Positions 1 through 64,000 of a stretch of 64,000 bases of DNA are shown here, one piece after another. The DNA comes from a virus (Duplodnaviria > Caudoviricetes): the IMG/VR virus record IMGVR_UViG_3300028591_000075, positions 32,001-96,000 of that record; one strand, given 5' to 3'. The position numbers and the translations under genes were made by a program. Every line of letters begins with the position of its first letter. Position 1 is the stretch's first letter. A model generated the notes under the pieces. The model was not told the origin of the DNA. It saw only the letters and a list, made by a program, of their open reading frames with translations, and did no database searches.

Positions 1-3000
1 CATTCATACATGTTCCCGCGATCGCCCAACTTGTTGCCGTTGGCATTCATTTTCAAGTTAATCAGGTCGATGTACTCAACGATGTCATAGAGAACAATGT
101 CTTCCGGAGTGCTGTAATTCATGATGCGGTCAGGAGACACAAAGTGATGACCGTTGATTACTATCGCATTCTTGTAGGCGGACGATGTGTTCAGGATGTA
201 TGGGATATTGCCACTCGGTGCCTTGCCCTTGACCAGCTTGGCCGCATCCACATCGACATAGGCGCATTCCTTGATTGGGTCACGCTGTGCCATGATGGCT
301 TCCCTGAACTTGAAGGCATCCTTATGTCCAACACCAATGGGCAGGAACTCCCAGTCGAACAGGCTCGGGTTAATCGTGAGACGACCACACCAGACTACAT
401 TGCACGGTGCACCAAGACGACCATCACCGCATATCTCGGTAAATGCGCGGGCAACCTTGACCAGGTGCTTCATGTCGTCACTCTTATCCTCAATCGGAGT
501 AGTGCCATCCGCCTGGTAAATCAGGATTTTGGCAGCCATGCCATAATTGTGCCATGATAGCATGCTGCTTTCCGGACCGCCGGTGCATATACCCTTCTGG
601 TCATCGGCAGAACGCCATGTGTTAATCAGTTCCACACGGGTCGAGCCAAATTCATGAGTAAGGATGGACATGAGGAAGGCAACCTTGTCATACAGCCCAA
701 ATCCTTCGCGCATATCTTCAATCTTACGAGATGTCGGTCGGAAAATCTTCCAACCATCAAAACGCTGGTCTTCTGGAACATTCGGGAAACCGCCGTCCCC
801 ATAGCGGACAACCTCGAAGAACTTGTCCTGGGAGAACGGCCCATATTCCACGAATGCCTGCTTGCGAATTTCTTCGTCGTAAGGCAGTGCGGGAGCCTTC
901 AAGTGGACTGTCACCGGCGTCTTGTTCTCGCTATCGTTACGACTGCGTTCAGGCGGAACCTTCACCGTCTCGACAACATGCTCACCCATCAAGGTAGGAG
1001 CATCGACACCCTCGGGCACATGGGCGCTCATCTCGTTATCGAATTCAACCTGTAAGGTAGTCTTGGACACGTCATCAAACTGCAATTCACCCGATGCGGC
1101 ATTCCAGATGTCCTCGGGCAATGCCTCGTCAAAGTTGACTATCCACTGTCCATCGACCTGTTCAATCGTTGCCGGCTTACCCAACTGCACGGTATTACCC
1201 GGAGTTTCCTCAACCTGGGGATACTCACCGAACACATTCAGGTCATAGAAGCGGACTTCCACCCAACGGACGCCACTGTACACCTTCACCGTCTTATGGC
1301 GGGTGCGGCCCCATCGCTTGTATTTCCTTCTGACCTTCTTGTACATCGCAACGGGCACCATGAACCTTGCCGGCAGCGACCACGGCGTGAATGGAAGGGA
1401 CACATAATCACCTTCGTCATCATCTAACGATCCAGTATTCGCTTTCAGCCACTGGTCCTTGTTGAGATACATGGACTTGTTGGTAAATGGCGACTCGTTC
1501 ACGAATGCCTGGTACCAGACAATCCTGTCAATCGTCTCATTCAATTTGGAAATATCGTCGGATACGTCTTCAAGTGCAAGCCATGCCCTCGCCACACGAA
1601 CCGGGCTCATGATGAAAGCCTTGGCCACAAGTTGCGAACGCATCTCCTTGTATGCCTTCTTCATGACATAAGCAGCCTGGATGGCTCCATCGATATCATT
1701 CGGAGAACCAGGATCTACACCCCAGTCCATCTCGTATGTAGGCTTGAATTTTTTGTATGCTATGGCGCCATCATCCGTATTCGAGCACTCTTCCCACACA
1801 ATCACATTGTATTGGCCATGCAAGTTCCAATTTATTTCAGCAACCCCTTCGGTACCTAGACGGTTGAGCCATTCCATGGCGGTTTCCGAAGCGTTTAACG
1901 GATGAGCCTGGACAAATTCCCATACCTTCTCCTTACTACCGAGCGTCCTGAACAGGTTCATCCAGCCCGCAACAAATTCGACATATCGCTTGCACTGCTT
2001 GACCCTCTGGTCACTATCACTTGCACTATTATATCCGTAGGCAAACGTAGTATCAGTGATTTGTAATTCACTCTCGTTACTAACCGGCTCATTGTCATGC
2101 TTTTTGAGAATCCAGTTATACGAGTCGATAATCATATCGCGAACTTCGTCCCAGTTCATGGCAATATATGACTTATCCCACGCATAGTTATCCGACTTAT
2201 AGTCATTGGTGCCATAGTGCACCCATTTCAGACCGATGCCACTACCCTTGGGATCATTCGAAACTGGACATGCGCCCCACGAGGAAACACACCCCTCACT
2301 TTCAACATATTCACCGTTAATCTGGAACACCCTCGGAAAAGCGGTGACATTTTCAGAACCGTATATACCAGTCGCATATACTTCGCGGCCATCACCGCTC
2401 AATTCTCTGTAGTTCGACTTGACCGAGTTTATAAGCGAATCCATATCGAATGCCAACCCGCCGTTGGCTGACGAGTAATTCGAGAACCTACCACCAATCC
2501 TCTTTATCTTGTTCTTCGTGCTGGAACTAAGGTATATCCACATGATGGACATCGCGTCCTTCAAACTCGTGTAAACGTTTTCAAACTCTTCAATGAAATC
2601 GTTCTCAATGTCTTCCTTGGGATAGAATATGCCCTTCACCGCATCCTTGATTGGGGGGATAATGGCGGTCACACCATCACCGACACTCCGAAGGTCATCA
2701 ACCAGGGCAGCGGTCTTGCTTCCGGGAGATAAGAAAGTTGACAAGTACCCATCTGGACCATACGCGCTTTCAAAGTTAGTATAACGCTGCATCTGCGTGC
2801 GCGTGATGTCTGCCTTCATGCATGCCATGATGTATTGGCGATGTTTCCAGCGGGCCCATTTCTTGTTCTTCTTGTAGTCCTCGGTCGTGGCATCAGTAAT
2901 ATAGTCAGGCACCGCCTCGGCCATGTTTTCGTCATAATACTTGACATCCACGCCGTAATTGTTCTCGGCACACCAGTCGGAAACAGCGTTCATGCGCTTC

Positions 3001-3686
3001 CTGAACAGGTCATACCCGATAACGGCGTTGGCTTTGGTCTTCGAACCGCTTGCCAGCTTGCGGAGCCACTTCATCGTAGTCTTACGACTACCACCGATTC
3101 CAAGTATCGCATAAATAACCTGCATCGTCGAAGGAAGGTCAATGCCGGAACTGTTCGAGATTACATTCTGGTTCACCGTCAATGGACCAAGCAAGTTGGC
3201 ATCAACCTTGGCCTTTACGTCATCCCGTCCGATGCCGGTAATGAATTCATAACGCGGGGTCACATATACACGGGCATGTGTGAAGGTCTGGTTGGCCAGG
3301 GAAGTTCCATCATGGATAACTGTGTAGGTGATATCGCTGTCACTATCCAGGTCAAGTTGGGTTTCCTTGTCCTTGCCCGGACGCCATTCACTCGCAACTT
3401 CCGCCTCGATTACATCAGCCAGCGGTTCATAGAGGGCAAAATATGCATTATCGTATGAGCTACCATCCCTGATGGTGACCATTACTCGGTCATTTATGCC
3501 GAGTTCGACAGCCCCAGAAAAACTCTCGTCATTAGCGAGCTGTGCCCTCGTGACGAAATAAGCCACGTTGTTGGTCACATGCTCATTCGGATTGCCTTGG
3601 GGATTCTCGATTCTCACGCCGCTCAGGTCGATATTCACGTCGGCCTTTACGTCCATGTCAGCATAGTATTTCTCGAAATCGTACAT
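1..3686 (-). CDS. Large probable virion protein (>1228 aa, runs off window start) with degenerate M15-peptidase-like domain; absent from ORF track
   Basis: Manual translation from ATG 3686 (MYDFEKYYADMDVKADVNIDLSG...) is stop-free to position 1. TATAAACT lies at 3728-3735. The segment INTWRSADDQ...SWHNYGMAAKI...VVWCG is near 330-640. Confidence 0.85.
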   Translation of the reverse strand, partial: MYDFEKYYADMDVKADVNIDLSGVRIENPQGNPNEHVTNNVAYFVTRAQLANDESFSGAVELGINDRVMVTIRDGSSYDNAYFALYEPLADVIEAEVASEWRPGKDKETQLDLDSDSDITYTVIHDGTSLANQTFTHARVYVTPRYEFITGIGRDDVKAKVDANLLGPLTVNQNVISNSSGIDLPSTMQVIYAILGIGGSRKTTMKWLRKLASGSKTKANAVIGYDLFRKRMNAVSDWCAENNYGVDVKYYDENMAEAVPDYITDATTEDYKKNKKWARWKHRQYIMACMKADITRTQMQRYTNFESAYGPDGYLSTFLSPGSKTAALVDDLRSVGDGVTAIIPPIKDAVKGIFYPKEDIENDFIEEFENVYTSLKDAMSIMWIYLSSSTKNKIKRIGGRFSNYSSANGGLAFDMDSLINSVKSNYRELSGDGREVYATGIYGSENVTAFPRVFQINGEYVESEGCVSSWGACPVSNDPKGSGIGLKWVHYGTNDYKSDNYAWDKSYIAMNWDEVRDMIIDSYNWILKKHDNEPVSNESELQITDTTFAYGYNSASDSDQRVKQCKRYVEFVAGWMNLFRTLGSKEKVWEFVQAHPLNASETAMEWLNRLGTEGVAEINWNLHGQYNVIVWEECSNTDDGAIAYKKFKPTYEMDWGVDPGSPNDIDGAIQAAYVMKKAYKEMRSQLVAKAFIMSPVRVARAWLALEDVSDDISKLNETIDRIVWYQAFVNESPFTNKSMYLNKDQWLKANTGSLDDDEGDYVSLPFTPWSLPARFMVPVAMYKKVRRKYKRWGRTRHKTVKVYSGVRWVEVRFYDLNVFGEYPQVEETPGNTVQLGKPATIEQVDGQWIVNFDEALPEDIWNAASGELQFDDVSKTTLQVEFDNEMSAHVPEGVDAPTLMGEHVVETVKVPPERSRNDSENKTPVTVHLKAPALPYDEEIRKQAFVEYGPFSQDKFFEVVRYGDGGFPNVPEDQRFDGWKIFRPTSRKIEDMREGFGLYDKVAFLMSILTHEFGSTRVELINTWRSADDQKGICTGGPESSMLSWHNYGMAAKILIYQADGTTPIEDKSDDMKHLVKVARAFTEICGDGRLGAPCNVVWCGRLTINPSLFDWEFLPIGVGHKDAFKFREAIMAQRDPIKECAYVDVDAAKLVKGKAPSGNIPYILNTSSAYKNAIVINGHHFVSPDRIMNYSTPEDIVLYDIVEYIDLINLKMNANGNKLGDRGNMYE

Positions 3687-3727
3687 AGGGAATCCCGTCT
3701 ATTTTCCATAAAACTACATCGGTCTGC

Positions 3728-3735
3728 AGTTTATA
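3728..3735 (-). promoter_or_regulatory. Late-promoter-like TATAAACT (representative copy)
   Basis: Also at 7559, 11234, 17525, 27607, 38042, 47109 (-) and 29974, 38103, 41011 (+); resembles the T4 late promoter TATAAATA. Confidence 0.75.
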
Positions 3736-3748
3736 GGATTTGAGGCCC

Positions 3749-6673
3749 CTAAACGAATGCGCGAACCTTCTTGGTTTCGTCGTATTCGAGTTCCTTCGGC
3801 CACCCGACAGCCTCGAAAAGACGGCCAAGTATCTGGGCGACAGAGACATGCCACTGTTCTTCCCAGTCAGCATGGAACAGTTGCAGGAGGCGTTCCGGGC
3901 ACTTCTCACCGCTATAACAGATGATTGAGACACCGTAGCGGTCATCAGCCTTCTTGATGAACTTCATCTTGTCACCGGCATAGATAGGCTCGTACGGCTC
4001 CTGGGCAAGAACGGGGTCATTCTCAATCAGGTAGTTCCACACGGAAGCGGCCCTGCGGCGCCAGTCGATATCCTTGATTTCGGATCGTGGCATCGTTATC
4101 ATCTTCAAGTACGGCAGGGGTTCTTCCTTCATACCGGAAGGACATGCGATGTATGAGTAGTTACCGGCATTGACGGCCTCGAAGAATTCCTTCTTCATGA
4201 CAAGCAGCCTACGACGCACCTCATCCCTATCCATGGTTTTCAGCATCAGCTTCACCATGTCGAGCATACGCTCCCTACTGAACAAGGTGGTAGAACTACG
4301 GACAATTTCAAGGCCAGTAATGGCAAAATGCGGTTCCAGTTCAAGGGTACCCGGCACCCACTTACCGTCCTCGTCCTTATGGCCAAGGTCGAGGTACACG
4401 ATATCTTCGTTGGATTCGGCTTCGCAGATGTACTTCTTTTTAGCGGTAACGATTGCCTTGTAAATACATTTTTCGCGTTTCAGGAACAGTTCGTTAGTGA
4501 GGAAGTTCCATTTCTTCGCATAGGCAAGCATGAACTCATCCAGCTTCTCTTCAAGCATGGCAGCGTCCATGATACGGCAGAAGTCCGTAAGGCGGAAACG
4601 GTTGTAGATGACACGGTAGCGCTTGCCCATGACGATGCCGTCATGGAACATAATCTGCACCTTCGTCAGGCCAGTCTTCTTGTCAACGGAACGGTTCTCC
4701 GGGTCATGCCACACATCATGCAGGTACTGGTTGCAAGCCGCATTGAAAATCTTCTTGGCTTCGAGAATGTGGTCGTTGTCGAAGCCCTGCCGGAAGATTT
4801 CCTTATGTTCATCGAAAACGATGACTTCCACACCGGTACCGGCCTTGGCACCGAATTCCTTGAAGATATCACCAATCTTGCAGTAGAAGGAGTCGGTATC
4901 GCCATGGGACATGCGACGGTAGAGCACCTGGCCATCCTCGTCCTTGGTAGTACCAAGGAACGACGGGTCAATCGTCGGCTTGTATCCGAACGCATCATAG
5001 AATCGCTTGTCATTGACAAGTTCCTCGTTGAGGTACTTAGCAAGTTCAGCAATAGTAAACTTAATGAGCCGCTGACCGTAACCAGTAATGGATGCAGCGT
5101 TATCGACATCATAGAACGGGAAGAAGTTAGAACCGAGAAGACCATACAGGGAGTTGCCGAGGACCTTATAGACCTTCTGCATCATGTCGTATATGTCCTT
5201 CATTTCCATGTCGCCGGCCTTTTCAGCGGCTTTCTTCTTGTTCTTCAACTTGGCACGGCCATCGAACAGCTTCCTGGTCACCTGCGGGACGATGCCTTCC
5301 TTGTCACGACGGAAGTACACCTTGTACTGACCGTTGTGGGTCCACGGGCTCTCGATGAGAAGGTCCCTCTCTTCCGGGGTAAGAACGTAGTCGATTGGCT
5401 TGATGACCTTCGTCTCTGGAGAGGTATTGAAAGTCATCATGATAGACGGGTACAGGGAACGGTAGTCATAGGAGACCAGGAACTCGTAGTAGCCGGGGAT
5501 CGAGTACACGAATGCACCCGGATATTCTTCCTTGTTCTTGGCCTGCATCGGAGGGAACACGAGATGCTGCTCGTGAAGCATGTTCATCACGAACCCGACC
5601 AGCATCTTCTTGGATTCAAACACGGAGGAGAACGGCACGCGGGCTTCCGAAGCAGCCATGACGGCAAGCTGGAACATGCGCACCTTCAATTCAATCTTTT
5701 TCAGCAGCCTAACGTCCTGGAAGTTATACAGGATGAACTCATCCCAGTAGTTCTTCCATGACTTGTAGCCATCGGGCAACGGGGCCTTGTGTTCGCCGAC
5801 AACGAGGCCGCCAATGTAGTCGAGTTTGTAGGACGGTTCTTCCGAGAACGTGTACTTGCGGTAGAGGGCAAGGAAGTCGATAACTTCCGTACCGGCAATC
5901 TGCAGGTTGCCCTCGCGGTCGAAGTAGGCCTTCTGGAACTGGCCGGGAAGTCTGGACATGAGCTTCAAGTCCACCTTCAACTTGGCGGCACGGTTCACCA
6001 TGTAGGTGGTATCGTAGGAGAAGTTCCAACCCGACAGGATATCGACCTGGTTCTTGCCAATTTCGGAGAACAGCTTTTCAAGGAGTTCCTTCTCGGTGTA
6101 GCAGAGAACATACTTGCCGTTCTCCTTCGCCATCTCTTCCTTGACATAATCGGAAACATCTCGTCCAAGACCGTATGTAACGTAGTTGTCGGTCTTCGAG
6201 AAATAAATAGTAACGCAGTTAATCGGGTACTCGGCACGGTGAGCCGCAGGGAAGCGACCCACCGTCTCCACTTCAATATCGAGGAAGCACAGGTTAATCT
6301 TCTTCATGTCCGGTTTCAACATACCGGACTTTGAGTAATGCTTCTGTAAGAAACGCGCCCTGGGGTCAATATCAATTTCGGAAAGGTGGTTGTTCGGACC
6401 CATGGTACGCTTGCGTATGTCCTGTTCCACCTTGGACTTACAAGTAACGGAGTACATCTCCCTGCCGTAGATGTCCTTCATGCCGCAGGGTATCGAATTG
6501 TACTCGCCTCGGTTAGGCGTATAGAATGTGTTGGTAATAACCTTGGTCTCCAACTTTCCGGTATCGTACCATAGGAAAAGTTGGTCAGTTTCCCGGTCAT
6601 GGTAAATCGCGGTCCACATCGGGTGGACTTCTTGGGAATCTACGACCTTGTTGTCTTCTAACGCTAATGCCAT
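3749..6673 (-). CDS. gp43: DNA polymerase family B (T4 gp43-like)
   Basis: Exonuclease motifs FLDIEV, SGWNFSYD, YNFQDV; polymerase motifs YDYRSLYPSIM, KVLGNSLYG, HGDTDS, KKKY. Confidence 0.97.
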   Translation of the reverse strand: MALALEDNKVVDSQEVHPMWTAIYHDRETDQLFLWYDTGKLETKVITNTFYTPNRGEYNSIPCGMKDIYGREMYSVTCKSKVEQDIRKRTMGPNNHLSEIDIDPRARFLQKHYSKSGMLKPDMKKINLCFLDIEVETVGRFPAAHRAEYPINCVTIYFSKTDNYVTYGLGRDVSDYVKEEMAKENGKYVLCYTEKELLEKLFSEIGKNQVDILSGWNFSYDTTYMVNRAAKLKVDLKLMSRLPGQFQKAYFDREGNLQIAGTEVIDFLALYRKYTFSEEPSYKLDYIGGLVVGEHKAPLPDGYKSWKNYWDEFILYNFQDVRLLKKIELKVRMFQLAVMAASEARVPFSSVFESKKMLVGFVMNMLHEQHLVFPPMQAKNKEEYPGAFVYSIPGYYEFLVSYDYRSLYPSIMMTFNTSPETKVIKPIDYVLTPEERDLLIESPWTHNGQYKVYFRRDKEGIVPQVTRKLFDGRAKLKNKKKAAEKAGDMEMKDIYDMMQKVYKVLGNSLYGLLGSNFFPFYDVDNAASITGYGQRLIKFTIAELAKYLNEELVNDKRFYDAFGYKPTIDPSFLGTTKDEDGQVLYRRMSHGDTDSFYCKIGDIFKEFGAKAGTGVEVIVFDEHKEIFRQGFDNDHILEAKKIFNAACNQYLHDVWHDPENRSVDKKTGLTKVQIMFHDGIVMGKRYRVIYNRFRLTDFCRIMDAAMLEEKLDEFMLAYAKKWNFLTNELFLKREKCIYKAIVTAKKKYICEAESNEDIVYLDLGHKDEDGKWVPGTLELEPHFAITGLEIVRSSTTLFSRERMLDMVKLMLKTMDRDEVRRRLLVMKKEFFEAVNAGNYSYIACPSGMKEEPLPYLKMITMPRSEIKDIDWRRRAASVWNYLIENDPVLAQEPYEPIYAGDKMKFIKKADDRYGVSIICYSGEKCPERLLQLFHADWEEQWHVSVAQILGRLFEAVGWPKELEYDETKKVRAFV

Positions 6674-6691
6674 TTCGTTTGGAAATATAGC

Positions 6692-6720
6692 AAAAAATCC
6701 ACCCAGTGGGTGGATTTTTT
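6692..6720 (-). terminator. Intrinsic terminator hairpin
   Basis: AAAAAATCCACCC-AGT-GGGTGGATTTTTT. Confidence 0.75.
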
Positions 6721-6741
6721 ACAAATTTATTACGGCTTTGC

Positions 6742-7524
6742 TTAGGCCTGACCATTACCAGCGAATGCGTCGTCGATGTCAGCCTGCTGCTTGGCGATGC
6801 ACTTCTTGATGCATTCCTCAACCGGCACGCCGGCATGGAAGTCGTCGGCGACTTCACCGATATCGAAGGTGTTATGTTCACCCGGTCCGAATTTCTTTGC
6901 CATAGCATCGCTCACTGCCTTGATGTAAGCCTGGGCACCACCATCGATTGCTTCAAACTGCGCCTTGAATACCTTGGCTGCCTCAGCAAGAACGGTATCG
7001 GCAGCCTGGCGGGAAGCTTCATCAACTACGAGGCTTTCAATGAAAGCCTTGAACTTCTTCTGCTTCTTGGCCACTTCGGCGAAGTGCTTTTCCTTCTCGG
7101 CGCCGGAACGGTTGGATTCAGCGGCGGACTTGGCCTTGCTGTCGAAGTTCTTGACCTCGGGTGCCGGTTTGGCCTTGTCGCCATCAGATTCCTGCTTGGC
7201 TTCGACCACCTGGTCCTTCTTCTTGGTCATTTCGACGTTCTTGACTTCCGTCACCTTGCCGTCTTCCTTCTTTTCCTCGACAGTATCGTTCTTGGTGATG
7301 GGCTTGGCAGATCCGGTGTTGACGGTCTTGGCCTTGTTCACCTTCTTGCTGTCGCTGGTCCACTTGTTGAAGTCGACCTTTACGTCATCGAAGACAGCCA
7401 TCGATTCAACAATGGGCTTACCCCCATGACGAACCGCGGTGTACTGGCTTTCATTGACGGGTTCCTGGGAAATGCGTTCGATTTCCTTCATGATTTCCAA
7501 ATCTTGGTCAATAGAGTATCCCAT
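6742..7524 (-). CDS. Hypothetical late protein, probable head-internal/scaffold-type
   Basis: 260 aa, Lys/Glu-rich, TATAAACT upstream, several hydrophobic-x-E-S/A sites. Confidence 0.7.
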   Translation of the reverse strand: MGYSIDQDLEIMKEIERISQEPVNESQYTAVRHGGKPIVESMAVFDDVKVDFNKWTSDSKKVNKAKTVNTGSAKPITKNDTVEEKKEDGKVTEVKNVEMTKKKDQVVEAKQESDGDKAKPAPEVKNFDSKAKSAAESNRSGAEKEKHFAEVAKKQKKFKAFIESLVVDEASRQAADTVLAEAAKVFKAQFEAIDGGAQAYIKAVSDAMAKKFGPGEHNTFDIGEVADDFHAGVPVEECIKKCIAKQQADIDDAFAGNGQA

Positions 7525-7657
7525 GTTAAATCCTCTGGAGATTTTTTCTTATGCTGGAAGTTTATAGTGTAGGACAAAAAATAAATTTGCTCAATTTACC
7601 ACAAAAAGTCCAAATTACACTATAAATCTATATCTGACAGTAAAAAGGCATTTAATC

Positions 7658-8272
7658 ATGGAACTCAATGTCCCCTCATCCGGCGAAGTAAGCCACGAAT
7701 CCCCCGCAGTTGTACAGCTTCACGAAGATACCAAGGTACCTGTCAGTGAAATCAAGGCCAAGCTCCACAACAAGGTCATGGAACTCAACCAGCAGCGTCT
7801 CGCCAAGCCGTCCGAAGTCCCGTTCGGTCACACGACCGATGACATGAGGGACCAGAGCTACAGTGAGGTCGAGGACGAACTTCTCCACCCGGAAGAACAG
7901 CAGGAAACCCAGGACGACCAGTTCAAGGATTTCTTCGGCGACACCTATCCGGGTGCAGAAGCCTTCAATGCCCCTGCTGAGGAAAACGGATTTGACAACG
8001 GCATGGACAGTGGCTTCGGTGGTGGCAGTGACTTCGGTGGTGGCATCGACAACAACGCCATGGGGTTCAGCGATACCGACATGGACACGCTCAATGCTAC
8101 CGCGGACAACGCATTTGATGACTTCACCGGAGAAGACGGCACGGAAACCGCCGGCGACGTGAACAATATCTCCGCAGAAGAACCGGGCGCCACCGAAGAA
8201 GTGGCTACCGATACCGCAACCGATGCCGCTACGGAAGCCCCGGCGGAAGAACCCGTACCGGCGGAAGCATAA
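7658..8272 (+). CDS. Acidic hypothetical protein
   Basis: 204 aa with a very acidic C-terminal half, TATAAATC at 7621, hairpins downstream. Confidence 0.75.
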   Translation: MELNVPSSGEVSHESPAVVQLHEDTKVPVSEIKAKLHNKVMELNQQRLAKPSEVPFGHTTDDMRDQSYSEVEDELLHPEEQQETQDDQFKDFFGDTYPGAEAFNAPAEENGFDNGMDSGFGGGSDFGGGIDNNAMGFSDTDMDTLNATADNAFDDFTGEDGTETAGDVNNISAEEPGATEEVATDTATDAATEAPAEEPVPAEA

Positions 8273-8348
8273 AAAATAAGCGTTGCAAAAACAACGCTTA
8301 TCGGCATTTTTCGACCATAACCGTTGCATTTGCAACGGTTATTTTTGT

Positions 8349-9479
8349 TTAGTTCCCGAGGTAATAGACCTTCCTGGCAAACAACTGGTTGCTGAAACAC
8401 AGCATCAGCTTTCCATCCGGGCCAGTCTTCAACAGGAGCGACTTGCAGTTGGAATTGCGGATCATCATGGTAATGACATCCATTGGCAAGGTGATTTCCC
8501 TGTCCAGGTCAAGCATATGCACTTCCGCCATTGTCACCGTGGCGCCATACCGGCCATCCACATTGAATTCGATGGAGGCATGGGCCTCGTCCACCGGTGT
8601 AATCTTGACATTGGCAACAGGGTTCTTGTAGTTCACGCGGAAGATAGTGTCGATGGTCGCAATCATTGCAGCAGTGTCGAACTTCATGTAATCGGTAAAC
8701 CCTTCGGAAGACATGGCAGGGAACTCGGCTTTCTTGAAGGAATAGTCGATGCGCATGACCTCACCGGCAATGCGGATACGCTTGTTGGTATAGTCGATGT
8801 TGAGAGTGCAGTCCTGGGATATTTCAAGCATCGGTATGATACGGAAGATATCGCATGGAATTCTAAATGCAAAGTCCGGGAGGTTCTTGTCCACACCCAG
8901 GCCATTGGGTGTTTCAAGGGAGGCGACTATGGTCGCAAGTACAACGCGGTCATTTCCTGAACGATAGGACAGCAACCCTTCGTGACGATGAATTTCCATC
9001 CATTCGAAATCAAACGAGCTGTCAGTCACGATTGAGAAAGAACCCTGCTCAATCTTGATTGTTTCATCGATATGGTCGCCGAGATCCTTGTATTCAAAAG
9101 GTTCAACCGGTTCACAGAAGCATTCAAGCTCGAAACCCTCGATTTCTTCATTGAACGACGATGCCACATAGAGCCGACCACTGTCAACCCACAGAGTGAC
9201 ATTGTTCTCCTGGGACACTTCCCTACACAGCACACAGAAGTCGCGCAGGTTGACCCAGGCATCGCAGTCAAGCAGCTCGGACTTCAAGGTGGAGTCCGAG
9301 TTCACGTAGACACCGTGTTCGGTCTGGACATGGAGGATAACGATACCATCGGCATCCTTGTCGGTCCACACATGCGCACGCATGTTGTCATCCCTGGACG
9401 ATGAGTAGAGGAACGAAATTGCCGAACGGAACCTAGTTGCCGTATTGAACATTACGAGAGATGGAGTTTTTTCAGACAT
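8349..9479 (-). CDS. Divergent DNA polymerase III beta-clamp (DnaN)-like protein
   Basis: 376 aa matches DnaN size. FAFRIP, KKAEFPAM, FDTAAMIATIDTIFRV and ITLPMDVITMMIRNSNCKSLLLK align by eye with DnaN domains 2-3. Confidence 0.55.
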   Translation of the reverse strand: MSEKTPSLVMFNTATRFRSAISFLYSSSRDDNMRAHVWTDKDADGIVILHVQTEHGVYVNSDSTLKSELLDCDAWVNLRDFCVLCREVSQENNVTLWVDSGRLYVASSFNEEIEGFELECFCEPVEPFEYKDLGDHIDETIKIEQGSFSIVTDSSFDFEWMEIHRHEGLLSYRSGNDRVVLATIVASLETPNGLGVDKNLPDFAFRIPCDIFRIIPMLEISQDCTLNIDYTNKRIRIAGEVMRIDYSFKKAEFPAMSSEGFTDYMKFDTAAMIATIDTIFRVNYKNPVANVKITPVDEAHASIEFNVDGRYGATVTMAEVHMLDLDREITLPMDVITMMIRNSNCKSLLLKTGPDGKLMLCFSNQLFARKVYYLGN

Positions 9480-9578
9480 TACTTAACCTCATTCCGAAAA
9501 CTACATGGTATTGCCCATCCAAGGGGTTGCTAAGGATGTTGGAACGATATATAGTGGTCGTGACGCTACCTAGAGTAC

Positions 9579-9607
9579 AATATAGGACTTATTCATTGGC
9601 ATGTCAA
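9579..9607 (-). promoter_or_regulatory. Sigma70-type promoter TTGACA-17-TATATT
   Basis: Exact spacing; upstream of the DnaN-like gene. Confidence 0.75.
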
Positions 9608-9659
9608 GGCATTTTTTCATGGAACAACACTTTGGGTGGTCATAGCCAACTACATCAAA

Positions 9660-9681
9660 AAGGCGCCCCGGAGGGCGCCTT
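9660..9681 (-). terminator. Intrinsic terminator hairpin
   Basis: AAGGCGCCC-CGGA-GGGCGCCTT with an A-tract on the left. Confidence 0.75.
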
Positions 9682-9702
9682 GTATCTAGGAGGAAATATC
9701 GA

Positions 9703-11214
9703 TTAGATGTTTTCGAGCGCGGCTAGGTCGAAGTCCACGTTGTCGTTTCCTTCGTCACCTACGCCTTCCTTCATCTCGGTTCCAGGTTCACCAAACATGT
9801 CGTCAGCCATGGACATCATGTCACCGGTTCCACCGAGGCCGCCCTGCGGATCACCAATCTGGGCATTCGGAGACCAACCGACACCGACACCAGTCTGGTC
9901 ATCACCAGGCAACTGCATTGCGGCAGTCTGGGCATCCACGTCATTGATGGCCGTTCCATCGGCATTGTAGACTTCCGGGAACCATGTGCCGAGACGCTGG
10001 TCAAATGTCTTCGGGTCGATACCGTCTTCAAGGGCCTTGGCCATCTTAACAAGTCCGTCCTCGGAGAGAGGTTGAGAGCCAAGGGCCGCATACTTCTTGA
10101 ATTTGAGGAGCGTCGGAACAGCAACCTCGCGTGGCTGTGCGGTAGTGCCGGCCCAACCGTTGAAAATTTCATCGGCATCAGGCTGAACACCCGAGCTGTC
10201 ATCCTTCAATTCCTTGACGTAAGCATCGGCAATAATCTTGTTGAGCGTATCAACAGCCTTCTGGGAAAGACCGTTGTTACCCGGATCCGTCGGACCAGGA
10301 TCGCAGAACGCCGTAAATTCCTTGGTCTTGGGAGCACCTTCGGCAGTTCCAGCCGGATTGGCGTTCACGTCGCCAGCATCCTGCATCGGAGGAGGATTGC
10401 CCTCGGCGGGCTGTTCAGTTTGCTCGCCATCTTCGGCGGGTGCGGCGAAATCTTCGGCCCCGAAGTCACCTTCGCCTTCGAGAACAGCCTTGTTGCACAG
10501 GCCGAGAAGCGCTTGCAGCTGCCAGTCAACGGATTCATTCTTGACCAGGGCGCTCGGACCCATTTCGGCCACGTTCAGGTTGTCGAAATTCACGTCGTTG
10601 AAATTGTCGTTTCCGATGAATCCAGTCGCGGCACCGACACCGCTGGTCATCTGGTCAAAGTCGGATGCCGTGTCACCATTCTGCACCAAATCCATCGCCA
10701 TGCGCTTGATAACCAAGTCAAGACGACCCTTCAACTCATCGGAATCGGCGGGGAAGTTGCGCTGTGTGGTATTTCCGGTATTTTCGTCATCGAGGATGAT
10801 GGTGACTTCGCCCTCATCATTCGGGGCCATCATCTGCATACGGATGTCGTGGCCAAGGCACTGAATCTTACCGGACGTGACTTGCTGGCTCATGACTGGC
10901 AAATCCAGCTTGAACGTCACGTTGTTGGCCTCGTTCAATGCGCGGAGCCTGGATTCGGTCATTACCTTGATGCCGAGATCCTTCAAGTTCAAGTAGTTCT
11001 TGTTCAGGGTAAGCGGGTTGTTGTCGTACTTGCGATGGTCCCACTTGGCCTTGGTCTGGTCACCGACCGGCTTCGGGGTACCCTTGGTAATGGTATCGAT
11101 TAGTTCCTTTTTGGCCGGAACGACCGGACCACTCTGGGTCTTGACATAGCCCAGCTTTCCCAACTTTTCCAGGAGTTCCTGACGAGATATAGTAATCGGC
11201 ACGGTTGACCTCAA
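9703..11214 (-). CDS. Hypothetical late protein, acidic
   Basis: 503-aa ORF, TATAAACT at 11234-11241, terminator-like hairpin downstream; start codon uncertain. Confidence 0.75.
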   Translation of the reverse strand: MRSTVPITISRQELLEKLGKLGYVKTQSGPVVPAKKELIDTITKGTPKPVGDQTKAKWDHRKYDNNPLTLNKNYLNLKDLGIKVMTESRLRALNEANNVTFKLDLPVMSQQVTSGKIQCLGHDIRMQMMAPNDEGEVTIILDDENTGNTTQRNFPADSDELKGRLDLVIKRMAMDLVQNGDTASDFDQMTSGVGAATGFIGNDNFNDVNFDNLNVAEMGPSALVKNESVDWQLQALLGLCNKAVLEGEGDFGAEDFAAPAEDGEQTEQPAEGNPPPMQDAGDVNANPAGTAEGAPKTKEFTAFCDPGPTDPGNNGLSQKAVDTLNKIIADAYVKELKDDSSGVQPDADEIFNGWAGTTAQPREVAVPTLLKFKKYAALGSQPLSEDGLVKMAKALEDGIDPKTFDQRLGTWFPEVYNADGTAINDVDAQTAAMQLPGDDQTGVGVGWSPNAQIGDPQGGLGGTGDMMSMADDMFGEPGTEMKEGVGDEGNDNVDFDLAALENI

Positions 11215-11254
11215 TAAAAACTTCTTTGGGAGAAGTTTATAAGGTCAGCCGCAA

Positions 11255-11632
11255 CTATTCACGCTCCCGCACCAGCCGTTCGAGCCATTCTACATCACCG
11301 GCGTCAGCCGTATGGTAGCTCGTAGTGTAGGTATAAAACAGATTGCCTACTTTGCTAGAGCGTGTTCTGACAGTCACTAGCATGTATTTATTCGGCGTGT
11401 CATAATGAGAGAATACCTTGACGGATATAAATTCATCATCCACCCAGCAAGTGTCATCATGATCCCACACAGGCATGTACAAAACAGCATCCTTGACTGT
11501 ATCAATATCAGTCTTGATATGTTCAGACCTCAACGGACGACCCATCTTGTTGCACTTGCTGAAATAATCAATTACCCTGTCCTTGAACATCGGGTCAATA
11601 GCAGGCCATTTCGAAGTTTGTTTCATTTTCAT
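11255..11632 (-). CDS. Hypothetical protein
   Basis: 125 aa, GGAG RBS, directly after the clamp gene. Confidence 0.7.
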   Translation of the reverse strand: MKMKQTSKWPAIDPMFKDRVIDYFSKCNKMGRPLRSEHIKTDIDTVKDAVLYMPVWDHDDTCWVDDEFISVKVFSHYDTPNKYMLVTVRTRSSKVGNLFYTYTTSYHTADAGDVEWLERLVRERE

Positions 11633-11638
11633 GTCTCC

Positions 11639-12502
11639 TTAATCAACAAGCTCTTCCGCATTTTCCTCGGCACCGGAACATTCCACGATCATCGCGTAGA
11701 TGCCGATGGGATACATCTGGTCATTGCCCTGCAAGTTGGCGAACGCCTTCAATGCGATGGAATCGTAGTCGGCAGCGACATAGCGGATTTCCATGTCATA
11801 TTCCTCGCAGCCGAGGCCTTTCAGGATTGTAAAGATGCTGGTGGGTATTTTACGGTAACGCTGCTTGGAATCCTTGCCGTATGCGGTGGCGATTGCCTTG
11901 CTGTCGCCCGGAAGGGTCATGGTGTAATCAACCTTGCTGGTAATCTGCTGACCGACACGGCCCTTGAAGTAGAACTTGACTTCACCCTTGTCGGTGACAT
12001 TCACGCTAAAGAACTGACAGCCGGGAACGAGTTTCAGCTTCTGGACATACTTTTCCAAGTCCTTCTTGTTCAGCTTGATGGTGGCCAGGAGGCTCATCGG
12101 GTCGGCTTCACGGGAACTCGGCACCTTGGTATCGTCCTCGTTAAAGAAGGAAGGCTCGGCAGTGAGACTACGGGCCGTTTCGGTACCGTTGCCGAACCTG
12201 ATAAATTCGTACACATGGCCGGCAATCGTTTCTTCGTTATCGACAACGATTGTACCGGTTTCGGGATATCCGATAAGTTCAGCAAATCGGATAAATTCGA
12301 TGAAGGAAGAGGAGTTGACTTCCAGGCCGTCGAACGAAAAGTCGGCGGGGCCCGCACTGATATGGATGAAGCTGTTCTCGTTATGGATGTTCAGGCATGA
12401 CTTATCGCCGTCATGGAAGAACTTGACAGTCTTTGCCTTAGTCACCATGCAGACCTGCTTGATGACATTGAAGAACGGCCTACTGAACCTTATTTCTTGC
12501 AT
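11639..12502 (-). CDS. gp45: Sliding clamp, T4 gp45-like
   Basis: 287 aa. N-terminus IRFSRPFFNVIKQV resembles the gp45 N-terminus; two-domain alternating alpha/beta pattern; replication context. Confidence 0.65.
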   Translation of the reverse strand: MQEIRFSRPFFNVIKQVCMVTKAKTVKFFHDGDKSCLNIHNENSFIHISAGPADFSFDGLEVNSSSFIEFIRFAELIGYPETGTIVVDNEETIAGHVYEFIRFGNGTETARSLTAEPSFFNEDDTKVPSSREADPMSLLATIKLNKKDLEKYVQKLKLVPGCQFFSVNVTDKGEVKFYFKGRVGQQITSKVDYTMTLPGDSKAIATAYGKDSKQRYRKIPTSIFTILKGLGCEEYDMEIRYVAADYDSIALKAFANLQGNDQMYPIGIYAMIVECSGAEENAEELVD

Positions 12503-14526
12503 ATCTCTTTCCTGCGGTTAAACGCTATGGCCTGCTCGGTGGCCGACACATAGTTGATTATCCTGTCCTCGATTTCATGCCATTTCGGGCTATTGAACGG
12601 GATGACGTATCCGGCAGCACACGAGGAACTGACCGGTACCTGCATCATCCCGAGCCGATATCTCCGACAAATTGCGGAAACAATCGGACCCATAGCGCCT
12701 CGGCATTCACCCAGGACATTAAAATAGTGAATTTCTTTGAGTTTGTCAAGCATTTCGCCGCGAACGGCGACAAATGGACCATCAAGAACCTCGACTTGAT
12801 GGCATCCGTTCACCTCAGCGGACCCCAGTACCATCTGGTTGGATGCCGGAGACAGGTTGTATGTCTGGTAATACCCGTATGTACGGGTGCACTGTGACCA
12901 GGTGCCATCGAACTGGGTATATTCATACCCGAACGGAGCGACGGCCATGATTTCCTTCGGGACACTGCGTAAGGTTTCGTACAAGTTGATATCGTTGATT
13001 ATCGACGTACCCGGCACAATGATGATCCATTCAGGCAGCATCTTTACCTTCGGTACAATGGAATTCTCGATACCACGCAGCACCAGCCGGGTCGATGAAT
13101 TTGGTGTCACGCGCCGTCTCAGTCGCAAATCCTGGTCGCGCACGAACACTGCAAGGTCATATTTCGTCAGTGACCTGTCCTTGTAAATGTTGCACCCGGA
13201 ATGGGTATAAACCAGCGAAATAATCTCACGGTTCTCGGAATACTTCAATACATTGTCGCGACGAAGGAGCAATTCCCGCGTTGGTTCAAACCCAAGTTCG
13301 ATGCGCATGGCTTCGCGCTCACGCTTCTTGTCATTTTTCGACTTGATGATGTCGCGGGCATGCTGTTCCTTTGCAAATTCCCGTTCGGAATACGCATTGT
13401 CAAAGGCATTCTCTATGATGTCAACAACGCTGCGGGTAATGACGGTCTTCGGTTTCGGCGTGGTGAAGCGCTTCGGCTCAGGATTCTTGATGGTCTTGCC
13501 CATGCGGATTACCGGACAATACTCGACACCTGACGCGATGATTTCCTCGACCGCCTTCTTCTCCCATCCGCATATCTTGTTGAAGGCTTCCTTCTTTTCC
13601 ACGCGGTCGCCATACTTGTCCACCAGAGGGCACTTACCACGTATAAAAGTATCGATCCATGCCTGGCTCTTCCCAAATATGAACTCGATTTGTCTGGCAT
13701 TGTAGTAAGGCTGCTTTCCGCTTCCGTAGCAGCGACCGCGCCAGCACTTGCTAATCAGGGAATCCAGCTTTGCCTTGCTTATTCCCCACTTCACCTTCCC
13801 TTCCGGGGTTGTATACTGTTCGCACTTGACCAGTTTCCCACGGACGGCATTACGGGCCTCGGGAACTGCAGCACAGTAGATTTCGGCAATACTGCGCGGC
13901 ATGTATTCCGGGATTGGGTTACGTCTGAACTTGTGCCCATTCGCTACCCTTTCCTGTGCGAATTTCAGCAGGGTTTCATGACTAACCTTGCGCACCTCGT
14001 ACTTCTTACGCGGTTCGACTTCAATCCGCTTGGCCTTGATCATGAACTTCATGTTGCTAATCTTGAAGCCGAACAGGAGCGCAGCATCCGTAAAGAGCAA
14101 CGGTTCGCGCACGTATTTCAACAGATATAGACGGTCAAAGGTGCGGAGGAATTCGTCGGCATCCTCGCGATATACGCGCTTCTTCCCGTTGGCATTGAGG
14201 TGAACCTTTATATCCCCCGCCCGCACATGCTTCATGTACTTGGCGGGACTATGGATATTGAGGTAGACCATGGCCTCCTCCTGGGTCATCTCGAACAATG
14301 GATGATCATTGGAGGGAGGCATCAACCTGTACTTCATGACGCGGTGCTTGATTACCGATGTCTTGTAAATCTTGTGCCCCTTCTCATCAAGGCGGAACGG
14401 GACCATTTCGCATAGCTTGATTTTCCGGACGTACTCCACGTCCTTCTGGATGTAGTCGGCCACCCACTTCTCACTCACGAACTCCGGTTCGGGCTCGTTC
14501 ATTTTCTTGATCAGTCGGTCCAGCAT
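12490..14526 (-). CDS. Fusion of about 5 excisionase/MerR-like HTH repeats with a C-terminal GT2-like domain
   Basis: HTH units such as MTQEEAMVYLNI...VRAGDIK...KKRVYREDADEFL; C-terminal VEVLDGPFVAVR is typical of Glyco_tranf_2_5-like domains. Confidence 0.6.
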   Translation of the reverse strand: MLDRLIKKMNEPEPEFVSEKWVADYIQKDVEYVRKIKLCEMVPFRLDEKGHKIYKTSVIKHRVMKYRLMPPSNDHPLFEMTQEEAMVYLNIHSPAKYMKHVRAGDIKVHLNANGKKRVYREDADEFLRTFDRLYLLKYVREPLLFTDAALLFGFKISNMKFMIKAKRIEVEPRKKYEVRKVSHETLLKFAQERVANGHKFRRNPIPEYMPRSIAEIYCAAVPEARNAVRGKLVKCEQYTTPEGKVKWGISKAKLDSLISKCWRGRCYGSGKQPYYNARQIEFIFGKSQAWIDTFIRGKCPLVDKYGDRVEKKEAFNKICGWEKKAVEEIIASGVEYCPVIRMGKTIKNPEPKRFTTPKPKTVITRSVVDIIENAFDNAYSEREFAKEQHARDIIKSKNDKKREREAMRIELGFEPTRELLLRRDNVLKYSENREIISLVYTHSGCNIYKDRSLTKYDLAVFVRDQDLRLRRRVTPNSSTRLVLRGIENSIVPKVKMLPEWIIIVPGTSIINDINLYETLRSVPKEIMAVAPFGYEYTQFDGTWSQCTRTYGYYQTYNLSPASNQMVLGSAEVNGCHQVEVLDGPFVAVRGEMLDKLKEIHYFNVLGECRGAMGPIVSAICRRYRLGMMQVPVSSSCAAGYVIPFNSPKWHEIEDRIINYVSATEQAIAFNRRKEICKK

Positions 14527-14531
14527 TTCTT

Positions 14532-14699
14532 CTACATGTTCCTATAGTCGATCGAAATGGTGCCATACTTGAATTTGATGGCAATGAAAAATAAAAGCAT
14601 CACGATCATGGAGTCGGTTTCGAAATGCTCGTGCCAGCAGAAACGGCCATCTCGGCCAGCCGCCCACTTGTAGCTAATCAGGTATTTCTTGGGATTCAT
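14532..14699 (-). CDS. Small hypothetical protein (55 aa) with a hydrophobic stretch
   Basis: ATG 14699 to TAG 14532 (MNPKKYLISYKWAAG...MIVMLLFFIAIKFKYG...) fills the gap between primase and the HTH-GT gene. Confidence 0.55.
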   Translation of the reverse strand: MNPKKYLISYKWAAGRDGRFCWHEHFETDSMIVMLLFFIAIKFKYGTISIDYRNM

Positions 14700-14707
14700 A
14701 GTTTCCC

Positions 14708-15868
14708 CTAAAAGTAAGTTTCCGGTGTCATCGCGGCCTCACGTCTTGCGTTGGCCTCGCGACGGGTCTTCATCGTGGCCTTGAATTTCTCCTTGGCCAC
14801 ATTTCCATATTTCAGCATGAACAGAATATCGGAACCACCGGGTTGACGGATACGCGCATCTATGTACTCCTGTCGCACATACCCGTCTTCCCCGAGGGGC
14901 AGGTTGCATCCATTGAGGACTTCGCCGTTGATGTCCTTCTCCGTGATGCCTTCCCAATCAAACCACTTGTACCCATCGTGACAGGTAGCCGTGCGACCGT
15001 CCCTACCAGCTTCGTCATTATCCCAGATGAACACGCAGTTTTCCTTGTGCTGGGCAATCTTGGGGTTATCCATCAGAATCTCGTGGAGATGCTGAACACC
15101 ACCGATGCCTATCGCATTGGGGATAAACGTAGAGTCGATGGTGCCTTCCAGAACATAGAAGGGCTGGTCAAATCGGATAAAGTCGATGTTGTACGCTTCC
15201 CTGCGAACGTTTTTGAGGTTCAGGTAGCGCATCGGGTTGTTTCGGTCGATTGCACGGGCATCGAACTGTGTCCACTTGCCACCGAAATGATAGAACGGCA
15301 TGATGATACGGTTCTTGTACTCATTGCCAACCGGCCTTCCGGTTTCCGGGTTGATTATCAGGTTTCCGTTGGCATACCTGTGCAGGAACTGATTTCCTTC
15401 AAGACACACGAACCACTTCTCGAAAACCTCCGGACGGATCTTTCTCCTCTTGCACTCAGCCAGACCAGCTCGGGCCAATGGATGGTTTGATGTAATTGGT
15501 ATCAATTCACCATCAACGAAAGGAGAATCCGGCGGAAGCGCTGGACGGTCATCCTTGACTTCCTCCTTGCGCTTCCTCTGGCCCGGCATCGCACCAAACG
15601 CGGAATAGATGAGCTTGGAGTAAGTCTCCGGTTCGGTCTGTTTCAAATACGACGCAAACGGCATGGAACAAGGGCACCTGAAGCAGATGTACTTCCAGGT
15701 ATCCTTGTAAATCCACGCCTTCCTCTTATTCGGAAAGCGCATATCGCCGCAGACCGGACACACAAACTCATAATGGTCAGAACGATCTTTCAGGTTCTGG
15801 GTACCATACAGTTCATGAATGACCTGGTCATAGACACTTGCGGGTATTTCGGAATAATCGATAGCCAT
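14708..15868 (-). CDS. gp61: DNA primase, T4 gp61-like
   Basis: Zn finger CPVCGD...CFRC; TOPRIM motifs VLEGTIDS and WDNDEAG. Confidence 0.93.
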   Translation of the reverse strand: MAIDYSEIPASVYDQVIHELYGTQNLKDRSDHYEFVCPVCGDMRFPNKRKAWIYKDTWKYICFRCPCSMPFASYLKQTEPETYSKLIYSAFGAMPGQRKRKEEVKDDRPALPPDSPFVDGELIPITSNHPLARAGLAECKRRKIRPEVFEKWFVCLEGNQFLHRYANGNLIINPETGRPVGNEYKNRIIMPFYHFGGKWTQFDARAIDRNNPMRYLNLKNVRREAYNIDFIRFDQPFYVLEGTIDSTFIPNAIGIGGVQHLHEILMDNPKIAQHKENCVFIWDNDEAGRDGRTATCHDGYKWFDWEGITEKDINGEVLNGCNLPLGEDGYVRQEYIDARIRQPGGSDILFMLKYGNVAKEKFKATMKTRREANARREAAMTPETYF

Positions 15869-15885
15869 GAAACAAACTCAATGAA

Positions 15886-15915
15886 AAACGGCACCGTCTT
15901 GGGACGATGCCGTTT
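15886..15915 (-). terminator. Intrinsic terminator after gp32
   Basis: AAACGGCACCGTC-TTGG-GACGATGCCGTTT. Confidence 0.7.
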
Positions 15916-15930
15916 CGAACTAGACAAATA

Positions 15931-17454
15931 CTAGAACGGGAGGTCGCCGTCGTCATCCACCTGGATTGAGGTTCCAGCCGGAGTTCCTCCTACCCCCGGT
16001 GCACCAGCGAACTGGTTAGGCTGCGGGGTCGGTGCTGCAGGAGGTACATACTGCTGAGTCGGCTGTGCAGCAGGTGCCGCAAACTGCGGAGCGGCCTGTT
16101 GCGGTGCCGGGGTACCGAAGTTGGGCTGAGGCGCTGCCGGGGTAGCAAATGCGCTCTGCTGAACCGGAGCCGCGCCAGGGACGGCACCCGGAGTAGCAAA
16201 TGCACTCTGCGGAGCCGGGGCTGCACCAGGGACGGCACCTGGAGTGGCGAATGCGCTCTGCTGGGCAGGAGCTGCGCCCGGCGTTACATAAGCGCTCTGC
16301 TGCGGCTGAGGCTGGGCATAGTTAGGTGCTGCCGGGTTGTTGAAGAATGCACCGGCGTTACCGACGGTGGTCTTCGGCTGAGGAGGAACGTAGGCGCTCG
16401 GAGTAGAGGCCGGCATCGCGCCACCCTGGCCAGGTTGGGCATACTGCTGCTGACCGTACTGGGCCGGCTGTTGATAGGACGGATAGCCGTTTGCCGCGAT
16501 GTTGTTATTGTTATCAGCGGCCATGGCGGGAGCGCCATCGTAGGCAGCATAGAAGCTACGGGTGATACCTTCCAATTCATCGACGCTCTTCGGCTGAAGT
16601 TCGTACTTGGAGAGGTCATGGCACTGGTTAAGAATCTGCATGATGCCTTCGTCATTCTGGGCAAGCGGAGTTGCCATCGGTTCGAATTCGGAAGCATCCC
16701 ACACGGCTGCACCCTTATGGGTACCCCATGCCTTGGTGGTGTCCCAGGTGCCCTTCAAGTGGAAGATTGCGCCGGAAAGAACATGCCAAGGAATGCCGAC
16801 ATACTTGGCTGTACTGGTGTACTGCTGCTTGGCCTGGCCATTCTTGTTGACGTTGCGTTCAGGCAACGCGGCCATGACCTTGTCCCACTGCTTGGTCTTG
16901 GCGTGCCAAATCTTAATCTGGCCGTTGTTTTCCGGGTGAACGAAGTCATTGAGGATGAGGACGTTCACGAAGATATCGTCAACGGACAGGTTTCCGGAAA
17001 TACCGGAATCCTTAGCCTGCTGCTCTCCGTAAGTGTTCTTGATTTTGTAGTAACGGTCCCATGTTTCCTTGCAGAGCGGGCAATAGGACTTGCCGTACTT
17101 TGCGTTCGGATCGGGAATGTTTCCGCGACAGATGACCGGGCCTTCGCCCCAACGCTGGCCATCGCGCTTTTTGAGATAATGCTTTCTGCAATTTACGTGG
17201 GGCCAGAGGTTGCCCTGCACGCCCGCGAGTCCTCTCGGGAGGATGCGGATGATGGCTTCGACGCTTTCGTGCTGTGCATCGCACTGGAGCTGCCATTCGT
17301 TCGGGTCTGCCGGGGCGGCTTGTCCACCTGCCGGGGTTTCCGGGACGCCCATGTTTGCGAACATGGAGTTAAACTGTGTAGCGGCACCTGGTTGGGCGAA
17401 CTGAGGCTGTCCACCAATGCCAAACTGATTCTGCTGAGGGATATTCTGATCCAT
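15931..17454 (-). CDS. gp32: Single-stranded DNA-binding protein, T4 gp32-like, with long P/Q/A/G linker and DDDGDLPF tail
   Basis: AIIRILP, C...CPLC zinc ligands, VNVLILNDFVHPENNGQIKIW, WDASEF. Confidence 0.88.
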   Translation of the reverse strand: MDQNIPQQNQFGIGGQPQFAQPGAATQFNSMFANMGVPETPAGGQAAPADPNEWQLQCDAQHESVEAIIRILPRGLAGVQGNLWPHVNCRKHYLKKRDGQRWGEGPVICRGNIPDPNAKYGKSYCPLCKETWDRYYKIKNTYGEQQAKDSGISGNLSVDDIFVNVLILNDFVHPENNGQIKIWHAKTKQWDKVMAALPERNVNKNGQAKQQYTSTAKYVGIPWHVLSGAIFHLKGTWDTTKAWGTHKGAAVWDASEFEPMATPLAQNDEGIMQILNQCHDLSKYELQPKSVDELEGITRSFYAAYDGAPAMAADNNNNIAANGYPSYQQPAQYGQQQYAQPGQGGAMPASTPSAYVPPQPKTTVGNAGAFFNNPAAPNYAQPQPQQSAYVTPGAAPAQQSAFATPGAVPGAAPAPQSAFATPGAVPGAAPVQQSAFATPAAPQPNFGTPAPQQAAPQFAAPAAQPTQQYVPPAAPTPQPNQFAGAPGVGGTPAGTSIQVDDDGDLPF

Positions 17455-17628
17455 TTTACTATCCTTTTGTTTCTAGTTCTTGATGCTAAGTAGCTGCTAG
17501 TATCTGCTAATATCTGCTATCCACAGTTTATAAGTAGGAGCACTTCTTCGCACCCGTTATAAAATGTAGCAAAAGAAAAGGCGGTTTGGAGGCCGCCTTT
17601 CAAAAAATTTTTGATTGTAAAGATTATT

Positions 17629-18261
17629 TTACGTTTCTTCGGGCTTCTTGTAGGTAATCCTGGCCTTCATCTCGGCATCGTTTACCGCCGCGGTCACGAT
17701 TTCGTCCATGTTGTCCGGGAGCACGAAGTCCTCGCCATATTCTTCCTCGAAGGCCATGGCGCATTCCTTCATGACATCCTCGAAATCCCAACCGATGCAC
17801 TTGGCAGCGACATTCTGGATAATGGCCAGGTCGATGACCTTCTTGGCCTCATCATCCAGGTCGGATGTCTGGGAATCGTCCACATTGGGGTTGTAGGTTT
17901 CCGGGATATACTTGTTACCGTTCTCGTCCGTGACAAACATGTCCTTCGTTTCCTGGTCGGTAAGTTCGTGGGCCTCGGTGACGACATCGGCATCGGTCTC
18001 GTACTCGGGTGCACGAGAAATGTAGCTCTTACCGAGCATCGGGTTGTCACGTTCCTCGCGCAACTTCGCGAGCCACTTCTCCCTATATACTGTCGGGAGG
18101 TTCTGGTGGCTACCGTAGACACCGTCCTGCGCATTGAGGAGCATCAGGCTAGTGCTCTTGATTTCCTCGTTACGCTCTTCGGCCTCTCGTTCCAGGGTCT
18201 CCTGGATTTCCTTGACCACGGCGCCGTGTCCAGGGAAATGAAACTTACTCATCGTCGTCAT
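17629..18261 (-). CDS. Acidic hypothetical protein
   Basis: 210-aa ORF overlapping the upstream gene, followed by a hairpin. Confidence 0.7.
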   Translation of the reverse strand: MTTMSKFHFPGHGAVVKEIQETLEREAEERNEEIKSTSLMLLNAQDGVYGSHQNLPTVYREKWLAKLREERDNPMLGKSYISRAPEYETDADVVTEAHELTDQETKDMFVTDENGNKYIPETYNPNVDDSQTSDLDDEAKKVIDLAIIQNVAAKCIGWDFEDVMKECAMAFEEEYGEDFVLPDNMDEIVTAAVNDAEMKARITYKKPEET

Positions 18262-18751
18262 CCTCCGCTACCATGTCCATCATGGCGGTGAATTCAGCAT
18301 CTTCATCTTCTTCCGGTTCCGTCTGGGGCTGCGGCCTGGGAACGTCGAAATTCAGTTCGCCGTGCCTTACCTGCTCGTTCACCCGTTCAAGTTCCTCGAC
18401 GGAAATCTCGATACCCTTGTCCGCGGCAATCATCAGCTTGATGTCATTGTCAATAAGGGGCCCAAGCTTTGCAGATTCCACTACGCTTTCAATCGCGCAA
18501 AGAATGGTCAGCATGGTCACCCCATAGTCCTTGTACCGGTCGTACACGACATGGATTGCCTCGTTCAACTTTGCGCGGGCCTTTTTGAGGTAGGATTCCG
18601 GCATGGTGAGCACGACTGCCATGTCGCCCTCGTATCTGGGAGGAGCACTAAGGAACTTGTTGATTTCGCTGACAAGGAGTTCAGTCTCGGCTTCCTTGCT
18701 CAGGTTGACTGCACTGGATGGATCGTTAGAATCTGTGTTCAGATGAAGCAT
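18245..18751 (-). CDS. Hypothetical protein, possibly gp33-like late-transcription coactivator
   Basis: ATG 18751 lies downstream of an RTAGTTT motif. DYGVTMLTILCAIESVVESAKLGPLIDNDIKLMI weakly resembles gp33 and the gene is near gp32; the function call is weak. Confidence 0.4.
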   Translation of the reverse strand: MLHLNTDSNDPSSAVNLSKEAETELLVSEINKFLSAPPRYEGDMAVVLTMPESYLKKARAKLNEAIHVVYDRYKDYGVTMLTILCAIESVVESAKLGPLIDNDIKLMIAADKGIEISVEELERVNEQVRHGELNFDVPRPQPQTEPEEDEDAEFTAMMDMVAEDDDDE

Positions 18752-18782
18752 AATTGTTTTCCTGGTTGTTACCTTCGAAAAA

Positions 18783-19553
18783 CTACTCCATTTGAGCACT
18801 ATCTTTCTTCCGGACACTCTTCCTGCGCTTTGCCGCGGCCTCCTGGTCGAACATCATGTCCGAACGGAGGGCAAGGTCGTAATCCAGGAGGCACCTGGAC
18901 TTCCTTTTCTTTCCCGATGGCTTGGACGTATAACGCATGAGGGCGAGAGTGTCCGGCGGGAGGGAATCCGGGCCGAGAACATCGAACTTGATATGGTTGC
19001 GCAATATCTCGCACATCCAGAACGCATCACAAAAGTCGGAATGCGGACTCTCGTACTGTTTCAGCGTTTCAAAGTACGGGTAGTAAAACTGTGGATAAAA
19101 TTCTTTAACCGCCTGGCACATGGCCGGTTTCTTTGCACCGCCGCTACCGGTGGCAAAATGCTTGATTTGGGGAATGCCGTAGGTGATGATACCCTTGCCC
19201 TGCATGAAGAAATGATAGCGCACCCCGCCGCAGAACTCACCAATCTGGAAAATCGCGTTACTTCCCTTCTCATTGGCCTCTTCATACGCATAGTCTTCAA
19301 AGGAGATATACTTCACATCCTCCATGTCCTTGTTCAGCAGGGTATATGCGCGTTCCATCCTGGCCATCATCGGCAGCTTGGTATAGTCCGTCCCGAGGGC
19401 ATAGATGTGAACATGCTCCTCGTCGTGCAGGTAGCACAACTTGGAGCTATATCCGTAGTAGTCCACGGACTTGATGTCAAGCGTAACATCGTCAAGGTCC
19501 ATAATGACCTTGCCCGACGAATTCATGGATGGGTCTATTCCGGCAATCTTCAT
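18783..19553 (-). CDS. ruvC: RuvC-like Holliday junction resolvase
   Basis: MKIAGIDPS, ISFEDY, IKHFATGSGGAKK, DFCDAF. Confidence 0.88.
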   Translation of the reverse strand: MKIAGIDPSMNSSGKVIMDLDDVTLDIKSVDYYGYSSKLCYLHDEEHVHIYALGTDYTKLPMMARMERAYTLLNKDMEDVKYISFEDYAYEEANEKGSNAIFQIGEFCGGVRYHFFMQGKGIITYGIPQIKHFATGSGGAKKPAMCQAVKEFYPQFYYPYFETLKQYESPHSDFCDAFWMCEILRNHIKFDVLGPDSLPPDTLALMRYTSKPSGKKRKSRCLLDYDLALRSDMMFDQEAAAKRRKSVRKKDSAQME

Positions 19554-19562
19554 GCCGAAAAA

Positions 19563-21191
19563 TTATATCATGCTGGCAACTCGTTCACCGGGTCTCGACG
19601 GCAACTGTTCCTGAGGAGGCGCCTTTGGTGGCTGGGTGTTGTCCTTCTTGGGAGCACGCGGGCCACGGGTGGGTGCCTGGTTCGCCATGTAGGCTTCCTG
19701 TTCAGTGCGGAGTTCCTGGTAATGGGTCAGTTCTTCCTGGGTGGCATCGAACCACTTCATCTTCATGAAGTCGCACCTTGTCTGGAAGGTATCGGAGTTA
19801 CGTCCGAAACGGTTCTTCAAGAAAGTATGGTAGAACATGCCGCATTCGCGCAGAACGGAGTCGGATGTAATGGAAATCATCACGTCGGAGGTTTCTGAGT
19901 AACCGGAAGAACCCTGCACCGCCTCGATACCCGCATCGAGAGAATTGTAACCCATACGGTTGAACTGCACTGCGGAAAGGCCGGCGATATTGCGTTCAAT
20001 CAGGAAGTCACGGATCTGCTCGGCCTTGGCCACACCATCAAGATACATGCTGCGCTGCTCGGCAGCGGAGAGGCCCGGCTTCATGATGCCGATGTAGTCG
20101 ATGACCAGGAGGTCGAGCTTACCGAAAGTGGCCTCGAACTGGTCAACATACATTTCAATGTCAGCCGGAGTGGTGGTGGTCTTCAAGCGCTTAATCTGGA
20201 AGTTGCCATGGACACCATCGCCCTGGTTTGCACGGAGCGTTGCGTCAATCTTTGCGCGGCATTCTTCCTCGGTCATCTGCAGGATGTCGGGCATTGCCAC
20301 ATCACACAGGTTGGCTGCCAAACGCTGCCACAGGTAGTCTTCGGCAAGTTCGAGGGAGATGTAAAGGACATTGTACCCGTAGGAGTACGCGAACACGGCC
20401 TCGTTACCGAGGATAAGGCTCTTGCCGACGTTCGGCTGGCCGACATAGAGGGTAAGGGTCTTGCGGTAATATCCGCCACCCCTGATGGAACCATCCTTCT
20501 CGACAGTACCTGTCTTGGCGCGAATTTCGTTGATGGACGACGGGATGCATTCCTTGCGTTCCTTCAACAATGCAAGCGCGGTGCCAATGTCGTTGTAGAC
20601 ATTTAGACCGAGGTTCGTATGTAAAGAGAAATTTACCGCTTCTTTGAGTTTCGGTATCAGGTTGTTAATCCCGTCGACATGCCGGTCATGAACATTCTCC
20701 GCGGCACTGATGAGGATATTCTCGGTCATCCTTTCACGGAAATGACCTTCAATCAAATCTATGAGGTATTCCTGGCGAACGCCTACCATCGGCGTATTGC
20801 AGATATACCCGAGTTTCTGGACAAGCTGTTCTGAGAAACCGGTGGAACCCATGCCGAGGATAAGTTCCTGTGCAGTAGGGCTACGGCTGTATTTCTTCTC
20901 GAACTTCCCGATGACCTTGGTGAGCGCCTGGTTTACAGGGTCCACGAACATCTTCGGGTTCATGTACGCTCTCAGTTTCGGACCAATGATGTTATCATTG
21001 AAATATGTCCTAAGAACAAGGTCTTCCTTGCTAAGTTGTATGACCGGCACCGGTCGCGATGTTGGGTCCCAGGCTGGAGGTAGGGATGCCGCCAAGGCAT
21101 CCTGAGCCGCCCCCTGCTGTGCTGGAATCTGTACCGGCGCTGCCGGTTGGAAAGGGGGTGGTACTGTGTTTTCGATTACTGTATCTGACAT
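19563..21191 (-). CDS. gp41: Replicative DnaB-family helicase, T4 gp41-like
   Basis: Walker A GQPNVGKS, YISLEL, LVIDYIGIM, SAVQFNR, KNRFG. Confidence 0.93.
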   Translation of the reverse strand: MSDTVIENTVPPPFQPAAPVQIPAQQGAAQDALAASLPPAWDPTSRPVPVIQLSKEDLVLRTYFNDNIIGPKLRAYMNPKMFVDPVNQALTKVIGKFEKKYSRSPTAQELILGMGSTGFSEQLVQKLGYICNTPMVGVRQEYLIDLIEGHFRERMTENILISAAENVHDRHVDGINNLIPKLKEAVNFSLHTNLGLNVYNDIGTALALLKERKECIPSSINEIRAKTGTVEKDGSIRGGGYYRKTLTLYVGQPNVGKSLILGNEAVFAYSYGYNVLYISLELAEDYLWQRLAANLCDVAMPDILQMTEEECRAKIDATLRANQGDGVHGNFQIKRLKTTTTPADIEMYVDQFEATFGKLDLLVIDYIGIMKPGLSAAEQRSMYLDGVAKAEQIRDFLIERNIAGLSAVQFNRMGYNSLDAGIEAVQGSSGYSETSDVMISITSDSVLRECGMFYHTFLKNRFGRNSDTFQTRCDFMKMKWFDATQEELTHYQELRTEQEAYMANQAPTRGPRAPKKDNTQPPKAPPQEQLPSRPGERVASMI

Positions 21192-21268
21192 AATGATTGG
21201 GAACTAAAAATTCTGTATGCTGAAAATATAGCAAAAATATCTTGCGCTGAAAGAAAAATAAAAGAAAA

Positions 21269-21287
21269 AGTCGGGAAAGTCCCGACT
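21269..21287 (-). terminator. Intrinsic terminator after uvsX
   Basis: AGTCGGGA-AAG-TCCCGACT with an A-tract. Confidence 0.7.
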
Positions 21288-21307
21288 CTTTTCGACTTAC
21301 GAGATTT

Positions 21308-22639
21308 TTACTCGGCGGTTTCGTCCGAGACCACCATCGCCGCGGTTTCCGGTTCCGGTGCCTCTTCCTCTTCGCCGAGGGCCTTCGCCATGCTGGCAGC
21401 CTTCTTCTTGGATTCCTTCCTGGCCCTTTCGAGGTTGCGTTCGACTGCTTCCTCGTCCACTTCGAGACTTACGTTCTCGTCGATGCCATTCTCGCCGAGC
21501 TTGTCCGCGAGAGACTTGTTCTTGAAGGTCTCGTGAACATAGTCGTTAATCGGGTCGAGGATGGTACCGATGGTTTCCGCCTTGTGGAGGTCCTTGTTCA
21601 AGCAGGCAATCCATTCGGAACGCGGCTTGCGCGGATCCTTGATGACCCAGGCACCGGCATTGCCGATACGGCCAGCAGGAGGCGGAACATCCGGGAACTT
21701 GGAGGCGGTGTATGCTTCCAGGAGGCCGGCAGCCTTCGCGATATCATGGAGACCGTAGTACGGGTTCAGACCGGTCTTCCAGTCAAGGTACATCTTGACC
21801 TTGGTACCGACGTGGACAAAGCAGCTCTTCTTGATGTTCACGTTCAGGATAAGGCCGAGCTTGGTCTTGTCGGTCGCGGAAACGACTTCAAATCCAGTAG
21901 TGAGGTCGAAAATAACACGGGCGAAATACTTGGCGCCTTCACCGCCGGCGATTTCTTCCGGGTTGCCGTAGCTGGTCGGCTTCAAATACTTGTGGTTCGT
22001 GATGTACATCGGAACGCCGAGTTCGCCGCAACGGAATGTCATGTCGGTGAAGAAGGCCTTCAACTTCTTGGCCTTGGTCATGTCGGCGCTATCGGCACCC
22101 TTCTGGGCATCGTCCACACCCTTGTTAGTAAAGAGACCGCCCGCGGAGTCAAGCACGACCGCACACTTACGCTCATTCTCGAACTTCTCGCCCTTGTCTT
22201 CTTCAAGCTGGCTGACGAGCATGGACATACTGTGGTGGAATTCTTCGACCGTGTGCATACGGACGATTTCGAACTGGCCAGGGATGAAACCGAAGTTCTC
22301 AATGAGCATTTCTTCGGTAGTTTCGTTTTCAGTGTCGTACCAGAAGATGTAGTATCCCTGCTTCATGAGTTCGAGAGCAAAGTTCAGCTTGGCAATCAAG
22401 GACTTACCGGTTCCGAAGAAACCCACCGCCATGAAAAACTTGTTCATGTGGAATCCCTGATATACGTCACCGGACAAAGCCGCGTTAAACGCATAGGAAC
22501 CGCTGTTGATGAAACCATATTCCGGTCGTTTCTTGTTGTGGTCCAGGTACTTATCACCTGTCTTCAACTTGCGGAAGAAACCGAAATTTGGGGCGACTTG
22601 CACGCCTGATGTTGCTGTACTTGCTGCTTTCTTTGCCAT
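21308..22639 (-). CDS. uvsX: RecA-like recombinase UvsX
   Basis: INSGSYAFNAALSG, GFFGTGKS, YDTE, VVLDS, ITNH, GGEGAKY, GLNPYYGL. Confidence 0.93.
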   Translation of the reverse strand: MAKKAASTATSGVQVAPNFGFFRKLKTGDKYLDHNKKRPEYGFINSGSYAFNAALSGDVYQGFHMNKFFMAVGFFGTGKSLIAKLNFALELMKQGYYIFWYDTENETTEEMLIENFGFIPGQFEIVRMHTVEEFHHSMSMLVSQLEEDKGEKFENERKCAVVLDSAGGLFTNKGVDDAQKGADSADMTKAKKLKAFFTDMTFRCGELGVPMYITNHKYLKPTSYGNPEEIAGGEGAKYFARVIFDLTTGFEVVSATDKTKLGLILNVNIKKSCFVHVGTKVKMYLDWKTGLNPYYGLHDIAKAAGLLEAYTASKFPDVPPPAGRIGNAGAWVIKDPRKPRSEWIACLNKDLHKAETIGTILDPINDYVHETFKNKSLADKLGENGIDENVSLEVDEEAVERNLERARKESKKKAASMAKALGEEEEAPEPETAAMVVSDETAE

Positions 22640-22662
22640 AAGACACCTCTCTTTTCAACTGA

Positions 22663-22691
22663 AATTTAACTACTTATTCTCAAACTGTCAA
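22663..22691 (-). promoter_or_regulatory. Sigma70-type promoter TTGACA-17-TAAATT for uvsX
   Basis: Exact 17-bp spacer. Confidence 0.7.
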
Positions 22692-22707
22692 CTACTAAAT
22701 AACAAAA

Positions 22708-22736
22708 ATATCCACACTATCAACAACTTATCAACA
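22708..22736 (-). repeat. Three DnaA-box-like 9-mers upstream of the uvsX promoter
   Basis: ATATCCACA 22708, CTATCAACA 22717, TTATCAACA 22728. Confidence 0.7.
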
Positions 22737-22737
22737 C

Positions 22738-23664
22738 CTATGTCATCCTGGACAGTAGGTTCACCCCTCCCTGGACATGCTCCCACATGTCCATCTTGCC
22801 CATCATGGGGGTGCAGAATACCTTGAACTTGCCGTAGGTCACCTTGTGCCACGGGAAGTTGGAACTTTCCGGCAGCTTGAACGGGGCCATGCTCAGGACG
22901 ACGATGGGCCGGAACGAATTGGCCTTCTTCACATCAAGCACCGACTTGAAACCTTCAAGGGCCAGCATGCAGGATCCGTTCTCGGCGATATCCCTCAACA
23001 CGACCCGACCCGGCGTTTCCGCCGTCTCGATGAATATGAGCGCACTGGTCGGACCCTCAGTATGGAACATTGCCGACCTGGGGTCCCTCATTATGGAAAG
23101 GTATTCTTCAAGGTCGAAATATCCAAGCACCGGTATGCCACGGTTCTTCTTGTTCGGCATCTGGTTCACTGTATAGATGTAGCGGCTTAACAGCGGCTCC
23201 ATGAACTTGCCATCATCGAAGTCTATCCTGACCATCAGGTCATGTATGCCACGAAGGTCCTTCATGCGGTTCGCATTGAAAGTAATCCCACGGTGCATCT
23301 TGTCATAGACCATGTTTGGCTTTCCGGGAGCAGTGGAGAACTTCCCGGAAAACTTGTAGGTTCCGAAATCCAGGGTGGGGACATGGAAATGGTTAAGGGC
23401 CTCAGCCAGCGAAGTCGGATCCTTCACATTACCGACAACCCCATCTACGACGTAGACCTCGATACTCTTTCCATCCAGCTTCATCGCCGGCATGAAAACG
23501 CCATTTGAATTGTGATACCGGGCCTCCATGATATAGGTGCCCGCATTGGGAGAACCATCCTCGCGACAGATGCCGAGACGGAGGCCAACTTCCTTCCACC
23601 CAGTCTTGTAGTCGTCCACATAGACCAGGTGGGTATTAGTGGCGACTTGTTGTCCTAGCATCAT
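22738..23664 (-). CDS. Hypothetical protein (weak clamp-like hints)
   Basis: 308 aa, translationally coupled to the gp25-like gene; VATNTHL and C-terminal VFCTPM loosely echo DnaN motifs. Confidence 0.65.
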   Translation of the reverse strand: MMLGQQVATNTHLVYVDDYKTGWKEVGLRLGICREDGSPNAGTYIMEARYHNSNGVFMPAMKLDGKSIEVYVVDGVVGNVKDPTSLAEALNHFHVPTLDFGTYKFSGKFSTAPGKPNMVYDKMHRGITFNANRMKDLRGIHDLMVRIDFDDGKFMEPLLSRYIYTVNQMPNKKNRGIPVLGYFDLEEYLSIMRDPRSAMFHTEGPTSALIFIETAETPGRVVLRDIAENGSCMLALEGFKSVLDVKKANSFRPIVVLSMAPFKLPESSNFPWHKVTYGKFKVFCTPMMGKMDMWEHVQGGVNLLSRMT

Positions 23665-24941
23665 CTAACGAGAGTTCCCCTACTCTTGAACGGGAGAACG
23701 ATGTACTCGGAGTTCCCGTTCGGCAAGACAACGGCGATGATGATACGGATGGTGTTGGCATCGTAGTCGATATCTATCTTGCTTTCCTCATAGTCCACCG
23801 ATACCCTGGGTTCGTATTCGTTGATGGCGGTGAAACATTCCTGCAGAATGCTTGTCTCGTCATCCTCATTCATGATACTGAATACCCGTTCCTCGATGGT
23901 CGTACCGAAGTCCGGATTGAACAGACGCTCACCCTTCCTGGTAAGAAGAATGTTGTAGATGTTCTGAATGAGGCTATTCTCGTCAGTAATTTCAACAAAA
24001 TTGTTGAAACCGAGGTCCCGGTTGTACACGGCAGAATGACTGACGCGCTCATCTTCCCTTCCAGGGCGGGAAGGATCCGTAAAGAATTTGTTACGCTTTG
24101 TCGCACTCGCATCGTAGTACACTCGCGTAGACTTGCTCACCGGAACCCCATCGGCATCGGTAATCACGAGTTCGGACATACCCTCGACCTTTCCCGGTAT
24201 ATCAGGTACGACAATCTTCAACGAAGTGTCGTTACCCGACAGAATAGTCGCCGGTTCGTCATCTATCATCACAACCAGGTCGGAAATACCAGCACCAAAC
24301 GACCGATCGGCATCGGCAATGGTAATAGTCGCACGTCCATCCGGAGCAAGAGTTGTAGGCGTGACATTGATATCAAACGGCTCAAGGACGGGTGTTTCGC
24401 CTTCATCAATCGTTATTTCAATCGGACTATCGGACTCATTGGAGCCGATGGTCATCTCGCCCTCGAACTCAAAGTCGCGGTAAGTGTCGATCGCCAGCGA
24501 TACCTGGGCCAGGTTGCGACGCTTCCACCCCTTGACAATCGAATCCGGAATGGTGAAAACCACCGGGTTCTTCTCGAACCCTTCCGGTGGATCGGTGTCA
24601 ACGTACCCATCACAGTCATGGTCGGCAATCGGCTTGCTTATCGCAATGGGGCTCACGTTTACCTTGTCATCCACCTTGTCATAAGGGTCACTGCCAATCC
24701 AGTTGGAATCGCTCATCTCGTATAGACCGAGCATGCCGATTTCATTGCCAAGCACATTGGTCGATGTGACCGTCACGCTGACCTTAATGACCGGATTTGG
24801 CGTATCATACAAGCCAGAAAGTGGGAACTTGAATGCGACAAAGGACGACTCGGACACCGGCAGGTCGGTGGCATCACTATGCGTGACACCATCATCACCT
24901 ACCCTGAAAAAGGTATCGTATGTCGGGCTGAATGTACTCAC
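23661..24941 (-). CDS. gp25: Baseplate wedge gp25-like protein with N-terminal beta-rich/Ig(TIG)-like extension
   Basis: C-terminal SLIQNIYNILLTRKGERLFNPDFGT...INEYEPRV is the GPW/gp25 signature. Confidence 0.85.
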   Translation of the reverse strand: MSTFSPTYDTFFRVGDDGVTHSDATDLPVSESSFVAFKFPLSGLYDTPNPVIKVSVTVTSTNVLGNEIGMLGLYEMSDSNWIGSDPYDKVDDKVNVSPIAISKPIADHDCDGYVDTDPPEGFEKNPVVFTIPDSIVKGWKRRNLAQVSLAIDTYRDFEFEGEMTIGSNESDSPIEITIDEGETPVLEPFDINVTPTTLAPDGRATITIADADRSFGAGISDLVVMIDDEPATILSGNDTSLKIVVPDIPGKVEGMSELVITDADGVPVSKSTRVYYDASATKRNKFFTDPSRPGREDERVSHSAVYNRDLGFNNFVEITDENSLIQNIYNILLTRKGERLFNPDFGTTIEERVFSIMNEDDETSILQECFTAINEYEPRVSVDYEESKIDIDYDANTIRIIIAVVLPNGNSEYIVLPFKSRGTLVR

Positions 24942-24950
24942 ATTACCCCA

Positions 24951-27578
24951 CTAGAAACGGTTGCGTCCAAATCTGGCAATAGTCGGTGCCGCTGGTTTAG
25001 GCGGTTGCTTGTTAGTAGGCTCCACGCGCTTCACACGTTCCTTGCCGGCATCGCTCATGTGCAAGTCTACGACGCCACTGCCCTGATTATTGATTGTACG
25101 AGCCTTATCCTCAATATCAGCCTTGTCTTCGCATGTTTTGAGGTCGGCCATATACGTGCTCAATGTACCAGGTTCCATATCGCAAAGTGTTTCGGCGCAG
25201 TCGCAGATGCACTGGAACGGATCCATCTCAGAAATGTACGCTATGGCACCTGGGATGCCAGATGATTTCAAATTGTTCAACGGCACATTGCAATCCGGGT
25301 ACATGTCGCCATACATGATGTTACCGCCTTCCTGCCCGACCATAATCTCCGGAGCGGCATCTTCCAGGCGCCTTGCCATAGCAACTACGTCATCAGCGTT
25401 CATTTTCAGAATGTACTGATGGATGAGCCCCCTATTCATCGGCTTGGTACCCATCAAGGATGCAAATCGGGCCGCACTGGTAATCAGCGATGGCGTATTG
25501 GTCGGCAATTCAAATAGACCACCCATCATATACACCAGATAACCCTTACCGAATGTCACAAGGCTTTCGGTCTGATTTCCGCGTTCCAATGCATCATAGC
25601 ACTTACGGGCAAGTTCATCCAAGTGAACGTCCGGAGTAGCCTTCTCCCTGATTTCCTCGGGGGACATATGTTCAATATCTCCAATGTCACCGCCAATCTC
25701 ACTGTTCTTGATATGCCGAGACATTGCCCCATTGAAATTCTCAATCGCACGAAGAACCGCACGTGTACTGCCATCCAAGCTCATATTCTTGCCGGCCTCG
25801 GCAATTATCGACGGTTCATTATCAAAAATGATTGCCGACATGCCACTGGCATTCTTGGTAGAATACTCCCTTCCAAGCGTTTCGCAAAGCCACTTCATCA
25901 CGGCAGCAGAGAATTTGGATAGTGTTCCAATCTCATTACCACTTGCCAAAGCATCACCCAGCATGTCCCCAGTACCGGACATCTCGGCAACCTTTTTAGC
26001 ACCGGTTCCACCAAGTAACCGCATGAGGCCATTCGCCGACCACTGTTCGCCTACGTTTGCGTTGATAACAGACATCCCATTACCATCGTCACGATGGGAC
26101 ATGAGATTATCCGCCCAGCGGTTTTCATCATCCTTCTCGCCACCGCCATTTCCACCCTTTCCATTCGCTCCACCTTTTCCATTGCCCTTCCCGGACTGAT
26201 CGGTGGAAATTTTACCTACATTGAGTGTGATTGGAAGTAGGACACCTTTGCGCACCAAATAGTTGATAACACCCAAGTATCGGCTCTCATCATACGCGGC
26301 ACCATATAGATTACCATGAAATTTGGTAGCGCCAAGGGAATTAACTGGCCGAACCTCAGCTCCAACATGGTCAGGACTCCTATCGGCATCAGCCAAATAA
26401 TCGTCAAACATTGTATTGAAATCGGTTACGAAGCCTTCGGTACCCAAGACAATCACCTTGTCATCGGAACGTTCGAGCGTTCCGTACCTAGGACTGGCAA
26501 ACTTTTTGGGAATGTCCTTACGGCCACCGAGCTGTTCAACCAGGCCAGGTTTGTTGGTTCCGTTGGCGAGAATATCAAGGGCCATACCCTTGACCGCATC
26601 ATCAGCCATATCATACCCATTGAACCTGTTCCGTATCCAATCTTCACATGCCTGGAGGTCAGAAGTCAACACGAACTGGTTGAGTACACTCGTCTTGTCA
26701 TTGACTACCGTCTTAGACTTGATGCCGAGGGTTTCGCCTGCCCGTGGTATTGGAGTACGTTTGTCATTGGCCAAATGCGACGCACGCAGCAAATAATACA
26801 TCAGGGAGCCATTCTTCATGAAGTTGCCTTCACCATGAAGTCGGGCATCAAGCTGCTTAATAATAGTTGGGAGTTTTTTCTGGAAAATGTCCAAAACACC
26901 ACTCACCGCTGTATCGGTAGAGTCGCCGTGGTTTCTTCCACTGTAATTATTATACTCGGTACTGAACAGAGTCCTAACTTCATCTTCGGTGATGAGCTGG
27001 CCGGCGTCTTTCAGATACTCACGGTTTTCATAGGCATAGTCAAACAGCGACTTCCAGTTTTCCTGAACTTCCGCAACGGAATAGTTGTTTTCTGCGTCAA
27101 GTTGGCGCTGGCGCTCTTTGGCGCGACGCGCTTCCTCTTCACGTTCAGCCTTTGTCAAACGTGTCGGCTTTCTCTTGGTGATAACCAATTTTTGGTCATC
27201 GCCGGTTTTACCACCCACAACACCTTTGAGAACACGCCCGGTGGGAGCCGGCTGTTCAGCGGGAGCCTCGGCACCATGTTCCGGTTCCGTAGGGGCCGGA
27301 GTTTCCGACTGTTCGGAAGATTCCCCACCTTCCGGGGTTCCAAAGAGATTTTCCTCCCCAAGATCAAGCATTCCCTGTTCCGGGTCACCGAACAGATTAT
27401 CCTCGCCCAAATCAATCATGTCCAGCTTGCCACCCTTGGCAGCCTCCATAATGGATTCAGTCTTCACAGATACACCGGCTTTCCTCTTACCTTCTGCAAC
27501 CGCGTCGGTCAAACGCTTCCAAATTCGCGCAAATGCCGCTTTCGGGCTAAGTTGTGAGGATGTCATTTCAGTGGCCAT
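24951..27578 (-). CDS. Large hypothetical late protein (875 aa)
   Basis: Long ORF, TATAAACT at 27607-27614, TESIMEAA near the N-terminus, duplicated DLGE(D/E)NLFG. Confidence 0.8.
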   Translation of the reverse strand: MATEMTSSQLSPKAAFARIWKRLTDAVAEGKRKAGVSVKTESIMEAAKGGKLDMIDLGEDNLFGDPEQGMLDLGEENLFGTPEGGESSEQSETPAPTEPEHGAEAPAEQPAPTGRVLKGVVGGKTGDDQKLVITKRKPTRLTKAEREEEARRAKERQRQLDAENNYSVAEVQENWKSLFDYAYENREYLKDAGQLITEDEVRTLFSTEYNNYSGRNHGDSTDTAVSGVLDIFQKKLPTIIKQLDARLHGEGNFMKNGSLMYYLLRASHLANDKRTPIPRAGETLGIKSKTVVNDKTSVLNQFVLTSDLQACEDWIRNRFNGYDMADDAVKGMALDILANGTNKPGLVEQLGGRKDIPKKFASPRYGTLERSDDKVIVLGTEGFVTDFNTMFDDYLADADRSPDHVGAEVRPVNSLGATKFHGNLYGAAYDESRYLGVINYLVRKGVLLPITLNVGKISTDQSGKGNGKGGANGKGGNGGGEKDDENRWADNLMSHRDDGNGMSVINANVGEQWSANGLMRLLGGTGAKKVAEMSGTGDMLGDALASGNEIGTLSKFSAAVMKWLCETLGREYSTKNASGMSAIIFDNEPSIIAEAGKNMSLDGSTRAVLRAIENFNGAMSRHIKNSEIGGDIGDIEHMSPEEIREKATPDVHLDELARKCYDALERGNQTESLVTFGKGYLVYMMGGLFELPTNTPSLITSAARFASLMGTKPMNRGLIHQYILKMNADDVVAMARRLEDAAPEIMVGQEGGNIMYGDMYPDCNVPLNNLKSSGIPGAIAYISEMDPFQCICDCAETLCDMEPGTLSTYMADLKTCEDKADIEDKARTINNQGSGVVDLHMSDAGKERVKRVEPTNKQPPKPAAPTIARFGRNRF

Positions 27579-27655
27579 AATATGCTTCCCATCAATGTTT
27601 AACTGCAGTTTATAGATATATGCACATCAAAAATGCGCCCAACCGGGCGCATTCG

Positions 27656-28588
27656 TTAGATATCTTCCTCGTCGGGAATTTCCGGGGGCGTTTCCTCATC
27701 GCTCTCGGCTTCGATTTCCTTAGCGATGGCCTCGTCTTCAAGTTCACGCAACTTACTGTGGAACATTGCGTAGCACTCCTCCACACCTTCCGTATCCAAG
27801 GTAAAGGCATCGATGGGCAGAACCTCATCCTCGAAAATGCCCCTGGCAGCACGGGTCAATACAGGTGCATTAGGTACCCATACATCGAACACCGAACCAT
27901 CCGTCGAACAGATGCTACCGATGCAAATGATATCCGGAAGTCCGCCATAGGCAATGACTTCCCGCATTCCAGCCGGTATCCCACGCTCGGCAACCGGATC
28001 CTTCACGAAATCCTTGTTGGCACGAATCATGCGGCTCTCGTCAGTATCAAATGCATAGATTTCAAGCCTGGTACCGCCATCCTTCGAGATGACGCCAATT
28101 CGCTCGTTTATCTTGGCATTGACGATATGTTCCTCGGCAACCATCTCGTCTATGTCGGGAGACGACATGGGCAAGTTGTGCATGAGGAATTCCTTGGCAT
28201 GTTCAAGAACGTTCGCTCCGCTCTGGGTGTACCCAAGGGAATATACATGCCGGTTGTTCTGGCCATAGACCTTGGATATCAGGCGCCCACCATCGCGTGT
28301 CACCACGGCATCGCCGAGACCGGCGCCGTCAATGGCATACGGGGAGGACAGAATGAAGGGGATGCCGGCATACAGGAACACGATGAGCATTTCCGCATGG
28401 ATATTCCCGATCGTTCCGGTAGCGATATAGAACGGAACCGGAGTATAGAACAACTCCGGACTTCCCATCATCCCGTCAATTTCATCCTTGAAAAGCTGGA
28501 CAATGTCGGAACCGTCCTCATCGGACAGGACGACACTGTACTGCTCGAAGCATGAACATAGGCCAAGCTGGCAAGGTACTGAAACCAT
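27656..28588 (-). CDS. Acidic hypothetical protein
   Basis: 310-aa ORF followed by a hairpin. Confidence 0.7.
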   Translation of the reverse strand: MVSVPCQLGLCSCFEQYSVVLSDEDGSDIVQLFKDEIDGMMGSPELFYTPVPFYIATGTIGNIHAEMLIVFLYAGIPFILSSPYAIDGAGLGDAVVTRDGGRLISKVYGQNNRHVYSLGYTQSGANVLEHAKEFLMHNLPMSSPDIDEMVAEEHIVNAKINERIGVISKDGGTRLEIYAFDTDESRMIRANKDFVKDPVAERGIPAGMREVIAYGGLPDIICIGSICSTDGSVFDVWVPNAPVLTRAARGIFEDEVLPIDAFTLDTEGVEECYAMFHSKLRELEDEAIAKEIEAESDEETPPEIPDEEDI

Positions 28589-28591
28589 AAC

Positions 28592-28954
28592 TTAGAGCAA
28601 CTTGGACAGGGATGCAACAATCTTTTCGTAGAGAGGAGAAGCGCTGTGGTCGGGCGTGTTCTTCTTCTCTTCATCGATCTGTTCCTGCACGTCCTTGACG
28701 TACTGGGCAATCGTATCGATGATTGGCTTGGGGAAACTGGCCGTGTCGTATTCGAACTTGCGGTCAGGGCAGTTGCACTCGACCGTACCGTCAACCACCT
28801 TCACTTCAAATTCCTTGGCTTCCTCGTCGGTAATCTGGATGACTTCCAGGAATTCCGGGAAGGAGAAGTAGGTCACCCTCGTAGAGGGGATCTGGTGGGC
28901 GTACTTGACGATATCGTACCTTTCGGCAATCGTGAGACTGATTTTCTTGCTCAT
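28592..28954 (-). CDS. Hypothetical protein
   Basis: 120 aa, GAGG RBS, ATAGTTT upstream. Confidence 0.75.
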   Translation of the reverse strand: MSKKISLTIAERYDIVKYAHQIPSTRVTYFSFPEFLEVIQITDEEAKEFEVKVVDGTVECNCPDRKFEYDTASFPKPIIDTIAQYVKDVQEQIDEEKKNTPDHSASPLYEKIVASLSKLL

Positions 28955-28970
28955 ATCTTTAATTCCTCGC

Positions 28971-29957
28971 TTAACCGGAAACTATATCCGTTCTTGCTTT
29001 TGAAAGTTCTTCCAGCTTCCCCCGGATGGCATCCGGGTCCTTTTCGTCAGCCGGCATGAAGATGAATTCACAGGGATACTCGGTTCCCATGAACTTTTCC
29101 ATGGTTTCCCGGTAGCCGTAGGTCTGCCCAGGGGGTATCCGCTTTACCATCAGGGGCCCCGGATAGTCGATTTCCACGGCATGGCCCAGGATGAAGCCCT
29201 CGACCGGTATGTTGTGGATATACAGGAACTTATCCCCATCAAAACTCAGGTGCTCGGTCGCCTTCGGATGGAATTCCATGACCAGGTTACCGTTCATGCC
29301 GCCGAAGCGGCCACCATTTCCCTTTCCGGGCACAACCATGTCAACAACACCCTTCTTGTAGTGGAATGAGTGGCTGACCTGCTTGCTTGACATCCCCGTG
29401 CCATGGCACACGGCGCATTCGCCCACCGGTACCATCCCGGCGCCATTGCATTTCGGGCACTTCATTACGCGGTCACCCTCGTTGGTCACCGTGCGCACAT
29501 TGCGCTCACCGTGGCAATTAGGGCATGTTTCCAGATGGTCGCCACCGGTTCCGGAGCATTCCAGGCACTCATGTTCAACCATGTAATTTACTGTCATGAT
29601 GGGGGCACCCTTCATGAACGTCTCCATCGAAATTTCCACATTCACCGGGACATCGGTACCGTCCACCTTACGCGGGTCGCTCGTAGTCGGCGCCTGCCCG
29701 AAGTTCTTGGCTACATCGGACTTACCCATCGCGGCACTCCATGTGGCCATCGTGCTGGAAAACGAGTGCGAAGCATCATACTTGCGGCGCAATTCAGGCG
29801 TCTTGATCTTGGCATACGCCTCGTTCAGTTCGGCCATCTGCTCCGGACTGCCCCCGTGGTCGGGATGCAGGTCACGCGCACGTTTCTTGTACACAGCATG
29901 AATTTCCTCGTCGCTGGCCTTCCTGGACACACCTATAATGGCATAAACGTCTTTCAT
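28971..29957 (-). CDS. dnaJ: DnaJ co-chaperone
   Basis: J-domain with HPD; four CxxCxG(xG) repeats; GKGNGG...NGNL. Confidence 0.93.
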   Translation of the reverse strand: MKDVYAIIGVSRKASDEEIHAVYKKRARDLHPDHGGSPEQMAELNEAYAKIKTPELRRKYDASHSFSSTMATWSAAMGKSDVAKNFGQAPTTSDPRKVDGTDVPVNVEISMETFMKGAPIMTVNYMVEHECLECSGTGGDHLETCPNCHGERNVRTVTNEGDRVMKCPKCNGAGMVPVGECAVCHGTGMSSKQVSHSFHYKKGVVDMVVPGKGNGGRFGGMNGNLVMEFHPKATEHLSFDGDKFLYIHNIPVEGFILGHAVEIDYPGPLMVKRIPPGQTYGYRETMEKFMGTEYPCEFIFMPADEKDPDAIRGKLEELSKARTDIVSG

Positions 29958-30000
29958 GTTATTCCTCTCGGGGTATAAACTATCTCCAAGAGGTTACATC

Positions 30001-30513
30001 ATGCCCAAAAAAGACACATTCGTAGGTAGCGTAGTGAATGCCGGCAAGAAATCCGGTGGAATCACCCATCCCATTGAAAGCAACGGTCCCCAAAAACGCA
30101 AGGCTGGGTTCTATGGGTATGCCATGGGTAGCGCAATGAGCGACATTCCCGGCAACGAAGCGAACGCCGCAGCCGATGTCGGCTATGCAACCTCCGGTGG
30201 ATGCGATGGTGCTCCGGCAGCCGGCGAATCCGTTGACCTGGAATCCTTCAACGCTTGCCTCGAAGCCGTCCGCGCACAGATTGAAGCAAGCCCCATTGCA
30301 AACCAGATTGCCGACATTTTCAAACGGGCACAGCAGGGCCAATGCAATACTGCCCTCTACTCCGGCGCCGATGGCTATCAGAGCATGGGGAACGGTGAAC
30401 AGCCTGACATGGTTCGCGAAAACCTCATCGCGACCGCGGCAGCCAACTGCGAAAGCGCCCTCCAAATGTTCAAGGCAGTTGCCGGGGTCGATTATTGGGT
30501 GTTCCGTCGCTAA
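30001..30513 (+). CDS. Hypothetical late protein
   Basis: ATG 30001 with GAGG RBS; TATAAACT at 29974-29981. Confidence 0.75.
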   Translation: MPKKDTFVGSVVNAGKKSGGITHPIESNGPQKRKAGFYGYAMGSAMSDIPGNEANAAADVGYATSGGCDGAPAAGESVDLESFNACLEAVRAQIEASPIANQIADIFKRAQQGQCNTALYSGADGYQSMGNGEQPDMVRENLIATAAANCESALQMFKAVAGVDYWVFRR

Positions 30514-30567
30514 CCGGCAATCTTTAATGTAGTTTAATCCTCGGAAATAAATCCGAGGATTTTTATT

Positions 30568-31347
30568 ATGGAATTGGAAAACAACCAGCCTATTACCCCG
30601 ACCAAGCGCGTTGTCGAGGTGCTGATCGATGAAAACGGCAATCCCAAGGAAGGGGAAGTCGTCAAGAAGGTACTCACATTTGAAACCCTGGACCTTCCTA
30701 CGCTGGATGAAGTCGTAGACAAGACCAAACCCGACTACGACGATTTCGACGTACTCCGTGGCAAGATGGGCGCCTGTGACGAACTCACCGAGTTCACCAA
30801 GGTATTCTATTACAAGGAAAAGGTTGACCCGCCCGTAAACGGTAAGGACTACCGCATCAAGCAGTTGCCCAAGTACCCCAAGTTTCTTGCCCTTTTCGAA
30901 GGCAAGGAAACCATCAATGACATCACGCTCTTCGACGTCAACCGCATGTTCAACAAGGAACAGTTCGAGGAAGCCCTGGAAGAAGATGAGCGCAAGAACG
31001 CACTCGCCGAGGCCGCTGCCGAAATCATGGATAACATGAAGAAGGAAAACCGTTTCTCGTTCGATGCCGAATTGAAGGAAAGCGACCTGGCAATCCTCAA
31101 AAAGTGGATCAAGAACACCGATGGGTTCCTGTCCTACGAAGACCTCCTGGCCGATTCCTTCCGCGAAATGCTCCCGGACTTCGCCAAGATGGGTGAAGAA
31201 TGCGAGAACCCGATTGACTTCAACCCGGATGTCATGATGTTCATGCCGCCCATGGACCAGGGTGACGTTGACAATGACGAAGAAGCAGCCGGTGACATCG
31301 GCAGCTTTATGCCAACTCCGGGCGGATGGAACGTCGAAGCCGACTAA
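30568..31347 (+). CDS. Hypothetical protein, paralog of 42702-44084
   Basis: Shares G(K/R)DY..(L/M)PKYPKFL...EAA..I...M..ENR with that gene. Confidence 0.8.
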   Translation: MELENNQPITPTKRVVEVLIDENGNPKEGEVVKKVLTFETLDLPTLDEVVDKTKPDYDDFDVLRGKMGACDELTEFTKVFYYKEKVDPPVNGKDYRIKQLPKYPKFLALFEGKETINDITLFDVNRMFNKEQFEEALEEDERKNALAEAAAEIMDNMKKENRFSFDAELKESDLAILKKWIKNTDGFLSYEDLLADSFREMLPDFAKMGEECENPIDFNPDVMMFMPPMDQGDVDNDEEAAGDIGSFMPTPGGWNVEAD

Positions 31348-31366
31348 GGTTCATCAAGCACCATTG

Positions 31367-31395
31367 AAAAATCCCGCCATTTGGCGGGATTTTTT
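31367..31395. terminator. Bidirectional terminator between convergent genes
   Basis: AAAAATCCCGCCA-TT-TGGCGGGATTTTT. Confidence 0.8.
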
Positions 31396-31398
31396 TAA

Positions 31399-34300
31399 TT
31401 AGACATCGACATCATTCTTTTGGACAACCGCTTGTGGCGGGTTTTTCCAAATGACCGCAAGGTTATCCTTGCTCGTCTTGATGACCCCGTTGACAACCAT
31501 GTCCTTGGCGCGACGGGTAATCTCCTTGGTGATGTCATCCTTGATCTTCTTTTCCAGACCAGGGAGGCCACCCTTAACGGTACCCTTCGTCTGGGTCAGG
31601 TACTGCCTGATTTCCTCGCGGATATCGTTCTGCGTAGCATCGCTGAAAGTGGAACCAACCACACCGTGTACGATGGCGGCAATTTTGCCCTCGCCAAACT
31701 TGGCCACGAAGTTGTTGCCCTGAGGGTCGGTATATTCCCGCAAGAAATTACCATCAGCAGTAACGTTAGCCCATTGCTTACCGGTATCCTTACCAGCGTC
31801 ATTCTGGATAGAGCGCTGGATAATACCAATCATAACAGGAACAAGTTGCTTGGCCGCAACCATCGGGTCAACTGGAGCAGTATTGCCACGAACAACCTTG
31901 GCGATTGCCTTCTTGCTATCAGGGGCAAACTTGCCATCCGATGTAAAGACCGAGTGACCAAGTTCCTTTTCGGCCCTGTTGATGATAAGGGTCATCTGCA
32001 TGTGGGCATCCGGACTATCGACCGGGAGAGCCTTACCATTACCGATTTGCACCTGGTCAGATTCCTCACCATCGGAGCCGGTAACCATGTGAATACCCGG
32101 AATATCCGAACGTGCAATCAAGCGGATGGTGCCATCATCAATGCTGCCACCCATAGGTGTCTTACCGGCATCGATAGACACTGCACCGATGGAAGACCTC
32201 AGATACTTGCGCAATTCGGCCATATCGTAGTTTTCCATGTCATGCGCATACGTTTCCGCAAAATGAGCCTGGGCATTCGGATTAGTAGACGAATTCACAT
32301 CATCGCAGAACTGGTCGATACTTCCAGTGAAGCCGGCGTTAGACCTAAGGTCTTCCTTGACCATACGCTTCTGTGCAGTAGGCATATTAACATCGAGAGT
32401 GCTCAGCTTCTTCTGAACCGTTCCCATAATGGCATCCAGCGATTCACGGTTAGCCTGGGTAATTGCACTTACACCATGGTCACCGTCCTCCGAGCGCATT
32501 CTGCGGTTCTGTTCATTCACGGAGCCTACGCTAGGCATCTTGGGCATGCCAAGGTTCTTCTCCATCTCCTGTGCCCTACGTGCAGCAGGGCCGCGCAGCG
32601 CGGTCTTCTTCGGGTTGGCACGCTCCTTGGAGTAATCCATGATTGCATCAGGAATTGCCGAGTGAGATGTACGCATCCGGTCAAGCACGTCGTCAATCAC
32701 CTCACGCGGGTCTCCACTGGTGTTATCCAGCAGACGCATGTTGTTGACGATGAACTGTTCCGCCTTTGCGCCGAGCACGCTCTCGACATACCTCACACCC
32801 CAGCCAGCCTTCTGTTTAAGTGCTGCGACTTCGGGGCTCGGGGTATATGCATTGCCCTGCTTCTCCATTGCCGCCTTCTTTCGTTCCTCAGAATCCTCGA
32901 CCTGGTGATACTTATAGATATCGCAGATGGCATTGGCAATCTGTTCGTATGTCTTGGCCTCTTCGGCATCGACACTGGCAGCAGCCTTATAGCGTTCCCT
33001 AGGATTGGAACCGAATGCATTCACAATCCGGTCAATCATCGCATTTTTAAGGGCGCTCTTCTCGTTGACGGAACCGTCAATCTTCTCCTGCACATACTTC
33101 TTGCCAAGTTCTTCCTGCATGTACGCAACGGCATCAGGACCACCGATTTCACCCAGCGCCTTAAAGCCTTCATCACGCATTTCCTGACGTTCCTTGTCAT
33201 TCCTTGCGTTAAAGCCCAAGATCTGGGTGACTGCATCAGCCAACCTGTCATCGGCCTTTACACCACGGTCAGGATACTGCCCAGTCAAATTCTTGATGTA
33301 CTCATCAGAATCATATTGGGCACCGGCAGTAGCATCCGCATTCAAGTCCTCGGCCATGTTATGGAGATGAGCCTCATGACCGGCGTTACGTTCAGCCGGA
33401 TCCAAGGCGGCAAAGATTGTCGCCGCATGACCGGATGCAAGGTTACCAGCCAAGCTGAAGAACGTTTCAGAAATGCGTTCCATCATTTCCGGATTGTTCT
33501 TACGCATCGGGCCAAAGGTACCATTGGACAGCAACCTATCCGTCATCTGGTAACGGATGGCCTTGACAATACCATCGATAACCGCCTTGTTCTTCAGCAT
33601 CGCAGCAAGACGCTTCCCGGACAGCATACCGGCACTCTTACCGAAAGCCATCTCGGCGTAGGTCTTTCCAGCAAACGGCCCATTCACGCATGTCTCGTCG
33701 AGTGCAAGCGTTTCAAGAAGGGCACCAAAGGGCATCTTCGGGTTCGTCTGGGTCATAGAAGCAAACCTGCTAACCAGCTTGCTGTATTCGGCATCCCCTT
33801 CCGACTCGCAATCCAGAATTGCTCCGTATGCGGCAGCCGCTTCCGCATTCGGCGCGTAGCTACGGTTGATTTCGCTTTCAGCACGATGCGTCTTGTTGTA
33901 GGCAGCATGCTTTGCAGCACGAATCGTATCCAACTTACGACCGTAACCTTCAGTCGAATGCATACCGAAATCATGGTAAATGGATTCAATTTCGCGGCTA
34001 AGGTTATCGTCGTTGATAACGCTATTCATGGCCGAGTTCAATGTTTCCCTAGCAACATCCGGGTCAACATTTGCATCCGCACTAGAACGCTGCTTGGCAA
34101 CGTCACGCATAGCGGTAGGAATGTTAGACACCGGTGTCTCATGACCGGCATACGGGTTAGGAGTGGCCTGGTTCTTGGTAATGTCGCCCACGCGCAGAAT
34201 GATATGTGCGAATGCCGTACTTGCCTTCGAAATTTCGGCCAAGGTGTTATCAGGGCCAATTTCAAAGCCATCGGTAAGGAATTCGTTCAATTCATGACGC

Positions 34301-37300
34301 ATAGCTGCGGTCTCAGGCATGTAACGAGAGCAACGAGTTTTCAGGCCCGTGACAACTTCGTCAACCAGCTTTCTCCATTCATCACCGGCAGCGCTATCAA
34401 CGACAGCACCTGTCGGAGACTGCTGGAATCTCAACCGCATCTTGGAATCCATATACTTGGTAGCGATGTAATCAATCACATCGTCAGCCCACAACGTACG
34501 CACGTTCGCCTTTCCGACATTTGCCAAGTCGGCACCATTCTTCTCGGCAAATTCCTGCAAGTCCTCTCGGGCAGACTGGATATAGTCGGCACATTTCTGA
34601 ACCGCACCCTTATTCAATCCACTGTAAGCAGATTCGCCGTCAGTCAATGGCCTAATGGAACCAATGCTGCCACTGGTATTTCCGACCTTGATAGTATCGA
34701 ACCCCAGCTTGCCGGTCAATCCATCATAAGTACCGCCGTTGGATGGTGTCCAGGTTTTGAAGTTGCTCGCAACCTCTTCACCAACCCCACTCGGATTTTC
34801 ATCTGGCGCTTCCAGTTCCTGACCAGCATCATCCAGGGAAACGGTATCATTCGTATCCATATCGGACAATTTCCTGGGCGAAGTATGGAAGAAGTGAACC
34901 ACCTTGTTCTTCAGGTCTTCGAGGTTCTTTGCACCCTCGACGGCGCCAATAGCGGCAGCGGCCAATTCAGCATAAGCGGCATGTTCGCCACTATCGCCAA
35001 TGATCGAACCGCGGAATGCATCAGTCAAGGCATTGATGAGAGCGCCATTCCCGGTCAGTTGACGCAGGATAGCACGGCGCTGTTCCATCTTGGGAAGCGT
35101 CTTTTGCTTCATCAATGCGGCCATGGCCTTGTCAATAGCCTTTGTATTGACACCAGACATGAGCCATGGCTTAACACTCTCGGTAACCGGACCACGAACA
35201 ATCAGGTTGGCCAGCGCCGAGTACAGGCTTGCGTAAATCTTACCAAGTTCAGCATATTTGCCATTCGGCTGAACGATAGCCTTTTCAGCCTGCTGTTCCA
35301 AAGATGTCTTTGCCGCAGCATCTACCGGCACACGATCCAGCAACTGTGCAGCCGCGTCGGCGAGCGCAGCATTGCGTCCACGCTCTCCCACCATGGTAGA
35401 AGCATTCAAAATTGTTTCGGCAGTCTTGATAATGCCCTGCTCCGTTTCACGCTGGGCAGCAATCGCCCCATTCGTATCACGGAAACGTCCAATGGGTTCG
35501 GCATTTCCAGCAGAATTAAAGGATACCGAGATTCGGTTACCTTCATCATACTTACCGCCGGAATACATGCCTATCACATCAAGACCATGATACCCATATC
35601 CGGTAGCAATACTGTTGGCCGCACCACACAGGTCTTGCAGGAACGCCCTAAATGCAACCAAGGTATCATGTTCATCATTGTCATAAGCAGCCGAAATCTC
35701 AGCTGGAATGTTCTTACTGTTGAGCGTAGTGAACAAGTCGGTCGCGAATTCCTTACCATAGCTCTGCACGAGTTTCCTGGTATTGTCAGCTTCTTCGGCA
35801 CTGGATGTAGCATCCAGGTGATTAGCAGACATGACAGCCGCATATTCCTTGGCTCGTTCTGCAACCATTTGTAGCAATTCTTCACTAGAAGCGTCGGACA
35901 CCATGGCAGGAATACTACCATACACATCCCTGAATGCGAACCTGACCGGAGCACCAAGGTTCTGCACCACATTGCCAATATACTGGTTCAAGTCAGCATC
36001 GTATGCCTCAATGTTGGCGATGATTGAATAGGCATGCAGGGTCTTTTCATCAAACGAGCGAACCGCATCGGCATTGCTGAATTTCTGTCCCGCCTTAGTC
36101 GGGGGAAGCGTTGCAGCCAATTCCTGCTTGCTAAGTTCAGGAACCTCGAATGTATCGCGACCACTCAGGTCAACCGCCGGATTACGGTCATTCAATGACG
36201 ATATGGCACCGGAGGCGATGTCCTCACCCTCAGCAACCCTGGCGGAATGCAATTCCTGGTCCTCATCATTCATGTATTCCATCTTATTATCGACCATACG
36301 AGTATATGGAACGATACCTTTCCAGATGGTATAGGTCGTGAACGATTCGCTACTGTCATAGAACGGGAACAGAACCGGCATAGTGTAATTGTCGGCACCT
36401 TCCACATCGCCATGATTGAGCTTTACGACAGCATCACCCATCTTGATATCGAGTTCCCCATTCGTCTTGTTATCCGACAAGACCTGGTACTTGCCAGGAT
36501 AACGCTTAACAGCCCTAAGCACTCGGCTAGTAATCTCGCCACGTTCGACACTGGTCTTACGAAGCAAGATTTCATCACCGGTACCGGCAACACCAGGATA
36601 CTCCGACTTGCCATCCTGGAATACCTGGCTCAGGATATTGTTCGATACCTCATCGCCAGCCTCAGCACGAAGCGCGGCGACACCCTGGTCATGAACCTGA
36701 ACAGCGGCGCGTACATCACGGGACAAGCTGGCGATCTTGGCATTGATTTCATCGCGCATGTATTCGGTATAATCCGAGTCTTCTTCATCCTCAGCCTTCG
36801 GGCGAAGGGACACGCCGAATAGCTTAGCCATTTTCTCGTAACCGCGCACAATGTCATTGATGTCGTTCAAACGGACACCACCACGCTTCTTCATGAAACG
36901 GGCGCAATCCTTTGCGAACAATGGCTTCAAGTATTGCGGCGCCACCGGTGCGCCACTGAGGTCCAAGCTCGGATTGGCGATATTCAAGGCAAGGTACTCG
37001 CTCCTACCTTCGCCGGTCTGATATTCAGTTTCATCGGGAAGACCTTCACCCTCAATCCAGTCCTGAACATATCCAGCCGTATCAGGTACGCTCTTCGAAT
37101 GGTCAGGCGGCTTGGGGCTAGGGTTGGACGACCAGTACCAGTCGGCATAGTCGGAAGCAGCATCCTTGGCTTCGAGACTATGTTCAAGAATACCACTACC
37201 ATAGGTTTCGGACATGCGGCATGCGATATATGCATAAATTTCAGCATCGCTGATGGTGCTATGGTCCGATTCATTCGGCTGATTGCCCTTGTTGTAGCTA

Positions 37301-38007
37301 AACCCAACAGCCTTCGGCTGGAGATAGCGCTCAACCGGATTTCCATCCTTGTCGGTTTCGACAGCGGACAACGGCTTGCTAGAGGTCAATTCACTGACAT
37401 ACTGTTGACGGTATGTATTCATCATGTTGCCGAAGTCATCCAACAGCGGCATCGAATTGCGCTTGCTTTCGATATGCGACACCAGGTCGTAAAGGTAGGC
37501 GCCAAACTTGGAACCAAGTGTCTTCAAGCGTTCCGGGTTGTTCAGTATGCCAATCACGGTCTTACGAGCTTCCCTGGTCGTATTGTAGTTATAGTCACTC
37601 AACTTCTGGGAGGATACTGCCTGCTGCCTACGCAGAGCAGGATCGCCCTTACGCCCAAACGGAACGATACGGCGAGAAGCCGGGTCATAGCGGAACCCCG
37701 CGTCCGACTCGATATCCTTGACATTCGGATTGCGATAGGACCTGGCAATGTCACCGGTCACTGCTTCGGCGATGAGGTCGAAGTATTCCGGGTCATCGTT
37801 CCGGTGGAACGCTGCATAAATGACGGAGGCCAGGCTCGGTGGAAACCTCAATGTGTCATCTTTAGTATTGACGCGATATACAGGAGAATCATCGGTTGAC
37901 TTGGTAAACACCAGGGCCAACTTGTGCATGGCATATAACGCATTCCTGATTCCGTCGATATCCTGCTGCGGGGCATTGATCGCTTCGAGTATTGGACGAT
38001 TGTTCAT
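31399..38007 (-). CDS. Giant Ala-rich helical late protein (about 2200 aa), probable virion-internal/ejected protein
   Basis: Long ORF; probable start MNNRPILEA at 38007, downstream of TATAAACT 38042-38049; no enzyme motif recognised. Confidence 0.8.
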   Translation of the reverse strand: MNNRPILEAINAPQQDIDGIRNALYAMHKLALVFTKSTDDSPVYRVNTKDDTLRFPPSLASVIYAAFHRNDDPEYFDLIAEAVTGDIARSYRNPNVKDIESDAGFRYDPASRRIVPFGRKGDPALRRQQAVSSQKLSDYNYNTTREARKTVIGILNNPERLKTLGSKFGAYLYDLVSHIESKRNSMPLLDDFGNMMNTYRQQYVSELTSSKPLSAVETDKDGNPVERYLQPKAVGFSYNKGNQPNESDHSTISDAEIYAYIACRMSETYGSGILEHSLEAKDAASDYADWYWSSNPSPKPPDHSKSVPDTAGYVQDWIEGEGLPDETEYQTGEGRSEYLALNIANPSLDLSGAPVAPQYLKPLFAKDCARFMKKRGGVRLNDINDIVRGYEKMAKLFGVSLRPKAEDEEDSDYTEYMRDEINAKIASLSRDVRAAVQVHDQGVAALRAEAGDEVSNNILSQVFQDGKSEYPGVAGTGDEILLRKTSVERGEITSRVLRAVKRYPGKYQVLSDNKTNGELDIKMGDAVVKLNHGDVEGADNYTMPVLFPFYDSSESFTTYTIWKGIVPYTRMVDNKMEYMNDEDQELHSARVAEGEDIASGAISSLNDRNPAVDLSGRDTFEVPELSKQELAATLPPTKAGQKFSNADAVRSFDEKTLHAYSIIANIEAYDADLNQYIGNVVQNLGAPVRFAFRDVYGSIPAMVSDASSEELLQMVAERAKEYAAVMSANHLDATSSAEEADNTRKLVQSYGKEFATDLFTTLNSKNIPAEISAAYDNDEHDTLVAFRAFLQDLCGAANSIATGYGYHGLDVIGMYSGGKYDEGNRISVSFNSAGNAEPIGRFRDTNGAIAAQRETEQGIIKTAETILNASTMVGERGRNAALADAAAQLLDRVPVDAAAKTSLEQQAEKAIVQPNGKYAELGKIYASLYSALANLIVRGPVTESVKPWLMSGVNTKAIDKAMAALMKQKTLPKMEQRRAILRQLTGNGALINALTDAFRGSIIGDSGEHAAYAELAAAAIGAVEGAKNLEDLKNKVVHFFHTSPRKLSDMDTNDTVSLDDAGQELEAPDENPSGVGEEVASNFKTWTPSNGGTYDGLTGKLGFDTIKVGNTSGSIGSIRPLTDGESAYSGLNKGAVQKCADYIQSAREDLQEFAEKNGADLANVGKANVRTLWADDVIDYIATKYMDSKMRLRFQQSPTGAVVDSAAGDEWRKLVDEVVTGLKTRCSRYMPETAAMRHELNEFLTDGFEIGPDNTLAEISKASTAFAHIILRVGDITKNQATPNPYAGHETPVSNIPTAMRDVAKQRSSADANVDPDVARETLNSAMNSVINDDNLSREIESIYHDFGMHSTEGYGRKLDTIRAAKHAAYNKTHRAESEINRSYAPNAEAAAAYGAILDCESEGDAEYSKLVSRFASMTQTNPKMPFGALLETLALDETCVNGPFAGKTYAEMAFGKSAGMLSGKRLAAMLKNKAVIDGIVKAIRYQMTDRLLSNGTFGPMRKNNPEMMERISETFFSLAGNLASGHAATIFAALDPAERNAGHEAHLHNMAEDLNADATAGAQYDSDEYIKNLTGQYPDRGVKADDRLADAVTQILGFNARNDKERQEMRDEGFKALGEIGGPDAVAYMQEELGKKYVQEKIDGSVNEKSALKNAMIDRIVNAFGSNPRERYKAAASVDAEEAKTYEQIANAICDIYKYHQVEDSEERKKAAMEKQGNAYTPSPEVAALKQKAGWGVRYVESVLGAKAEQFIVNNMRLLDNTSGDPREVIDDVLDRMRTSHSAIPDAIMDYSKERANPKKTALRGPAARRAQEMEKNLGMPKMPSVGSVNEQNRRMRSEDGDHGVSAITQANRESLDAIMGTVQKKLSTLDVNMPTAQKRMVKEDLRSNAGFTGSIDQFCDDVNSSTNPNAQAHFAETYAHDMENYDMAELRKYLRSSIGAVSIDAGKTPMGGSIDDGTIRLIARSDIPGIHMVTGSDGEESDQVQIGNGKALPVDSPDAHMQMTLIINRAEKELGHSVFTSDGKFAPDSKKAIAKVVRGNTAPVDPMVAAKQLVPVMIGIIQRSIQNDAGKDTGKQWANVTADGNFLREYTDPQGNNFVAKFGEGKIAAIVHGVVGSTFSDATQNDIREEIRQYLTQTKGTVKGGLPGLEKKIKDDITKEITRRAKDMVVNGVIKTSKDNLAVIWKNPPQAVVQKNDVDV

Positions 38008-38041
38008 CGAGATAACCTTGTGAAACTTGTTATTTGCAGGT

Positions 38042-38110
38042 AGTTTATAGAAATGTCGAAAAAACAATCCGCCCATATATCAAATTTATGGGTGCAATGC
38101 CCTATAAACT
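38042..38110. promoter_or_regulatory. Back-to-back TATAAACT promoters for divergent large genes
   Basis: AGTTTATA at 38042-38049 and TATAAACT at 38103-38110. Confidence 0.75.
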
Positions 38111-38131
38111 GTCGGTATATAGAGGAATGCC

Positions 38132-40627
38132 ATGAAACCCATAAAAGATGCGACGCCGTTCGAACTCCTTGATGAGAGATTAGACAATAATCCGTACTTT
38201 AAGCGCGAATATCCCATGGTTCGCGGTGGGTCACCTCTTTGCTGGGCTTTCTATGTACAGATGGTTCCGACCCTGTGTGAACAGGAAGTCATAAACAATT
38301 TCTTCCAGAACCTGTCACATCCGGAAGACCCACTCTTCCAGCACCTGAATGACCTCGTACTGGAACCCCATAAGCATAAGGATCTTGCGGTCTATCTGTT
38401 AAAGACGTATCAGCTTCTTGACGCAAGCATGTGCAGTGATATTGAGGAATTTGCCAATGCATTCACCAACGCGCTCGAAACCATATATGGAGAACGGGAT
38501 GACTTCGCAATGCCAACCGATAACCCGATTTGGGAAGCTACTGTATCCAATGTCCCATCGGCACCACGTTCAATGGCAATTCTAGGTCTTTTTATCGATG
38601 ATTTTTCCCCGGATAATCTCGAAGCCACATTGCATAACCAGATACCATCTCAACGAATGTACAGCAATCCTTCCACATCGGAACGTGTGGTAGAAGTTGA
38701 GAAGCAGAGGATGTATGCAGCTCGCGTGGCCGCGCTTACACAGATTTTTAAGCTCTGCGATACAATTTTCAACGAAGAAAAACATGAGCTGGATCCGCAG
38801 ACGCTGTCCATTATTGTAGAAGACATCAACAATAAGTACATGAATACACCGGAACTTCCGGATTGGGCCATCGACACTCCCGCATCGAAACCCGATATAC
38901 CGGACACAACAGCAATCGAACCTCCTGTCCCGAAAGTGGAGCCGAAGGTGGAACCGAATCCTGTTGTACCCCCTGCACCGAAGGTTGAACCTAAACCTGC
39001 TGCCCTCCCGGCACCGAAGGTGGAGCCGAATCCTGTTGTACCCCCTGCACCGAAGGTTGAACCTAAACCTGCTGCCCTCCCGGCACCGAAGGTGGAGCCG
39101 AAACCCGTTGTACCACCCGCGTCAAAGGTTGAACCTAAACCTGCTGCCCTCCCGGCACCAAAGGTGGAGCCGAAACCTGTTGTGCCCCCTGCACCGAAGG
39201 TGGAACCAAAGCCTGCTGCCCTCCCGGCACCAAAGGTTGAACCAAAACCTGCTGCACTGCCAGCTCCAAAGGTTGAACCAAAACCAGCTGTACCCCCTGC
39301 ACCAAAGGTGGAGCCGAAGCCTGCTGTACCCCCTGCGCCAAAGGTGGAGCCGAAACCTGCTGTACCTCCTGCACCAAAGGTGGAGCCGAAACCGGTCGTC
39401 CCCACAGGTGATGTCGTAGTGTCAGAAGAACCGGCACCCGCTGCTCCGGCTGCTCCTGCCGCTACTCCGGCTCCGGCTGCCCCTGCTGCTGGTGGTGATA
39501 GCGATTTGGGTGGCATTGTTATTGATGAGCCTGAACCGGAAGAAATTCCACCCGAAGAACCCGCTGCTGATGAAGACTCTAGTAGCTTGGACGGCAATAT
39601 GGACGAAGGCGCCTTGCCACCGGGTACCCCGGCATCGCCCGCCCGTCGCATCAACGTCCCACAGCGTGTACTCATGGAAATTTACAACCATGCAAGTTCC
39701 AGGGACCAGATTACCGACGCGCTCCGCCATGTCGAACAAGATATCATGGATAACACCCCGAACGCACAGTTCCTTGTGCGCTTTGTTCCCGGTGTTACCC
39801 AGGAAATCATCAAGGACATCTTGGTCAACCGTACCGCCAGTGGGCGGTATATCAACCGTTCTACCGGTCGTACCGGTGACGCCATCCCGCATACGAACCT
39901 GACCGGCGGTACCACCTACACCGCCGGCACCAGGACCAGGGCTCTCGGTCCGGTCGAGGTTCCGCCTGGATTTGCCCAGGAAAATTCCTCTGTCCTGTGG
40001 GATGAACCCGTCATCACGACTATGGGTTATCCATTCATCAACTTCGGTGCCCCCGAGATTTACACCATCCTGAAAGACAAGGATGAAAAGCGCGTAAAGC
40101 AGGCATACAAGAAGTTGAAGAAACAGTTGAAGAAGGTTGGCCTTTCGGACCCAATCAAGGTATTGAAGGACTTCAAGAACTCCGTCGGTGTCCCCTGTGC
40201 CATCAACCGCTTGACAATCGATTCCAACGACCTCCTTGAAACCGGCAACGCGAACGTCCTCGCGACAGTCTACCCGCGTGCCACTTCCACGATGCAGGCC
40301 GCTATCGGAACCATACCCCTTACCAGGGACTTCATCGTGGAAATGTACAAGGTACTTTCCCCGACCAAGGGCGCCAAGATTTACATGGACACCCTGGGCA
40401 TGACCGAGGATGAGTATGCGGATACGCTGAATACGGAAGGCCGTCCGCCTATCTACATATTCATCCCGAAGGAAAAGCTCCGGTTCAAGAAGGCCCCGGC
40501 TGGCTTTATCGCCCGTCTGTTCACCAGCAACAAGAAGCCTACCCTGGTCGAGGCCAAAATTGGCACCCATTCGGGCGGCTTCGTGATGCCGTTCAAGACG
40601 ACAAGGATACTTTTCACCGAAGTATAG
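38132..40627 (+). CDS. Late protein with Pro-rich tandem repeats; C-terminal domain paralogous to 45097-47079
   Basis: TATAAACT 38103-38110; PAPKVEPKP repeats. Confidence 0.85.
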   Translation: MKPIKDATPFELLDERLDNNPYFKREYPMVRGGSPLCWAFYVQMVPTLCEQEVINNFFQNLSHPEDPLFQHLNDLVLEPHKHKDLAVYLLKTYQLLDASMCSDIEEFANAFTNALETIYGERDDFAMPTDNPIWEATVSNVPSAPRSMAILGLFIDDFSPDNLEATLHNQIPSQRMYSNPSTSERVVEVEKQRMYAARVAALTQIFKLCDTIFNEEKHELDPQTLSIIVEDINNKYMNTPELPDWAIDTPASKPDIPDTTAIEPPVPKVEPKVEPNPVVPPAPKVEPKPAALPAPKVEPNPVVPPAPKVEPKPAALPAPKVEPKPVVPPASKVEPKPAALPAPKVEPKPVVPPAPKVEPKPAALPAPKVEPKPAALPAPKVEPKPAVPPAPKVEPKPAVPPAPKVEPKPAVPPAPKVEPKPVVPTGDVVVSEEPAPAAPAAPAATPAPAAPAAGGDSDLGGIVIDEPEPEEIPPEEPAADEDSSSLDGNMDEGALPPGTPASPARRINVPQRVLMEIYNHASSRDQITDALRHVEQDIMDNTPNAQFLVRFVPGVTQEIIKDILVNRTASGRYINRSTGRTGDAIPHTNLTGGTTYTAGTRTRALGPVEVPPGFAQENSSVLWDEPVITTMGYPFINFGAPEIYTILKDKDEKRVKQAYKKLKKQLKKVGLSDPIKVLKDFKNSVGVPCAINRLTIDSNDLLETGNANVLATVYPRATSTMQAAIGTIPLTRDFIVEMYKVLSPTKGAKIYMDTLGMTEDEYADTLNTEGRPPIYIFIPKEKLRFKKAPAGFIARLFTSNKKPTLVEAKIGTHSGGFVMPFKTTRILFTEV
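38930..39402 (+). repeat. Coding tandem repeat, 36-bp/12-aa unit PAPKVEP(K/N)P(AAL/VVP/AVP), about 12 copies
   Basis: Visible directly in the DNA and the translation. Confidence 0.95.
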
Positions 40628-40641
40628 GATAGTTTCGCATT

Positions 40642-41004
40642 ATGATAGCAGTCAAACACATCGCATCGGCAGTCTATGGTTGTATCATAGGCAACTGGAT
40701 AGAGAACCTGTTCAGGACGTTCACCCACCGTCCAGGTGGTGAACACCGGTTCGTCGTGGTTGCACAGATCCAAACCGGTGAATATATCAAGGTTCTCGAA
40801 ACCGATACCCAGTCGGTCGCACTCGATTTCGAAGGCCAGATTGACGAGACTACCAACACAATTACCGGTTTCACGTTCGACCGACTGATGCCGGGAGACA
40901 AGGAAGAGCTCCAAATCCTTGAAATAATGAACACCGTGCCTGTCGATGCTGAGGAGCGCGACAAGCTTCTGGCTATCATCCACGAGGCAAGAAAATACTG
41001 GTAG
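40642..41004 (+). CDS. Hypothetical protein
   Basis: 120 aa; ATAGTTT ends 6 nt before the ATG. Confidence 0.7.
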   Translation: MIAVKHIASAVYGCIIGNWIENLFRTFTHRPGGEHRFVVVAQIQTGEYIKVLETDTQSVALDFEGQIDETTNTITGFTFDRLMPGDKEELQILEIMNTVPVDAEERDKLLAIIHEARKYW

Positions 41005-41047
41005 CATTTATATAAACTGAGGGCATTACAGGACCTGAGGTTTTATC

Positions 41048-41881
41048 ATGGTATCCAAGAAACTCCAAGACAAATTTTATGCCGCGCTCGAATCCCTGAA
41101 GGACGGCAAGAACGATTATATCCTCGAAGCTCTTGCCGCCGGTGCAAAGGCAACGTTCGAAGGCCTGCTCACCGGACAAGTGTCGGAGGATGGGACCTAT
41201 ATTCCGTCGAAGGACGAAGTGCCCCGTTCGGCATCAATCGGTCCCGATTCGTGCCCTAGGGTTCTGACCAAGGAAGATATCCAGAGGCTGATTCACGATC
41301 CGGATACTGAAAACGAAGCAGACCCCGAGGAACTGAACTTCGAAGACAACGAAGCCAAGCGTTTCCCGACCTACCCAGGCCAGTTCAGCGAGGAAGAAGA
41401 TCCGTTCTACTCCATGGTTGCCGAGGCTGTCACGAAGCTCGGAAATACCATCAACGAAATGAAAACAGCCGACAACGCCTCCATCATGGAAGCTATCCAC
41501 GAAGGGTTCAGTGCATGTTTCGAAAGCTCCGAAGAACAGAAATCCGAGGCCCGGTTTCCAATAATGTTCGCGGATGAGGACGTTATAGAAGACGCCGAAG
41601 TGGAAAAGGCTAAGTCCGGCGACACGACCGCCCTCGTTGAAAAACTGCGTGCAAAGGCGCACCCCGCCGGAAAGGGATTTGCCAGGCCGGAGGGACGTAT
41701 GTTCACCGAGCATGACCTTGCCGACATCATAGACATGCACACCAGAATGGTTGCACAGGATGAAGAACGCGGCCGGTTTGCAAAATGCATCCTCGATGAC
41801 CCCAACGAGAAGGCATGGTTCTTCGACGACTACAACTCCGAAGGCGCACATACCCCGTGGGCAACCTACATCAAGTGGTGA
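41048..41881 (+). CDS. Hypothetical late protein with a duplicated ~30-aa helical motif
   Basis: TATAAACT 41011-41018; KFYAALESL...ILEALAAGAKATFEG and ...IMEAIHEGFSACFES. Confidence 0.8.
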   Translation: MVSKKLQDKFYAALESLKDGKNDYILEALAAGAKATFEGLLTGQVSEDGTYIPSKDEVPRSASIGPDSCPRVLTKEDIQRLIHDPDTENEADPEELNFEDNEAKRFPTYPGQFSEEEDPFYSMVAEAVTKLGNTINEMKTADNASIMEAIHEGFSACFESSEEQKSEARFPIMFADEDVIEDAEVEKAKSGDTTALVEKLRAKAHPAGKGFARPEGRMFTEHDLADIIDMHTRMVAQDEERGRFAKCILDDPNEKAWFFDDYNSEGAHTPWATYIKW

Positions 41882-41954
41882 TATTTTCATTTCGACTTCA
41901 TCAAATCCGCCGGCCCTCCGGTGGATTTTTAGTATTTTAAGATAGTTTTCCGCC

Positions 41955-42650
41955 ATGAGCATATATGTAGTAGGATCCAAACACAACAATTTCCTTGAAC
42001 TCGACGAGGGCAGGGAAAAGTTCTTAGTAGACGTTCCCCACAAGGGGGACAATATCGACAACCTGAACCCATGGTACTGTGAGCTCACCGCCCTGTACTA
42101 CATGTGGAAGCATTCGACCGCGAACATCATCGGCCTCGAACACTACCGCAGGTTCTTCGCTAACGCCAACAACCAGGGGTGGTCCAGGCTTACTAAGAAC
42201 CAGGCCAACGAGCTTCTCGACAAGTCGGACATCATCGTCACCGAGTTCTTCCACCGGAAGGACTACTCGGCGTTCATGTGGTTCGCCGATGCAAAGTACA
42301 TGAAGTGGCTCGATATATTCCTCTCGGTACTCGAAGAAACCGAGAAGAACCTCGGCACCAGGTTCGCCGATTACCTGAAAGGCCCGTCCCTCATCCAATG
42401 CAACATGTTCATCGGCAAGAAGCCGCTACTGGACAAGTATTGCAAGGACCTTTTCAACCTACTGAAGGCATACGACGAAAAGGCCGGCCTCGATGACAGC
42501 AACCGCCGCATGGACGGATACCTCGCCGAACACTTCTTCGGCTTCTGGTTGTCCCTGGCAAATGCCCGGATGTCCAAGGTCCCGAAACTGGAACTCAGGT
42601 ACCTCCGCACCGGTGTCCCGGAAGGCGAAAAAATCAGAACAATCTACTAA
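41955..42650 (+). CDS. DUF4422-family putative glycosyltransferase
   Basis: GDNIDNLNPWYCELTALYYMWK, IGLEHYRRFF, CNMFI, RMDGYLAE. Confidence 0.88.
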   Translation: MSIYVVGSKHNNFLELDEGREKFLVDVPHKGDNIDNLNPWYCELTALYYMWKHSTANIIGLEHYRRFFANANNQGWSRLTKNQANELLDKSDIIVTEFFHRKDYSAFMWFADAKYMKWLDIFLSVLEETEKNLGTRFADYLKGPSLIQCNMFIGKKPLLDKYCKDLFNLLKAYDEKAGLDDSNRRMDGYLAEHFFGFWLSLANARMSKVPKLELRYLRTGVPEGEKIRTIY

Positions 42651-42655
42651 ACAGA

Positions 42656-42681
42656 AAGGCCATCTCGCGAGAGATGGCCTT
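42656..42681. terminator. Terminator between convergent genes
   Basis: AAGGCCATCTC-GCGA-GAGATGGCCTT. Confidence 0.7.
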
Positions 42682-42701
42682 CTTAAATTTTCATCGAACA
42701 A

Positions 42702-44084
42702 TTAGGCAATCACACCACTGAACTTCTTTGCTGCGAAGTTCAGGAGTTTCACCGTATTCGGGCCGGACTTCAACATATCATCAACAGTTTCAAAGGACCG
42801 TTGATATCTGGTTTCACCACCACCCCTCGATACGTTGTATTCGATATTGAAGAACGGCGAATAGCCCTCGCCACTGAGAATTTCAATCTTGATATGACGG
42901 GTGCCAACCGAATGAGACATAGAGAACAGGTTGCCTTTAAGCAATATGTCCCAAACATCCGACGGTAAGGTGAGTATCCGTTTGACCATATTTCCCGGAA
43001 GGTCGGTGTGACGCGAGAACAACTTGGTATATGCCTCGGCATTCGGCTGCATCTTGGGCGGGGCGCCGACCGGACAGTTGACACGCTTAACACGGTTGAT
43101 ATCGGCTTCGACAATTTCCTTCGTCAGCGGGATTCCGTCATCCAGTGTACTGCCGTTTTCAGCCATGTCGATAACCGTGCAATCCATTCGCGGTTCACTG
43201 GTGTACAAGAGAGTCGGACAGTTGCGCGGCTTTTCGGTATCGTAAACGCGGCGGACATATTCCTTCACGGCCTGCACGGTCGCTTCGGAGTATTCCGGGA
43301 TGAACTGGGAAATGACCGAAATGTCTTCACTGGTCAGTGTTCCGGCATTGAGCCTGTTTTCCCTTACCATACGGGCGATGATTACATGCGCAGCCTCAAC
43401 CACACCACGGTTCTCATCGTTCTTTTCCAGGTTCCGTTTGAGTGCATCGAGTGCGAACGTCTCGTTGATTTGCATCAGGGTGACACCATCCAGCGACTGG
43501 ACACCGAGACGCTGCAGGAACTTCGGGTACTTCGGCATACCGAGAACCTTGTAGTCACGGCCATCAGCCTGGATCGGCGTACGGACCTTGTACCAAATCA
43601 TTGTGGTATATTCATGCAGGGCGGAATCGTTTGCATGGATGAGCTCATCGTCGCCAAACGTGAAATCATCGAATTCCGGCAACACCTGTTTCAGTGCTTC
43701 CTCATAGGTAGGCCACGATGCGTAGTCGTAGGTTCGCCAGGAAGGTACGGGATTCGCGGCAGGTTTTTCACCGGGAGGAATGGGAGCATTTCCCGGCTGG
43801 CAATACGGGGGCGCCGGCTTCTGTGCAAATGCCTGGGCGAAAGGGTTCATCGTAAACTCGCCATTGTTTCCGGGCATCATCTGCGGCTGCATGTCCGGCT
43901 GGGACATGTTGACCCCAATCCGTTCCTTCATGTCGGCTTCCGCCTTGCGGAGTTCATCGACGGACGGGGCCTCATCCTTCTCGGTTTCAGGAACATCCAT
44001 CTCCCGCATGTCGGGAGATTCGTTTGGTTCGGAATTGTCGAGAACATCGACGGGTTCGGACTTTGACTTGATTTCTTTCTTCAT
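42702..44084 (-). CDS. Hypothetical protein, paralog of 30568-31347
   Basis: PKYPKFL domain; GTAGTTT upstream. Confidence 0.8.
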   Translation of the reverse strand: MKKEIKSKSEPVDVLDNSEPNESPDMREMDVPETEKDEAPSVDELRKAEADMKERIGVNMSQPDMQPQMMPGNNGEFTMNPFAQAFAQKPAPPYCQPGNAPIPPGEKPAANPVPSWRTYDYASWPTYEEALKQVLPEFDDFTFGDDELIHANDSALHEYTTMIWYKVRTPIQADGRDYKVLGMPKYPKFLQRLGVQSLDGVTLMQINETFALDALKRNLEKNDENRGVVEAAHVIIARMVRENRLNAGTLTSEDISVISQFIPEYSEATVQAVKEYVRRVYDTEKPRNCPTLLYTSEPRMDCTVIDMAENGSTLDDGIPLTKEIVEADINRVKRVNCPVGAPPKMQPNAEAYTKLFSRHTDLPGNMVKRILTLPSDVWDILLKGNLFSMSHSVGTRHIKIEILSGEGYSPFFNIEYNVSRGGGETRYQRSFETVDDMLKSGPNTVKLLNFAAKKFSGVIA

Positions 44085-44110
44085 GGGTTTCCTCCATGAA
44101 GAAAACTACA

Positions 44111-45097
44111 TTATTCATTCTCTTCCGGATTGAAGATCGGATCATTTACCGCGTCTTCGAGACCATACATCAGGTTGTCATTATTGCTCTTCACATTCAG
44201 CCCAGGCATTTCAGGCAGTTCACCATTTTCCTCGGGCTTCTCGTCATTCTCCTCGGGAACGGGATTTGCATCGGGCGACGGTTCGGTAGGAACTTCCTCA
44301 CCATGTTCAATCACGCCCGCGAGCGCATCGAGCGACTCCTGGGCTTCCGGTATCTTGATTGGGTTCAATCCTTCCATCTTCGGCAACGCATCCTTGTCGC
44401 TGATGACAGTCTTACCCTCTTCCGGTATGACCTCGGGACGTTCACCCTTCGGCGCTTCCGCCTGTTTCGGGAACATTTCAGGCGTCTCGCCCTTCTGTTC
44501 TTCCGGCTTCTTCTTTTTCGCCGAGAGTGGACCGAGGTCCACCTTCTCCTGTTCAGGCTTCGGGAACCTGGCGGTCCTGGCATCCTTCATGATTGGTCCG
44601 GCATTGGAAAGCATACCCTTGAGCGCGGCAGCGAGATGCTTGCATATCGTATGCTCGCGTTCCGGATCGCGAACGTCAGGCGGGATGTCGGAACCGGCAT
44701 CACCATGCCCTTCCTCGAAACCGTCATGCAGGTGCGACATGTTGTATGCCGCGCCGGAATAACGGAAATCCTTGCAGGGGCAGAAGCACCTGACATCGGC
44801 TTCCTTCAATGCGTTCACCCTGGACCGGAGGTCGCGGACGTTGTTGGCTACAGCGAACAGCGACATGCCCTTCGGCTTGATGGACACGTAGCACTCGTAC
44901 ACGGTACCGGGGTTCGACTGGGACGGGATGTGCCACTTGATGACTGCATCACCGGAAAGGTTCTTCTCTATCCCGACATAGTGATATTGCAGTTTCTTGG
45001 CACGCTCGACACGACCGGAATCCAGCGGAGCCGTGAATTCCTGCATCGTGCCTTCAAGGAAGGTACGCAGCCTTTTCTGCAACATCGACTTTAACAT
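44111..45097 (-). CDS. SWIM zinc-finger protein
   Basis: VRCFCPCKDFRY...ICKHLAAAL (CxC...CxH). Confidence 0.8.
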   Translation of the reverse strand: MLKSMLQKRLRTFLEGTMQEFTAPLDSGRVERAKKLQYHYVGIEKNLSGDAVIKWHIPSQSNPGTVYECYVSIKPKGMSLFAVANNVRDLRSRVNALKEADVRCFCPCKDFRYSGAAYNMSHLHDGFEEGHGDAGSDIPPDVRDPEREHTICKHLAAALKGMLSNAGPIMKDARTARFPKPEQEKVDLGPLSAKKKKPEEQKGETPEMFPKQAEAPKGERPEVIPEEGKTVISDKDALPKMEGLNPIKIPEAQESLDALAGVIEHGEEVPTEPSPDANPVPEENDEKPEENGELPEMPGLNVKSNNDNLMYGLEDAVNDPIFNPEENE

Positions 45098-47079
45098 TAA
45101 CCCACCTTGAAGAGAGCTTCGGCAGTTTTCGCCTTCATAATCATGCCGGCCTTGTGACCCTCGACCATCATGGTAATCATCTGGTATCCGTTGGCCGCAT
45201 CCTCATCGGACCAGTGGTCAATTTCCTTCGGCTCGCTCTTCGGTTTCAACAGGTAGAACGGCGGATGGCCATTCTCCTTGATGTACATGGCGAGCTCACC
45301 CATTGCCTTGGTAATGCCATCGGCTTCCTTGGCTTCGAGTTCCTTCTTGGCACCGCGACCGAGAAGAGGAATCTTGCTCAGGAGCTTCTTGCCGGCAGCG
45401 GCAGCGGCATCGCCGAGACCCTTGCTTGCATTGTCGCTCTTGGCATTCACTTCGGCCATGGCCTTTGCATAACTCTTAAAGGACGCCTTGGGATCGACCA
45501 CGCTGTAGAACGCGGTAAGATGGGACATCGGAACTGGCACGGACTTGTTCAGGTCAACGAGCGTACCGCCGCTGACTCCGAGCGGGATGACGGTGACATT
45601 TTCGTTGCTGTCACCGGACTTGCCGTCGATTTCCTTGTACATGACGACGAGATTGTTTCTACGGCACGGAGTACCCTTGTTTCCGGCAATGCTCTTCAAC
45701 ACATCGACCGGGTTCTTGAGGGCATTCGAGATATCGGTAATCGCGCCTTCAACAAGCACATTGCCATCAGTGTTGACACCTTCGGTGCGAGTATCAATCC
45801 TGGCCTTCTTGTCTGTCGTGGCATCCTTCTTCCCACCGCCAAGACCGAGGGTACCCATCATGCCGATACCGAGTGCCTTTGCGACATCCGGATCAGCCTT
45901 GAGCTGCTTCTTGAATTCCTTGTATGCACGCTTCTGTGCCTTTGGTTCCTGGGCACGGAGCATTTCACGTACAAGCGTGGAGGTAAGGTTAATCATCGGG
46001 AAACCGAATGCCGTAATGAGCGCATTTTCCCATTCGCTATCGTCGATTTCCACATTGAACGCATCGGGTACTTCCACCTGCCCAACAATCTGGGAAAGCG
46101 CCTTGGAGATTTCGGTCTTCTGGGAAAGCGATGCCGTATTCTCACCCTTGTCGTTGAGCTTGCCGGCCTCTTTGAGTTCTTCATAAAGTTCCGGATTCAC
46201 GCGCTGGACGATGGTGAACACGATTTTCGAGATGCTCATCGGGTTCTTGGCCAGCTTGGCGTATATTTCGGAACCTTCGTCACCGGCCTTTTTCGCCTCG
46301 CCATCGATAAAGGCGGTAACCTTCTTCTCGATAGCCTTCTTCATCCCATCGTCAAGGCCGAGGGAATCAATCTTTTCAATGATGCTATGGTAAACTTCCT
46401 GTTTGTCGGGACTGGAACTTGCGCCCTGCTTTCCCGGAGCGGGCTTTGCGCCCTGATTTGCCTGAGCTGCGGTACCACCCAATGAAGTCAGCGGCGCATT
46501 GGAATGCCAGCCCTGTCCATTGATCTTGGCTTTCAACTCCTGTCCAATGGTTGGTTTGCCCATAAGTTCAAAAGTTGCGCCCTGTGCGGAAGCAAGTGAT
46601 TTGGAACCCTCCGTCTTCACAATCTTTCCATTGGAAACATAGATCTTCTTGTCATCACCGTAGCAATATATTGCGGTATTCTTCTCGCCAGGTTCACTGG
46701 CAACCACTTCGTTGGGTTTGCCGGAGGCAACTTTTGGATTTCTCTTTCTTGTCTGGTTTACATTGGCAGGTTGTTGGCCATTACCCGGTTCACCACCTTG
46801 GGCAGCAGGAGCAGCAGGGTCAGCCTTCGGCTTTCTAGCCCTAGGCTTCCCGGCGGGTTTCGGTGCACCCGCCTGGGCCTGCCCATCATTTTCCCCGCTT
46901 TCCATCACCGGAGCCATGATGTCATATTCCACCAGGGTATCGGCGAGCATCTTCGCTGCCGAGTTGTCACTTTCGAACATGACCTTGGAACCTTCGATAT
47001 CGGCACCAGTGTCCTCCATCGTAGAAATGAACGGGTCGAACGCGCCATTGTCCTTGATATCGTATTTTAAGAAATCCAT
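45097..47079 (-). CDS. Hypothetical late protein; C-terminal domain paralogous to 38132-40627
   Basis: Probable start MDFLKYD at 47079, downstream of TATAAACT 47109-47116; MFES and VMES sites. Confidence 0.8.
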   Translation of the reverse strand: MDFLKYDIKDNGAFDPFISTMEDTGADIEGSKVMFESDNSAAKMLADTLVEYDIMAPVMESGENDGQAQAGAPKPAGKPRARKPKADPAAPAAQGGEPGNGQQPANVNQTRKRNPKVASGKPNEVVASEPGEKNTAIYCYGDDKKIYVSNGKIVKTEGSKSLASAQGATFELMGKPTIGQELKAKINGQGWHSNAPLTSLGGTAAQANQGAKPAPGKQGASSSPDKQEVYHSIIEKIDSLGLDDGMKKAIEKKVTAFIDGEAKKAGDEGSEIYAKLAKNPMSISKIVFTIVQRVNPELYEELKEAGKLNDKGENTASLSQKTEISKALSQIVGQVEVPDAFNVEIDDSEWENALITAFGFPMINLTSTLVREMLRAQEPKAQKRAYKEFKKQLKADPDVAKALGIGMMGTLGLGGGKKDATTDKKARIDTRTEGVNTDGNVLVEGAITDISNALKNPVDVLKSIAGNKGTPCRRNNLVVMYKEIDGKSGDSNENVTVIPLGVSGGTLVDLNKSVPVPMSHLTAFYSVVDPKASFKSYAKAMAEVNAKSDNASKGLGDAAAAAGKKLLSKIPLLGRGAKKELEAKEADGITKAMGELAMYIKENGHPPFYLLKPKSEPKEIDHWSDEDAANGYQMITMMVEGHKAGMIMKAKTAEALFKVG

Positions 47080-47129
47080 TGGAAAATCCCCGGAAAACCT
47101 TTTTCCGGAGTTTATAGGAAAACCGCGTC

Positions 47130-48686
47130 TCACGAAACCGCGTTAGCGTATTCGTCGGCTATCCTGCGGTCGGCCTCATCACCCCATCCGCAATAGTACC
47201 CGACCTCGTAGAACGATGCCATCTCGGCATCGACCATGGCGTCATCGGGTTCAAGTATCGCCCTCTCCTCGACTGTCGTAGTCGGGATGCCGAACCGGTC
47301 GAGTTCCCGGTCAAGGATGGCCTTGGCGGCATCGCCGAACTCGCGGGGAACGATGACCTCGTCATGCACAGTGCAGTAAGGGCACCCTATCTCGGCCTTG
47401 ATTGCCGGGATGACCACGTCGAACACGAAGGAACTCTCCATCCTCTGCATCTCGTATGCGAGTGCGCGGTAGTTCGACACCTTCATGCTGTCGATGAGGA
47501 TGAGCAGTTTCGGCCAATGTTCCTCCCACACCCTGCGACATGCATGCCAAGCCGGGTCGCACCCGTCATCGAGCCGGACACCGGCGAACAGCGTGGCCAG
47601 GAAGGCCTTCTTCGCCCTCTCGCGATCAACCACCTCATCCAGGTCAAAATCCTGTGACATCTCGGAAGCGAAGAACTCGTAAAGTTCGCGCCGTTCCAGC
47701 TTCCCGCGAAAATCGGCAAACTCCCGGTTCAACTGTTCCCGGCCAATCCAGTCCGGTGCGCCGGGATCCATCACGATGAACGATTCCCCGTTGCGCCCGA
47801 GCATGGCCTTGTCGCCACGGAGGCACGCGCCGATGATGTAGCACAGGAACGCGCCCTGGCTGCTCTTGATGTCAACCTCGGCAACCGGTCCGCCGTCACA
47901 TGTCAGGGCGCCCTCCCTGACCTCGCGCTTTACCTGGGTAATGTTGGTGTGTACGCGCCCGTAGTCGTCGCGCACGACATACAGAGAAGTGTCACTCTCC
48001 TCCGCATCGTTGAACCGGTCAACCTTCCTCAACTCACGGTCCAACTTGCGCCCCTCAATCCCGGCAGTCACCAGGGCGCGACGGGCCTTGGCCCGGTCGA
48101 TGTGGAAGTGTTTCAGGTTCTCGTGCGCATCGCGGACAACCGGGTCCATGAGCTGGATGCGCTTGCGGTCCTCGGCACATTTCTGCAGCCTTTTCAGGAG
48201 AATTTTCGACCGTAGTTTCACGGCCATCATGCGTCCCGCGTGGAAGTCGCCCTTGCCATAGAGGTGCGCGACATCCCTCGCGTAGCAGTATTCCTTCAAC
48301 ATCCACCCGTAGCCCTCGCCGAACCACACGGCCTTGCTCATGCCGGGTGTGCTCCCGGTAGCCTTGCAGTAGGAGGAACCGCGCATGAGGACACCCCAGT
48401 TCTTCAAGTTCTCGAACACCTCGATGTACTTGTGGCCCATCGCGGTATCCATGATTTTCGAGTAGAGGCGACAGAACCATTCGCGGCACTTCGGGGGCTT
48501 CCTGGTGGCCAGGTACTCCCTGCGGTAGGACTCGACGAGCCCCTTCGTTACCCAGTGGATGATTAGCCAGTAGTAGTCGTGGTCCCTCTCGGGGACATTG
48601 TGCTCTTTCAGCAGTGCGCGAATGGGTTTCCTGAACTTGTCCAGGACCCGTATCTCGTATTCAAACTTTGTCCGCGTTTCCGGCAT
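47130..48686 (-). CDS. Stand-alone PolA/T7-RNAP-superfamily nucleotidyltransferase (palm/fingers only, no exonuclease domains)
   Basis: DDYGRVHTNITQ, motif A EVDIKSSQ, motif B RERAKKAFLATLFA, LAYEMQRMES, motif C TVHDEVIV. Confidence 0.75.
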   Translation of the reverse strand: MPETRTKFEYEIRVLDKFRKPIRALLKEHNVPERDHDYYWLIIHWVTKGLVESYRREYLATRKPPKCREWFCRLYSKIMDTAMGHKYIEVFENLKNWGVLMRGSSYCKATGSTPGMSKAVWFGEGYGWMLKEYCYARDVAHLYGKGDFHAGRMMAVKLRSKILLKRLQKCAEDRKRIQLMDPVVRDAHENLKHFHIDRAKARRALVTAGIEGRKLDRELRKVDRFNDAEESDTSLYVVRDDYGRVHTNITQVKREVREGALTCDGGPVAEVDIKSSQGAFLCYIIGACLRGDKAMLGRNGESFIVMDPGAPDWIGREQLNREFADFRGKLERRELYEFFASEMSQDFDLDEVVDRERAKKAFLATLFAGVRLDDGCDPAWHACRRVWEEHWPKLLILIDSMKVSNYRALAYEMQRMESSFVFDVVIPAIKAEIGCPYCTVHDEVIVPREFGDAAKAILDRELDRFGIPTTTVEERAILEPDDAMVDAEMASFYEVGYYCGWGDEADRRIADEYANAVS

Positions 48687-48707
48687 GGCACCACAACTGA
48701 ACAGGAA

Positions 48708-48799
48708 GTGCCCCTGTGCCTCCCTCTTTTAATTTCGCTGGACGGGAGACAGCAGGGGCACCAAAATGAAAAACTCATCTTTCGGACGGGTCCAGCGAA
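48708..48799 (-). promoter_or_regulatory. Predicted H-type RNA pseudoknot in the leader of the PolA-like gene
   Basis: 48790-48799 pairs with 48734-48743 (10 bp, perfect); 48744-48761 pairs with 48708-48724 (17 bp, one G-U, one bulge); the stems are interleaved. Confidence 0.7.
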
Positions 48800-48960
48800 G
48801 ACCGTTCCATTGCCCGCAGCTTATACATCGGCATAGAAAAACTATCCCAACTACGGTTTCAACGGCAAAAAGTTACGAAACGCTTGCAACTTCAGCAAGG
48901 GGTCAGGCCCTGTACATATGTAAAAAATTGTTTAAGTTTACATAATACTGGAGGCACAGC

Positions 48961-49214
48961 GACTCCCGGAGGGAGGGTTTTCTGTGGCTGCCGCCAAGGC
49001 TACTCCCCTTCCATAAAGATGTTTACGAAACAGCAGGGTGGCCAATATGGCCCAAAATGGGCAATTCGGGGAAGGCCGGAAGGGCCATCACGCCACCGGG
49101 CGTGTAAACTTTTCTAAACTGCTTGTACAGAGGTACCTGGACTCCCGAGGGGAGGGGAGGGGTTGAGTTTCGCCTGCGTCAAAGCAACCTACACATCCAT
49201 AAAGATGTTTACGA
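48961..49214. repeat. Two degenerate direct-repeat units: CTCCC-NNN-GGGAG mini-hairpin plus identical 19-bp box TCCATAAAGATGTTTACGA
   Basis: Boxes at 49010-49028 and 49196-49214; hairpins at 48963-48975 and 49142-49154. Confidence 0.9.
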
Positions 49215-49242
49215 TTTTAGGATGGGAAAATAGGCCCCGTTG

Positions 49243-49271
49243 TTGACATTGTCTCCCGAATTTGCTACATT
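49243..49271 (+). promoter_or_regulatory. Sigma70-type promoter TTGACA-17-(TGn)TACATT
   Basis: Exact spacing, extended -10. Confidence 0.8.
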
Positions 49272-49277
49272 TTGGGC

Positions 49278-49745
49278 ATGAGCGAAGGAAATATCAGCAT
49301 AAGCGCACCCGAGAAGAAGTTCCGGGTGGGTATATTCTCGCCTACCGAGTGGCATGCCGGCATGACGAAGCCGTCCATGGTTATCGAGCTGTACCCGGTG
49401 TTCCATAGGTCATCGGTGACTTTCGTCCCGACAGTCGTCGGCGAGGAGCCTGACGTTATGGACGGATGGGAATCCGGGTACATCGCCGGCAAGGTGGTTG
49501 CCGCGGTCAAGGCCGAACTCGAAGCCGAAGGCGAACTGTCGAACGAAGCGCGTATTCACGACAAGACCTGGATCCTGTCGGCATCCGAAGGCTATGTGCG
49601 TCCCGGGGCTGACTACCGTGTACTCGTATGGTTCGTATCCGAAAGGCCGGGCGAGATTTCCGCCCTGTGGGTAGCATCCGCCGACTCGGTAAAACGTGAA
49701 ACCGCTGCGGTCGATGAACCGAAGGGGCACAGGTACAAGGTATAG
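49278..49745 (+). CDS. Hypothetical protein
   Basis: ATG 49278 lies 6 nt after the TTGACA-17-TACATT promoter. Confidence 0.75.
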   Translation: MSEGNISISAPEKKFRVGIFSPTEWHAGMTKPSMVIELYPVFHRSSVTFVPTVVGEEPDVMDGWESGYIAGKVVAAVKAELEAEGELSNEARIHDKTWILSASEGYVRPGADYRVLVWFVSERPGEISALWVASADSVKRETAAVDEPKGHRYKV

Positions 49746-49748
49746 CCG

Positions 49749-51638
49749 ATGGCTGAATCCGAAAAGAAATATGAATTTGTTGTCGAGTTCTCGGTGGGCG
49801 ATTCGTCGCACACCGCCGTTCGCGCATATCCGGTAAACCCGAATTCCAACGCGAAGAAGCTCGTCCACATGTTCATGCAGTCCGCCTTTACCTACTACAA
49901 CAAGGCGAAGAAGTATTCCTGGGAAGCGAAGCATCACATCCGCGGGTTCGACTGCAACGAGTATTTTTACGACAAGAATAAGGGGTGGATTCCGACGGGC
50001 ATGATCCCGAGGGCGCGTGACTACCTGAAAATGCAGTATGGCGACAGGGTGGCCATCACGATTTCTAAGGAAATCCGCAACATGTTCTCCCCGCCTTTCG
50101 GGCAGATTACGCGAGAAGACATCGAGGAGTTTACCAAGACACTCAATATCCACGACCGGGAAACCGGGAAGCCGCTGATCCCGTTCGAGCATCAGTACCG
50201 TCTGGTCGAGATTGCGCTCAACAGGCGCCGTGGCCTCCTGTTTGCATGTACCTCCGCCGGCAAGTCGGTGTCGATGATGATAATCGCCCGCTACCTGATG
50301 GAGAAGGAACACAAGAAGATCCTCATCATTGTGCCGAGCAAGGGCCTGGTCGAACAGCTTTACGACAACTTCTACACCGACTACGGGTGGGACGATGCGC
50401 GTGAATACTGTACCCTGCTGCATGGCGAGTCCTCTGACAAGATTTCCAAGAAGAAACTGGAAGAGTTGCAGAAGAAGTCAATCGGTGAAGAGAAGCTGTT
50501 GAAGCAGATTACCATCTCCACCTGGCAGACGCTCCAGCACAAGCACCCCGGTTTCTTCAAGGTGTTCGATGCCGTCCTGGTGGACGAGGCGCACGGCATG
50601 CGCGGTGTCGTCCTGCGCAGCATCCTCGAACAGTGTACCAACGCAAACAATTTCAAGGTCGGTGTCTCCGGCACGCTTCCCCTTGTCAAGCCCACCAAGG
50701 AGAACCGTGGACAGCACGGCGAAATCGGTATCAGCCTGGCACCCAGGGACGTTACCGACAGTGCCGAGTTCATCGACGCATGCAATATCGAATCGCAGCT
50801 CGGTCCGATTTATGACGTTGTACACCTTCGCGACCTTATCGCGAACGGTACGTTGACCCCGGTGCAGATGCACATGATTTACATCCCGTATCCCTACAAT
50901 ACGCGCTACGGCATATGTTATGCCAAGTACCAGATGGAACGGGCGATCGTCCTCGGGAACAGTTCCCGCAAGGACGTGATTTCCATGCTTATCGACGCCG
51001 GTCACCTTGGCACCGACCAGAATTCGGTCATTCTCTATGACGGCATCGAGCGTCTGCACGACCTGCATGATTTCTTGCAGGGGAAATATCCGCAGTACAC
51101 CTACCACATCATCGAGGGTGAAGTCAGCGCGTCCGAGCGCGAATCTATCCGAAAGCTGCTGGAAGGCAGTACCGGTAATATCCTCATCGCCACTTACGGT
51201 TGCATGAAGCAGGGCGTGAACATCAAGCAGCTCAACAACCTGGTCCTTGCCGAGCCGGCCAAGTCCATGTACAAGGTGATGCAGTCCATCGGGCGCGTGG
51301 TGCGAAAGCACCCGAACAAGCAGGTCGCCAACGTGTACGACCTCGTGGATGACGCAAATTGCTGGAAGCGTAAGCTGGACGGGACATCGGAGCAGATGTT
51401 CAACTACATGATGATACACGCCCGTTACCGCATGACGTACTATGATGCGGAGAACATCCCCATCGAGGAGCAGCACATGGACGGCATATACGAGGCGCAG
51501 CTTACCCCCGATGACATCAAGAAGCACCGCAAGGAAGCTGCCGACCGTGCCGCCGAGCGACTGCAAAAGCAGAAGCAGAAGAATGGTGGACAGATAGAGA
51601 TGGATTTGCCATACAAGAAGAAATTCTCGCTGATTTAG
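49749..51638 (+). CDS. uvsW: SF2 helicase UvsW-like
   Basis: CTSAGKS, VLVDEAH, SGT, GVNIK, QSIGR, VYDLVDD. Confidence 0.93.
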   Translation: MAESEKKYEFVVEFSVGDSSHTAVRAYPVNPNSNAKKLVHMFMQSAFTYYNKAKKYSWEAKHHIRGFDCNEYFYDKNKGWIPTGMIPRARDYLKMQYGDRVAITISKEIRNMFSPPFGQITREDIEEFTKTLNIHDRETGKPLIPFEHQYRLVEIALNRRRGLLFACTSAGKSVSMMIIARYLMEKEHKKILIIVPSKGLVEQLYDNFYTDYGWDDAREYCTLLHGESSDKISKKKLEELQKKSIGEEKLLKQITISTWQTLQHKHPGFFKVFDAVLVDEAHGMRGVVLRSILEQCTNANNFKVGVSGTLPLVKPTKENRGQHGEIGISLAPRDVTDSAEFIDACNIESQLGPIYDVVHLRDLIANGTLTPVQMHMIYIPYPYNTRYGICYAKYQMERAIVLGNSSRKDVISMLIDAGHLGTDQNSVILYDGIERLHDLHDFLQGKYPQYTYHIIEGEVSASERESIRKLLEGSTGNILIATYGCMKQGVNIKQLNNLVLAEPAKSMYKVMQSIGRVVRKHPNKQVANVYDLVDDANCWKRKLDGTSEQMFNYMMIHARYRMTYYDAENIPIEEQHMDGIYEAQLTPDDIKKHRKEAADRAAERLQKQKQKNGGQIEMDLPYKKKFSLI

Positions 51639-51645
51639 ATAATTT

Positions 51646-51696
51646 TGTTGATATATTGTTGATAAGTTGTGAATAAGTTGTTGGGATTGTTGATAG
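51646..51696 (+). repeat. Array of five DnaA-box-like 9-mers
   Basis: TGTTGATAT 51646, TGTTGATAA 51657, TGTGAATAA 51668, TGTTGGGAT 51679, TGTTGATAG 51688. Confidence 0.75.
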
Positions 51697-51780
51697 ATTG
51701 TCAAAAAATGGAAAAATTTGACAAGTGTTGGCAAATTTTGCCAACTGTTGCTATATTTATGATATTGAAAATGGGTTTCC

Positions 51781-52179
51781 ATGATGACCGATGAGAGAAA
51801 AAATGCCCTGGCGATACTGACCGCGTTCGCGTATCCGGAGATACTTGCCGAGAAACTTGGGTACATCCCCAAGTTTACGTTCAAGAATCGGATCTTGAAG
51901 AAGGCAATCCGGGAAGTGAAGAAGAACGGTGATACATCCATGGTGGTTACGACAAAACGCACCCGCGATGGCAAGGGTGACGTGATTTATCTTGCCGTGT
52001 ACGATCACCCGGTCGGAACACCGCGTTGTGCGTTTACACCAGGCGTGGTTCTCTGTATGGGGTTGAAGGAAATTCCGTTCAAGAACATAATCGAGAGTAA
52101 CGACGCGATTGCGACTGCGAATGCGATTTACCATTATCACCAGGCGTTCAAACAGTATGATTGCAGTGCGGGGACATGA
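51781..52179 (+). CDS. Hypothetical basic protein
   Basis: 132 aa, downstream of a TGCTATATT promoter, coupled to rnh. Confidence 0.7.
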   Translation: MMTDERKNALAILTAFAYPEILAEKLGYIPKFTFKNRILKKAIREVKKNGDTSMVVTTKRTRDGKGDVIYLAVYDHPVGTPRCAFTPGVVLCMGLKEIPFKNIIESNDAIATANAIYHYHQAFKQYDCSAGT

Positions 52180-53591
52180 TGGCCGGCAAGAAAAAGAAAG
52201 AACCGACATTTGAACTCCCGCCCCTGAAATCATACCGGTCGGTAAACAACCGGTATCTGGTACTGGACTGGGCATCCATGTCCTACCACAAGATGTTCTC
52301 CATCAACACGGCAAAGAACCGAGAGAAGTACGGGTTCATGGGTGCCGAAGGCGAAATCAAGCTGTGGCGCACGTTCATGGTCGATGAACTGATGAAGCTC
52401 ATCGCCCTGTTCGATCCGATGCACATCATCATCGCCCTCGAAGGTCCGGGTTCATGGCGCAAGAAGTTCGTCAAGGACTACTACGCCGAGCACGCCACAA
52501 TCTATTACGTCAACGATCCCGACAACAAGGCCTACTTTGTCCGCGCCGACAACCTCGGGTACGAGGTGAGGAAGGCCCAGGACGGGAACTTCTGCGTTAC
52601 CCCCATTCCAATTGCCGACTTCCCGAAACTCAACGAATTGAAGCACAAGCAGTTGGGTGAGTTCAATGAAGACAGGCAGAAGATGTTCTGGGACATCTAT
52701 GCACCCAACGGGAAGGACCCCATCCTCCCGTCGTACAAGGGAACCCGTAACAGCAATGACTGGCCGTTCACCATCGACCGCAAGATTTGGCGAAAGTACA
52801 AGGAGCAGTTCGCACAGGAACTCGCGCCCATCTTCCGCGCCCGCGCAATCTCGTGCGAAGGTGCCGAAGGTGACGATGTGGTTTATGCGTCCGCGAAGAT
52901 GTTCTGCGGGAAGGCCGATGACGTAATCGTCGTGACCCACGACTCTGACTTGCTGCAGTTGAACTTCCCGAAGGTGAAGGTCTTCGACCACATCAGTTGC
53001 AACTTCATGACTGTGGACGATCCGGTCAAATACCTCGACATCAAGGTGCTCGCGGGTGATAGTTCCGATAACATCCACGGCATGTCGTTCATCAAGCCGA
53101 AGACGGGTAAACTGGATTTTACAGTAAAGAACAGGTTCGGCGAGGGAACCGCCGCGAAGTTCATCCAGGCGTTCCCGAACGTGTATGACGTGGCGAAGAA
53201 CAACGGGTGGGATGACCAGTACATGCGCAACCGCAAGCTGATTGACCTTTCCTGCACACCGCCGGAAGTCGTTACCCGCCTGAACGACATGCTTACAAAG
53301 CCGGAACCGGAACTTTGCGGCTTCGAACTCCTGGATTTCTGGGATGTCGAACCGTACTACAAGGACCTTATGCAGAGCATGCGCTCCTATGGCTACCGCT
53401 CCATGATACCGGTATCCATGGCCGAGAAGAAGGCGCCAGTCGCCCTGCCGGCGGTCCCGGTTTCGGGTTTCGATGACAAGAAGTTCATGCCGATACCGCC
53501 GGGCGGTCCACAGACTGTGGCCAAGCCCGCCATGCAGGGATTTACATTTGCTGACACCGCCGGAATCGACGATGTCGGGAACCTTTTATAA
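52176..53591 (+). CDS. rnh: RNase H / 5'-3' exonuclease (T4 rnh, FEN-like)
   Basis: LVLD, SWRK, YKGTR, EGDD, DSDLLQL, GDSSDNI, RNRKLIDL. Confidence 0.9.
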   Translation: MMAGKKKKEPTFELPPLKSYRSVNNRYLVLDWASMSYHKMFSINTAKNREKYGFMGAEGEIKLWRTFMVDELMKLIALFDPMHIIIALEGPGSWRKKFVKDYYAEHATIYYVNDPDNKAYFVRADNLGYEVRKAQDGNFCVTPIPIADFPKLNELKHKQLGEFNEDRQKMFWDIYAPNGKDPILPSYKGTRNSNDWPFTIDRKIWRKYKEQFAQELAPIFRARAISCEGAEGDDVVYASAKMFCGKADDVIVVTHDSDLLQLNFPKVKVFDHISCNFMTVDDPVKYLDIKVLAGDSSDNIHGMSFIKPKTGKLDFTVKNRFGEGTAAKFIQAFPNVYDVAKNNGWDDQYMRNRKLIDLSCTPPEVVTRLNDMLTKPEPELCGFELLDFWDVEPYYKDLMQSMRSYGYRSMIPVSMAEKKAPVALPAVPVSGFDDKKFMPIPPGGPQTVAKPAMQGFTFADTAGIDDVGNLL

Positions 53592-53601
53592 GGAGGACCT
53601 T

Positions 53602-54408
53602 ATGTCCAAGAAAATAGACAAGGAAATCAAGGCTGTCTTGAAGAAAAACTCCAAGAAGAAAACAGCGTCCGAATATGACAAGGACGGAAGCCCGAAGAAC
53701 TGGCCGAAGGTACTCAAAAGGGTGCCCATGAACCGTAACGTCCGTATCAAGGACTTGCCGAAGCAGCCGGTGTTCAAGGACGAGGGCGATAAGCAGCGAT
53801 TCCTCGACCAGTTGAAGGCCGCGACTACCGGTAAGGATTGGAGCAAGGAATTCAAGGATGCCGTCAAGGATGATGCCCTGCAGATCGAGTTCAGCGGATT
53901 TGGTAACGGGCAGGTTTCCGAATTGGAGGATGGTATCAGCAAGACCCTTACCCACGGGGAAAGCCAGAGAGTTGCCGCGGCCACAAACGAGCGCGTGCAG
54001 AAGGACAATCGAGAAAACCCGATTGACGGCCAGGTCATGGAATCCAACTTCATCCTCCCGCTTCCGGCCACCAAGCTCGAAGAGAACGACATCCCGGAAT
54101 ACGTCCTCATGGCCTTCATACAGCCCGGTGCCGATTTCAAGCTGGAAAGTACGGTTACCGTCGGCAAGGACGTGCGTATTGTCTATCAGCGTGATCCGGA
54201 GTATTTCGAGGCCATCATTACGATAGGCGCCCAGAGGACCCTGAACCGTCGCATTGAAATCAACAGCCTCGTCATTAAGGACGGTGCCACCTATGCCGTG
54301 GACGGCAAGTTCTGCGACCATCCCGTGTTTGATGATGAAATTGTGCTTAATCAGCCCCGTGTGCTCAAATTGTACGATTTCCTGTGTGGCAAGCTCGGTT
54401 TGAATTGA
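53602..54408 (+). CDS. Hypothetical protein
   Basis: ATG 53602 with AGGAGG RBS. Confidence 0.75.
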   Translation: MSKKIDKEIKAVLKKNSKKKTASEYDKDGSPKNWPKVLKRVPMNRNVRIKDLPKQPVFKDEGDKQRFLDQLKAATTGKDWSKEFKDAVKDDALQIEFSGFGNGQVSELEDGISKTLTHGESQRVAAATNERVQKDNRENPIDGQVMESNFILPLPATKLEENDIPEYVLMAFIQPGADFKLESTVTVGKDVRIVYQRDPEYFEAIITIGAQRTLNRRIEINSLVIKDGATYAVDGKFCDHPVFDDEIVLNQPRVLKLYDFLCGKLGLN

Positions 54409-54491
54409 TCGGCTATGTTTCACCAGTAAGCAATTACGGTTTTCTAAGATGAATATAGTTTAACCTCGTAAGCAATTACGAGGTTTTTTCT

Positions 54492-56099
54492 ATGATGAAC
54501 ATCCACTGTCTTGTACAGGTCAACGGTAACGAGCTCGATTTTGCCGAATGGCTCGATTACCATATCGCACTCGGTTTTGATGCGATTTTCGTGTTCAACA
54601 ACGGCAATCACAACTGGCTGAACGCCGTTTGCGAACGCCGCGCCGACAAGAACGTAGTGGTTGTGCCGGGGGACGAAGACTGGTCCCATCAGTCCACCAT
54701 CATCCAGAAGTTCGTCGCCCGCCGTAAGCAACCCTCCTGGGCAATTTGCCTTTCCGATGACGAGTTCATCTGGCTGGACCCGAAGTTCTATCGCAACATT
54801 AAGGACTTCGTGTTCGGTGAATGCGACCGTCGCGGCGCTACGGCATGTACCCTCTACACGAAACACATCTCCTCCAAGGAACCGATGAAGAGCCGCGTGG
54901 GCACGCAGATTGACTGCTTCACCCACATCCGCCGTGAACCGGAAGGTTACCTCCCGGCACTTGAAGTGTGCCCGAACACCGGTGCCACCTTCTTCAAGAT
55001 TACCAGTCCGGAAATGCCGCTTGCCAACAAGCTCGTACCGAAGAACCCCAGCCGCTGGGTCGATGCAAACGGTGGCCGTCTTCTTCCGGAAGAAATGGGC
55101 CGGTACATGCACTCCAACCAGTTCTACCCGATGCGCTTCCGCGCACGTATCTACCGTTTCTGCCCCAAGAGCGGGTTCGAGATGAGCTTTGCCGAAAATG
55201 CCGTCCCGAAGGGATTTGACATCAAGGACCTGTCCATGCAGGAAGCAAGAAGTCTCCTCATGCGCGTACCGGTGAACCCGGACACCGAGAACCTATTTGC
55301 CAAGGATATCATCCCGGAAGCACCTGCCGTGGTCGAAAACTCTAACGGCACCACGAGCGAAATTTCCAAGGAAGAACTCGCCGAACGTGAACTCCCCGTG
55401 TCCAAGGCCCGCGTCTGCAAGATGATTCTTGCCGGCAAGTATTTCGAGGACATCCGTGACGAGTTGCAGAAGCAGTACCAGGATATCGATGTCGAGGCCC
55501 TTGAACGTGTGTTCAACAAGGAACGCGAGGCTATCCTCCAGGCCGATACCTCCTACAAGTGGTTGCAGGAACTCCTTGACGAAGGCAAGACCGAGGAAGA
55601 AATCTGCAAGACTATGTTCATCAAGCACACCGCCTATACCCGCATGGTGAAGGCCCTGCCGGTTCTCGACATCCCGCGTGAAGGTGCCGAGGAAGAACCG
55701 GAAGCCGAAGCCGATCCAGGTCTCACGCTCGAAGTCGGTGAACCCGAAAGCGTCGAGGACCTTGCCTCCAAGTTCAACGAGAGTGTCGAAAGCCACAAGC
55801 TGACCGAACTTGAAAAGGAAGAAATCGACAACTTCGAAAAGGAACGCAGTGTCCGCAAGAGCGCCAAGCAGGGTGGCAAGGGCAAGAAAAAGAAGGACGA
55901 TGCTCCCAAGAAGCCGAAGGTCGTTGCCGTGGAAGCGGTCGATGCCGGTGCTGCGGAAGGCGATGTCGTAATCAAGGAATTCGTGCCGCCTACCGGAAAC
56001 GATGATTTCCAGTTGGAAGTCGAAAGCGACCTCATCGAAAATGCGTCTGCCGATTCCGTAATCAAGCATGCTACGGAAGGAGGTTCCGACAATGCGTAA
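54492..56099 (+). CDS. GT92/GT2-like glycosyltransferase domain (degenerate DxD) with HTH-like and acidic C-terminal regions
   Basis: EWLDYHIALGFDAIFVFNN, WAICLSDDEFI; LLDEGKTEEEICKTMFIKHTAYTRMVK. Confidence 0.7.
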   Translation: MMNIHCLVQVNGNELDFAEWLDYHIALGFDAIFVFNNGNHNWLNAVCERRADKNVVVVPGDEDWSHQSTIIQKFVARRKQPSWAICLSDDEFIWLDPKFYRNIKDFVFGECDRRGATACTLYTKHISSKEPMKSRVGTQIDCFTHIRREPEGYLPALEVCPNTGATFFKITSPEMPLANKLVPKNPSRWVDANGGRLLPEEMGRYMHSNQFYPMRFRARIYRFCPKSGFEMSFAENAVPKGFDIKDLSMQEARSLLMRVPVNPDTENLFAKDIIPEAPAVVENSNGTTSEISKEELAERELPVSKARVCKMILAGKYFEDIRDELQKQYQDIDVEALERVFNKEREAILQADTSYKWLQELLDEGKTEEEICKTMFIKHTAYTRMVKALPVLDIPREGAEEEPEAEADPGLTLEVGEPESVEDLASKFNESVESHKLTELEKEEIDNFEKERSVRKSAKQGGKGKKKKDDAPKKPKVVAVEAVDAGAAEGDVVIKEFVPPTGNDDFQLEVESDLIENASADSVIKHATEGGSDNA

Positions 56100-56232
56100 T
56101 GCCTTGAAGTTCTTCCTCATGCTGCCGGTCGTCATCGGCTCCATGTTCCTCGGGGCTATCCTGGTCGGCCTATCGGTCGCGGTGGATTCCCTCGAAATGA
56201 GCAAGGAGTCAAAGGAATTGCCTACCAAGTAG
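56092..56232 (+). CDS. Small single-TM membrane protein (46 aa)
   Basis: GGAGG RBS; MRNALKFFLMLPVVIGSMFLGAILVGLSVAVDSLEMSKESKELPTK; below the ORF-track cutoff. Confidence 0.6.
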   Translation: MRNALKFFLMLPVVIGSMFLGAILVGLSVAVDSLEMSKESKELPTK

Positions 56233-56269
56233 ATAAACTGTCGGTGTTGTTCCTCTTGGAGACACCGGC

Positions 56270-56740
56270 ATGACCCTTCTTGAATCTTTCTGCGCCAATA
56301 TCGAGGACGAACTCGGACATACCCCGCTGGTCGAGGCTGCCCAGATGGCGGCCTTTGTCTTGCTCAATGATGAACCAATCCAGCTTGAAGGGTTCGGCGA
56401 TTTCATGAAGAGCCTCGGTCGGAAGGCTGGAAAGGCTGCTGCCATCGGCGCCCTGGCGTTCAACGTCGCCAATGCGAATGCCGCCCCCGTGAAAAAGAAC
56501 CACGGGCCGAATCCGAACCTGGCCAGCCACAAGCAGAGCACCAAGGTCTGCAACACGATGGTTCGCAATCTCTGGAATAACCCCCAGTACCAGGAACTTG
56601 AAACCAAGTACCTGCAGGAGGAACTGGACAAGCAGCAGAAGCAGGTCGAGGCCGGCAAGAGGGCCAGGGTCAATGAACAGAGAGCCTACACCGATGCCCA
56701 GATGCGGGCCATGAACGAAATCGCCTGTTCGACCAACTAG
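56270..56740 (+). CDS. Hypothetical late protein
   Basis: GATAAACT 56232-56239; LLES, LVEAA and LEG sites. Confidence 0.75.
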   Translation: MTLLESFCANIEDELGHTPLVEAAQMAAFVLLNDEPIQLEGFGDFMKSLGRKAGKAAAIGALAFNVANANAAPVKKNHGPNPNLASHKQSTKVCNTMVRNLWNNPQYQELETKYLQEELDKQQKQVEAGKRARVNEQRAYTDAQMRAMNEIACSTN

Positions 56741-56769
56741 TTCCATTTGACACATTAAATTAAGCTCGG

Positions 56770-56798
56770 TTGCCACTACCGGGCTTTTTTGCTAAATT
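56770..56798 (+). promoter_or_regulatory. Sigma70-type promoter TTGCCA-17-(TGn)TAAATT for gp46
   Basis: Same architecture at 59264-59292 (TTGCCA-17-TATATT). Confidence 0.7.
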
Positions 56799-56804
56799 TG
56801 GAAT

Positions 56805-59231
56805 ATGGCTAATTCTTCGAAGAATCATATTCATGTAAAGCGGATTACATTCCGTAACTTCATGTCCTACGGCAACAACGTGAACGAATTCACGTTCCCC
56901 GACGGCCTGAACTGGCTCTGTGCGGCCAACGGATGTGGCAAGTCCACTCTCGTAGAGGCACTTAATTTTGCATTTTTCGGCAAGTCCTACCGAGGCGGTA
57001 AGCGCGAGGAACTCCGGAACACGATGAACACCGAGGCGGTACTCGAAGTCACCGTCGAGTTCAGCCGTACCCAGGGTACCACTACCGAGGAATACTTCAT
57101 CAAGCGCACGGTCGATCCGAAGAACACGATGAAGTTCACCGTCGAGAAGAAGGAAGGCGACAAGTGGATTCCCCAGAACAAGCGTGCCGGGTTTACCCAG
57201 AAGGATTTCGAGGATGACATCCTCCGCTTCAATGAAGTCTTGTTCAAGAACAACATCGCGCAGAACACCCAGGAATCCTTGCCGTTCATTGACATGGAAG
57301 CCGCTGACCGCCGTAAGCTCACCGACTCCATCATCATGCTGGACAACGACCGCATCAAGAAGGAAAATGCGAAGGAACTGTCCACGGCGAAGACCAATTT
57401 CGAAATTGCCAAGAGCGACCGTGACCGCATCGAGAACGAAATCACCGAGCTCAAGAAAATCATCGCCCACATGGAAGACGAGAAGAAGGCCAACATCGCC
57501 CAGATGGAAGCGACCGTTGCCGAGAAGCGTACTCTCGTCGAACAGTACAAGGGCCAGTCCGGAGCACTTGCTACCGAACTTCAAGCATTGCAGAACCGTC
57601 TCACGGAATTGAAGTCCGTGCTCGATACCGAGCCGAGTATCGATGCGGCAATCGCGGGCATTCATAATGCGAAGTCACAGATAGTTCCGTTGCAGCAGTA
57701 CCGTGCCGAACTTGAAAAGGCGAATGTCGAATTGACTGCCGCGATGAATTCCTACAATGCGTTGCCCATCCAGGCGAAGAACGAGGAACTGGCCGGCATC
57801 GATAGCCAAATTAGGGAGCTGAATACCGCTGCCCAGGGTATCATGACTGAAATCAACGGGTTGAACTCCGAAAAGGGTAAAGCCGAAGGTTTCGTCCAAA
57901 AATGGGACTATGCAATCCAACAGGCTTCCACACAGTTGAAGCAACTTGCCGATGACGGCAAGAAGCGCAAGGCTGACCTTGACCATGTTGACGAGCAGAT
58001 CAACCTCGGTGCCATGATGCAAGCCGGTACCAAGTGTCCTACTTGCGGCCATACCCTTACCGAGGCCGACATCGAGGAACATAAGGGCGAAATCCGCCAG
58101 AAACTTATTGGCGATATCAATGCCGATGTCAATCGTCTTCGCGAAGCCTGGCTTCAATGTAAAGGAACAGTTACGGAACTTGAACACAGTCGTGCAGAGG
58201 CTGCAGCAGCCCTGGAAAAGGTCACTGGTGACTTGTCCGGCGCCAATGAGCGTTATTCCGCTATCGAGCAGCAGTTGGCTACCGCCAACACTAACCGGGG
58301 CACCGTATATAACGAGATCCAGGGCTACACATCCATCTACAATAGCACTGTCATTCCGGTGCAGGCCAAGGTCGAGCAACTGAAACGCAACATTTCCATG
58401 AGTGAACAGGTTATTGCCGGTACCGGCATAAATGTCGATGAATTTGTTGCCGAAGAAGCCCGCCTGACACAGGAAAAGGAGCGCATCGCAGGTGTCCGTA
58501 CTGACTGGCAGTCGGTGTATGATACCTACTCCACGAAGAACGGCGAGTATTCTTCTCTCAGCGGTTCCATTACCCAGGTGGAAGCAGAAATTTCCCGTAT
58601 CGAGGGTGAAATTGCCCGCATCAAGGCAGCTACCAGTGAAGATGCGTTGGCCATGACCAACAAGCGTCTCGCCGATGCCGAGCGTGACCTTGAACAGGCG
58701 ACTGAACGCTGGCATACCGCAAGCAAGACTATTGCCGCATGTAATTACATCACCGGTATGCTGTCGGATGGCGGCATGAAGAAGATGGTCTATGGATTGT
58801 ACATCGACCACTTCAACGAGGTCGTTCGCAAGAACCTGCTCAGGGCGAATCTCCCGTTCGTCATCGAGTTCGATGACACAATGAACTTCAAGTTCATCAG
58901 TGCCCCTGGATATGCGCCGTCCTATACCATGTTGTCCCAGGGTCAGCGCCGCAAGGTCGGCTTCGCAATCGCGATGGCCTTCCGTGACTTTGTGTCCCTG
59001 GTCGGCAATTTCAGTATCAACTTCATGTCCCTCGACGAAGTGCTCGACATTTCGACCGACAACTACGCCATGAGGGAAATGCTGGATATCGTGCGCTCCA
59101 TGGTTTCCGAAATCGGGTGCGTGGTCGTCATTACCCACCGTGGCGATGCCGTGGCCGACAAGTTCGACCACAAGATCGTGGTGGAATATGACGGAACTTA
59201 TTCCCATATGGGTGAAGTTACAGCCGTGTAA
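56805..59231 (+). CDS. gp46: SbcC/Rad50-like recombination ATPase, T4 gp46-like
   Basis: FRNFMSYGN, NGCGKST, coiled coil, CPTCG zinc hook, LSQGQ, LDE, VITH. Confidence 0.93.
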   Translation: MANSSKNHIHVKRITFRNFMSYGNNVNEFTFPDGLNWLCAANGCGKSTLVEALNFAFFGKSYRGGKREELRNTMNTEAVLEVTVEFSRTQGTTTEEYFIKRTVDPKNTMKFTVEKKEGDKWIPQNKRAGFTQKDFEDDILRFNEVLFKNNIAQNTQESLPFIDMEAADRRKLTDSIIMLDNDRIKKENAKELSTAKTNFEIAKSDRDRIENEITELKKIIAHMEDEKKANIAQMEATVAEKRTLVEQYKGQSGALATELQALQNRLTELKSVLDTEPSIDAAIAGIHNAKSQIVPLQQYRAELEKANVELTAAMNSYNALPIQAKNEELAGIDSQIRELNTAAQGIMTEINGLNSEKGKAEGFVQKWDYAIQQASTQLKQLADDGKKRKADLDHVDEQINLGAMMQAGTKCPTCGHTLTEADIEEHKGEIRQKLIGDINADVNRLREAWLQCKGTVTELEHSRAEAAAALEKVTGDLSGANERYSAIEQQLATANTNRGTVYNEIQGYTSIYNSTVIPVQAKVEQLKRNISMSEQVIAGTGINVDEFVAEEARLTQEKERIAGVRTDWQSVYDTYSTKNGEYSSLSGSITQVEAEISRIEGEIARIKAATSEDALAMTNKRLADAERDLEQATERWHTASKTIAACNYITGMLSDGGMKKMVYGLYIDHFNEVVRKNLLRANLPFVIEFDDTMNFKFISAPGYAPSYTMLSQGQRRKVGFAIAMAFRDFVSLVGNFSINFMSLDEVLDISTDNYAMREMLDIVRSMVSEIGCVVVITHRGDAVADKFDHKIVVEYDGTYSHMGEVTAV

Positions 59232-59322
59232 AAGCGGTTGGTTTGGGGCAAATGGCTGCCCGGTTGCCATCCGGTGGCCATTTTGCTATATTCGAAGAAA
59301 CCAAAAAGAGGACTTAATTAAA

Positions 59323-60459
59323 ATGGTAAACCAAGAAATCAATCCGCTGGAAATGGCATCCCTCCACATCGTCTACAACAACATGAGCCCGTTGGACGAA
59401 AAGGATGGCCGTCGTGGCATCTTCCACCTCATCGAACACATGATTGGGGCGGTGTTGGATCCTATTCTCCCGGAACTGCACGAATATGCCATCCTGGATG
59501 ACCTGATGACTTCCCATGAACATGTGATTGCCACGTTCTCCGGTACTGCAGAAGCAATCGAGAAGTTTGCCCACAAGATTATCAACATGATCATCACGGC
59601 TTCTTCCAAGAACATCACGAAGGAAATGTTCGAAATGGAACGCGATGCCGTGTATAACGAAATTGCCGAACTCGGCTCCGACTTCAATGCGGTGATGCTG
59701 CGTGATGGGTTAAGAAAAGTTTACGGAATTCATTCCCCGGAAGGCGACATCGAGGATGTCGAGAAATACACCTTCGAGCAGTTCAAGAAGGACTACGACA
59801 AGTACGTCCCGCATCCGAGTTCCATCTGCTATGTCGGTCCTCGTGCACTCGACCTCCCTGACCTGGCCAAGAATCCGTATTCCGGCGCCAGTGTCGGCAA
59901 GTTCCCGAAGATGAAGCTGGTTGCCGATGCCAAGGCCAAGCGTTCCGATATCGCAATCGATAAAGAGGCCACCTATGTCGGTATTTCAGCACTCGGCACC
60001 AAGCCGGCCACTACGGACAAGGAATATGCCGCATTGAACATCGCCTGCCGCATGCTCGGTGGTGACGGGGAAAGTGCGCTGTTCCAGGAACTGCGTACCA
60101 ATCGCCACCTCGTGTATTCCTGCAACGTCAGTGTCGAACCGTTCCGCAAGGCTGTTATCCCGATCTTCATCACCAGTGCTTCCGCGGACAAGGCCCGCGA
60201 GGTGATTTCCTGTATGAAAGATATCCTGGCAAATGCCGACAAGTACCTGACCGAGGAAAAGTTCAACCGTTGCAAGAACATGCTCACCATGGTCTTGAAG
60301 CAGCAGAGCATTATGCGCTTCACAGCACCGGGCAATCTTACCCGCCTGGGCATGATCAACGATGAACTCGAAACACCGAATATCACGTACAAGTACATGA
60401 TGCGTGTGGTTCGCAAGTATTTCGGTAAGGGTTCCTTCCGTTTCTTCGCGGCTTCCTAG
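59323..60459 (+). CDS. M16 family zinc peptidase (insulinase-like)
   Basis: GIFHLIEHM (HxxEH), ERDAVYNE, LFQELRTNRHLVYS. Confidence 0.88.
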   Translation: MVNQEINPLEMASLHIVYNNMSPLDEKDGRRGIFHLIEHMIGAVLDPILPELHEYAILDDLMTSHEHVIATFSGTAEAIEKFAHKIINMIITASSKNITKEMFEMERDAVYNEIAELGSDFNAVMLRDGLRKVYGIHSPEGDIEDVEKYTFEQFKKDYDKYVPHPSSICYVGPRALDLPDLAKNPYSGASVGKFPKMKLVADAKAKRSDIAIDKEATYVGISALGTKPATTDKEYAALNIACRMLGGDGESALFQELRTNRHLVYSCNVSVEPFRKAVIPIFITSASADKAREVISCMKDILANADKYLTEEKFNRCKNMLTMVLKQQSIMRFTAPGNLTRLGMINDELETPNITYKYMMRVVRKYFGKGSFRFFAAS

Positions 60460-60794
60460 CCCTGGGTCTCGTTGGCGGAAACTGCACCCGGCTTGTCGGT
60501 GCCACCGCCCATCATGCCGAGAGTGGTGCGGCCCGGCATGGTGAAACCGCCACCCTGGCCGAAACGTCCGAAGTACGAACGGTCAATGAGCGACTGGATG
60601 AACGGGTCCTTGGACCCGGTAGTCTGGTTCGGGATGATACCCTGGCTGCACTGGCCTATCATCGGGGTGTGCATGGTGGGGTTCACGTCGGTAGCGGAGG
60701 CTTCCATTACTGCATTCCAAAGTTTGGCCACGGTCTCGCAGAGAGCCGGGTCTTGGTCACGAAAATGGTCAATAAATGAAAGAAACCTGTCCAT
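60456..60794 (-). CDS. Small hypothetical late protein
   Basis: AATAAACT 60802-60809; N-terminal shared helical motif ending VMEA. Confidence 0.7.
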   Translation of the reverse strand: MDRFLSFIDHFRDQDPALCETVAKLWNAVMEASATDVNPTMHTPMIGQCSQGIIPNQTTGSKDPFIQSLIDRSYFGRFGQGGGFTMPGRTTLGMMGGGTDKPGAVSANETQG

Positions 60795-60837
60795 ATCGGA
60801 CAGTTTATTGCTATATTTGTTCTAAAGAGGAATTCTT

Positions 60838-61932
60838 ATGGCCGGATTAGATATGATTTCGGGTGCCGGGCTCGACAAAGAAACAGCGACCGCGGCAAGT
60901 GCTATTGACAACAGGTACTGGACCAAGAAGTACCAGGGTACCCAGATTGACGGTACCGACATCAGCAAGCTGATTGTTCTGCCGAACAAGTTGAAGACGA
61001 TGATCAAGACCGCTATTTCCAATACCGGTCTCGGCAACTATATTTTCTATTCCGGCCCTGGCACCGGGAAGACCTCCCTCGCCATGGCAATTCCGGGCAT
61101 CCTTGGTGCCAAGTGCATCGAAGTTCCGCCGAAGCGTTCCAGTGAAATCCTGGAACTCATTGACCGTTACTCCGTCTTGAAGAGCAACGGCAAGCCGTAT
61201 TTCTTCGTCCTTGACGAATGCGACCACCCGAACAACCCGGAAGATTTCTGGCGTACCATTCAGCACGAGATTGAAGCCACCTCGTCCAACCTCAGGTTCA
61301 TCCTCACCTGTAACGACCTGTGGCGTATCCCGAAGCCGGTGCAGTCCAGGTGTACCCCGGTTAAGTTCAATCACCCGGTGGACGATAAGGATTTCAAGAA
61401 CCAGATTTACACGAAGCTGCGCTACATTGCCGATACGGAAACTGCCCCGCACGGTGGCAAGGTGGACAAGCATACCATCGTTGAAATCATCAACGCATGT
61501 TATCCCGATATCCGCAACATGATTAACGTCATGAAGAACACCTTCGACGAGAACGAGGGGAACATCATCGGGCACCCGCATGTGATTACTGACCAGACGG
61601 TCGAGGCCATTGCGAAGTACCTGATTATGCGCGATCTGCGCGGTCTCCGTTACTACATATCGTTGAACGTGGATGACCCAGTGAACGTGTACATTCCGTT
61701 GACCCGCTACCTCCTGGACAGACTTCCTCCACAGATGGATCTCGCCATGGCAAAGGTGACACGCGACGGCATCGTAAACTCGCAGGGCCAGGTTGACCAG
61801 GAATCCATGCTGATGGGTTTCTTTGCCGACCTTATCGAAATCTTTAACGCTTTCCAGATACCGGTTGCCCCGCTTCCGGAACAACCGGTATATGCAATCA
61901 ACAATACCGTGGGGAGCGTGCCCAATGGCTGA
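60838..61932 (+). CDS. gp44: Clamp loader large subunit, T4 gp44/RFC-like
   Basis: WTKKY, GPGTGKTS, LDECD, FILTCN, SRC, YPDIR. Confidence 0.93.
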   Translation: MAGLDMISGAGLDKETATAASAIDNRYWTKKYQGTQIDGTDISKLIVLPNKLKTMIKTAISNTGLGNYIFYSGPGTGKTSLAMAIPGILGAKCIEVPPKRSSEILELIDRYSVLKSNGKPYFFVLDECDHPNNPEDFWRTIQHEIEATSSNLRFILTCNDLWRIPKPVQSRCTPVKFNHPVDDKDFKNQIYTKLRYIADTETAPHGGKVDKHTIVEIINACYPDIRNMINVMKNTFDENEGNIIGHPHVITDQTVEAIAKYLIMRDLRGLRYYISLNVDDPVNVYIPLTRYLLDRLPPQMDLAMAKVTRDGIVNSQGQVDQESMLMGFFADLIEIFNAFQIPVAPLPEQPVYAINNTVGSVPNG

Positions 61933-63079
61933 GAAGCGCGTAGTATATCCGATTTACATGCTTGATGCGCCGGTGTACTGCAAGAAGTTCTGGTCGATGG
62001 TGGAACAGCTCATCACCTCGTTGACTTCCTATTTCACTGCGGGAAATACTGTGCCCGTTCTTGTCGGTACGGATTCTCGGGAGGTCAAGGAGATTGTCGA
62101 GCGCGTGTCCAGGTATTACGGATATCCGGTAGATGTCGCCCGTGAGCAGCCGTCCGTCATCGAGGAAACTGCCGGAAAGTATTCCGAGCCCATTTGTCGC
62201 AACCGTATCAGCGAGTGCCGTCTCGATGTGGTGACCAGCAAGATTTATACTATGCTGAAAGTCGGTGCGGAATATGACAGGCTGGTGGTGGACATCGACA
62301 CCCTGTGGTTCAAGCCCATTCCTTGGGAACAGTTTGAGAACAGCGGAATGGCGATGTTCTGCCCTGACCAGTGGAAGCACCTGATGTCAGTCACAATCGG
62401 ACAGATGGTGCATTTCCGCAGCAAGTACATGGAGAAAGTCAGCATCCAGGAATACTATACCAAACTGAGCGATTTGGATCCTGCGTGGCGGACGCTTCCC
62501 TTGATTGCCACGTTGCCGTGGCCGAACAGCGGCATTCTCTTCATGACTTCCGAGTTTACGAAGGAAAAGTATATTCCCGAGCTTGACAACCCGGCCCTCC
62601 AAATGTTGTCGGTCGAGGATGAAACTCCTCTCGTCAGTCTGCTGCTCAAAGGTGGCAAATACTTTACCGATATCCAGATGAATGTCCCGGTCGCGTTCAC
62701 CGACATTACCATGGAGAAAGATATTCTCCATCCCGAGGGCATTATCTGTGCACACTATCACCGCACTCCGAAACCGGACACGTTTGACCTTACCTATTCC
62801 GGCGTGGTGAAACATCCGGCCTTGCATGAACCATATGAGCTGGTGTTCATAAGGGATAGCATCGCTTGTGGCCAGTATGGCAGCATGTCAGGTATCCTCT
62901 GGTGCTACGTGTGGCGCTACTACTTTTCCTATGCGGCAGCGCAGTACCGTAATGGTGAGGAAACCCCCGTCTACAAGCAGGATTTCTGGGCCGGGATAAT
63001 CAAGACCTATTATGAAAACCGACAGGTTTGGCTGGATAGCCGGGAAACTGAAAAGATACTTACGAGGATGCCGAAATGA
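61925..63079 (+). CDS. GT8-like glycosyltransferase
   Basis: KIY, VVDIDTLW (DxD), PNSGILFM, EDE, AHYH; probable start MAEKR at 61925. Confidence 0.65.
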   Translation: MAEKRVVYPIYMLDAPVYCKKFWSMVEQLITSLTSYFTAGNTVPVLVGTDSREVKEIVERVSRYYGYPVDVAREQPSVIEETAGKYSEPICRNRISECRLDVVTSKIYTMLKVGAEYDRLVVDIDTLWFKPIPWEQFENSGMAMFCPDQWKHLMSVTIGQMVHFRSKYMEKVSIQEYYTKLSDLDPAWRTLPLIATLPWPNSGILFMTSEFTKEKYIPELDNPALQMLSVEDETPLVSLLLKGGKYFTDIQMNVPVAFTDITMEKDILHPEGIICAHYHRTPKPDTFDLTYSGVVKHPALHEPYELVFIRDSIACGQYGSMSGILWCYVWRYYFSYAAAQYRNGEETPVYKQDFWAGIIKTYYENRQVWLDSRETEKILTRMPK

Positions 63080-63546
63080 GTACCTACGATCCATTCCGCT
63101 TCATGGAAGAACGTCAGGAAGGCAAGCAGGTAACCGAGGCCGACTGCAACGAGTTCCAGATGTTCAATACCTGCCGTTACCTGTCGATGGCGCCGAACAT
63201 GCGCAAGTATGTGCATATATTGAACGACCTGCAGTTCCAGAAGCTCCCGAAGGACTTGCAGGCGAGGTCGTTCAATGCGTTCAACGGAATGAACCTGAAC
63301 CTCCGGTGGACGAGGGCGAAGACTGGCGCGGTACGCGAAAAGGAAGAATTCATTGACCACGTAATGAAGATTACCGGGATGTCGCGAAACTGTGTCAAGG
63401 CAGCAATCCGCTATGGCTATGTGGACAAGGATGAAATCGAGGAGGCCTACATGCGCAAGTATGAACCCGAGAAGATGATTGCCCGCATGCAGGGCGAGGA
63501 ACGTCAAATCAAGCGAAACATCAAGAAGGCGGCGAACCTAAAATGA
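63076..63546 (+). CDS. gp62: Clamp loader small subunit, T4 gp62-like
   Basis: DPFRFM...FQMFNTCRYLSM...RWTRAK pattern; located near gp44. Confidence 0.7.
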   Translation: MSTYDPFRFMEERQEGKQVTEADCNEFQMFNTCRYLSMAPNMRKYVHILNDLQFQKLPKDLQARSFNAFNGMNLNLRWTRAKTGAVREKEEFIDHVMKITGMSRNCVKAAIRYGYVDKDEIEEAYMRKYEPEKMIARMQGEERQIKRNIKKAANLK

Positions 63547-63752
63547 ACGCGAACCTGAAAGAAATAATGGAACTCTTCGGGGTGGATGAAGCCACCGCCG
63601 AGAAGATGGCCAAGGCCGGTTTCAAGACCGGTGGCGAGGCCAATGAAATTGCGGCCAACATGTTCTACGACGATGCTGGCCTCAATGAGATGTTTGGTAA
63701 GGTGAAGAAGGACTTCGACGGGTTAAAGTCGGAGGAGAGCTTCAAGGACTGA
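63543..63752 (+). CDS. Small hypothetical protein
   Basis: 69 aa, ATGA overlap with the gp62-like gene. Confidence 0.6.
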   Translation: MNANLKEIMELFGVDEATAEKMAKAGFKTGGEANEIAANMFYDDAGLNEMFGKVKKDFDGLKSEESFKD

Positions 63753-64000
63753 CTTTGTCACCTTGTTAGGCACGGTTTCCTGTGGTCGTGCCTCTGGCGT
63801 CGGATGGTGCTTTGCTTCCTCCGGCGCCTTTTCGTTTTCTTCCGGTTTTGGTTCGACCGCGGGGGCCGGTTCGGCGACCGGCTTGGAATTTTGGGCCGGC
63901 TGTTCGCCTTCCGGGTTTACCGGTTCAACTACCGGCTTGACCACTTCCGAGACATCGATTTCCTCGGTCGGGGCATTGGCAAACTCATCGAGCATGAGAA
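63723..64000 (-). CDS. C-terminal part of a Pro/Glu-rich protein entering from beyond the window
   Basis: Reading frame open to the window end. Confidence 0.6.
   Translation of the reverse strand, partial: LMLDEFANAPTEEIDVSEVVKPVVEPVNPEGEQPAQNSKPVAEPAPAVEPKPEENEKAPEEAKHHPTPEARPQETVPNKVTKSVLEALLRL

Follow-up and report, generated by a model that had tools for sequence, protein, structure and literature searches.

The window analyzed in this study, a stretch of 64,000 nucleotides, carries on its minus strand a 678-aa open reading frame, which was confirmed at exactly 12490-14526 with an ATG start. The source record is 253 kb in length and 67% complete, and the encoding gene is real and single-copy. 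An earlier examination of the letters alone (the sequence-only reading) had singled out this frame, and every motif that it quoted was present. Homologs retain the N-terminal sequence MLDRLI. The AlphaFold model of the whole protein had a pLDDT of 86, and the domain parsing that had been recommended as a check resolved five units, a linker, a helix, and a GT-A domain. A second 678-aa open reading frame of the window (45097-47133) is unrelated to the winged-helix/GT-A gene. The features of the gene are as follows, with residue numbers and their basis in parentheses.

12490..14526, minus strand: whole gene, 678 aa plus stop, one copy in the 253-kb genome
14329..14487, minus strand: unit 1, probable Xis/MerR-type winged helix (residues 14-66; predicted topology and hhalign to unit 4)
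14113..14301, minus strand: unit 2, HTH_17/excisionase-type winged helix (residues 76-138; HTH_17 and hhalign)
13933..14112, minus strand: unit 3, HTH_17/MerR/BldC-type winged helix (residues 139-198; above-cut-off matches of homologs)
13723..13917, minus strand: unit 4, winged helix homologous to units 2 and 3 (residues 204-268; hhalign)
13525..13719, minus strand: unit 5, divergent, with similar predicted topology and an inserted helix (residues 270-334; model)
13420..13524, minus strand: basic linker with the conserved motif NPEPKRFTTPKPK at 13447-13485 (residues 335-369; model and conservation)
13291..13419, minus strand: long conserved charged helix (residues 370-412; model and conservation)
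12493..13260, minus strand: predicted GT-A fold domain, majastridin/PF13712-like (residues 423-678; model and structure searches)
13003..13014, minus strand: P505-G506-T507-S508, putative DxD-equivalent at the end of β-4 (alignment of 31 sequences, secondary structure, and hhalign)
12991..12993, minus strand: D512, the sole invariant acidic residue of the domain, four residues past the DxD-equivalent (alignment)
12760..12762, minus strand: R589, invariant Arg in the conserved LDGPFVAVRG strand (alignment)

The gene order around this locus is conserved, comprising g210, gp32, primase, the gene described here, a clamp-like gene, a gene for an acidic protein, and a DnaN-like gene. Among the informative IMG/VR loci, the primase side was kept in 29 of 29 and the clamp-like side likewise in 29 of 29, and this synteny, with overlapping starts and stops, holds down to 23% identity. 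In the window, the final 13 nt of the gene also contain the start codon (ATG, 12502-12500) of the clamp-like gene that lies downstream. The sequence-only reading had placed the gene between primase and the sliding clamp; the position is strictly conserved, but the identity of the clamp is only a lead, given by the proximity of this 287-aa neighbor to PCNA/gp45 clusters in Atlas features (0.92-0.93). A complex prediction of residues 335-678 with the clamp-like neighbor scored 0.00, which counts neither way. The gene is a core part of the replication module in an uncultivated clade of T4-like jumbo phages.

All family members, found in this clade of uncultivated giant T4-like phages, share one architecture of winged-helix units, a linker, and a GT-A-like domain. 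The family was without any match in 50,697 deposited phages (tblastn and megablast), and the window protein matched nothing above threshold in PHROGs, PADLOC, or NCBIfam. Profile searches for stand-alone or otherwise fused relatives of the C-terminal domain returned only same-family fragments on short contigs, and sequence-profile searches of the PDB with the whole family or the C-terminal domain alone gave nothing meaningful. Additionally, the combination of a winged-helix array with a GT-A domain was absent from annotated phages and from the literature searched, in which majastridin, PF13712 in phages, DUF7229, and tandem HTH_17 domains yielded nothing informative. The architecture had been called unfamiliar from the outset. 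The domain architecture is new and made from known folds, and its function is predicted here from fold and context.

The N-terminal part is composed of units with a repeat period of 62-67 aa, starting at about residues 14, 76, 142, 206, and 273. In the AlphaFold model, each of the five units has a strand-helix-helix-hairpin-helix topology (β-α-α-β-β-α) with pLDDT values of 85-95. Profile-profile comparison by hhalign indicated mutual homology of units 2, 3, and 4 (probability 92-95%, E 2e-8 to 5e-7), with the pair of units 3 and 4 at 95% (E 1.8e-8) and unit 2 at 92-94% to units 3 and 4. Unit 1 was weakly related to unit 4 (63%, E 7e-5), and unit 5 had no homology to the other units detectable by hhalign. 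HTH_17 (PF12728) matches at unit 2 or unit 3 were identified in 16 of the 26 family members and exceeded the gathering score in three, i.e., at unit 3 in homologs P0024 (36.6 bits) and P0036 (31.6 bits) and at unit 2 in homolog P0031 (27.8 bits), with a cut-off of 27 bits. Unit 3 of another homolog, P0043, matched MerR_1 at 25 bits (cut-off, 21.6 bits). In the window protein itself, the isolated unit 2 matched HTH_17 under the cut-off (E 5e-4, 20.6 bits). Sub-threshold matches were also found for unit 3 (BldC and excisionase families of NCBIfam) and for unit 4 (excisionase family TIGR01764, in P0043). In a Pfam scan of isolated units from five diverse members, unit 1 gave one weak MerR_1 match and unit 5 gave nothing; a weak DUF7229 match is the only one recorded for unit 5. 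With respect to the BldC family (NF033787), the best match reached 20.2 bits in one homolog against a cut-off of 77 bits; this family consists of small single-domain proteins, whereas the array protein is a multidomain chain of 678 aa, and it is therefore not assigned to the family.

All of the units are net basic (+2 to +6 each), the closest clusters of the N-terminal part are HTH_17/MerR, and the residues of the recognition helix vary across the family. Judged by sequence comparison, units 2 to 4 are demonstrably excisionase/MerR-type winged helices, unit 1 is a probable Xis/MerR-type winged helix, and unit 5 is winged-helix-like by predicted structure only. Of the five Xis/MerR-type units claimed previously, units 2 to 4 are thus firm by HTH_17 and hhalign and unit 1 is probable, but the fifth is retained in a structural sense only. 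From the fold and family, with the positive net charge of each unit in support, we infer that the N-terminal half binds DNA. The charged linker that had been noticed between the two halves was recovered in the model, with disorder at residues 347-368 (pLDDT < 50) followed by a charged helix at approximately residues 370-410. The linker has a net charge of +5 and carries conserved PEPKRFTTPKP, a candidate short linear interaction motif.

According to the model, the last 256 residues fold as a GT-A domain (pLDDT 91.6 and pTM 0.90 for the domain alone), and four independent searches backed this fold. The sequence-only reading had described this end of the protein as GT-A-like and had named a fold other than GT-A as the result that would count against it; the searches found GT-A. 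The top structural match was majastridin 2nxv (VIA Z 15.8, 206 of 249 residues aligned, rmsd 4.3 Å), and many GT2, GT27, and GT64 enzymes matched with Z values of 10-12.4 over about 200 residues. In total, 66 chains had Z >= 8, and among the matches listed all were GT-A glycosyltransferases or related nucleotidyltransferases. Foldseek matches of the domain in the PDB and BFVD were likewise all GT-A. The best BFVD match was of PF13712 type (E 6e-9, TM 0.66 by target), and PF13712 (Glyco_tranf_2_5) clusters were the nearest non-self neighbors by shape in the ESM Atlas (TM 0.64-0.66). At the sequence level, PF13712 was found in only one of the 26 members (P0043, E 2e-4, 21.6 bits against a cut-off of 27, covering profile positions 83-149 only); the window protein was unmatched, also when its own genome was searched at E up to 1. 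Since the PF13712 match is sub-threshold and PF13712 clusters appear as structural neighbors, the domain is a distant PF13712 relative at best.

Majastridin (2nxv/2qgi) is an orphan GT-A protein encoded in the atp operon of Rhodobacter blasticus, and it is small, stand-alone, and crystallized with UDP. It has 7% sequence identity to the domain, with no sequence-level match, and it lacks DNA-binding domains. PF13712 proteins either stand alone or have other GT domains attached, never HTH arrays. The viral GT-A fold of vaccinia H3 (5ej0), whose entry title describes a glycosyltransferase fold, was also among the matches (Z 8.5). Vaccinia H3 is a membrane protein of a eukaryotic virus, unrelated in sequence and context, and sets a precedent in which a GT-A fold belongs to a viral protein whose known role is not enzymatic.

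The absence of a clear DxD, pointed out by the sequence-only reading, extends to the whole family, in which neither D nor E occurs at residues 505-508 in any of the 31 members. The residues observed were P/S/A/H/Q/G at 505, G/S/A/N/T/K at 506, T/S/M/V/L/N at 507, and S/T/A/N at 508, and [P/A/S]-x-[T/S]-[S/T] replaces the canonical DxD family-wide. The placement of this site relies on predicted secondary structure and, as a consistency check, on a non-significant hhalign alignment to a canonical phage GT2 profile, in which PGT lies over the invariant DGD (E 0.23). D512 and R589 are the only invariant polar residues of the domain, Y534, W543, and S617 are near-invariant, and most of the invariant positions are Gly, Pro, and Trp, i.e., structural. 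In addition, the donor half (residues 434-497) was the least conserved, with a mean top-residue frequency of 0.35 compared with 0.58-0.59 for residues 498-590 in the 31 sequences. Most likely, the module does not work as a classical metal/DxD Leloir transferase. It is more probably a ligand-binding or protein-contact effector, because the donor half is the least conserved and D512 and R589 are the only invariant polar residues.

The domain type of units 2 and 3 (HTH_17, above threshold in homologs) is shared with lambda Xis, Streptomyces BldC, and RdfS. BldC molecules bind head-to-tail along direct repeats, and the tracts that they protect are separated by one helical turn (PMC5859096), and RdfS builds filaments of winged helices (PMC11963761). 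In general, Xis-type oligomers place one monomer per helical turn on direct repeats and distort the DNA (PMC5859096, PMC11963761). Xis, BldC, and RdfS are single-domain monomers of 55-90 aa that oligomerize cooperatively, whereas the protein described here strings up to five diverged copies together in a single polypeptide and joins them to an enzyme-like domain. Moreover, its gene belongs to the replication operon of a lytic phage and does not adjoin an integrase gene as Xis-type genes do.

We consider there to be an even chance that the protein combines an Xis/BldC-like DNA-coating array with a repurposed or non-canonical GT-A module and, bound to DNA, plays an architectural or regulatory part in replication or in transcription coupled to replication, rather than that of a hypermodification enzyme. 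A DNA-bound role of this kind is likelier than that of a DNA-sugar-modifying enzyme because the usual GT catalytic motif is missing. By analogy with the head-to-tail monomers of Xis, BldC, and RdfS, the array would represent a pre-assembled filament that covers one face of the DNA over about 50-55 bp and probably bends it. The array would tether the GT-A module through the flexible basic linker with PEPKRFTTPKP, and the module may serve as an effector that binds a ligand (possibly UDP or an NDP-sugar) or contacts a protein. A ligand-sensing or otherwise non-catalytic regulator, in line with the second function proposed by the sequence-only reading, would fit the conservation pattern better than hypermodification.

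Metal-independent GT-A enzymes without a DxD exist (e.g., GT14 C2GnT), and the loss of the DxD is therefore no proof of inactivity. D512 and R589 could together make up an active site of a non-canonical kind, and donor binding may persist given that majastridin, the closest structure, binds UDP (2qgi title). A more far-reaching proposal, which we regard as rather doubtful, is a new class of replisome module in which a covalent Xis-like DNA-wrapping filament carries a DxD-less GT fold, either as a sensor of the host UDP-sugar/nucleotide pool or as a transferase of a new kind that needs no metal and modifies DNA or DNA-bound proteins.

It is unlikely that the protein is a non-canonical, DxD-independent glycosyltransferase parked on DNA and acting on a protein or small molecule, such as proteins of the replisome, nucleoid, or RNA polymerase. 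The strong conservation of residues 498-590 on the acceptor side, with D512, R589, and the near-invariant positions, could reflect the acceptor site of a real enzyme, the conserved linear motif in the disordered linker could recruit a partner, and the gene shares an operon with primase and the clamp-like gene; however, no catalytic motif can be named among mostly structural invariant positions, and the literature searched contains no precedent.

The first of the two functions proposed by the sequence-only reading, a DNA-tethered glycosyltransferase for hypermodification, is improbable in our assessment. In this case, phage DNA would be glycosylated during or just after replication while the winged-helix array holds the enzyme, which is consistent with the GT-A fold, the UDP-binding nearest structure, the fused DNA-binding domains, and the conserved place inside the replication operon. 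The phage also carries three further GT2 genes, and thus a glycosylation pathway using this protein is possible. T4 α/β-GT are GT-B enzymes. Phage-encoded glycosyltransferases that act on DNA nevertheless include some of GT-A fold, as here, although none has been described with an HTH array, and the present protein is without their motifs and companion genes. The characterized JGT-like GT-A enzymes of this kind keep R...DDD...EDY/F and adjoin ThyS or C5-MT plus 5mYOX/TET genes (bioRxiv 10.1101/2023.12.21.572611); the alignment of the present family contained no DDD or EDY/F block. The arabinosyltransferases of RB69 and DLP3 resemble GTs of the sucrose-phosphate synthase and BshA types and are accompanied by a ThyS homolog, and all of the characterized DNA-glycosylation routes considered need a precursor enzyme of this sort (ThyS, TET, or C5-MT).

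In the 253-kb record (67% complete), no ThyS (PF00303), TET/JBP (PF12851), or C5-MT (PF00145) gene was found, the TET search of the record lacking a positive control. Among relatives, a ThyS-family gene was absent in two of the three that are >= 90% complete (355 and 348 kb, 91-93% complete), and PF00303 was present in one of five as a 418-bit full-length match in a 277-aa open frame. The TET/JBP search in relatives gave no matches, but the controls gave none either. DNA hypermodification is therefore poorly supported, because the 348- and 355-kb relatives lack a ThyS-type hydroxymethylase and the known DNA GT-A motifs are absent. In addition, no member has an acidic residue at the DxD position, the donor half is poorly conserved, and five domains in a row point to stable occupation of one site more than to scanning.

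Boxes of TGTTGATAA phased at 11 bp occur in the window as a group of five at 51645-51701, the only 11-bp tandem array in the 253-kb genome (TRF), and as a group of three to four at 22708-22736. Phased arrays were found at 4 places compared with about 0.1 in shuffles, a TTGACA -35 box follows about 17 bp downstream of the end of each array of the window, and the uvsX array is also kept in L007. On the opposite strand, TGTGGATAA reads as the DnaA box TTATCCACA; the 9-mers with 2-bp gaps look like oriC DnaA arrays, and host DnaA is therefore the simpler reader. Five units facing five 11-bp repeats, together with the one-per-turn spacing of BldC monomers, would suit a specific reader of these arrays with one winged helix per box, i.e., an activator or origin-binding protein for replication and recombination operons, but this is likewise improbable, as the link is down-weighted by boxes that stay nearly identical in relatives whose protein is only 27% identical, by arrays of 2 to about 7 boxes, and by the unconserved recognition-helix residues.

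The gene is as fixed in the replication operon of the clade as the primase and clamp-like genes, and these phages therefore probably rely on some function tied to replication that would not be expected from T4 biology. If the protein is only architectural with a dead enzyme domain, the gain would be a modest one in annotation. If the chain truly mimics an Xis/BldC filament, it would offer a simple one-polypeptide system for the reading and bending of DNA by filaments. A GT-A module that turned out to be a sensor, or an enzyme working without a DxD, would widen the known roles of GT-A domains on DNA.

The gene at 12490-14526 (-), whose 678-aa product is referred to here as the target, encodes a new domain architecture assembled from known folds. 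In an AlphaFold2 model of the whole protein, built from a 26-sequence alignment (mean pLDDT 86), five units begin at residues 14, 76, 142, 206, and 273 (U1 to U5), each with the predicted topology strand, helix, helix, beta-hairpin, helix, and all of them net basic. They are followed by a disordered basic segment (residues 347-368) holding the conserved PEPKRFTTPKP motif, a long, charged, and strongly conserved helix (370-410), and an alpha/beta domain (423-678). The basic segment and the helix correspond to the charged linker described in the sequence-only reading.

That reading had also proposed five tandem excisionase/MerR-type HTH units, and this held for U2, U3, and U4. The Pfam family HTH_17, an excisionase/MerR-type winged HTH (wHTH), matched 16 of 26 family members at U2 or U3, passing the gathering threshold in the members P0024, P0036, and P0031, while MerR_1 was above threshold in P0043. 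Isolated U2 of the window protein matched HTH_17 at E 5e-4, NCBIfam gave sub-threshold excisionase matches at U3 and U4 and a sub-threshold BldC-family match at U3, and profile-profile comparison of the unit sub-alignments linked U2, U3, and U4 at 92-95% probability. Support for U1 was weaker (63% probability with U4; one weak MerR_1 match). The sole sequence signal at U5 was a weak DUF7229 match, so this unit is a putative wHTH by predicted topology only. By language-model features, the N-terminal part was nearest to HTH_17/MerR clusters, some of at least 400 aa; therefore, multi-HTH_17 proteins probably exist elsewhere, which we treat as a lead only.

The C-terminal domain, modelled alone from 31 sequences (pLDDT 91.6, pTM 0.90), is predicted to adopt a GT-A fold, as anticipated from the sequence, and four independent searches agreed. 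The proteins listed by Foldseek against the PDB were all GT-A (B4GALNT1, majastridin, SpsA, mimivirus R699, vaccinia H3, and hyaluronan synthases). Exhaustive VIA comparison with 48,161 chains ranked majastridin (2nxv) first (Z 15.8, 206 residues, rmsd 4.3 A), clearly above the second-best match (Z 12.4); 66 chains had a Z of at least 8, and the best 50 were all GT-A glycosyltransferases or related nucleotidyltransferases. In an ESM Atlas shape search, the target's own family came first, followed by PF13712 clusters, most of them viral. The best BFVD match (E 6e-9) was a phage protein of 226 aa annotated 'Glycosyltransferase like family'. One family member, P0043, matched PF13712 at E 2e-4, below threshold.

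No match to the target came up among 50,697 records of deposited phages. In 5.8 billion proteins, a word-seeded search turned up 27 relatives, and exhaustive phmmer against 1.84 billion cluster representatives gave no more than 31 clusters. Almost every one of these is 660-780 aa long and shares the architecture from end to end, and the others are fragments; source contigs are up to 453 kb long. Searching with a profile made from the C-terminal domain only returned nothing beyond fragments of this family. Because both searches gave only the same architecture or fragments, this domain combination is the only detectable form. It was absent from the literature searched, the Pfam architectures examined, and the deposited phages. 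The target is single-copy in the genome; a second 678-aa ORF in the window, considered as a paralog, was unrelated and was rejected.

The source record, an IMG/VR viral sequence, is linear, 253,312 bp long, and about 67% complete (CheckV). The ATG of the 287-aa gene falls within the final 13 nt of the target, which lies on the same strand as the genes of a T4-like replication/recombination module, listed here by rising coordinate:
3749-6673, co-directional with the target: family-B polymerase (PolB), followed in order by a DnaN-like 376-aa ORF, an acidic 503-aa ORF, a 125-aa ORF, and the 287-aa clamp-like ORF
12490-14526 (-): target ORF, 678 aa, followed by a 55-aa ORF
14708-15868: primase, followed by gp32-type SSB, RuvC-like resolvase, DnaB-type helicase, and UvsX

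PolB and UvsX showed at most about 30% identity to any deposited phage, the matches being T4-like cyanophages, pelagiphages, Vibrio and Stenotrophomonas jumbo phages, and 640-735-kb uncultured phages. The gp32-type SSB gene (15931-17454) contains a 51-bp tandem repeat (2.7 copies, 16137-16275) encoding a Q/P/A-rich C-terminal tail. Another ORF, 38132-40627 (+), carries a 36/72-bp repeat (12.5 copies, 38945-39393) encoding a Pro/Ala/Lys/Val-rich repeat, and its 831-aa protein had no family matches.

An IMG/VR scan yielded 30 target loci on contigs of up to 355 kb. By tblastn with the window proteins, the order g190, g210, gp32, primase, target, clamp-like, (g125), acidic protein, DnaN-like was found in every one. 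Of the loci that extend upstream of the target, 29/29 had the primase directly before it, and of those that extend downstream, 29/29 had the clamp-like gene directly after it. Loci from other collections had the same order, with the sole exception of a very distant homolog (21% identity) directly followed by an acidic-protein homolog. The target was more diverged (23-33% identity across loci) than the primase (43-56%) and the clamp-like protein (28-42%). The proposed position was thus confirmed as lying between the primase and a clamp-like gene; that the 287-aa neighbour is a clamp is a lead only, as its ESM Atlas features resemble those of PCNA and gp45 clusters. A 368-aa open frame with a match to AAA (PF00004) at 61042-61356 (+) is a candidate clamp-loader large subunit. 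The target belongs to the core genes of an uncultivated jumbo-phage clade, and its functional role is a predicted one. The downstream block at 8349-12502 (-), comprising the 287-aa clamp-like, 125-aa, acidic 503-aa, and 376-aa DnaN-like genes, was strictly conserved, and its genes had no Pfam or PHROG match. In the relative L007, the replication module carries an inserted IS200/IS605-type element (4144-5919; TnpB/Cas12f-like OrfB and Y1 transposase), flanked by the RuvC-like gene and the homolog of g190.

In GT-A enzymes, the DxD comes after beta-4, which in the model corresponds to W500-P505. None of 31 family sequences had D or E at positions 505-508 (consensus P-G-T-S), and the noted lack of a clear DxD thus extends to the whole family. 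In its best local alignment, hhalign paired P505-G506-T507 with the invariant D-G-D of a canonical GT2 family, represented by a profile derived from a GT2 gene of this phage; since the score was not significant (E 0.23), this placement is counted as consistency and not proof. D512 and R589 are the sole invariant polar residues of the domain, the remaining invariant positions being W, G, and P. Conservation was lowest in the donor-nucleotide half (434-497; mean top-residue frequency 0.35) and highest across 498-590 (0.58-0.59), opposite to what active GT-A families typically show. This pattern suggests that the module is repurposed or non-canonical, but because DxD-independent GT-A enzymes exist, neither the lost DxD nor the conservation pattern proves inactivity.

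The proposal of a DNA-tethered glycosyltransferase for DNA hypermodification was poorly supported. The GT-A DNA glycosyltransferases of phages that have been characterised experimentally retain R...DDD...EDY/F motifs and adjoin ThyS-type hydroxymethylases or C5-MT and TET genes (bioRxiv 10.1101/2023.12.21.572611), and arabinosyl-5-hydroxycytosine pathways likewise need a ThyS homolog (PMC13326640). The 253-kb record had no matches to PF00303, PF12851, or PF00145. Because it is incomplete, the ThyS search was extended to five larger target-carrying relatives: no ThyS-family gene was found in the 355-kb (93% complete) and 348-kb (91%) relatives or in two others, and a 260-kb one (G004, a relative of L029) had a full-length match (C1:34356-35162, 277-aa open frame, 418 bits to PF00303; C1, coordinates of its own record). 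A TET search in relatives, run without a positive control, gave no matches. The phage has three canonical GT2-family genes elsewhere in the 253-kb record (C1:167968-168264, C1:194100-194639, and C1:118757-119086; L004-L006). In the 316-aa one an invariant DGD is retained, and more than 170 close homologs of it lie on contigs of jumbo-phage size (up to 471 kb).

TGTKGATA was enriched in the window (13 observed vs 3.5 expected), and TRF found just one 11-bp-period array genome-wide. This array, at 51645-51701, consists of about five copies of TTGTTGATAAG, is situated between a UvsW-like helicase and an exonuclease operon, and ends about 17 bp before a TTGACA box. A shorter array of the same geometry lies upstream of uvsX and is conserved in L007. 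Four phased arrays of DnaA-box-like TGTTGATAA/TGTGGATAA boxes occur in the genome, compared with about 0.1 in shuffles:
51634-51701 (+): 11-bp-phased box array
22708-22736 (-): 11-bp-phased box array
59567-59596 (-): 11-bp-phased box array
C1:166614-166642: 11-bp-phased box array

The arrays stop about 17 bp short of the TTGACA promoters that lead replication/recombination operons, and they are conserved in the relatives L007 and L039-L044, where they hold between 2 and about 7 boxes. It is quite unlikely that the target reads them with one unit per box, even though five units would face five boxes and BldC binds direct repeats with one monomer per helical turn (PMC5859096). The same box is also present in relatives whose target is only 27% identical, array length varies, and the recognition helices differ among family members. 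In addition, TGTGGATAA is the reverse complement of the DnaA box. For these reasons, host DnaA is a simpler reader than the target; DnaA, or some other conserved factor, likely binds the arrays.

What is established is the domain architecture with its folds, the missing DxD, and the strictly kept place in the operon. The tandem wHTH chain may act as a pre-assembled filament of the Xis/BldC/RdfS type spanning about five helical turns of DNA, and the GT-A module, held by the flexible basic linker and the conserved helix, would be a ligand-binding or partner-binding effector or, less likely, a non-canonical transferase. The target would serve replication or replication-coupled transcription. The finding would matter more if the GT-A module proved to be a sensor or to represent a new type of transferase that works on DNA.

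Follow-up and report, generated by a model that had tools for sequence, protein, structure and literature searches.

Between a gene for a polymerase-like protein and a divergently oriented helicase operon of a virus genome, two identical 19-bp sequences (boxes) are each preceded by a DNA hairpin with a 5-bp stem and a 3-nt loop. Which of these elements carries a signal, and which machinery would read it? The original prediction had assigned hairpins and boxes alike to the neighbouring PolA/RNAP-like protein as its recognition and initiation sites, with the hairpins working in the manner of N4 virion RNA polymerase promoters. The stretch that we analysed (the window, 64,000 nucleotides) comprises bases 32,001–96,000 of a virus record of 253,312 bp, for which CheckV gives a completeness of 67%.

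This genome encodes a replication set of the T4 type (family-B polymerase, primase, gp32-like SSB, DnaB-like helicase, UvsX-like recombinase) as well as an exonuclease, an SbcC-like protein and the baseplate protein gp25, and the phage is a huge, T4-like one. The top over-represented A/T-rich 8-mer of the genome, TATAAACT, is present in 39 copies, 11 of which fall into the window, mostly just upstream of genes, and it fits a T4-like late promoter. The boxes and hairpins were recovered where they had been predicted, in a 590-bp gap (48687–49277) between the diverging genes. No tRNAs were found in the studied region, the features of which are as follows.

47130–48686, minus strand: gene for a 518-aa polymerase-like protein with a winged-helix-like domain (about residues 13–160) and a minimal core of the family-A/ssRNAP type (about residues 175–480)
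48870–48898, minus strand: predicted sigma-70/sigma-A-like promoter of the polymerase gene, leftward (TTGCTG, 17 nt, TAACTT)
48913–48948, plus strand: A/T-rich head of unit 1 with a degenerate box-like copy and the motif AAGTTTACATAAT (repeat search)
48963–48975, plus strand: hairpin 1, CTCCC-GGA-GGGAG, then GGTTTT; loop of the G-N-A type closed by C:G
48985–48996, plus strand: mini-hairpin of unit 1, TGGC-TGCC-GCCA, directly before an (A)AAG-YWAC motif
49010–49028, plus strand: box 1, TCCATAAAGATGTTTACGA, invariant across relatives
49103–49111, plus strand: TGTAAACTT, head of unit 2, an exact inverted copy of AAGTTTACA at 48934–48942 (repeat search)
49142–49154 (feature to 49162), plus strand: hairpin 2, CTCCC-GAG-GGGAG, overlapping the G-tract GAGGGGAGGGGAGGGG at 49147–49162
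49196–49214, plus strand: box 2, TCCATAAAGATGTTTACGA, identical to box 1 and 186 bp from it
49243–49271, plus strand: predicted sigma-70-like promoter, rightward (TTGACA, 17 nt, TACATT with a TG extension; 10 of 12 matches in the promoter scan)
49278–49745, plus strand: gene for a 155-aa protein, the first of the rightward operon and the positional analogue of small pre-helicase genes in relatives
49749–51638, plus strand: gene for a UvsW-like SF2 helicase (T4 UvsW 2oca_A, E 4.2e-42; ResIII/DEAD/Helicase_C domains; phrog_16)

The layout of the leftward promoter (TTGCyn-17-TAAyTT) recurs in the related loci L005, L007 and L008 and that of the rightward promoter in L007, L009 and L006; by its sequence and position, the former would serve the polymerase gene. 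Since the ATG at 49278 comes 6 nt after the −10 hexamer, the rightward mRNA is probably leaderless. The 155-aa protein had no match in Pfam, PHROG, NCBIfam or PDB, and its homology with the positional counterparts in relatives was rejected as not significant (E 0.1–0.2).

When up to three mismatches were allowed, the 19-mer was found at two sites only in the 253,312-bp record, both of them in this gap, and the same applies to the hairpin pattern CTCCC-N3-GGGAG. A genome-wide promoter role was therefore rejected for box and hairpin, which occur only at this place; a general promoter class would recur, as do the 39 copies of the late motif. The two units are products of a tandem duplication of about 135 nt (gapped local score 74 compared with 23.8 ± 4.4 and a maximum of 40 in 300 shuffles), and this homology means that the pairing of hairpin and box represents one duplication rather than two independent coincidences. 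A third, degenerate box-like copy at 48913–48939 matches box 2 and its flanks at 70%. The elements AGTTTACA/TTACATAA were found again in L016, L025, L028 and L031, and the element at the head of unit 2 is conserved in L009 and L005. Downstream of the boxes the DNA is G+C-rich in the window, where no unwinding element is obvious, and A/T-rich in the group of relatives with a single box. A DNA search with the intergenic sequence returned no match among 50,697 phage records. One exact 18-mer match, which we take as chance, was located within a gene of a phage of 45 kb that is unrelated.

Relatives were found by scanning with the flanking proteins. They include L009 (polymerase identity 97%, helicase identity 99%), L007 (79% and 91%), L008 (71% and 69%), L152 (polymerase identity 65% over residues 175–480), L005 (polymerase identity 59%) and L006 (41% and 50%). 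In the window, L009, L007, L008 and L152, the sequence CC(A/G)TAAAGATGTTTACGA is unchanged in all ten units, in which 18 nt of the box are invariant and the flanks diverge. A profile of the 518-aa family extended the comparison to 35 loci on phage contigs of up to 422 kb. In 15 of these loci a pair of boxes is found on the other strand, upstream of the polymerase gene; ten more distant loci share one invariant box, TAACACTATATGTTCTCA, which lies between polymerase and helicase gene, and the pair of L042 is a variant. About 25 loci with the polymerase gene, at protein identities as low as 33%, thus carry box-type sites, and no clear box was seen at the polymerase locus of L026, L027 and L048.

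Between lineages the boxes differ and share a plan, which is CC (or AC), 6–7 A/T-rich bases and ATGTT(T). Within one genome, in phages whose polymerases are 33–41% identical, the copies agree over 17–25 nt. Such pairs are AAGTCCTATAGATATGTTTAACG in L006/L019 (twice, 96 nt apart), GTACTATAAATATGTTTCA in L020, ACCAAATATATGTTTCATGTTTTAT in L023, CACCATGTTTATGTTTCGA in L025 and GACCATGTTAATGTTTCGA in L030 (each twice). The two copies of L028 and of L031 differ, and there the differences are confined to the A/T-rich part. Counted genome-wide, G001 (422,150 bp, complete) and G002 (419,423 bp, complete) have one box each and G005 (355 kb, 93% complete) has two. Box-to-box spacings of 186, 174, 164 and 173 nt suggested phasing, but a phased spacing was rejected, as it is broken by L006 (96), L020 (99), L152 (about 320) and L022 (820). 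Similarly, four close relatives have 18, 27 or 28 nt between box 2 and the −35 hexamer and L006 has 37 nt, which resembled helical phasing, but a fixed-phase activator site was rejected, as 13 lineages gave gaps of 16–42 nt with scattered phase. Taken together, these data indicate a duplicated, genome-unique cis-element whose conserved core is the 19-mer.

For the hairpins a different picture emerged. Outside the window, CTCCC-N3-GGGAG is kept only in unit 1 of L009, a 97–99% relative. In unit 2 of the same locus the sequence reads CTCCCGAGGGAGG in place of hairpin 2, by which the 3-nt loop is lost, and the hairpin is absent in L007, L008 and L152. Tracts of the GGGAGGG type are also present in L005, L006 and L152. 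The genome contains 336 perfect hairpins with a 5-bp stem and a 3-nt loop, compared with about 247 expected. When the hairpin regions were folded as DNA, their stability resembled that of shuffled sequences (z −1.3 to +0.9), so that the unusual stability ascribed to these structures did not hold up. The loop of hairpin 2 is GAG, not G-N-A. The 5-bp/3-nt-loop hairpins are by-products of the G-rich tract and lie outside the conserved signal. The argument that divergence of the intervening DNA implies selection is consequently sound for the box, which is invariant while its flanks vary, and fails for the hairpins, which are lost or altered in relatives. The proposed search of the genome and of related phages gave the same division: the box has two sites and is kept in relatives with the gene, whereas the hairpin is lost in relatives with the gene.

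The separate mini-hairpin before the (A)AAG-YWAC motif has stems that differ between units (TGGC/GCCA, GCGG/CCGC, TTTCGC/GCGAAA, TTCCGC/GCGGAA, CCAC/GTGG). In this lineage a stem of at least 3 bp is formed in nine of the ten units and one of at least 4 bp in five of them, ending in the same 6-nt window, where shuffles gave 0.20 and 0.056 per unit, respectively. Its minus-strand sequence is in many cases C(GAA)G or C(GCA)G. A fixed-position hairpin in other lineages was rejected: 12 of 20 units had, somewhere in a 52-nt stretch, a stem of 4 bp or more, compared with 36% of shuffles, and the positions of these stems were scattered. Because the other lineages lack such a hairpin, we treat the mini-hairpin as a lead only.

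What kind of enzyme is encoded next to the boxes? The 518-aa protein had no match in Pfam, PHROG or NCBIfam, and a protein-mode search of phage records retrieved only four uncultured huge-phage records (23–25% identity). A library of 1.8 billion proteins yielded 956 relatives, and the relatives in BFVD are labelled 'putative DNA polymerase I'. Conserved motifs of the family are DxYGR(V/I)HT, (V)DIKSSQ, RxxAKK...LF and CTVHD(S/E), with R244, D272, Q277, R355, K359 and D442 being invariant, and all catalytic residues of a family-A/ssRNAP core are present. The best PDB match of the family profile was N4 RNAPII (motifs B and C, E 0.018). For structural comparison by VIA and Foldseek we used an AF2 model of the protein (pLDDT 88). 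VIA gave Z-scores of 13.8 for Aquifex Pol1 and 13.7 for Klenow (13.5–13.8 for family-A DNA polymerases), 13.1 for yeast mitochondrial RNAP, 11.1 for T7 RNAP, 8.8 for N4 RNAPII and 7.2 for N4 mini-vRNAP, and the best Foldseek match was apPOL (E 5.7e-5). It can be seen that PolA DNA polymerases and mitochondrial/T7 RNA polymerases match the core about equally. The fold matches span residues 175–480 only, and neither Pfam nor fold comparison revealed an exonuclease or nuclease domain. According to the model, the core is a minimal family-A polymerase, which by motifs and architecture would stand closest to TV-Pol/CCPol.

When the N-terminal domain was modelled alone (pLDDT 91), mostly winged-helix DNA-binding domains were matched, among them those of Fur, ORC/Cdc6, TFIIE, MarR, LexA and the Pi initiator, at Z-scores of 4.6–6.2, which are below the caution line of the tool. 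We describe this domain as winged-helix-like and putatively DNA-binding. In sequence and motif alignments the position of the Klenow steric gate E710 corresponds to the invariant Q277 and that of F762 to L363; a Leu at the latter position matches the M/L of ssRNAP motif B (HMMER alignment to N4 RNAPII). CCPol keeps the equivalents of Klenow E710 and F762 (PMC7581432), and since Q277 and Leu take their places here, the product of the 518-aa enzyme may be RNA.

The polymerase-like gene and the helicase gene are divergent neighbours in 29 of the 35 loci. Within the helicase subfamily of at least 43% identity the polymerase gene nearly always adjoins, and ordinary UvsW loci (identity of at most 30%) lack both the polymerase gene and the box. 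In L008 two inserted genes separate box 2 from the helicase operon, and the boxes remain by the polymerase gene. In one genome, where 20 kb lie between polymerase and helicase gene, the box-like AACATATATATGG is next to the former, and the operon that holds the latter has no box. In L022 and L029 the boxes are 820 nt apart, with an oppositely oriented endonuclease V gene between them. The linkage across relatives is partly plain synteny. These loci define a module of huge T4-like phages, which consists of a leftward polymerase gene, one or two rightward-pointing boxes and a rightward operon with a UvsW-like helicase. As to the sites of the PolA/RNAP-like protein, the gene linkage seen in this comparison and the polymerase fold argue for the predicted assignment of the boxes, but not for the hairpin mechanism that had been attached to it.

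The module coincides with the main divergent strand switch. The cumulative GC skew of G001 falls to its global minimum at 211,043 and rises after it, and the box of this genome, at 207,644, is 3.4 kb away; the one box of G001 and that of G002 are both found 49% of the way along the genome. In the genome studied here the boxes (81.0 kb) lie close to the point, at 80 kb, where a negative skew slope gives way to one of about zero, although the skew reaches its global minimum at 105.9 kb, 25 kb from the boxes. Because skew also follows transcription direction, this pattern is consistent with an origin and no proof of one, and the strand switch is confounded with transcription direction in the same way.

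The box is genome-unique, has a promoter-like layout, is identical between copies yet retuned between lineages, and is tied to genes for a polymerase and a UvsW-type helicase. These properties point to a dedicated enzyme site, and a dedicated recognition/initiation site would most economically be an origin. From the comparison of relatives we put the probability that the boxes are the recognition and initiation sites of the polymerase at a replication origin at about one half.

Since conventional promoters flank the boxes, a regulatory role is an equally natural thought. The boxes might be operators of another phage or host regulator that acts on both diverging promoters, with the polymerase as a mere neighbour. 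Their place between two conserved sigma-70-like promoters suits this explanation, as do further operator-like motifs that crowd these regions: L152 has three 27-bp palindromes (TTGTCAAA-N11-TTTGACAA), AATTTG-N5-CAAATT lies over the rightward promoter in L022–L031, and AGTTTACATAA motifs recur. However, the variable gap between box 2 and the −35 hexamer (16–42 nt across lineages) shows no helical phasing, and the box is asymmetric and always in one orientation; some genomes have one box, and elsewhere two copies stand up to 820 nt apart. Moreover, it is the polymerase gene that co-varies with the box, and no candidate regulator gene does so. We regard the operator explanation as unlikely. Distinctly improbable, in our judgement, is that host RNA polymerase uses the boxes as promoters with the help of a phage factor, as middle-type promoters like those of T4 oriF/oriG or as a late variant, and so makes a transcript of origin or regulatory function, while the phage polymerase works in repair or primer extension. 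The sequence W-W-W-ATGTTT loosely resembles the consensus of the T4 MotA box, which counts for such promoters. The A/T-rich part of the box is late-motif-like in L020 (TATAAATA) and L019 (TATAGATA), and T4 origins are promoters of this kind (PMC3016281). The box of the window, however, shares only five of eight positions with the late motif, compared with 39 canonical copies in the genome, and was rejected as a late promoter. By eye, no −10 element lies downstream of the boxes at T4 middle-promoter spacing. The invariant part exceeds every late or middle element that is known by 10 nt, and one or two copies per genome are atypical for a promoter class.

Two further explanations concern structure and RNA. 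That extruded 5-bp/3-nt-loop hairpins are promoters of the N4 virion RNAP type, with the box as an accessory, could appeal to the G-N-A loop of hairpin 1 with its C:G closing pair, to the membership of the neighbouring enzyme in the N4 RNA polymerase superfamily and to the mini-hairpin, which persists in this lineage although its stem sequences change. Against it stand the absence of the predicted hairpins in L007, L008 and L152 and their alteration in unit 2 of L009, a stability equal to that of shuffles, the GAG loop of hairpin 2, the lack of any fixed-position hairpin in other lineages and the location of the site, which in complete relatives is mid-genome and not at the injected end. Also, the Z-score of 7.2 for N4 mini-vRNAP is below that of the PolA enzymes; the protein is nearer to PolA and to mitochondrial/T7 RNAPs (Z 11–14). 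For the predicted hairpins the N4 mechanism is largely refuted by these data, and we consider this explanation extremely improbable. It is very improbable, too, that the invariant ATGTTT is the Met-Phe start of leader peptides or leaderless mini-mRNAs and the box a signal at the level of translation or RNA. Each box ATG does open a short ORF (32 and 13 codons in the window) and the adjacent operon appears leaderless, but the peptides share only Met-Phe, their lengths vary as chance predicts, and the conservation is at the nucleotide level and also covers the CC and the upstream YWAC motif. A structured RNA between the boxes was rejected (consensus fold of −1.85 kcal/mol without real covariation, single-sequence z −1.7), and so was a known RNA family, as Rfam matches were at chance level only.

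If the boxes are initiation sites of the polymerase, the following sequence of events may be envisaged. The N-terminal domain of the polymerase would dock on the box, which reads CC, 6–7 easily melted A/T-rich bases and an invariant ATGTT. There the enzyme would start a primer or transcript de novo, and the PolB replisome of the phage would extend it, so that replication would set out from the site, as its origin, in both directions; this initiation intermediate would also be the target of the UvsW-type helicase. Binding, de novo initiation, an RNA or DNA product and origin function at the box are what we infer. The most far-reaching version of this proposal is a self-contained origin-firing device of huge T4-like phages, in which a winged-helix-fused minimal family-A polymerase and its unique, promoter-like box, by a de novo start, would fire one defined origin independently of host RNAP, with the UvsW-type helicase as a partner or off-switch. 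We offer this version tentatively, as a possibility rather than as our expectation.

We know of no account of how huge phages start replication; the origins of T4, which need host transcription, are understood in part only. In the literature searched we found no published description of a box–polymerase–helicase module. If the preferred reading is true, a small dedicated polymerase that is addressed to a unique DNA site would constitute a new initiation strategy, and polymerase and site would form a compact, host-orthogonal pair. If the origin-firing version is true, the PolA/ssRNAP superfamily would gain its first sequence-specific, origin-dedicated member, and with it a living intermediate on the way from TV-Pol primase-polymerases to promoter-specific RNA polymerases of the T7 type. 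The lineage-specific boxes parallel the fact that T7, T3 and SP6 have their own promoters, and the module bears on the origin of promoter-specific single-subunit RNA polymerases from family-A polymerases. Since the protein has 518 aa and the site 19 bp, the module is directly testable.

How does the module compare with known systems? With N4 it shares the enzyme superfamily and the small number of sites per genome. The vRNAP promoters of N4 have a conserved hairpin with a stem of 5–7 bp and a 3-nt loop, and they cluster near the genome end that enters the cell first. Promoters of N4 vRNAP have a loop with a 5' G and a 3' A that is closed by G:C, and those of N4 RNAPII are short and A/T-rich (PMC4496689). 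Loop 1 (GGA) fits this loop rule and loop 2 (GAG) does not; unlike the situation in N4, the hairpin is not conserved, the site lies away from the genome ends, and we identified no gp50-like giant virion polymerase. With T4 the phage has its replication genes in common, and the candidate initiation site adjoins a gene for a UvsW-type helicase. T4 oriF and oriG consist of a promoter and an unwinding element at which R-loops form that are removed by UvsW, and in the accepted model T4 initiation is primed by transcripts (PMC3016281). In contrast to our phage, T4 employs host RNAP at MotA-dependent middle promoters, has several origins and no dedicated polymerase; inspection of the boxes by eye revealed no arrangement of MotA box and −10 element. 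As for iteron-type origins, in which an adjacent winged-helix initiator binds multiple direct repeats of some 20 bp, there are two direct copies here and one in many relatives, and the N-terminal domain matches the winged-helix domains of the Pi initiator and ORC/Cdc6 at Z-scores of only 4.6–5.4.

The TV-Pol family, which occurs in viruses and Bacteroidota, was predicted to comprise primase-polymerases (Iyer et al. 2008, PMC2579912). Its only characterised member, CCPol, together with the partner MP is a family-A primase, and the preferred start site of CCPol-MP maps to a repeat-bearing proposed origin beside the helicase operon (Bebel et al. 2020, PMC7581432). Like TV-Pols, which have a minimal family-A core of 400–600 aa without nuclease domains, our protein is small (518 aa), and their Arg hairpin, two Asp and RxxxK have invariant counterparts in R244, D272, D442 and R355xxxK359. 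As with CCPol-MP/Cch2 of SCCmec, the polymerase gene is linked to a helicase gene with a repeat-bearing non-coding region alongside. Unlike in the TV-Pol/CCPol systems, the helicase is SF2 UvsW-like and not D5/MCM-like, the polymerase has an N-terminal domain that is winged-helix-like in the model, sequence alignment places Q277 and Leu at the E710 and F762 equivalents that CCPol retains, and the host replicon is a T4-like phage of 250–420 kb with its own PolB, primase and DnaB.

The primary origin of T7 consists of two tandem promoters of the phage RNAP (PMC8373140). T7 promoters recur genome-wide and drive genes, whereas there are one or two boxes per genome here; the enzyme has 518 aa instead of 883 and is without the N-terminal domain of T7 RNAP, and in this window no A/T-rich tract follows the boxes. 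The single-box form ACACTATATGTTC resembles ACACTATA, the core of the SP6 promoter. Like the primary origin of T7 (phi1.1A and phi1.1B, from which T7 RNA polymerase primes replication), the locus combines two tandem identical sites of about 20 bp with a phage enzyme of the PolA/ssRNAP superfamily, and as in promoters of the T7 group an A/T-rich stretch of the box stands between fixed bases and an equally fixed start region.

Within the window, the following features were located in and around the gap holding the two 19-bp boxes, which separates the family-A polymerase gene from the helicase operon; one large ORF lies further away:

31399-38076, minus strand: ORF of 2225 aa
48708-48761, minus strand: inverted repeat GTGCCCCTG/CAGGGGCAC in the leader of the polymerase gene
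48734-48799, minus strand: inverted repeat TTCGCTGGAC/GTCCAGCGAA in the same leader
49019-49117: short ORF of 32 codons, opened by an ATG within box 1 and beginning Met-Phe-Thr
49147-49162, box strand: G-tract GAGGGGAGGGGAGGGG, with box 1 about 120 nt upstream of it
49205-49246: short ORF of 13 codons, opened by an ATG within box 2 and also beginning Met-Phe-Thr
49243-49280: rightward promoter TTGACA-17-TACATT; the 155-aa gene starts at an ATG 6 nt further on

Since this ATG is so close to TACATT and no Shine-Dalgarno sequence was found ahead of it (49243-49280), the mRNA of the 155-aa gene is probably leaderless. The same promoter-to-ATG layout is found in the related phage loci L007, L009 and L006. 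For the whole genome (G000), the top over-represented A/T-rich 8-mer was TATAAACT (39 copies). Eleven of the copies fall in the window (for instance at 29974, 38103 and 41011), and since they mostly stand directly upstream of genes, this 8-mer is likely to be the late promoter. No Pfam match was obtained for the 2225-aa ORF.

Conservation of the peptides encoded by the box ORFs ends after Met-Phe-Thr. G-tracts of the kind seen here can favour R-loops or quadruplexes, and tracts of the GGGAGGG type also occur in L005, L006 and L152. The polymerase gene leader comprises about 175 nt (48687-48869, minus strand) and both of its inverted repeats, which are perfect, are retained with altered sequence in L007.

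Upstream of the (A)AAG-YWAC motif we found a mini-hairpin (48985-48996) with equivalents in L009, L007, L008 and L152, and only in this lineage, including the window, were mini-hairpins enriched over shuffled sequences. Their stems differ in sequence from unit to unit with pairing retained, and C(GAA)G or C(GCA)G is the minus-strand sequence of several of these hairpins.

A second motif, (T)AGTTTACATAA, is present at 48934-48946 and 49103-49111 and also in the more distant loci L025, L028 and L031; in distant lineages it lies between the boxes or next to them, in either orientation. Directly upstream of the helicase operon, L022-L031 carry the palindrome AATTTG-N3-5-CAAATT, which overlaps the rightward promoter at its -35 hexamer and spacer. 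Sequences similar to this palindrome, TTTGAAAATCAA, stand ahead of every box in L025, L028 and L030. Three loci hold insertions or arrays between their boxes:

L022, 1898-2581, opposite strand: endonuclease V (nfi-like) gene
L029, 1902-2588, opposite strand: endonuclease V (nfi-like) gene
L152, 1990-2180, reverse strand: 27-bp palindrome TTGTCAAA-N11-TTTGACAA in three tandem copies

The endonuclease V insert brings its own terminator hairpin. In L152, the 65% relative, the palindromes occupy the box-to-box interval of about 320 nt, in an arrangement that resembles an array of operators or iterons.
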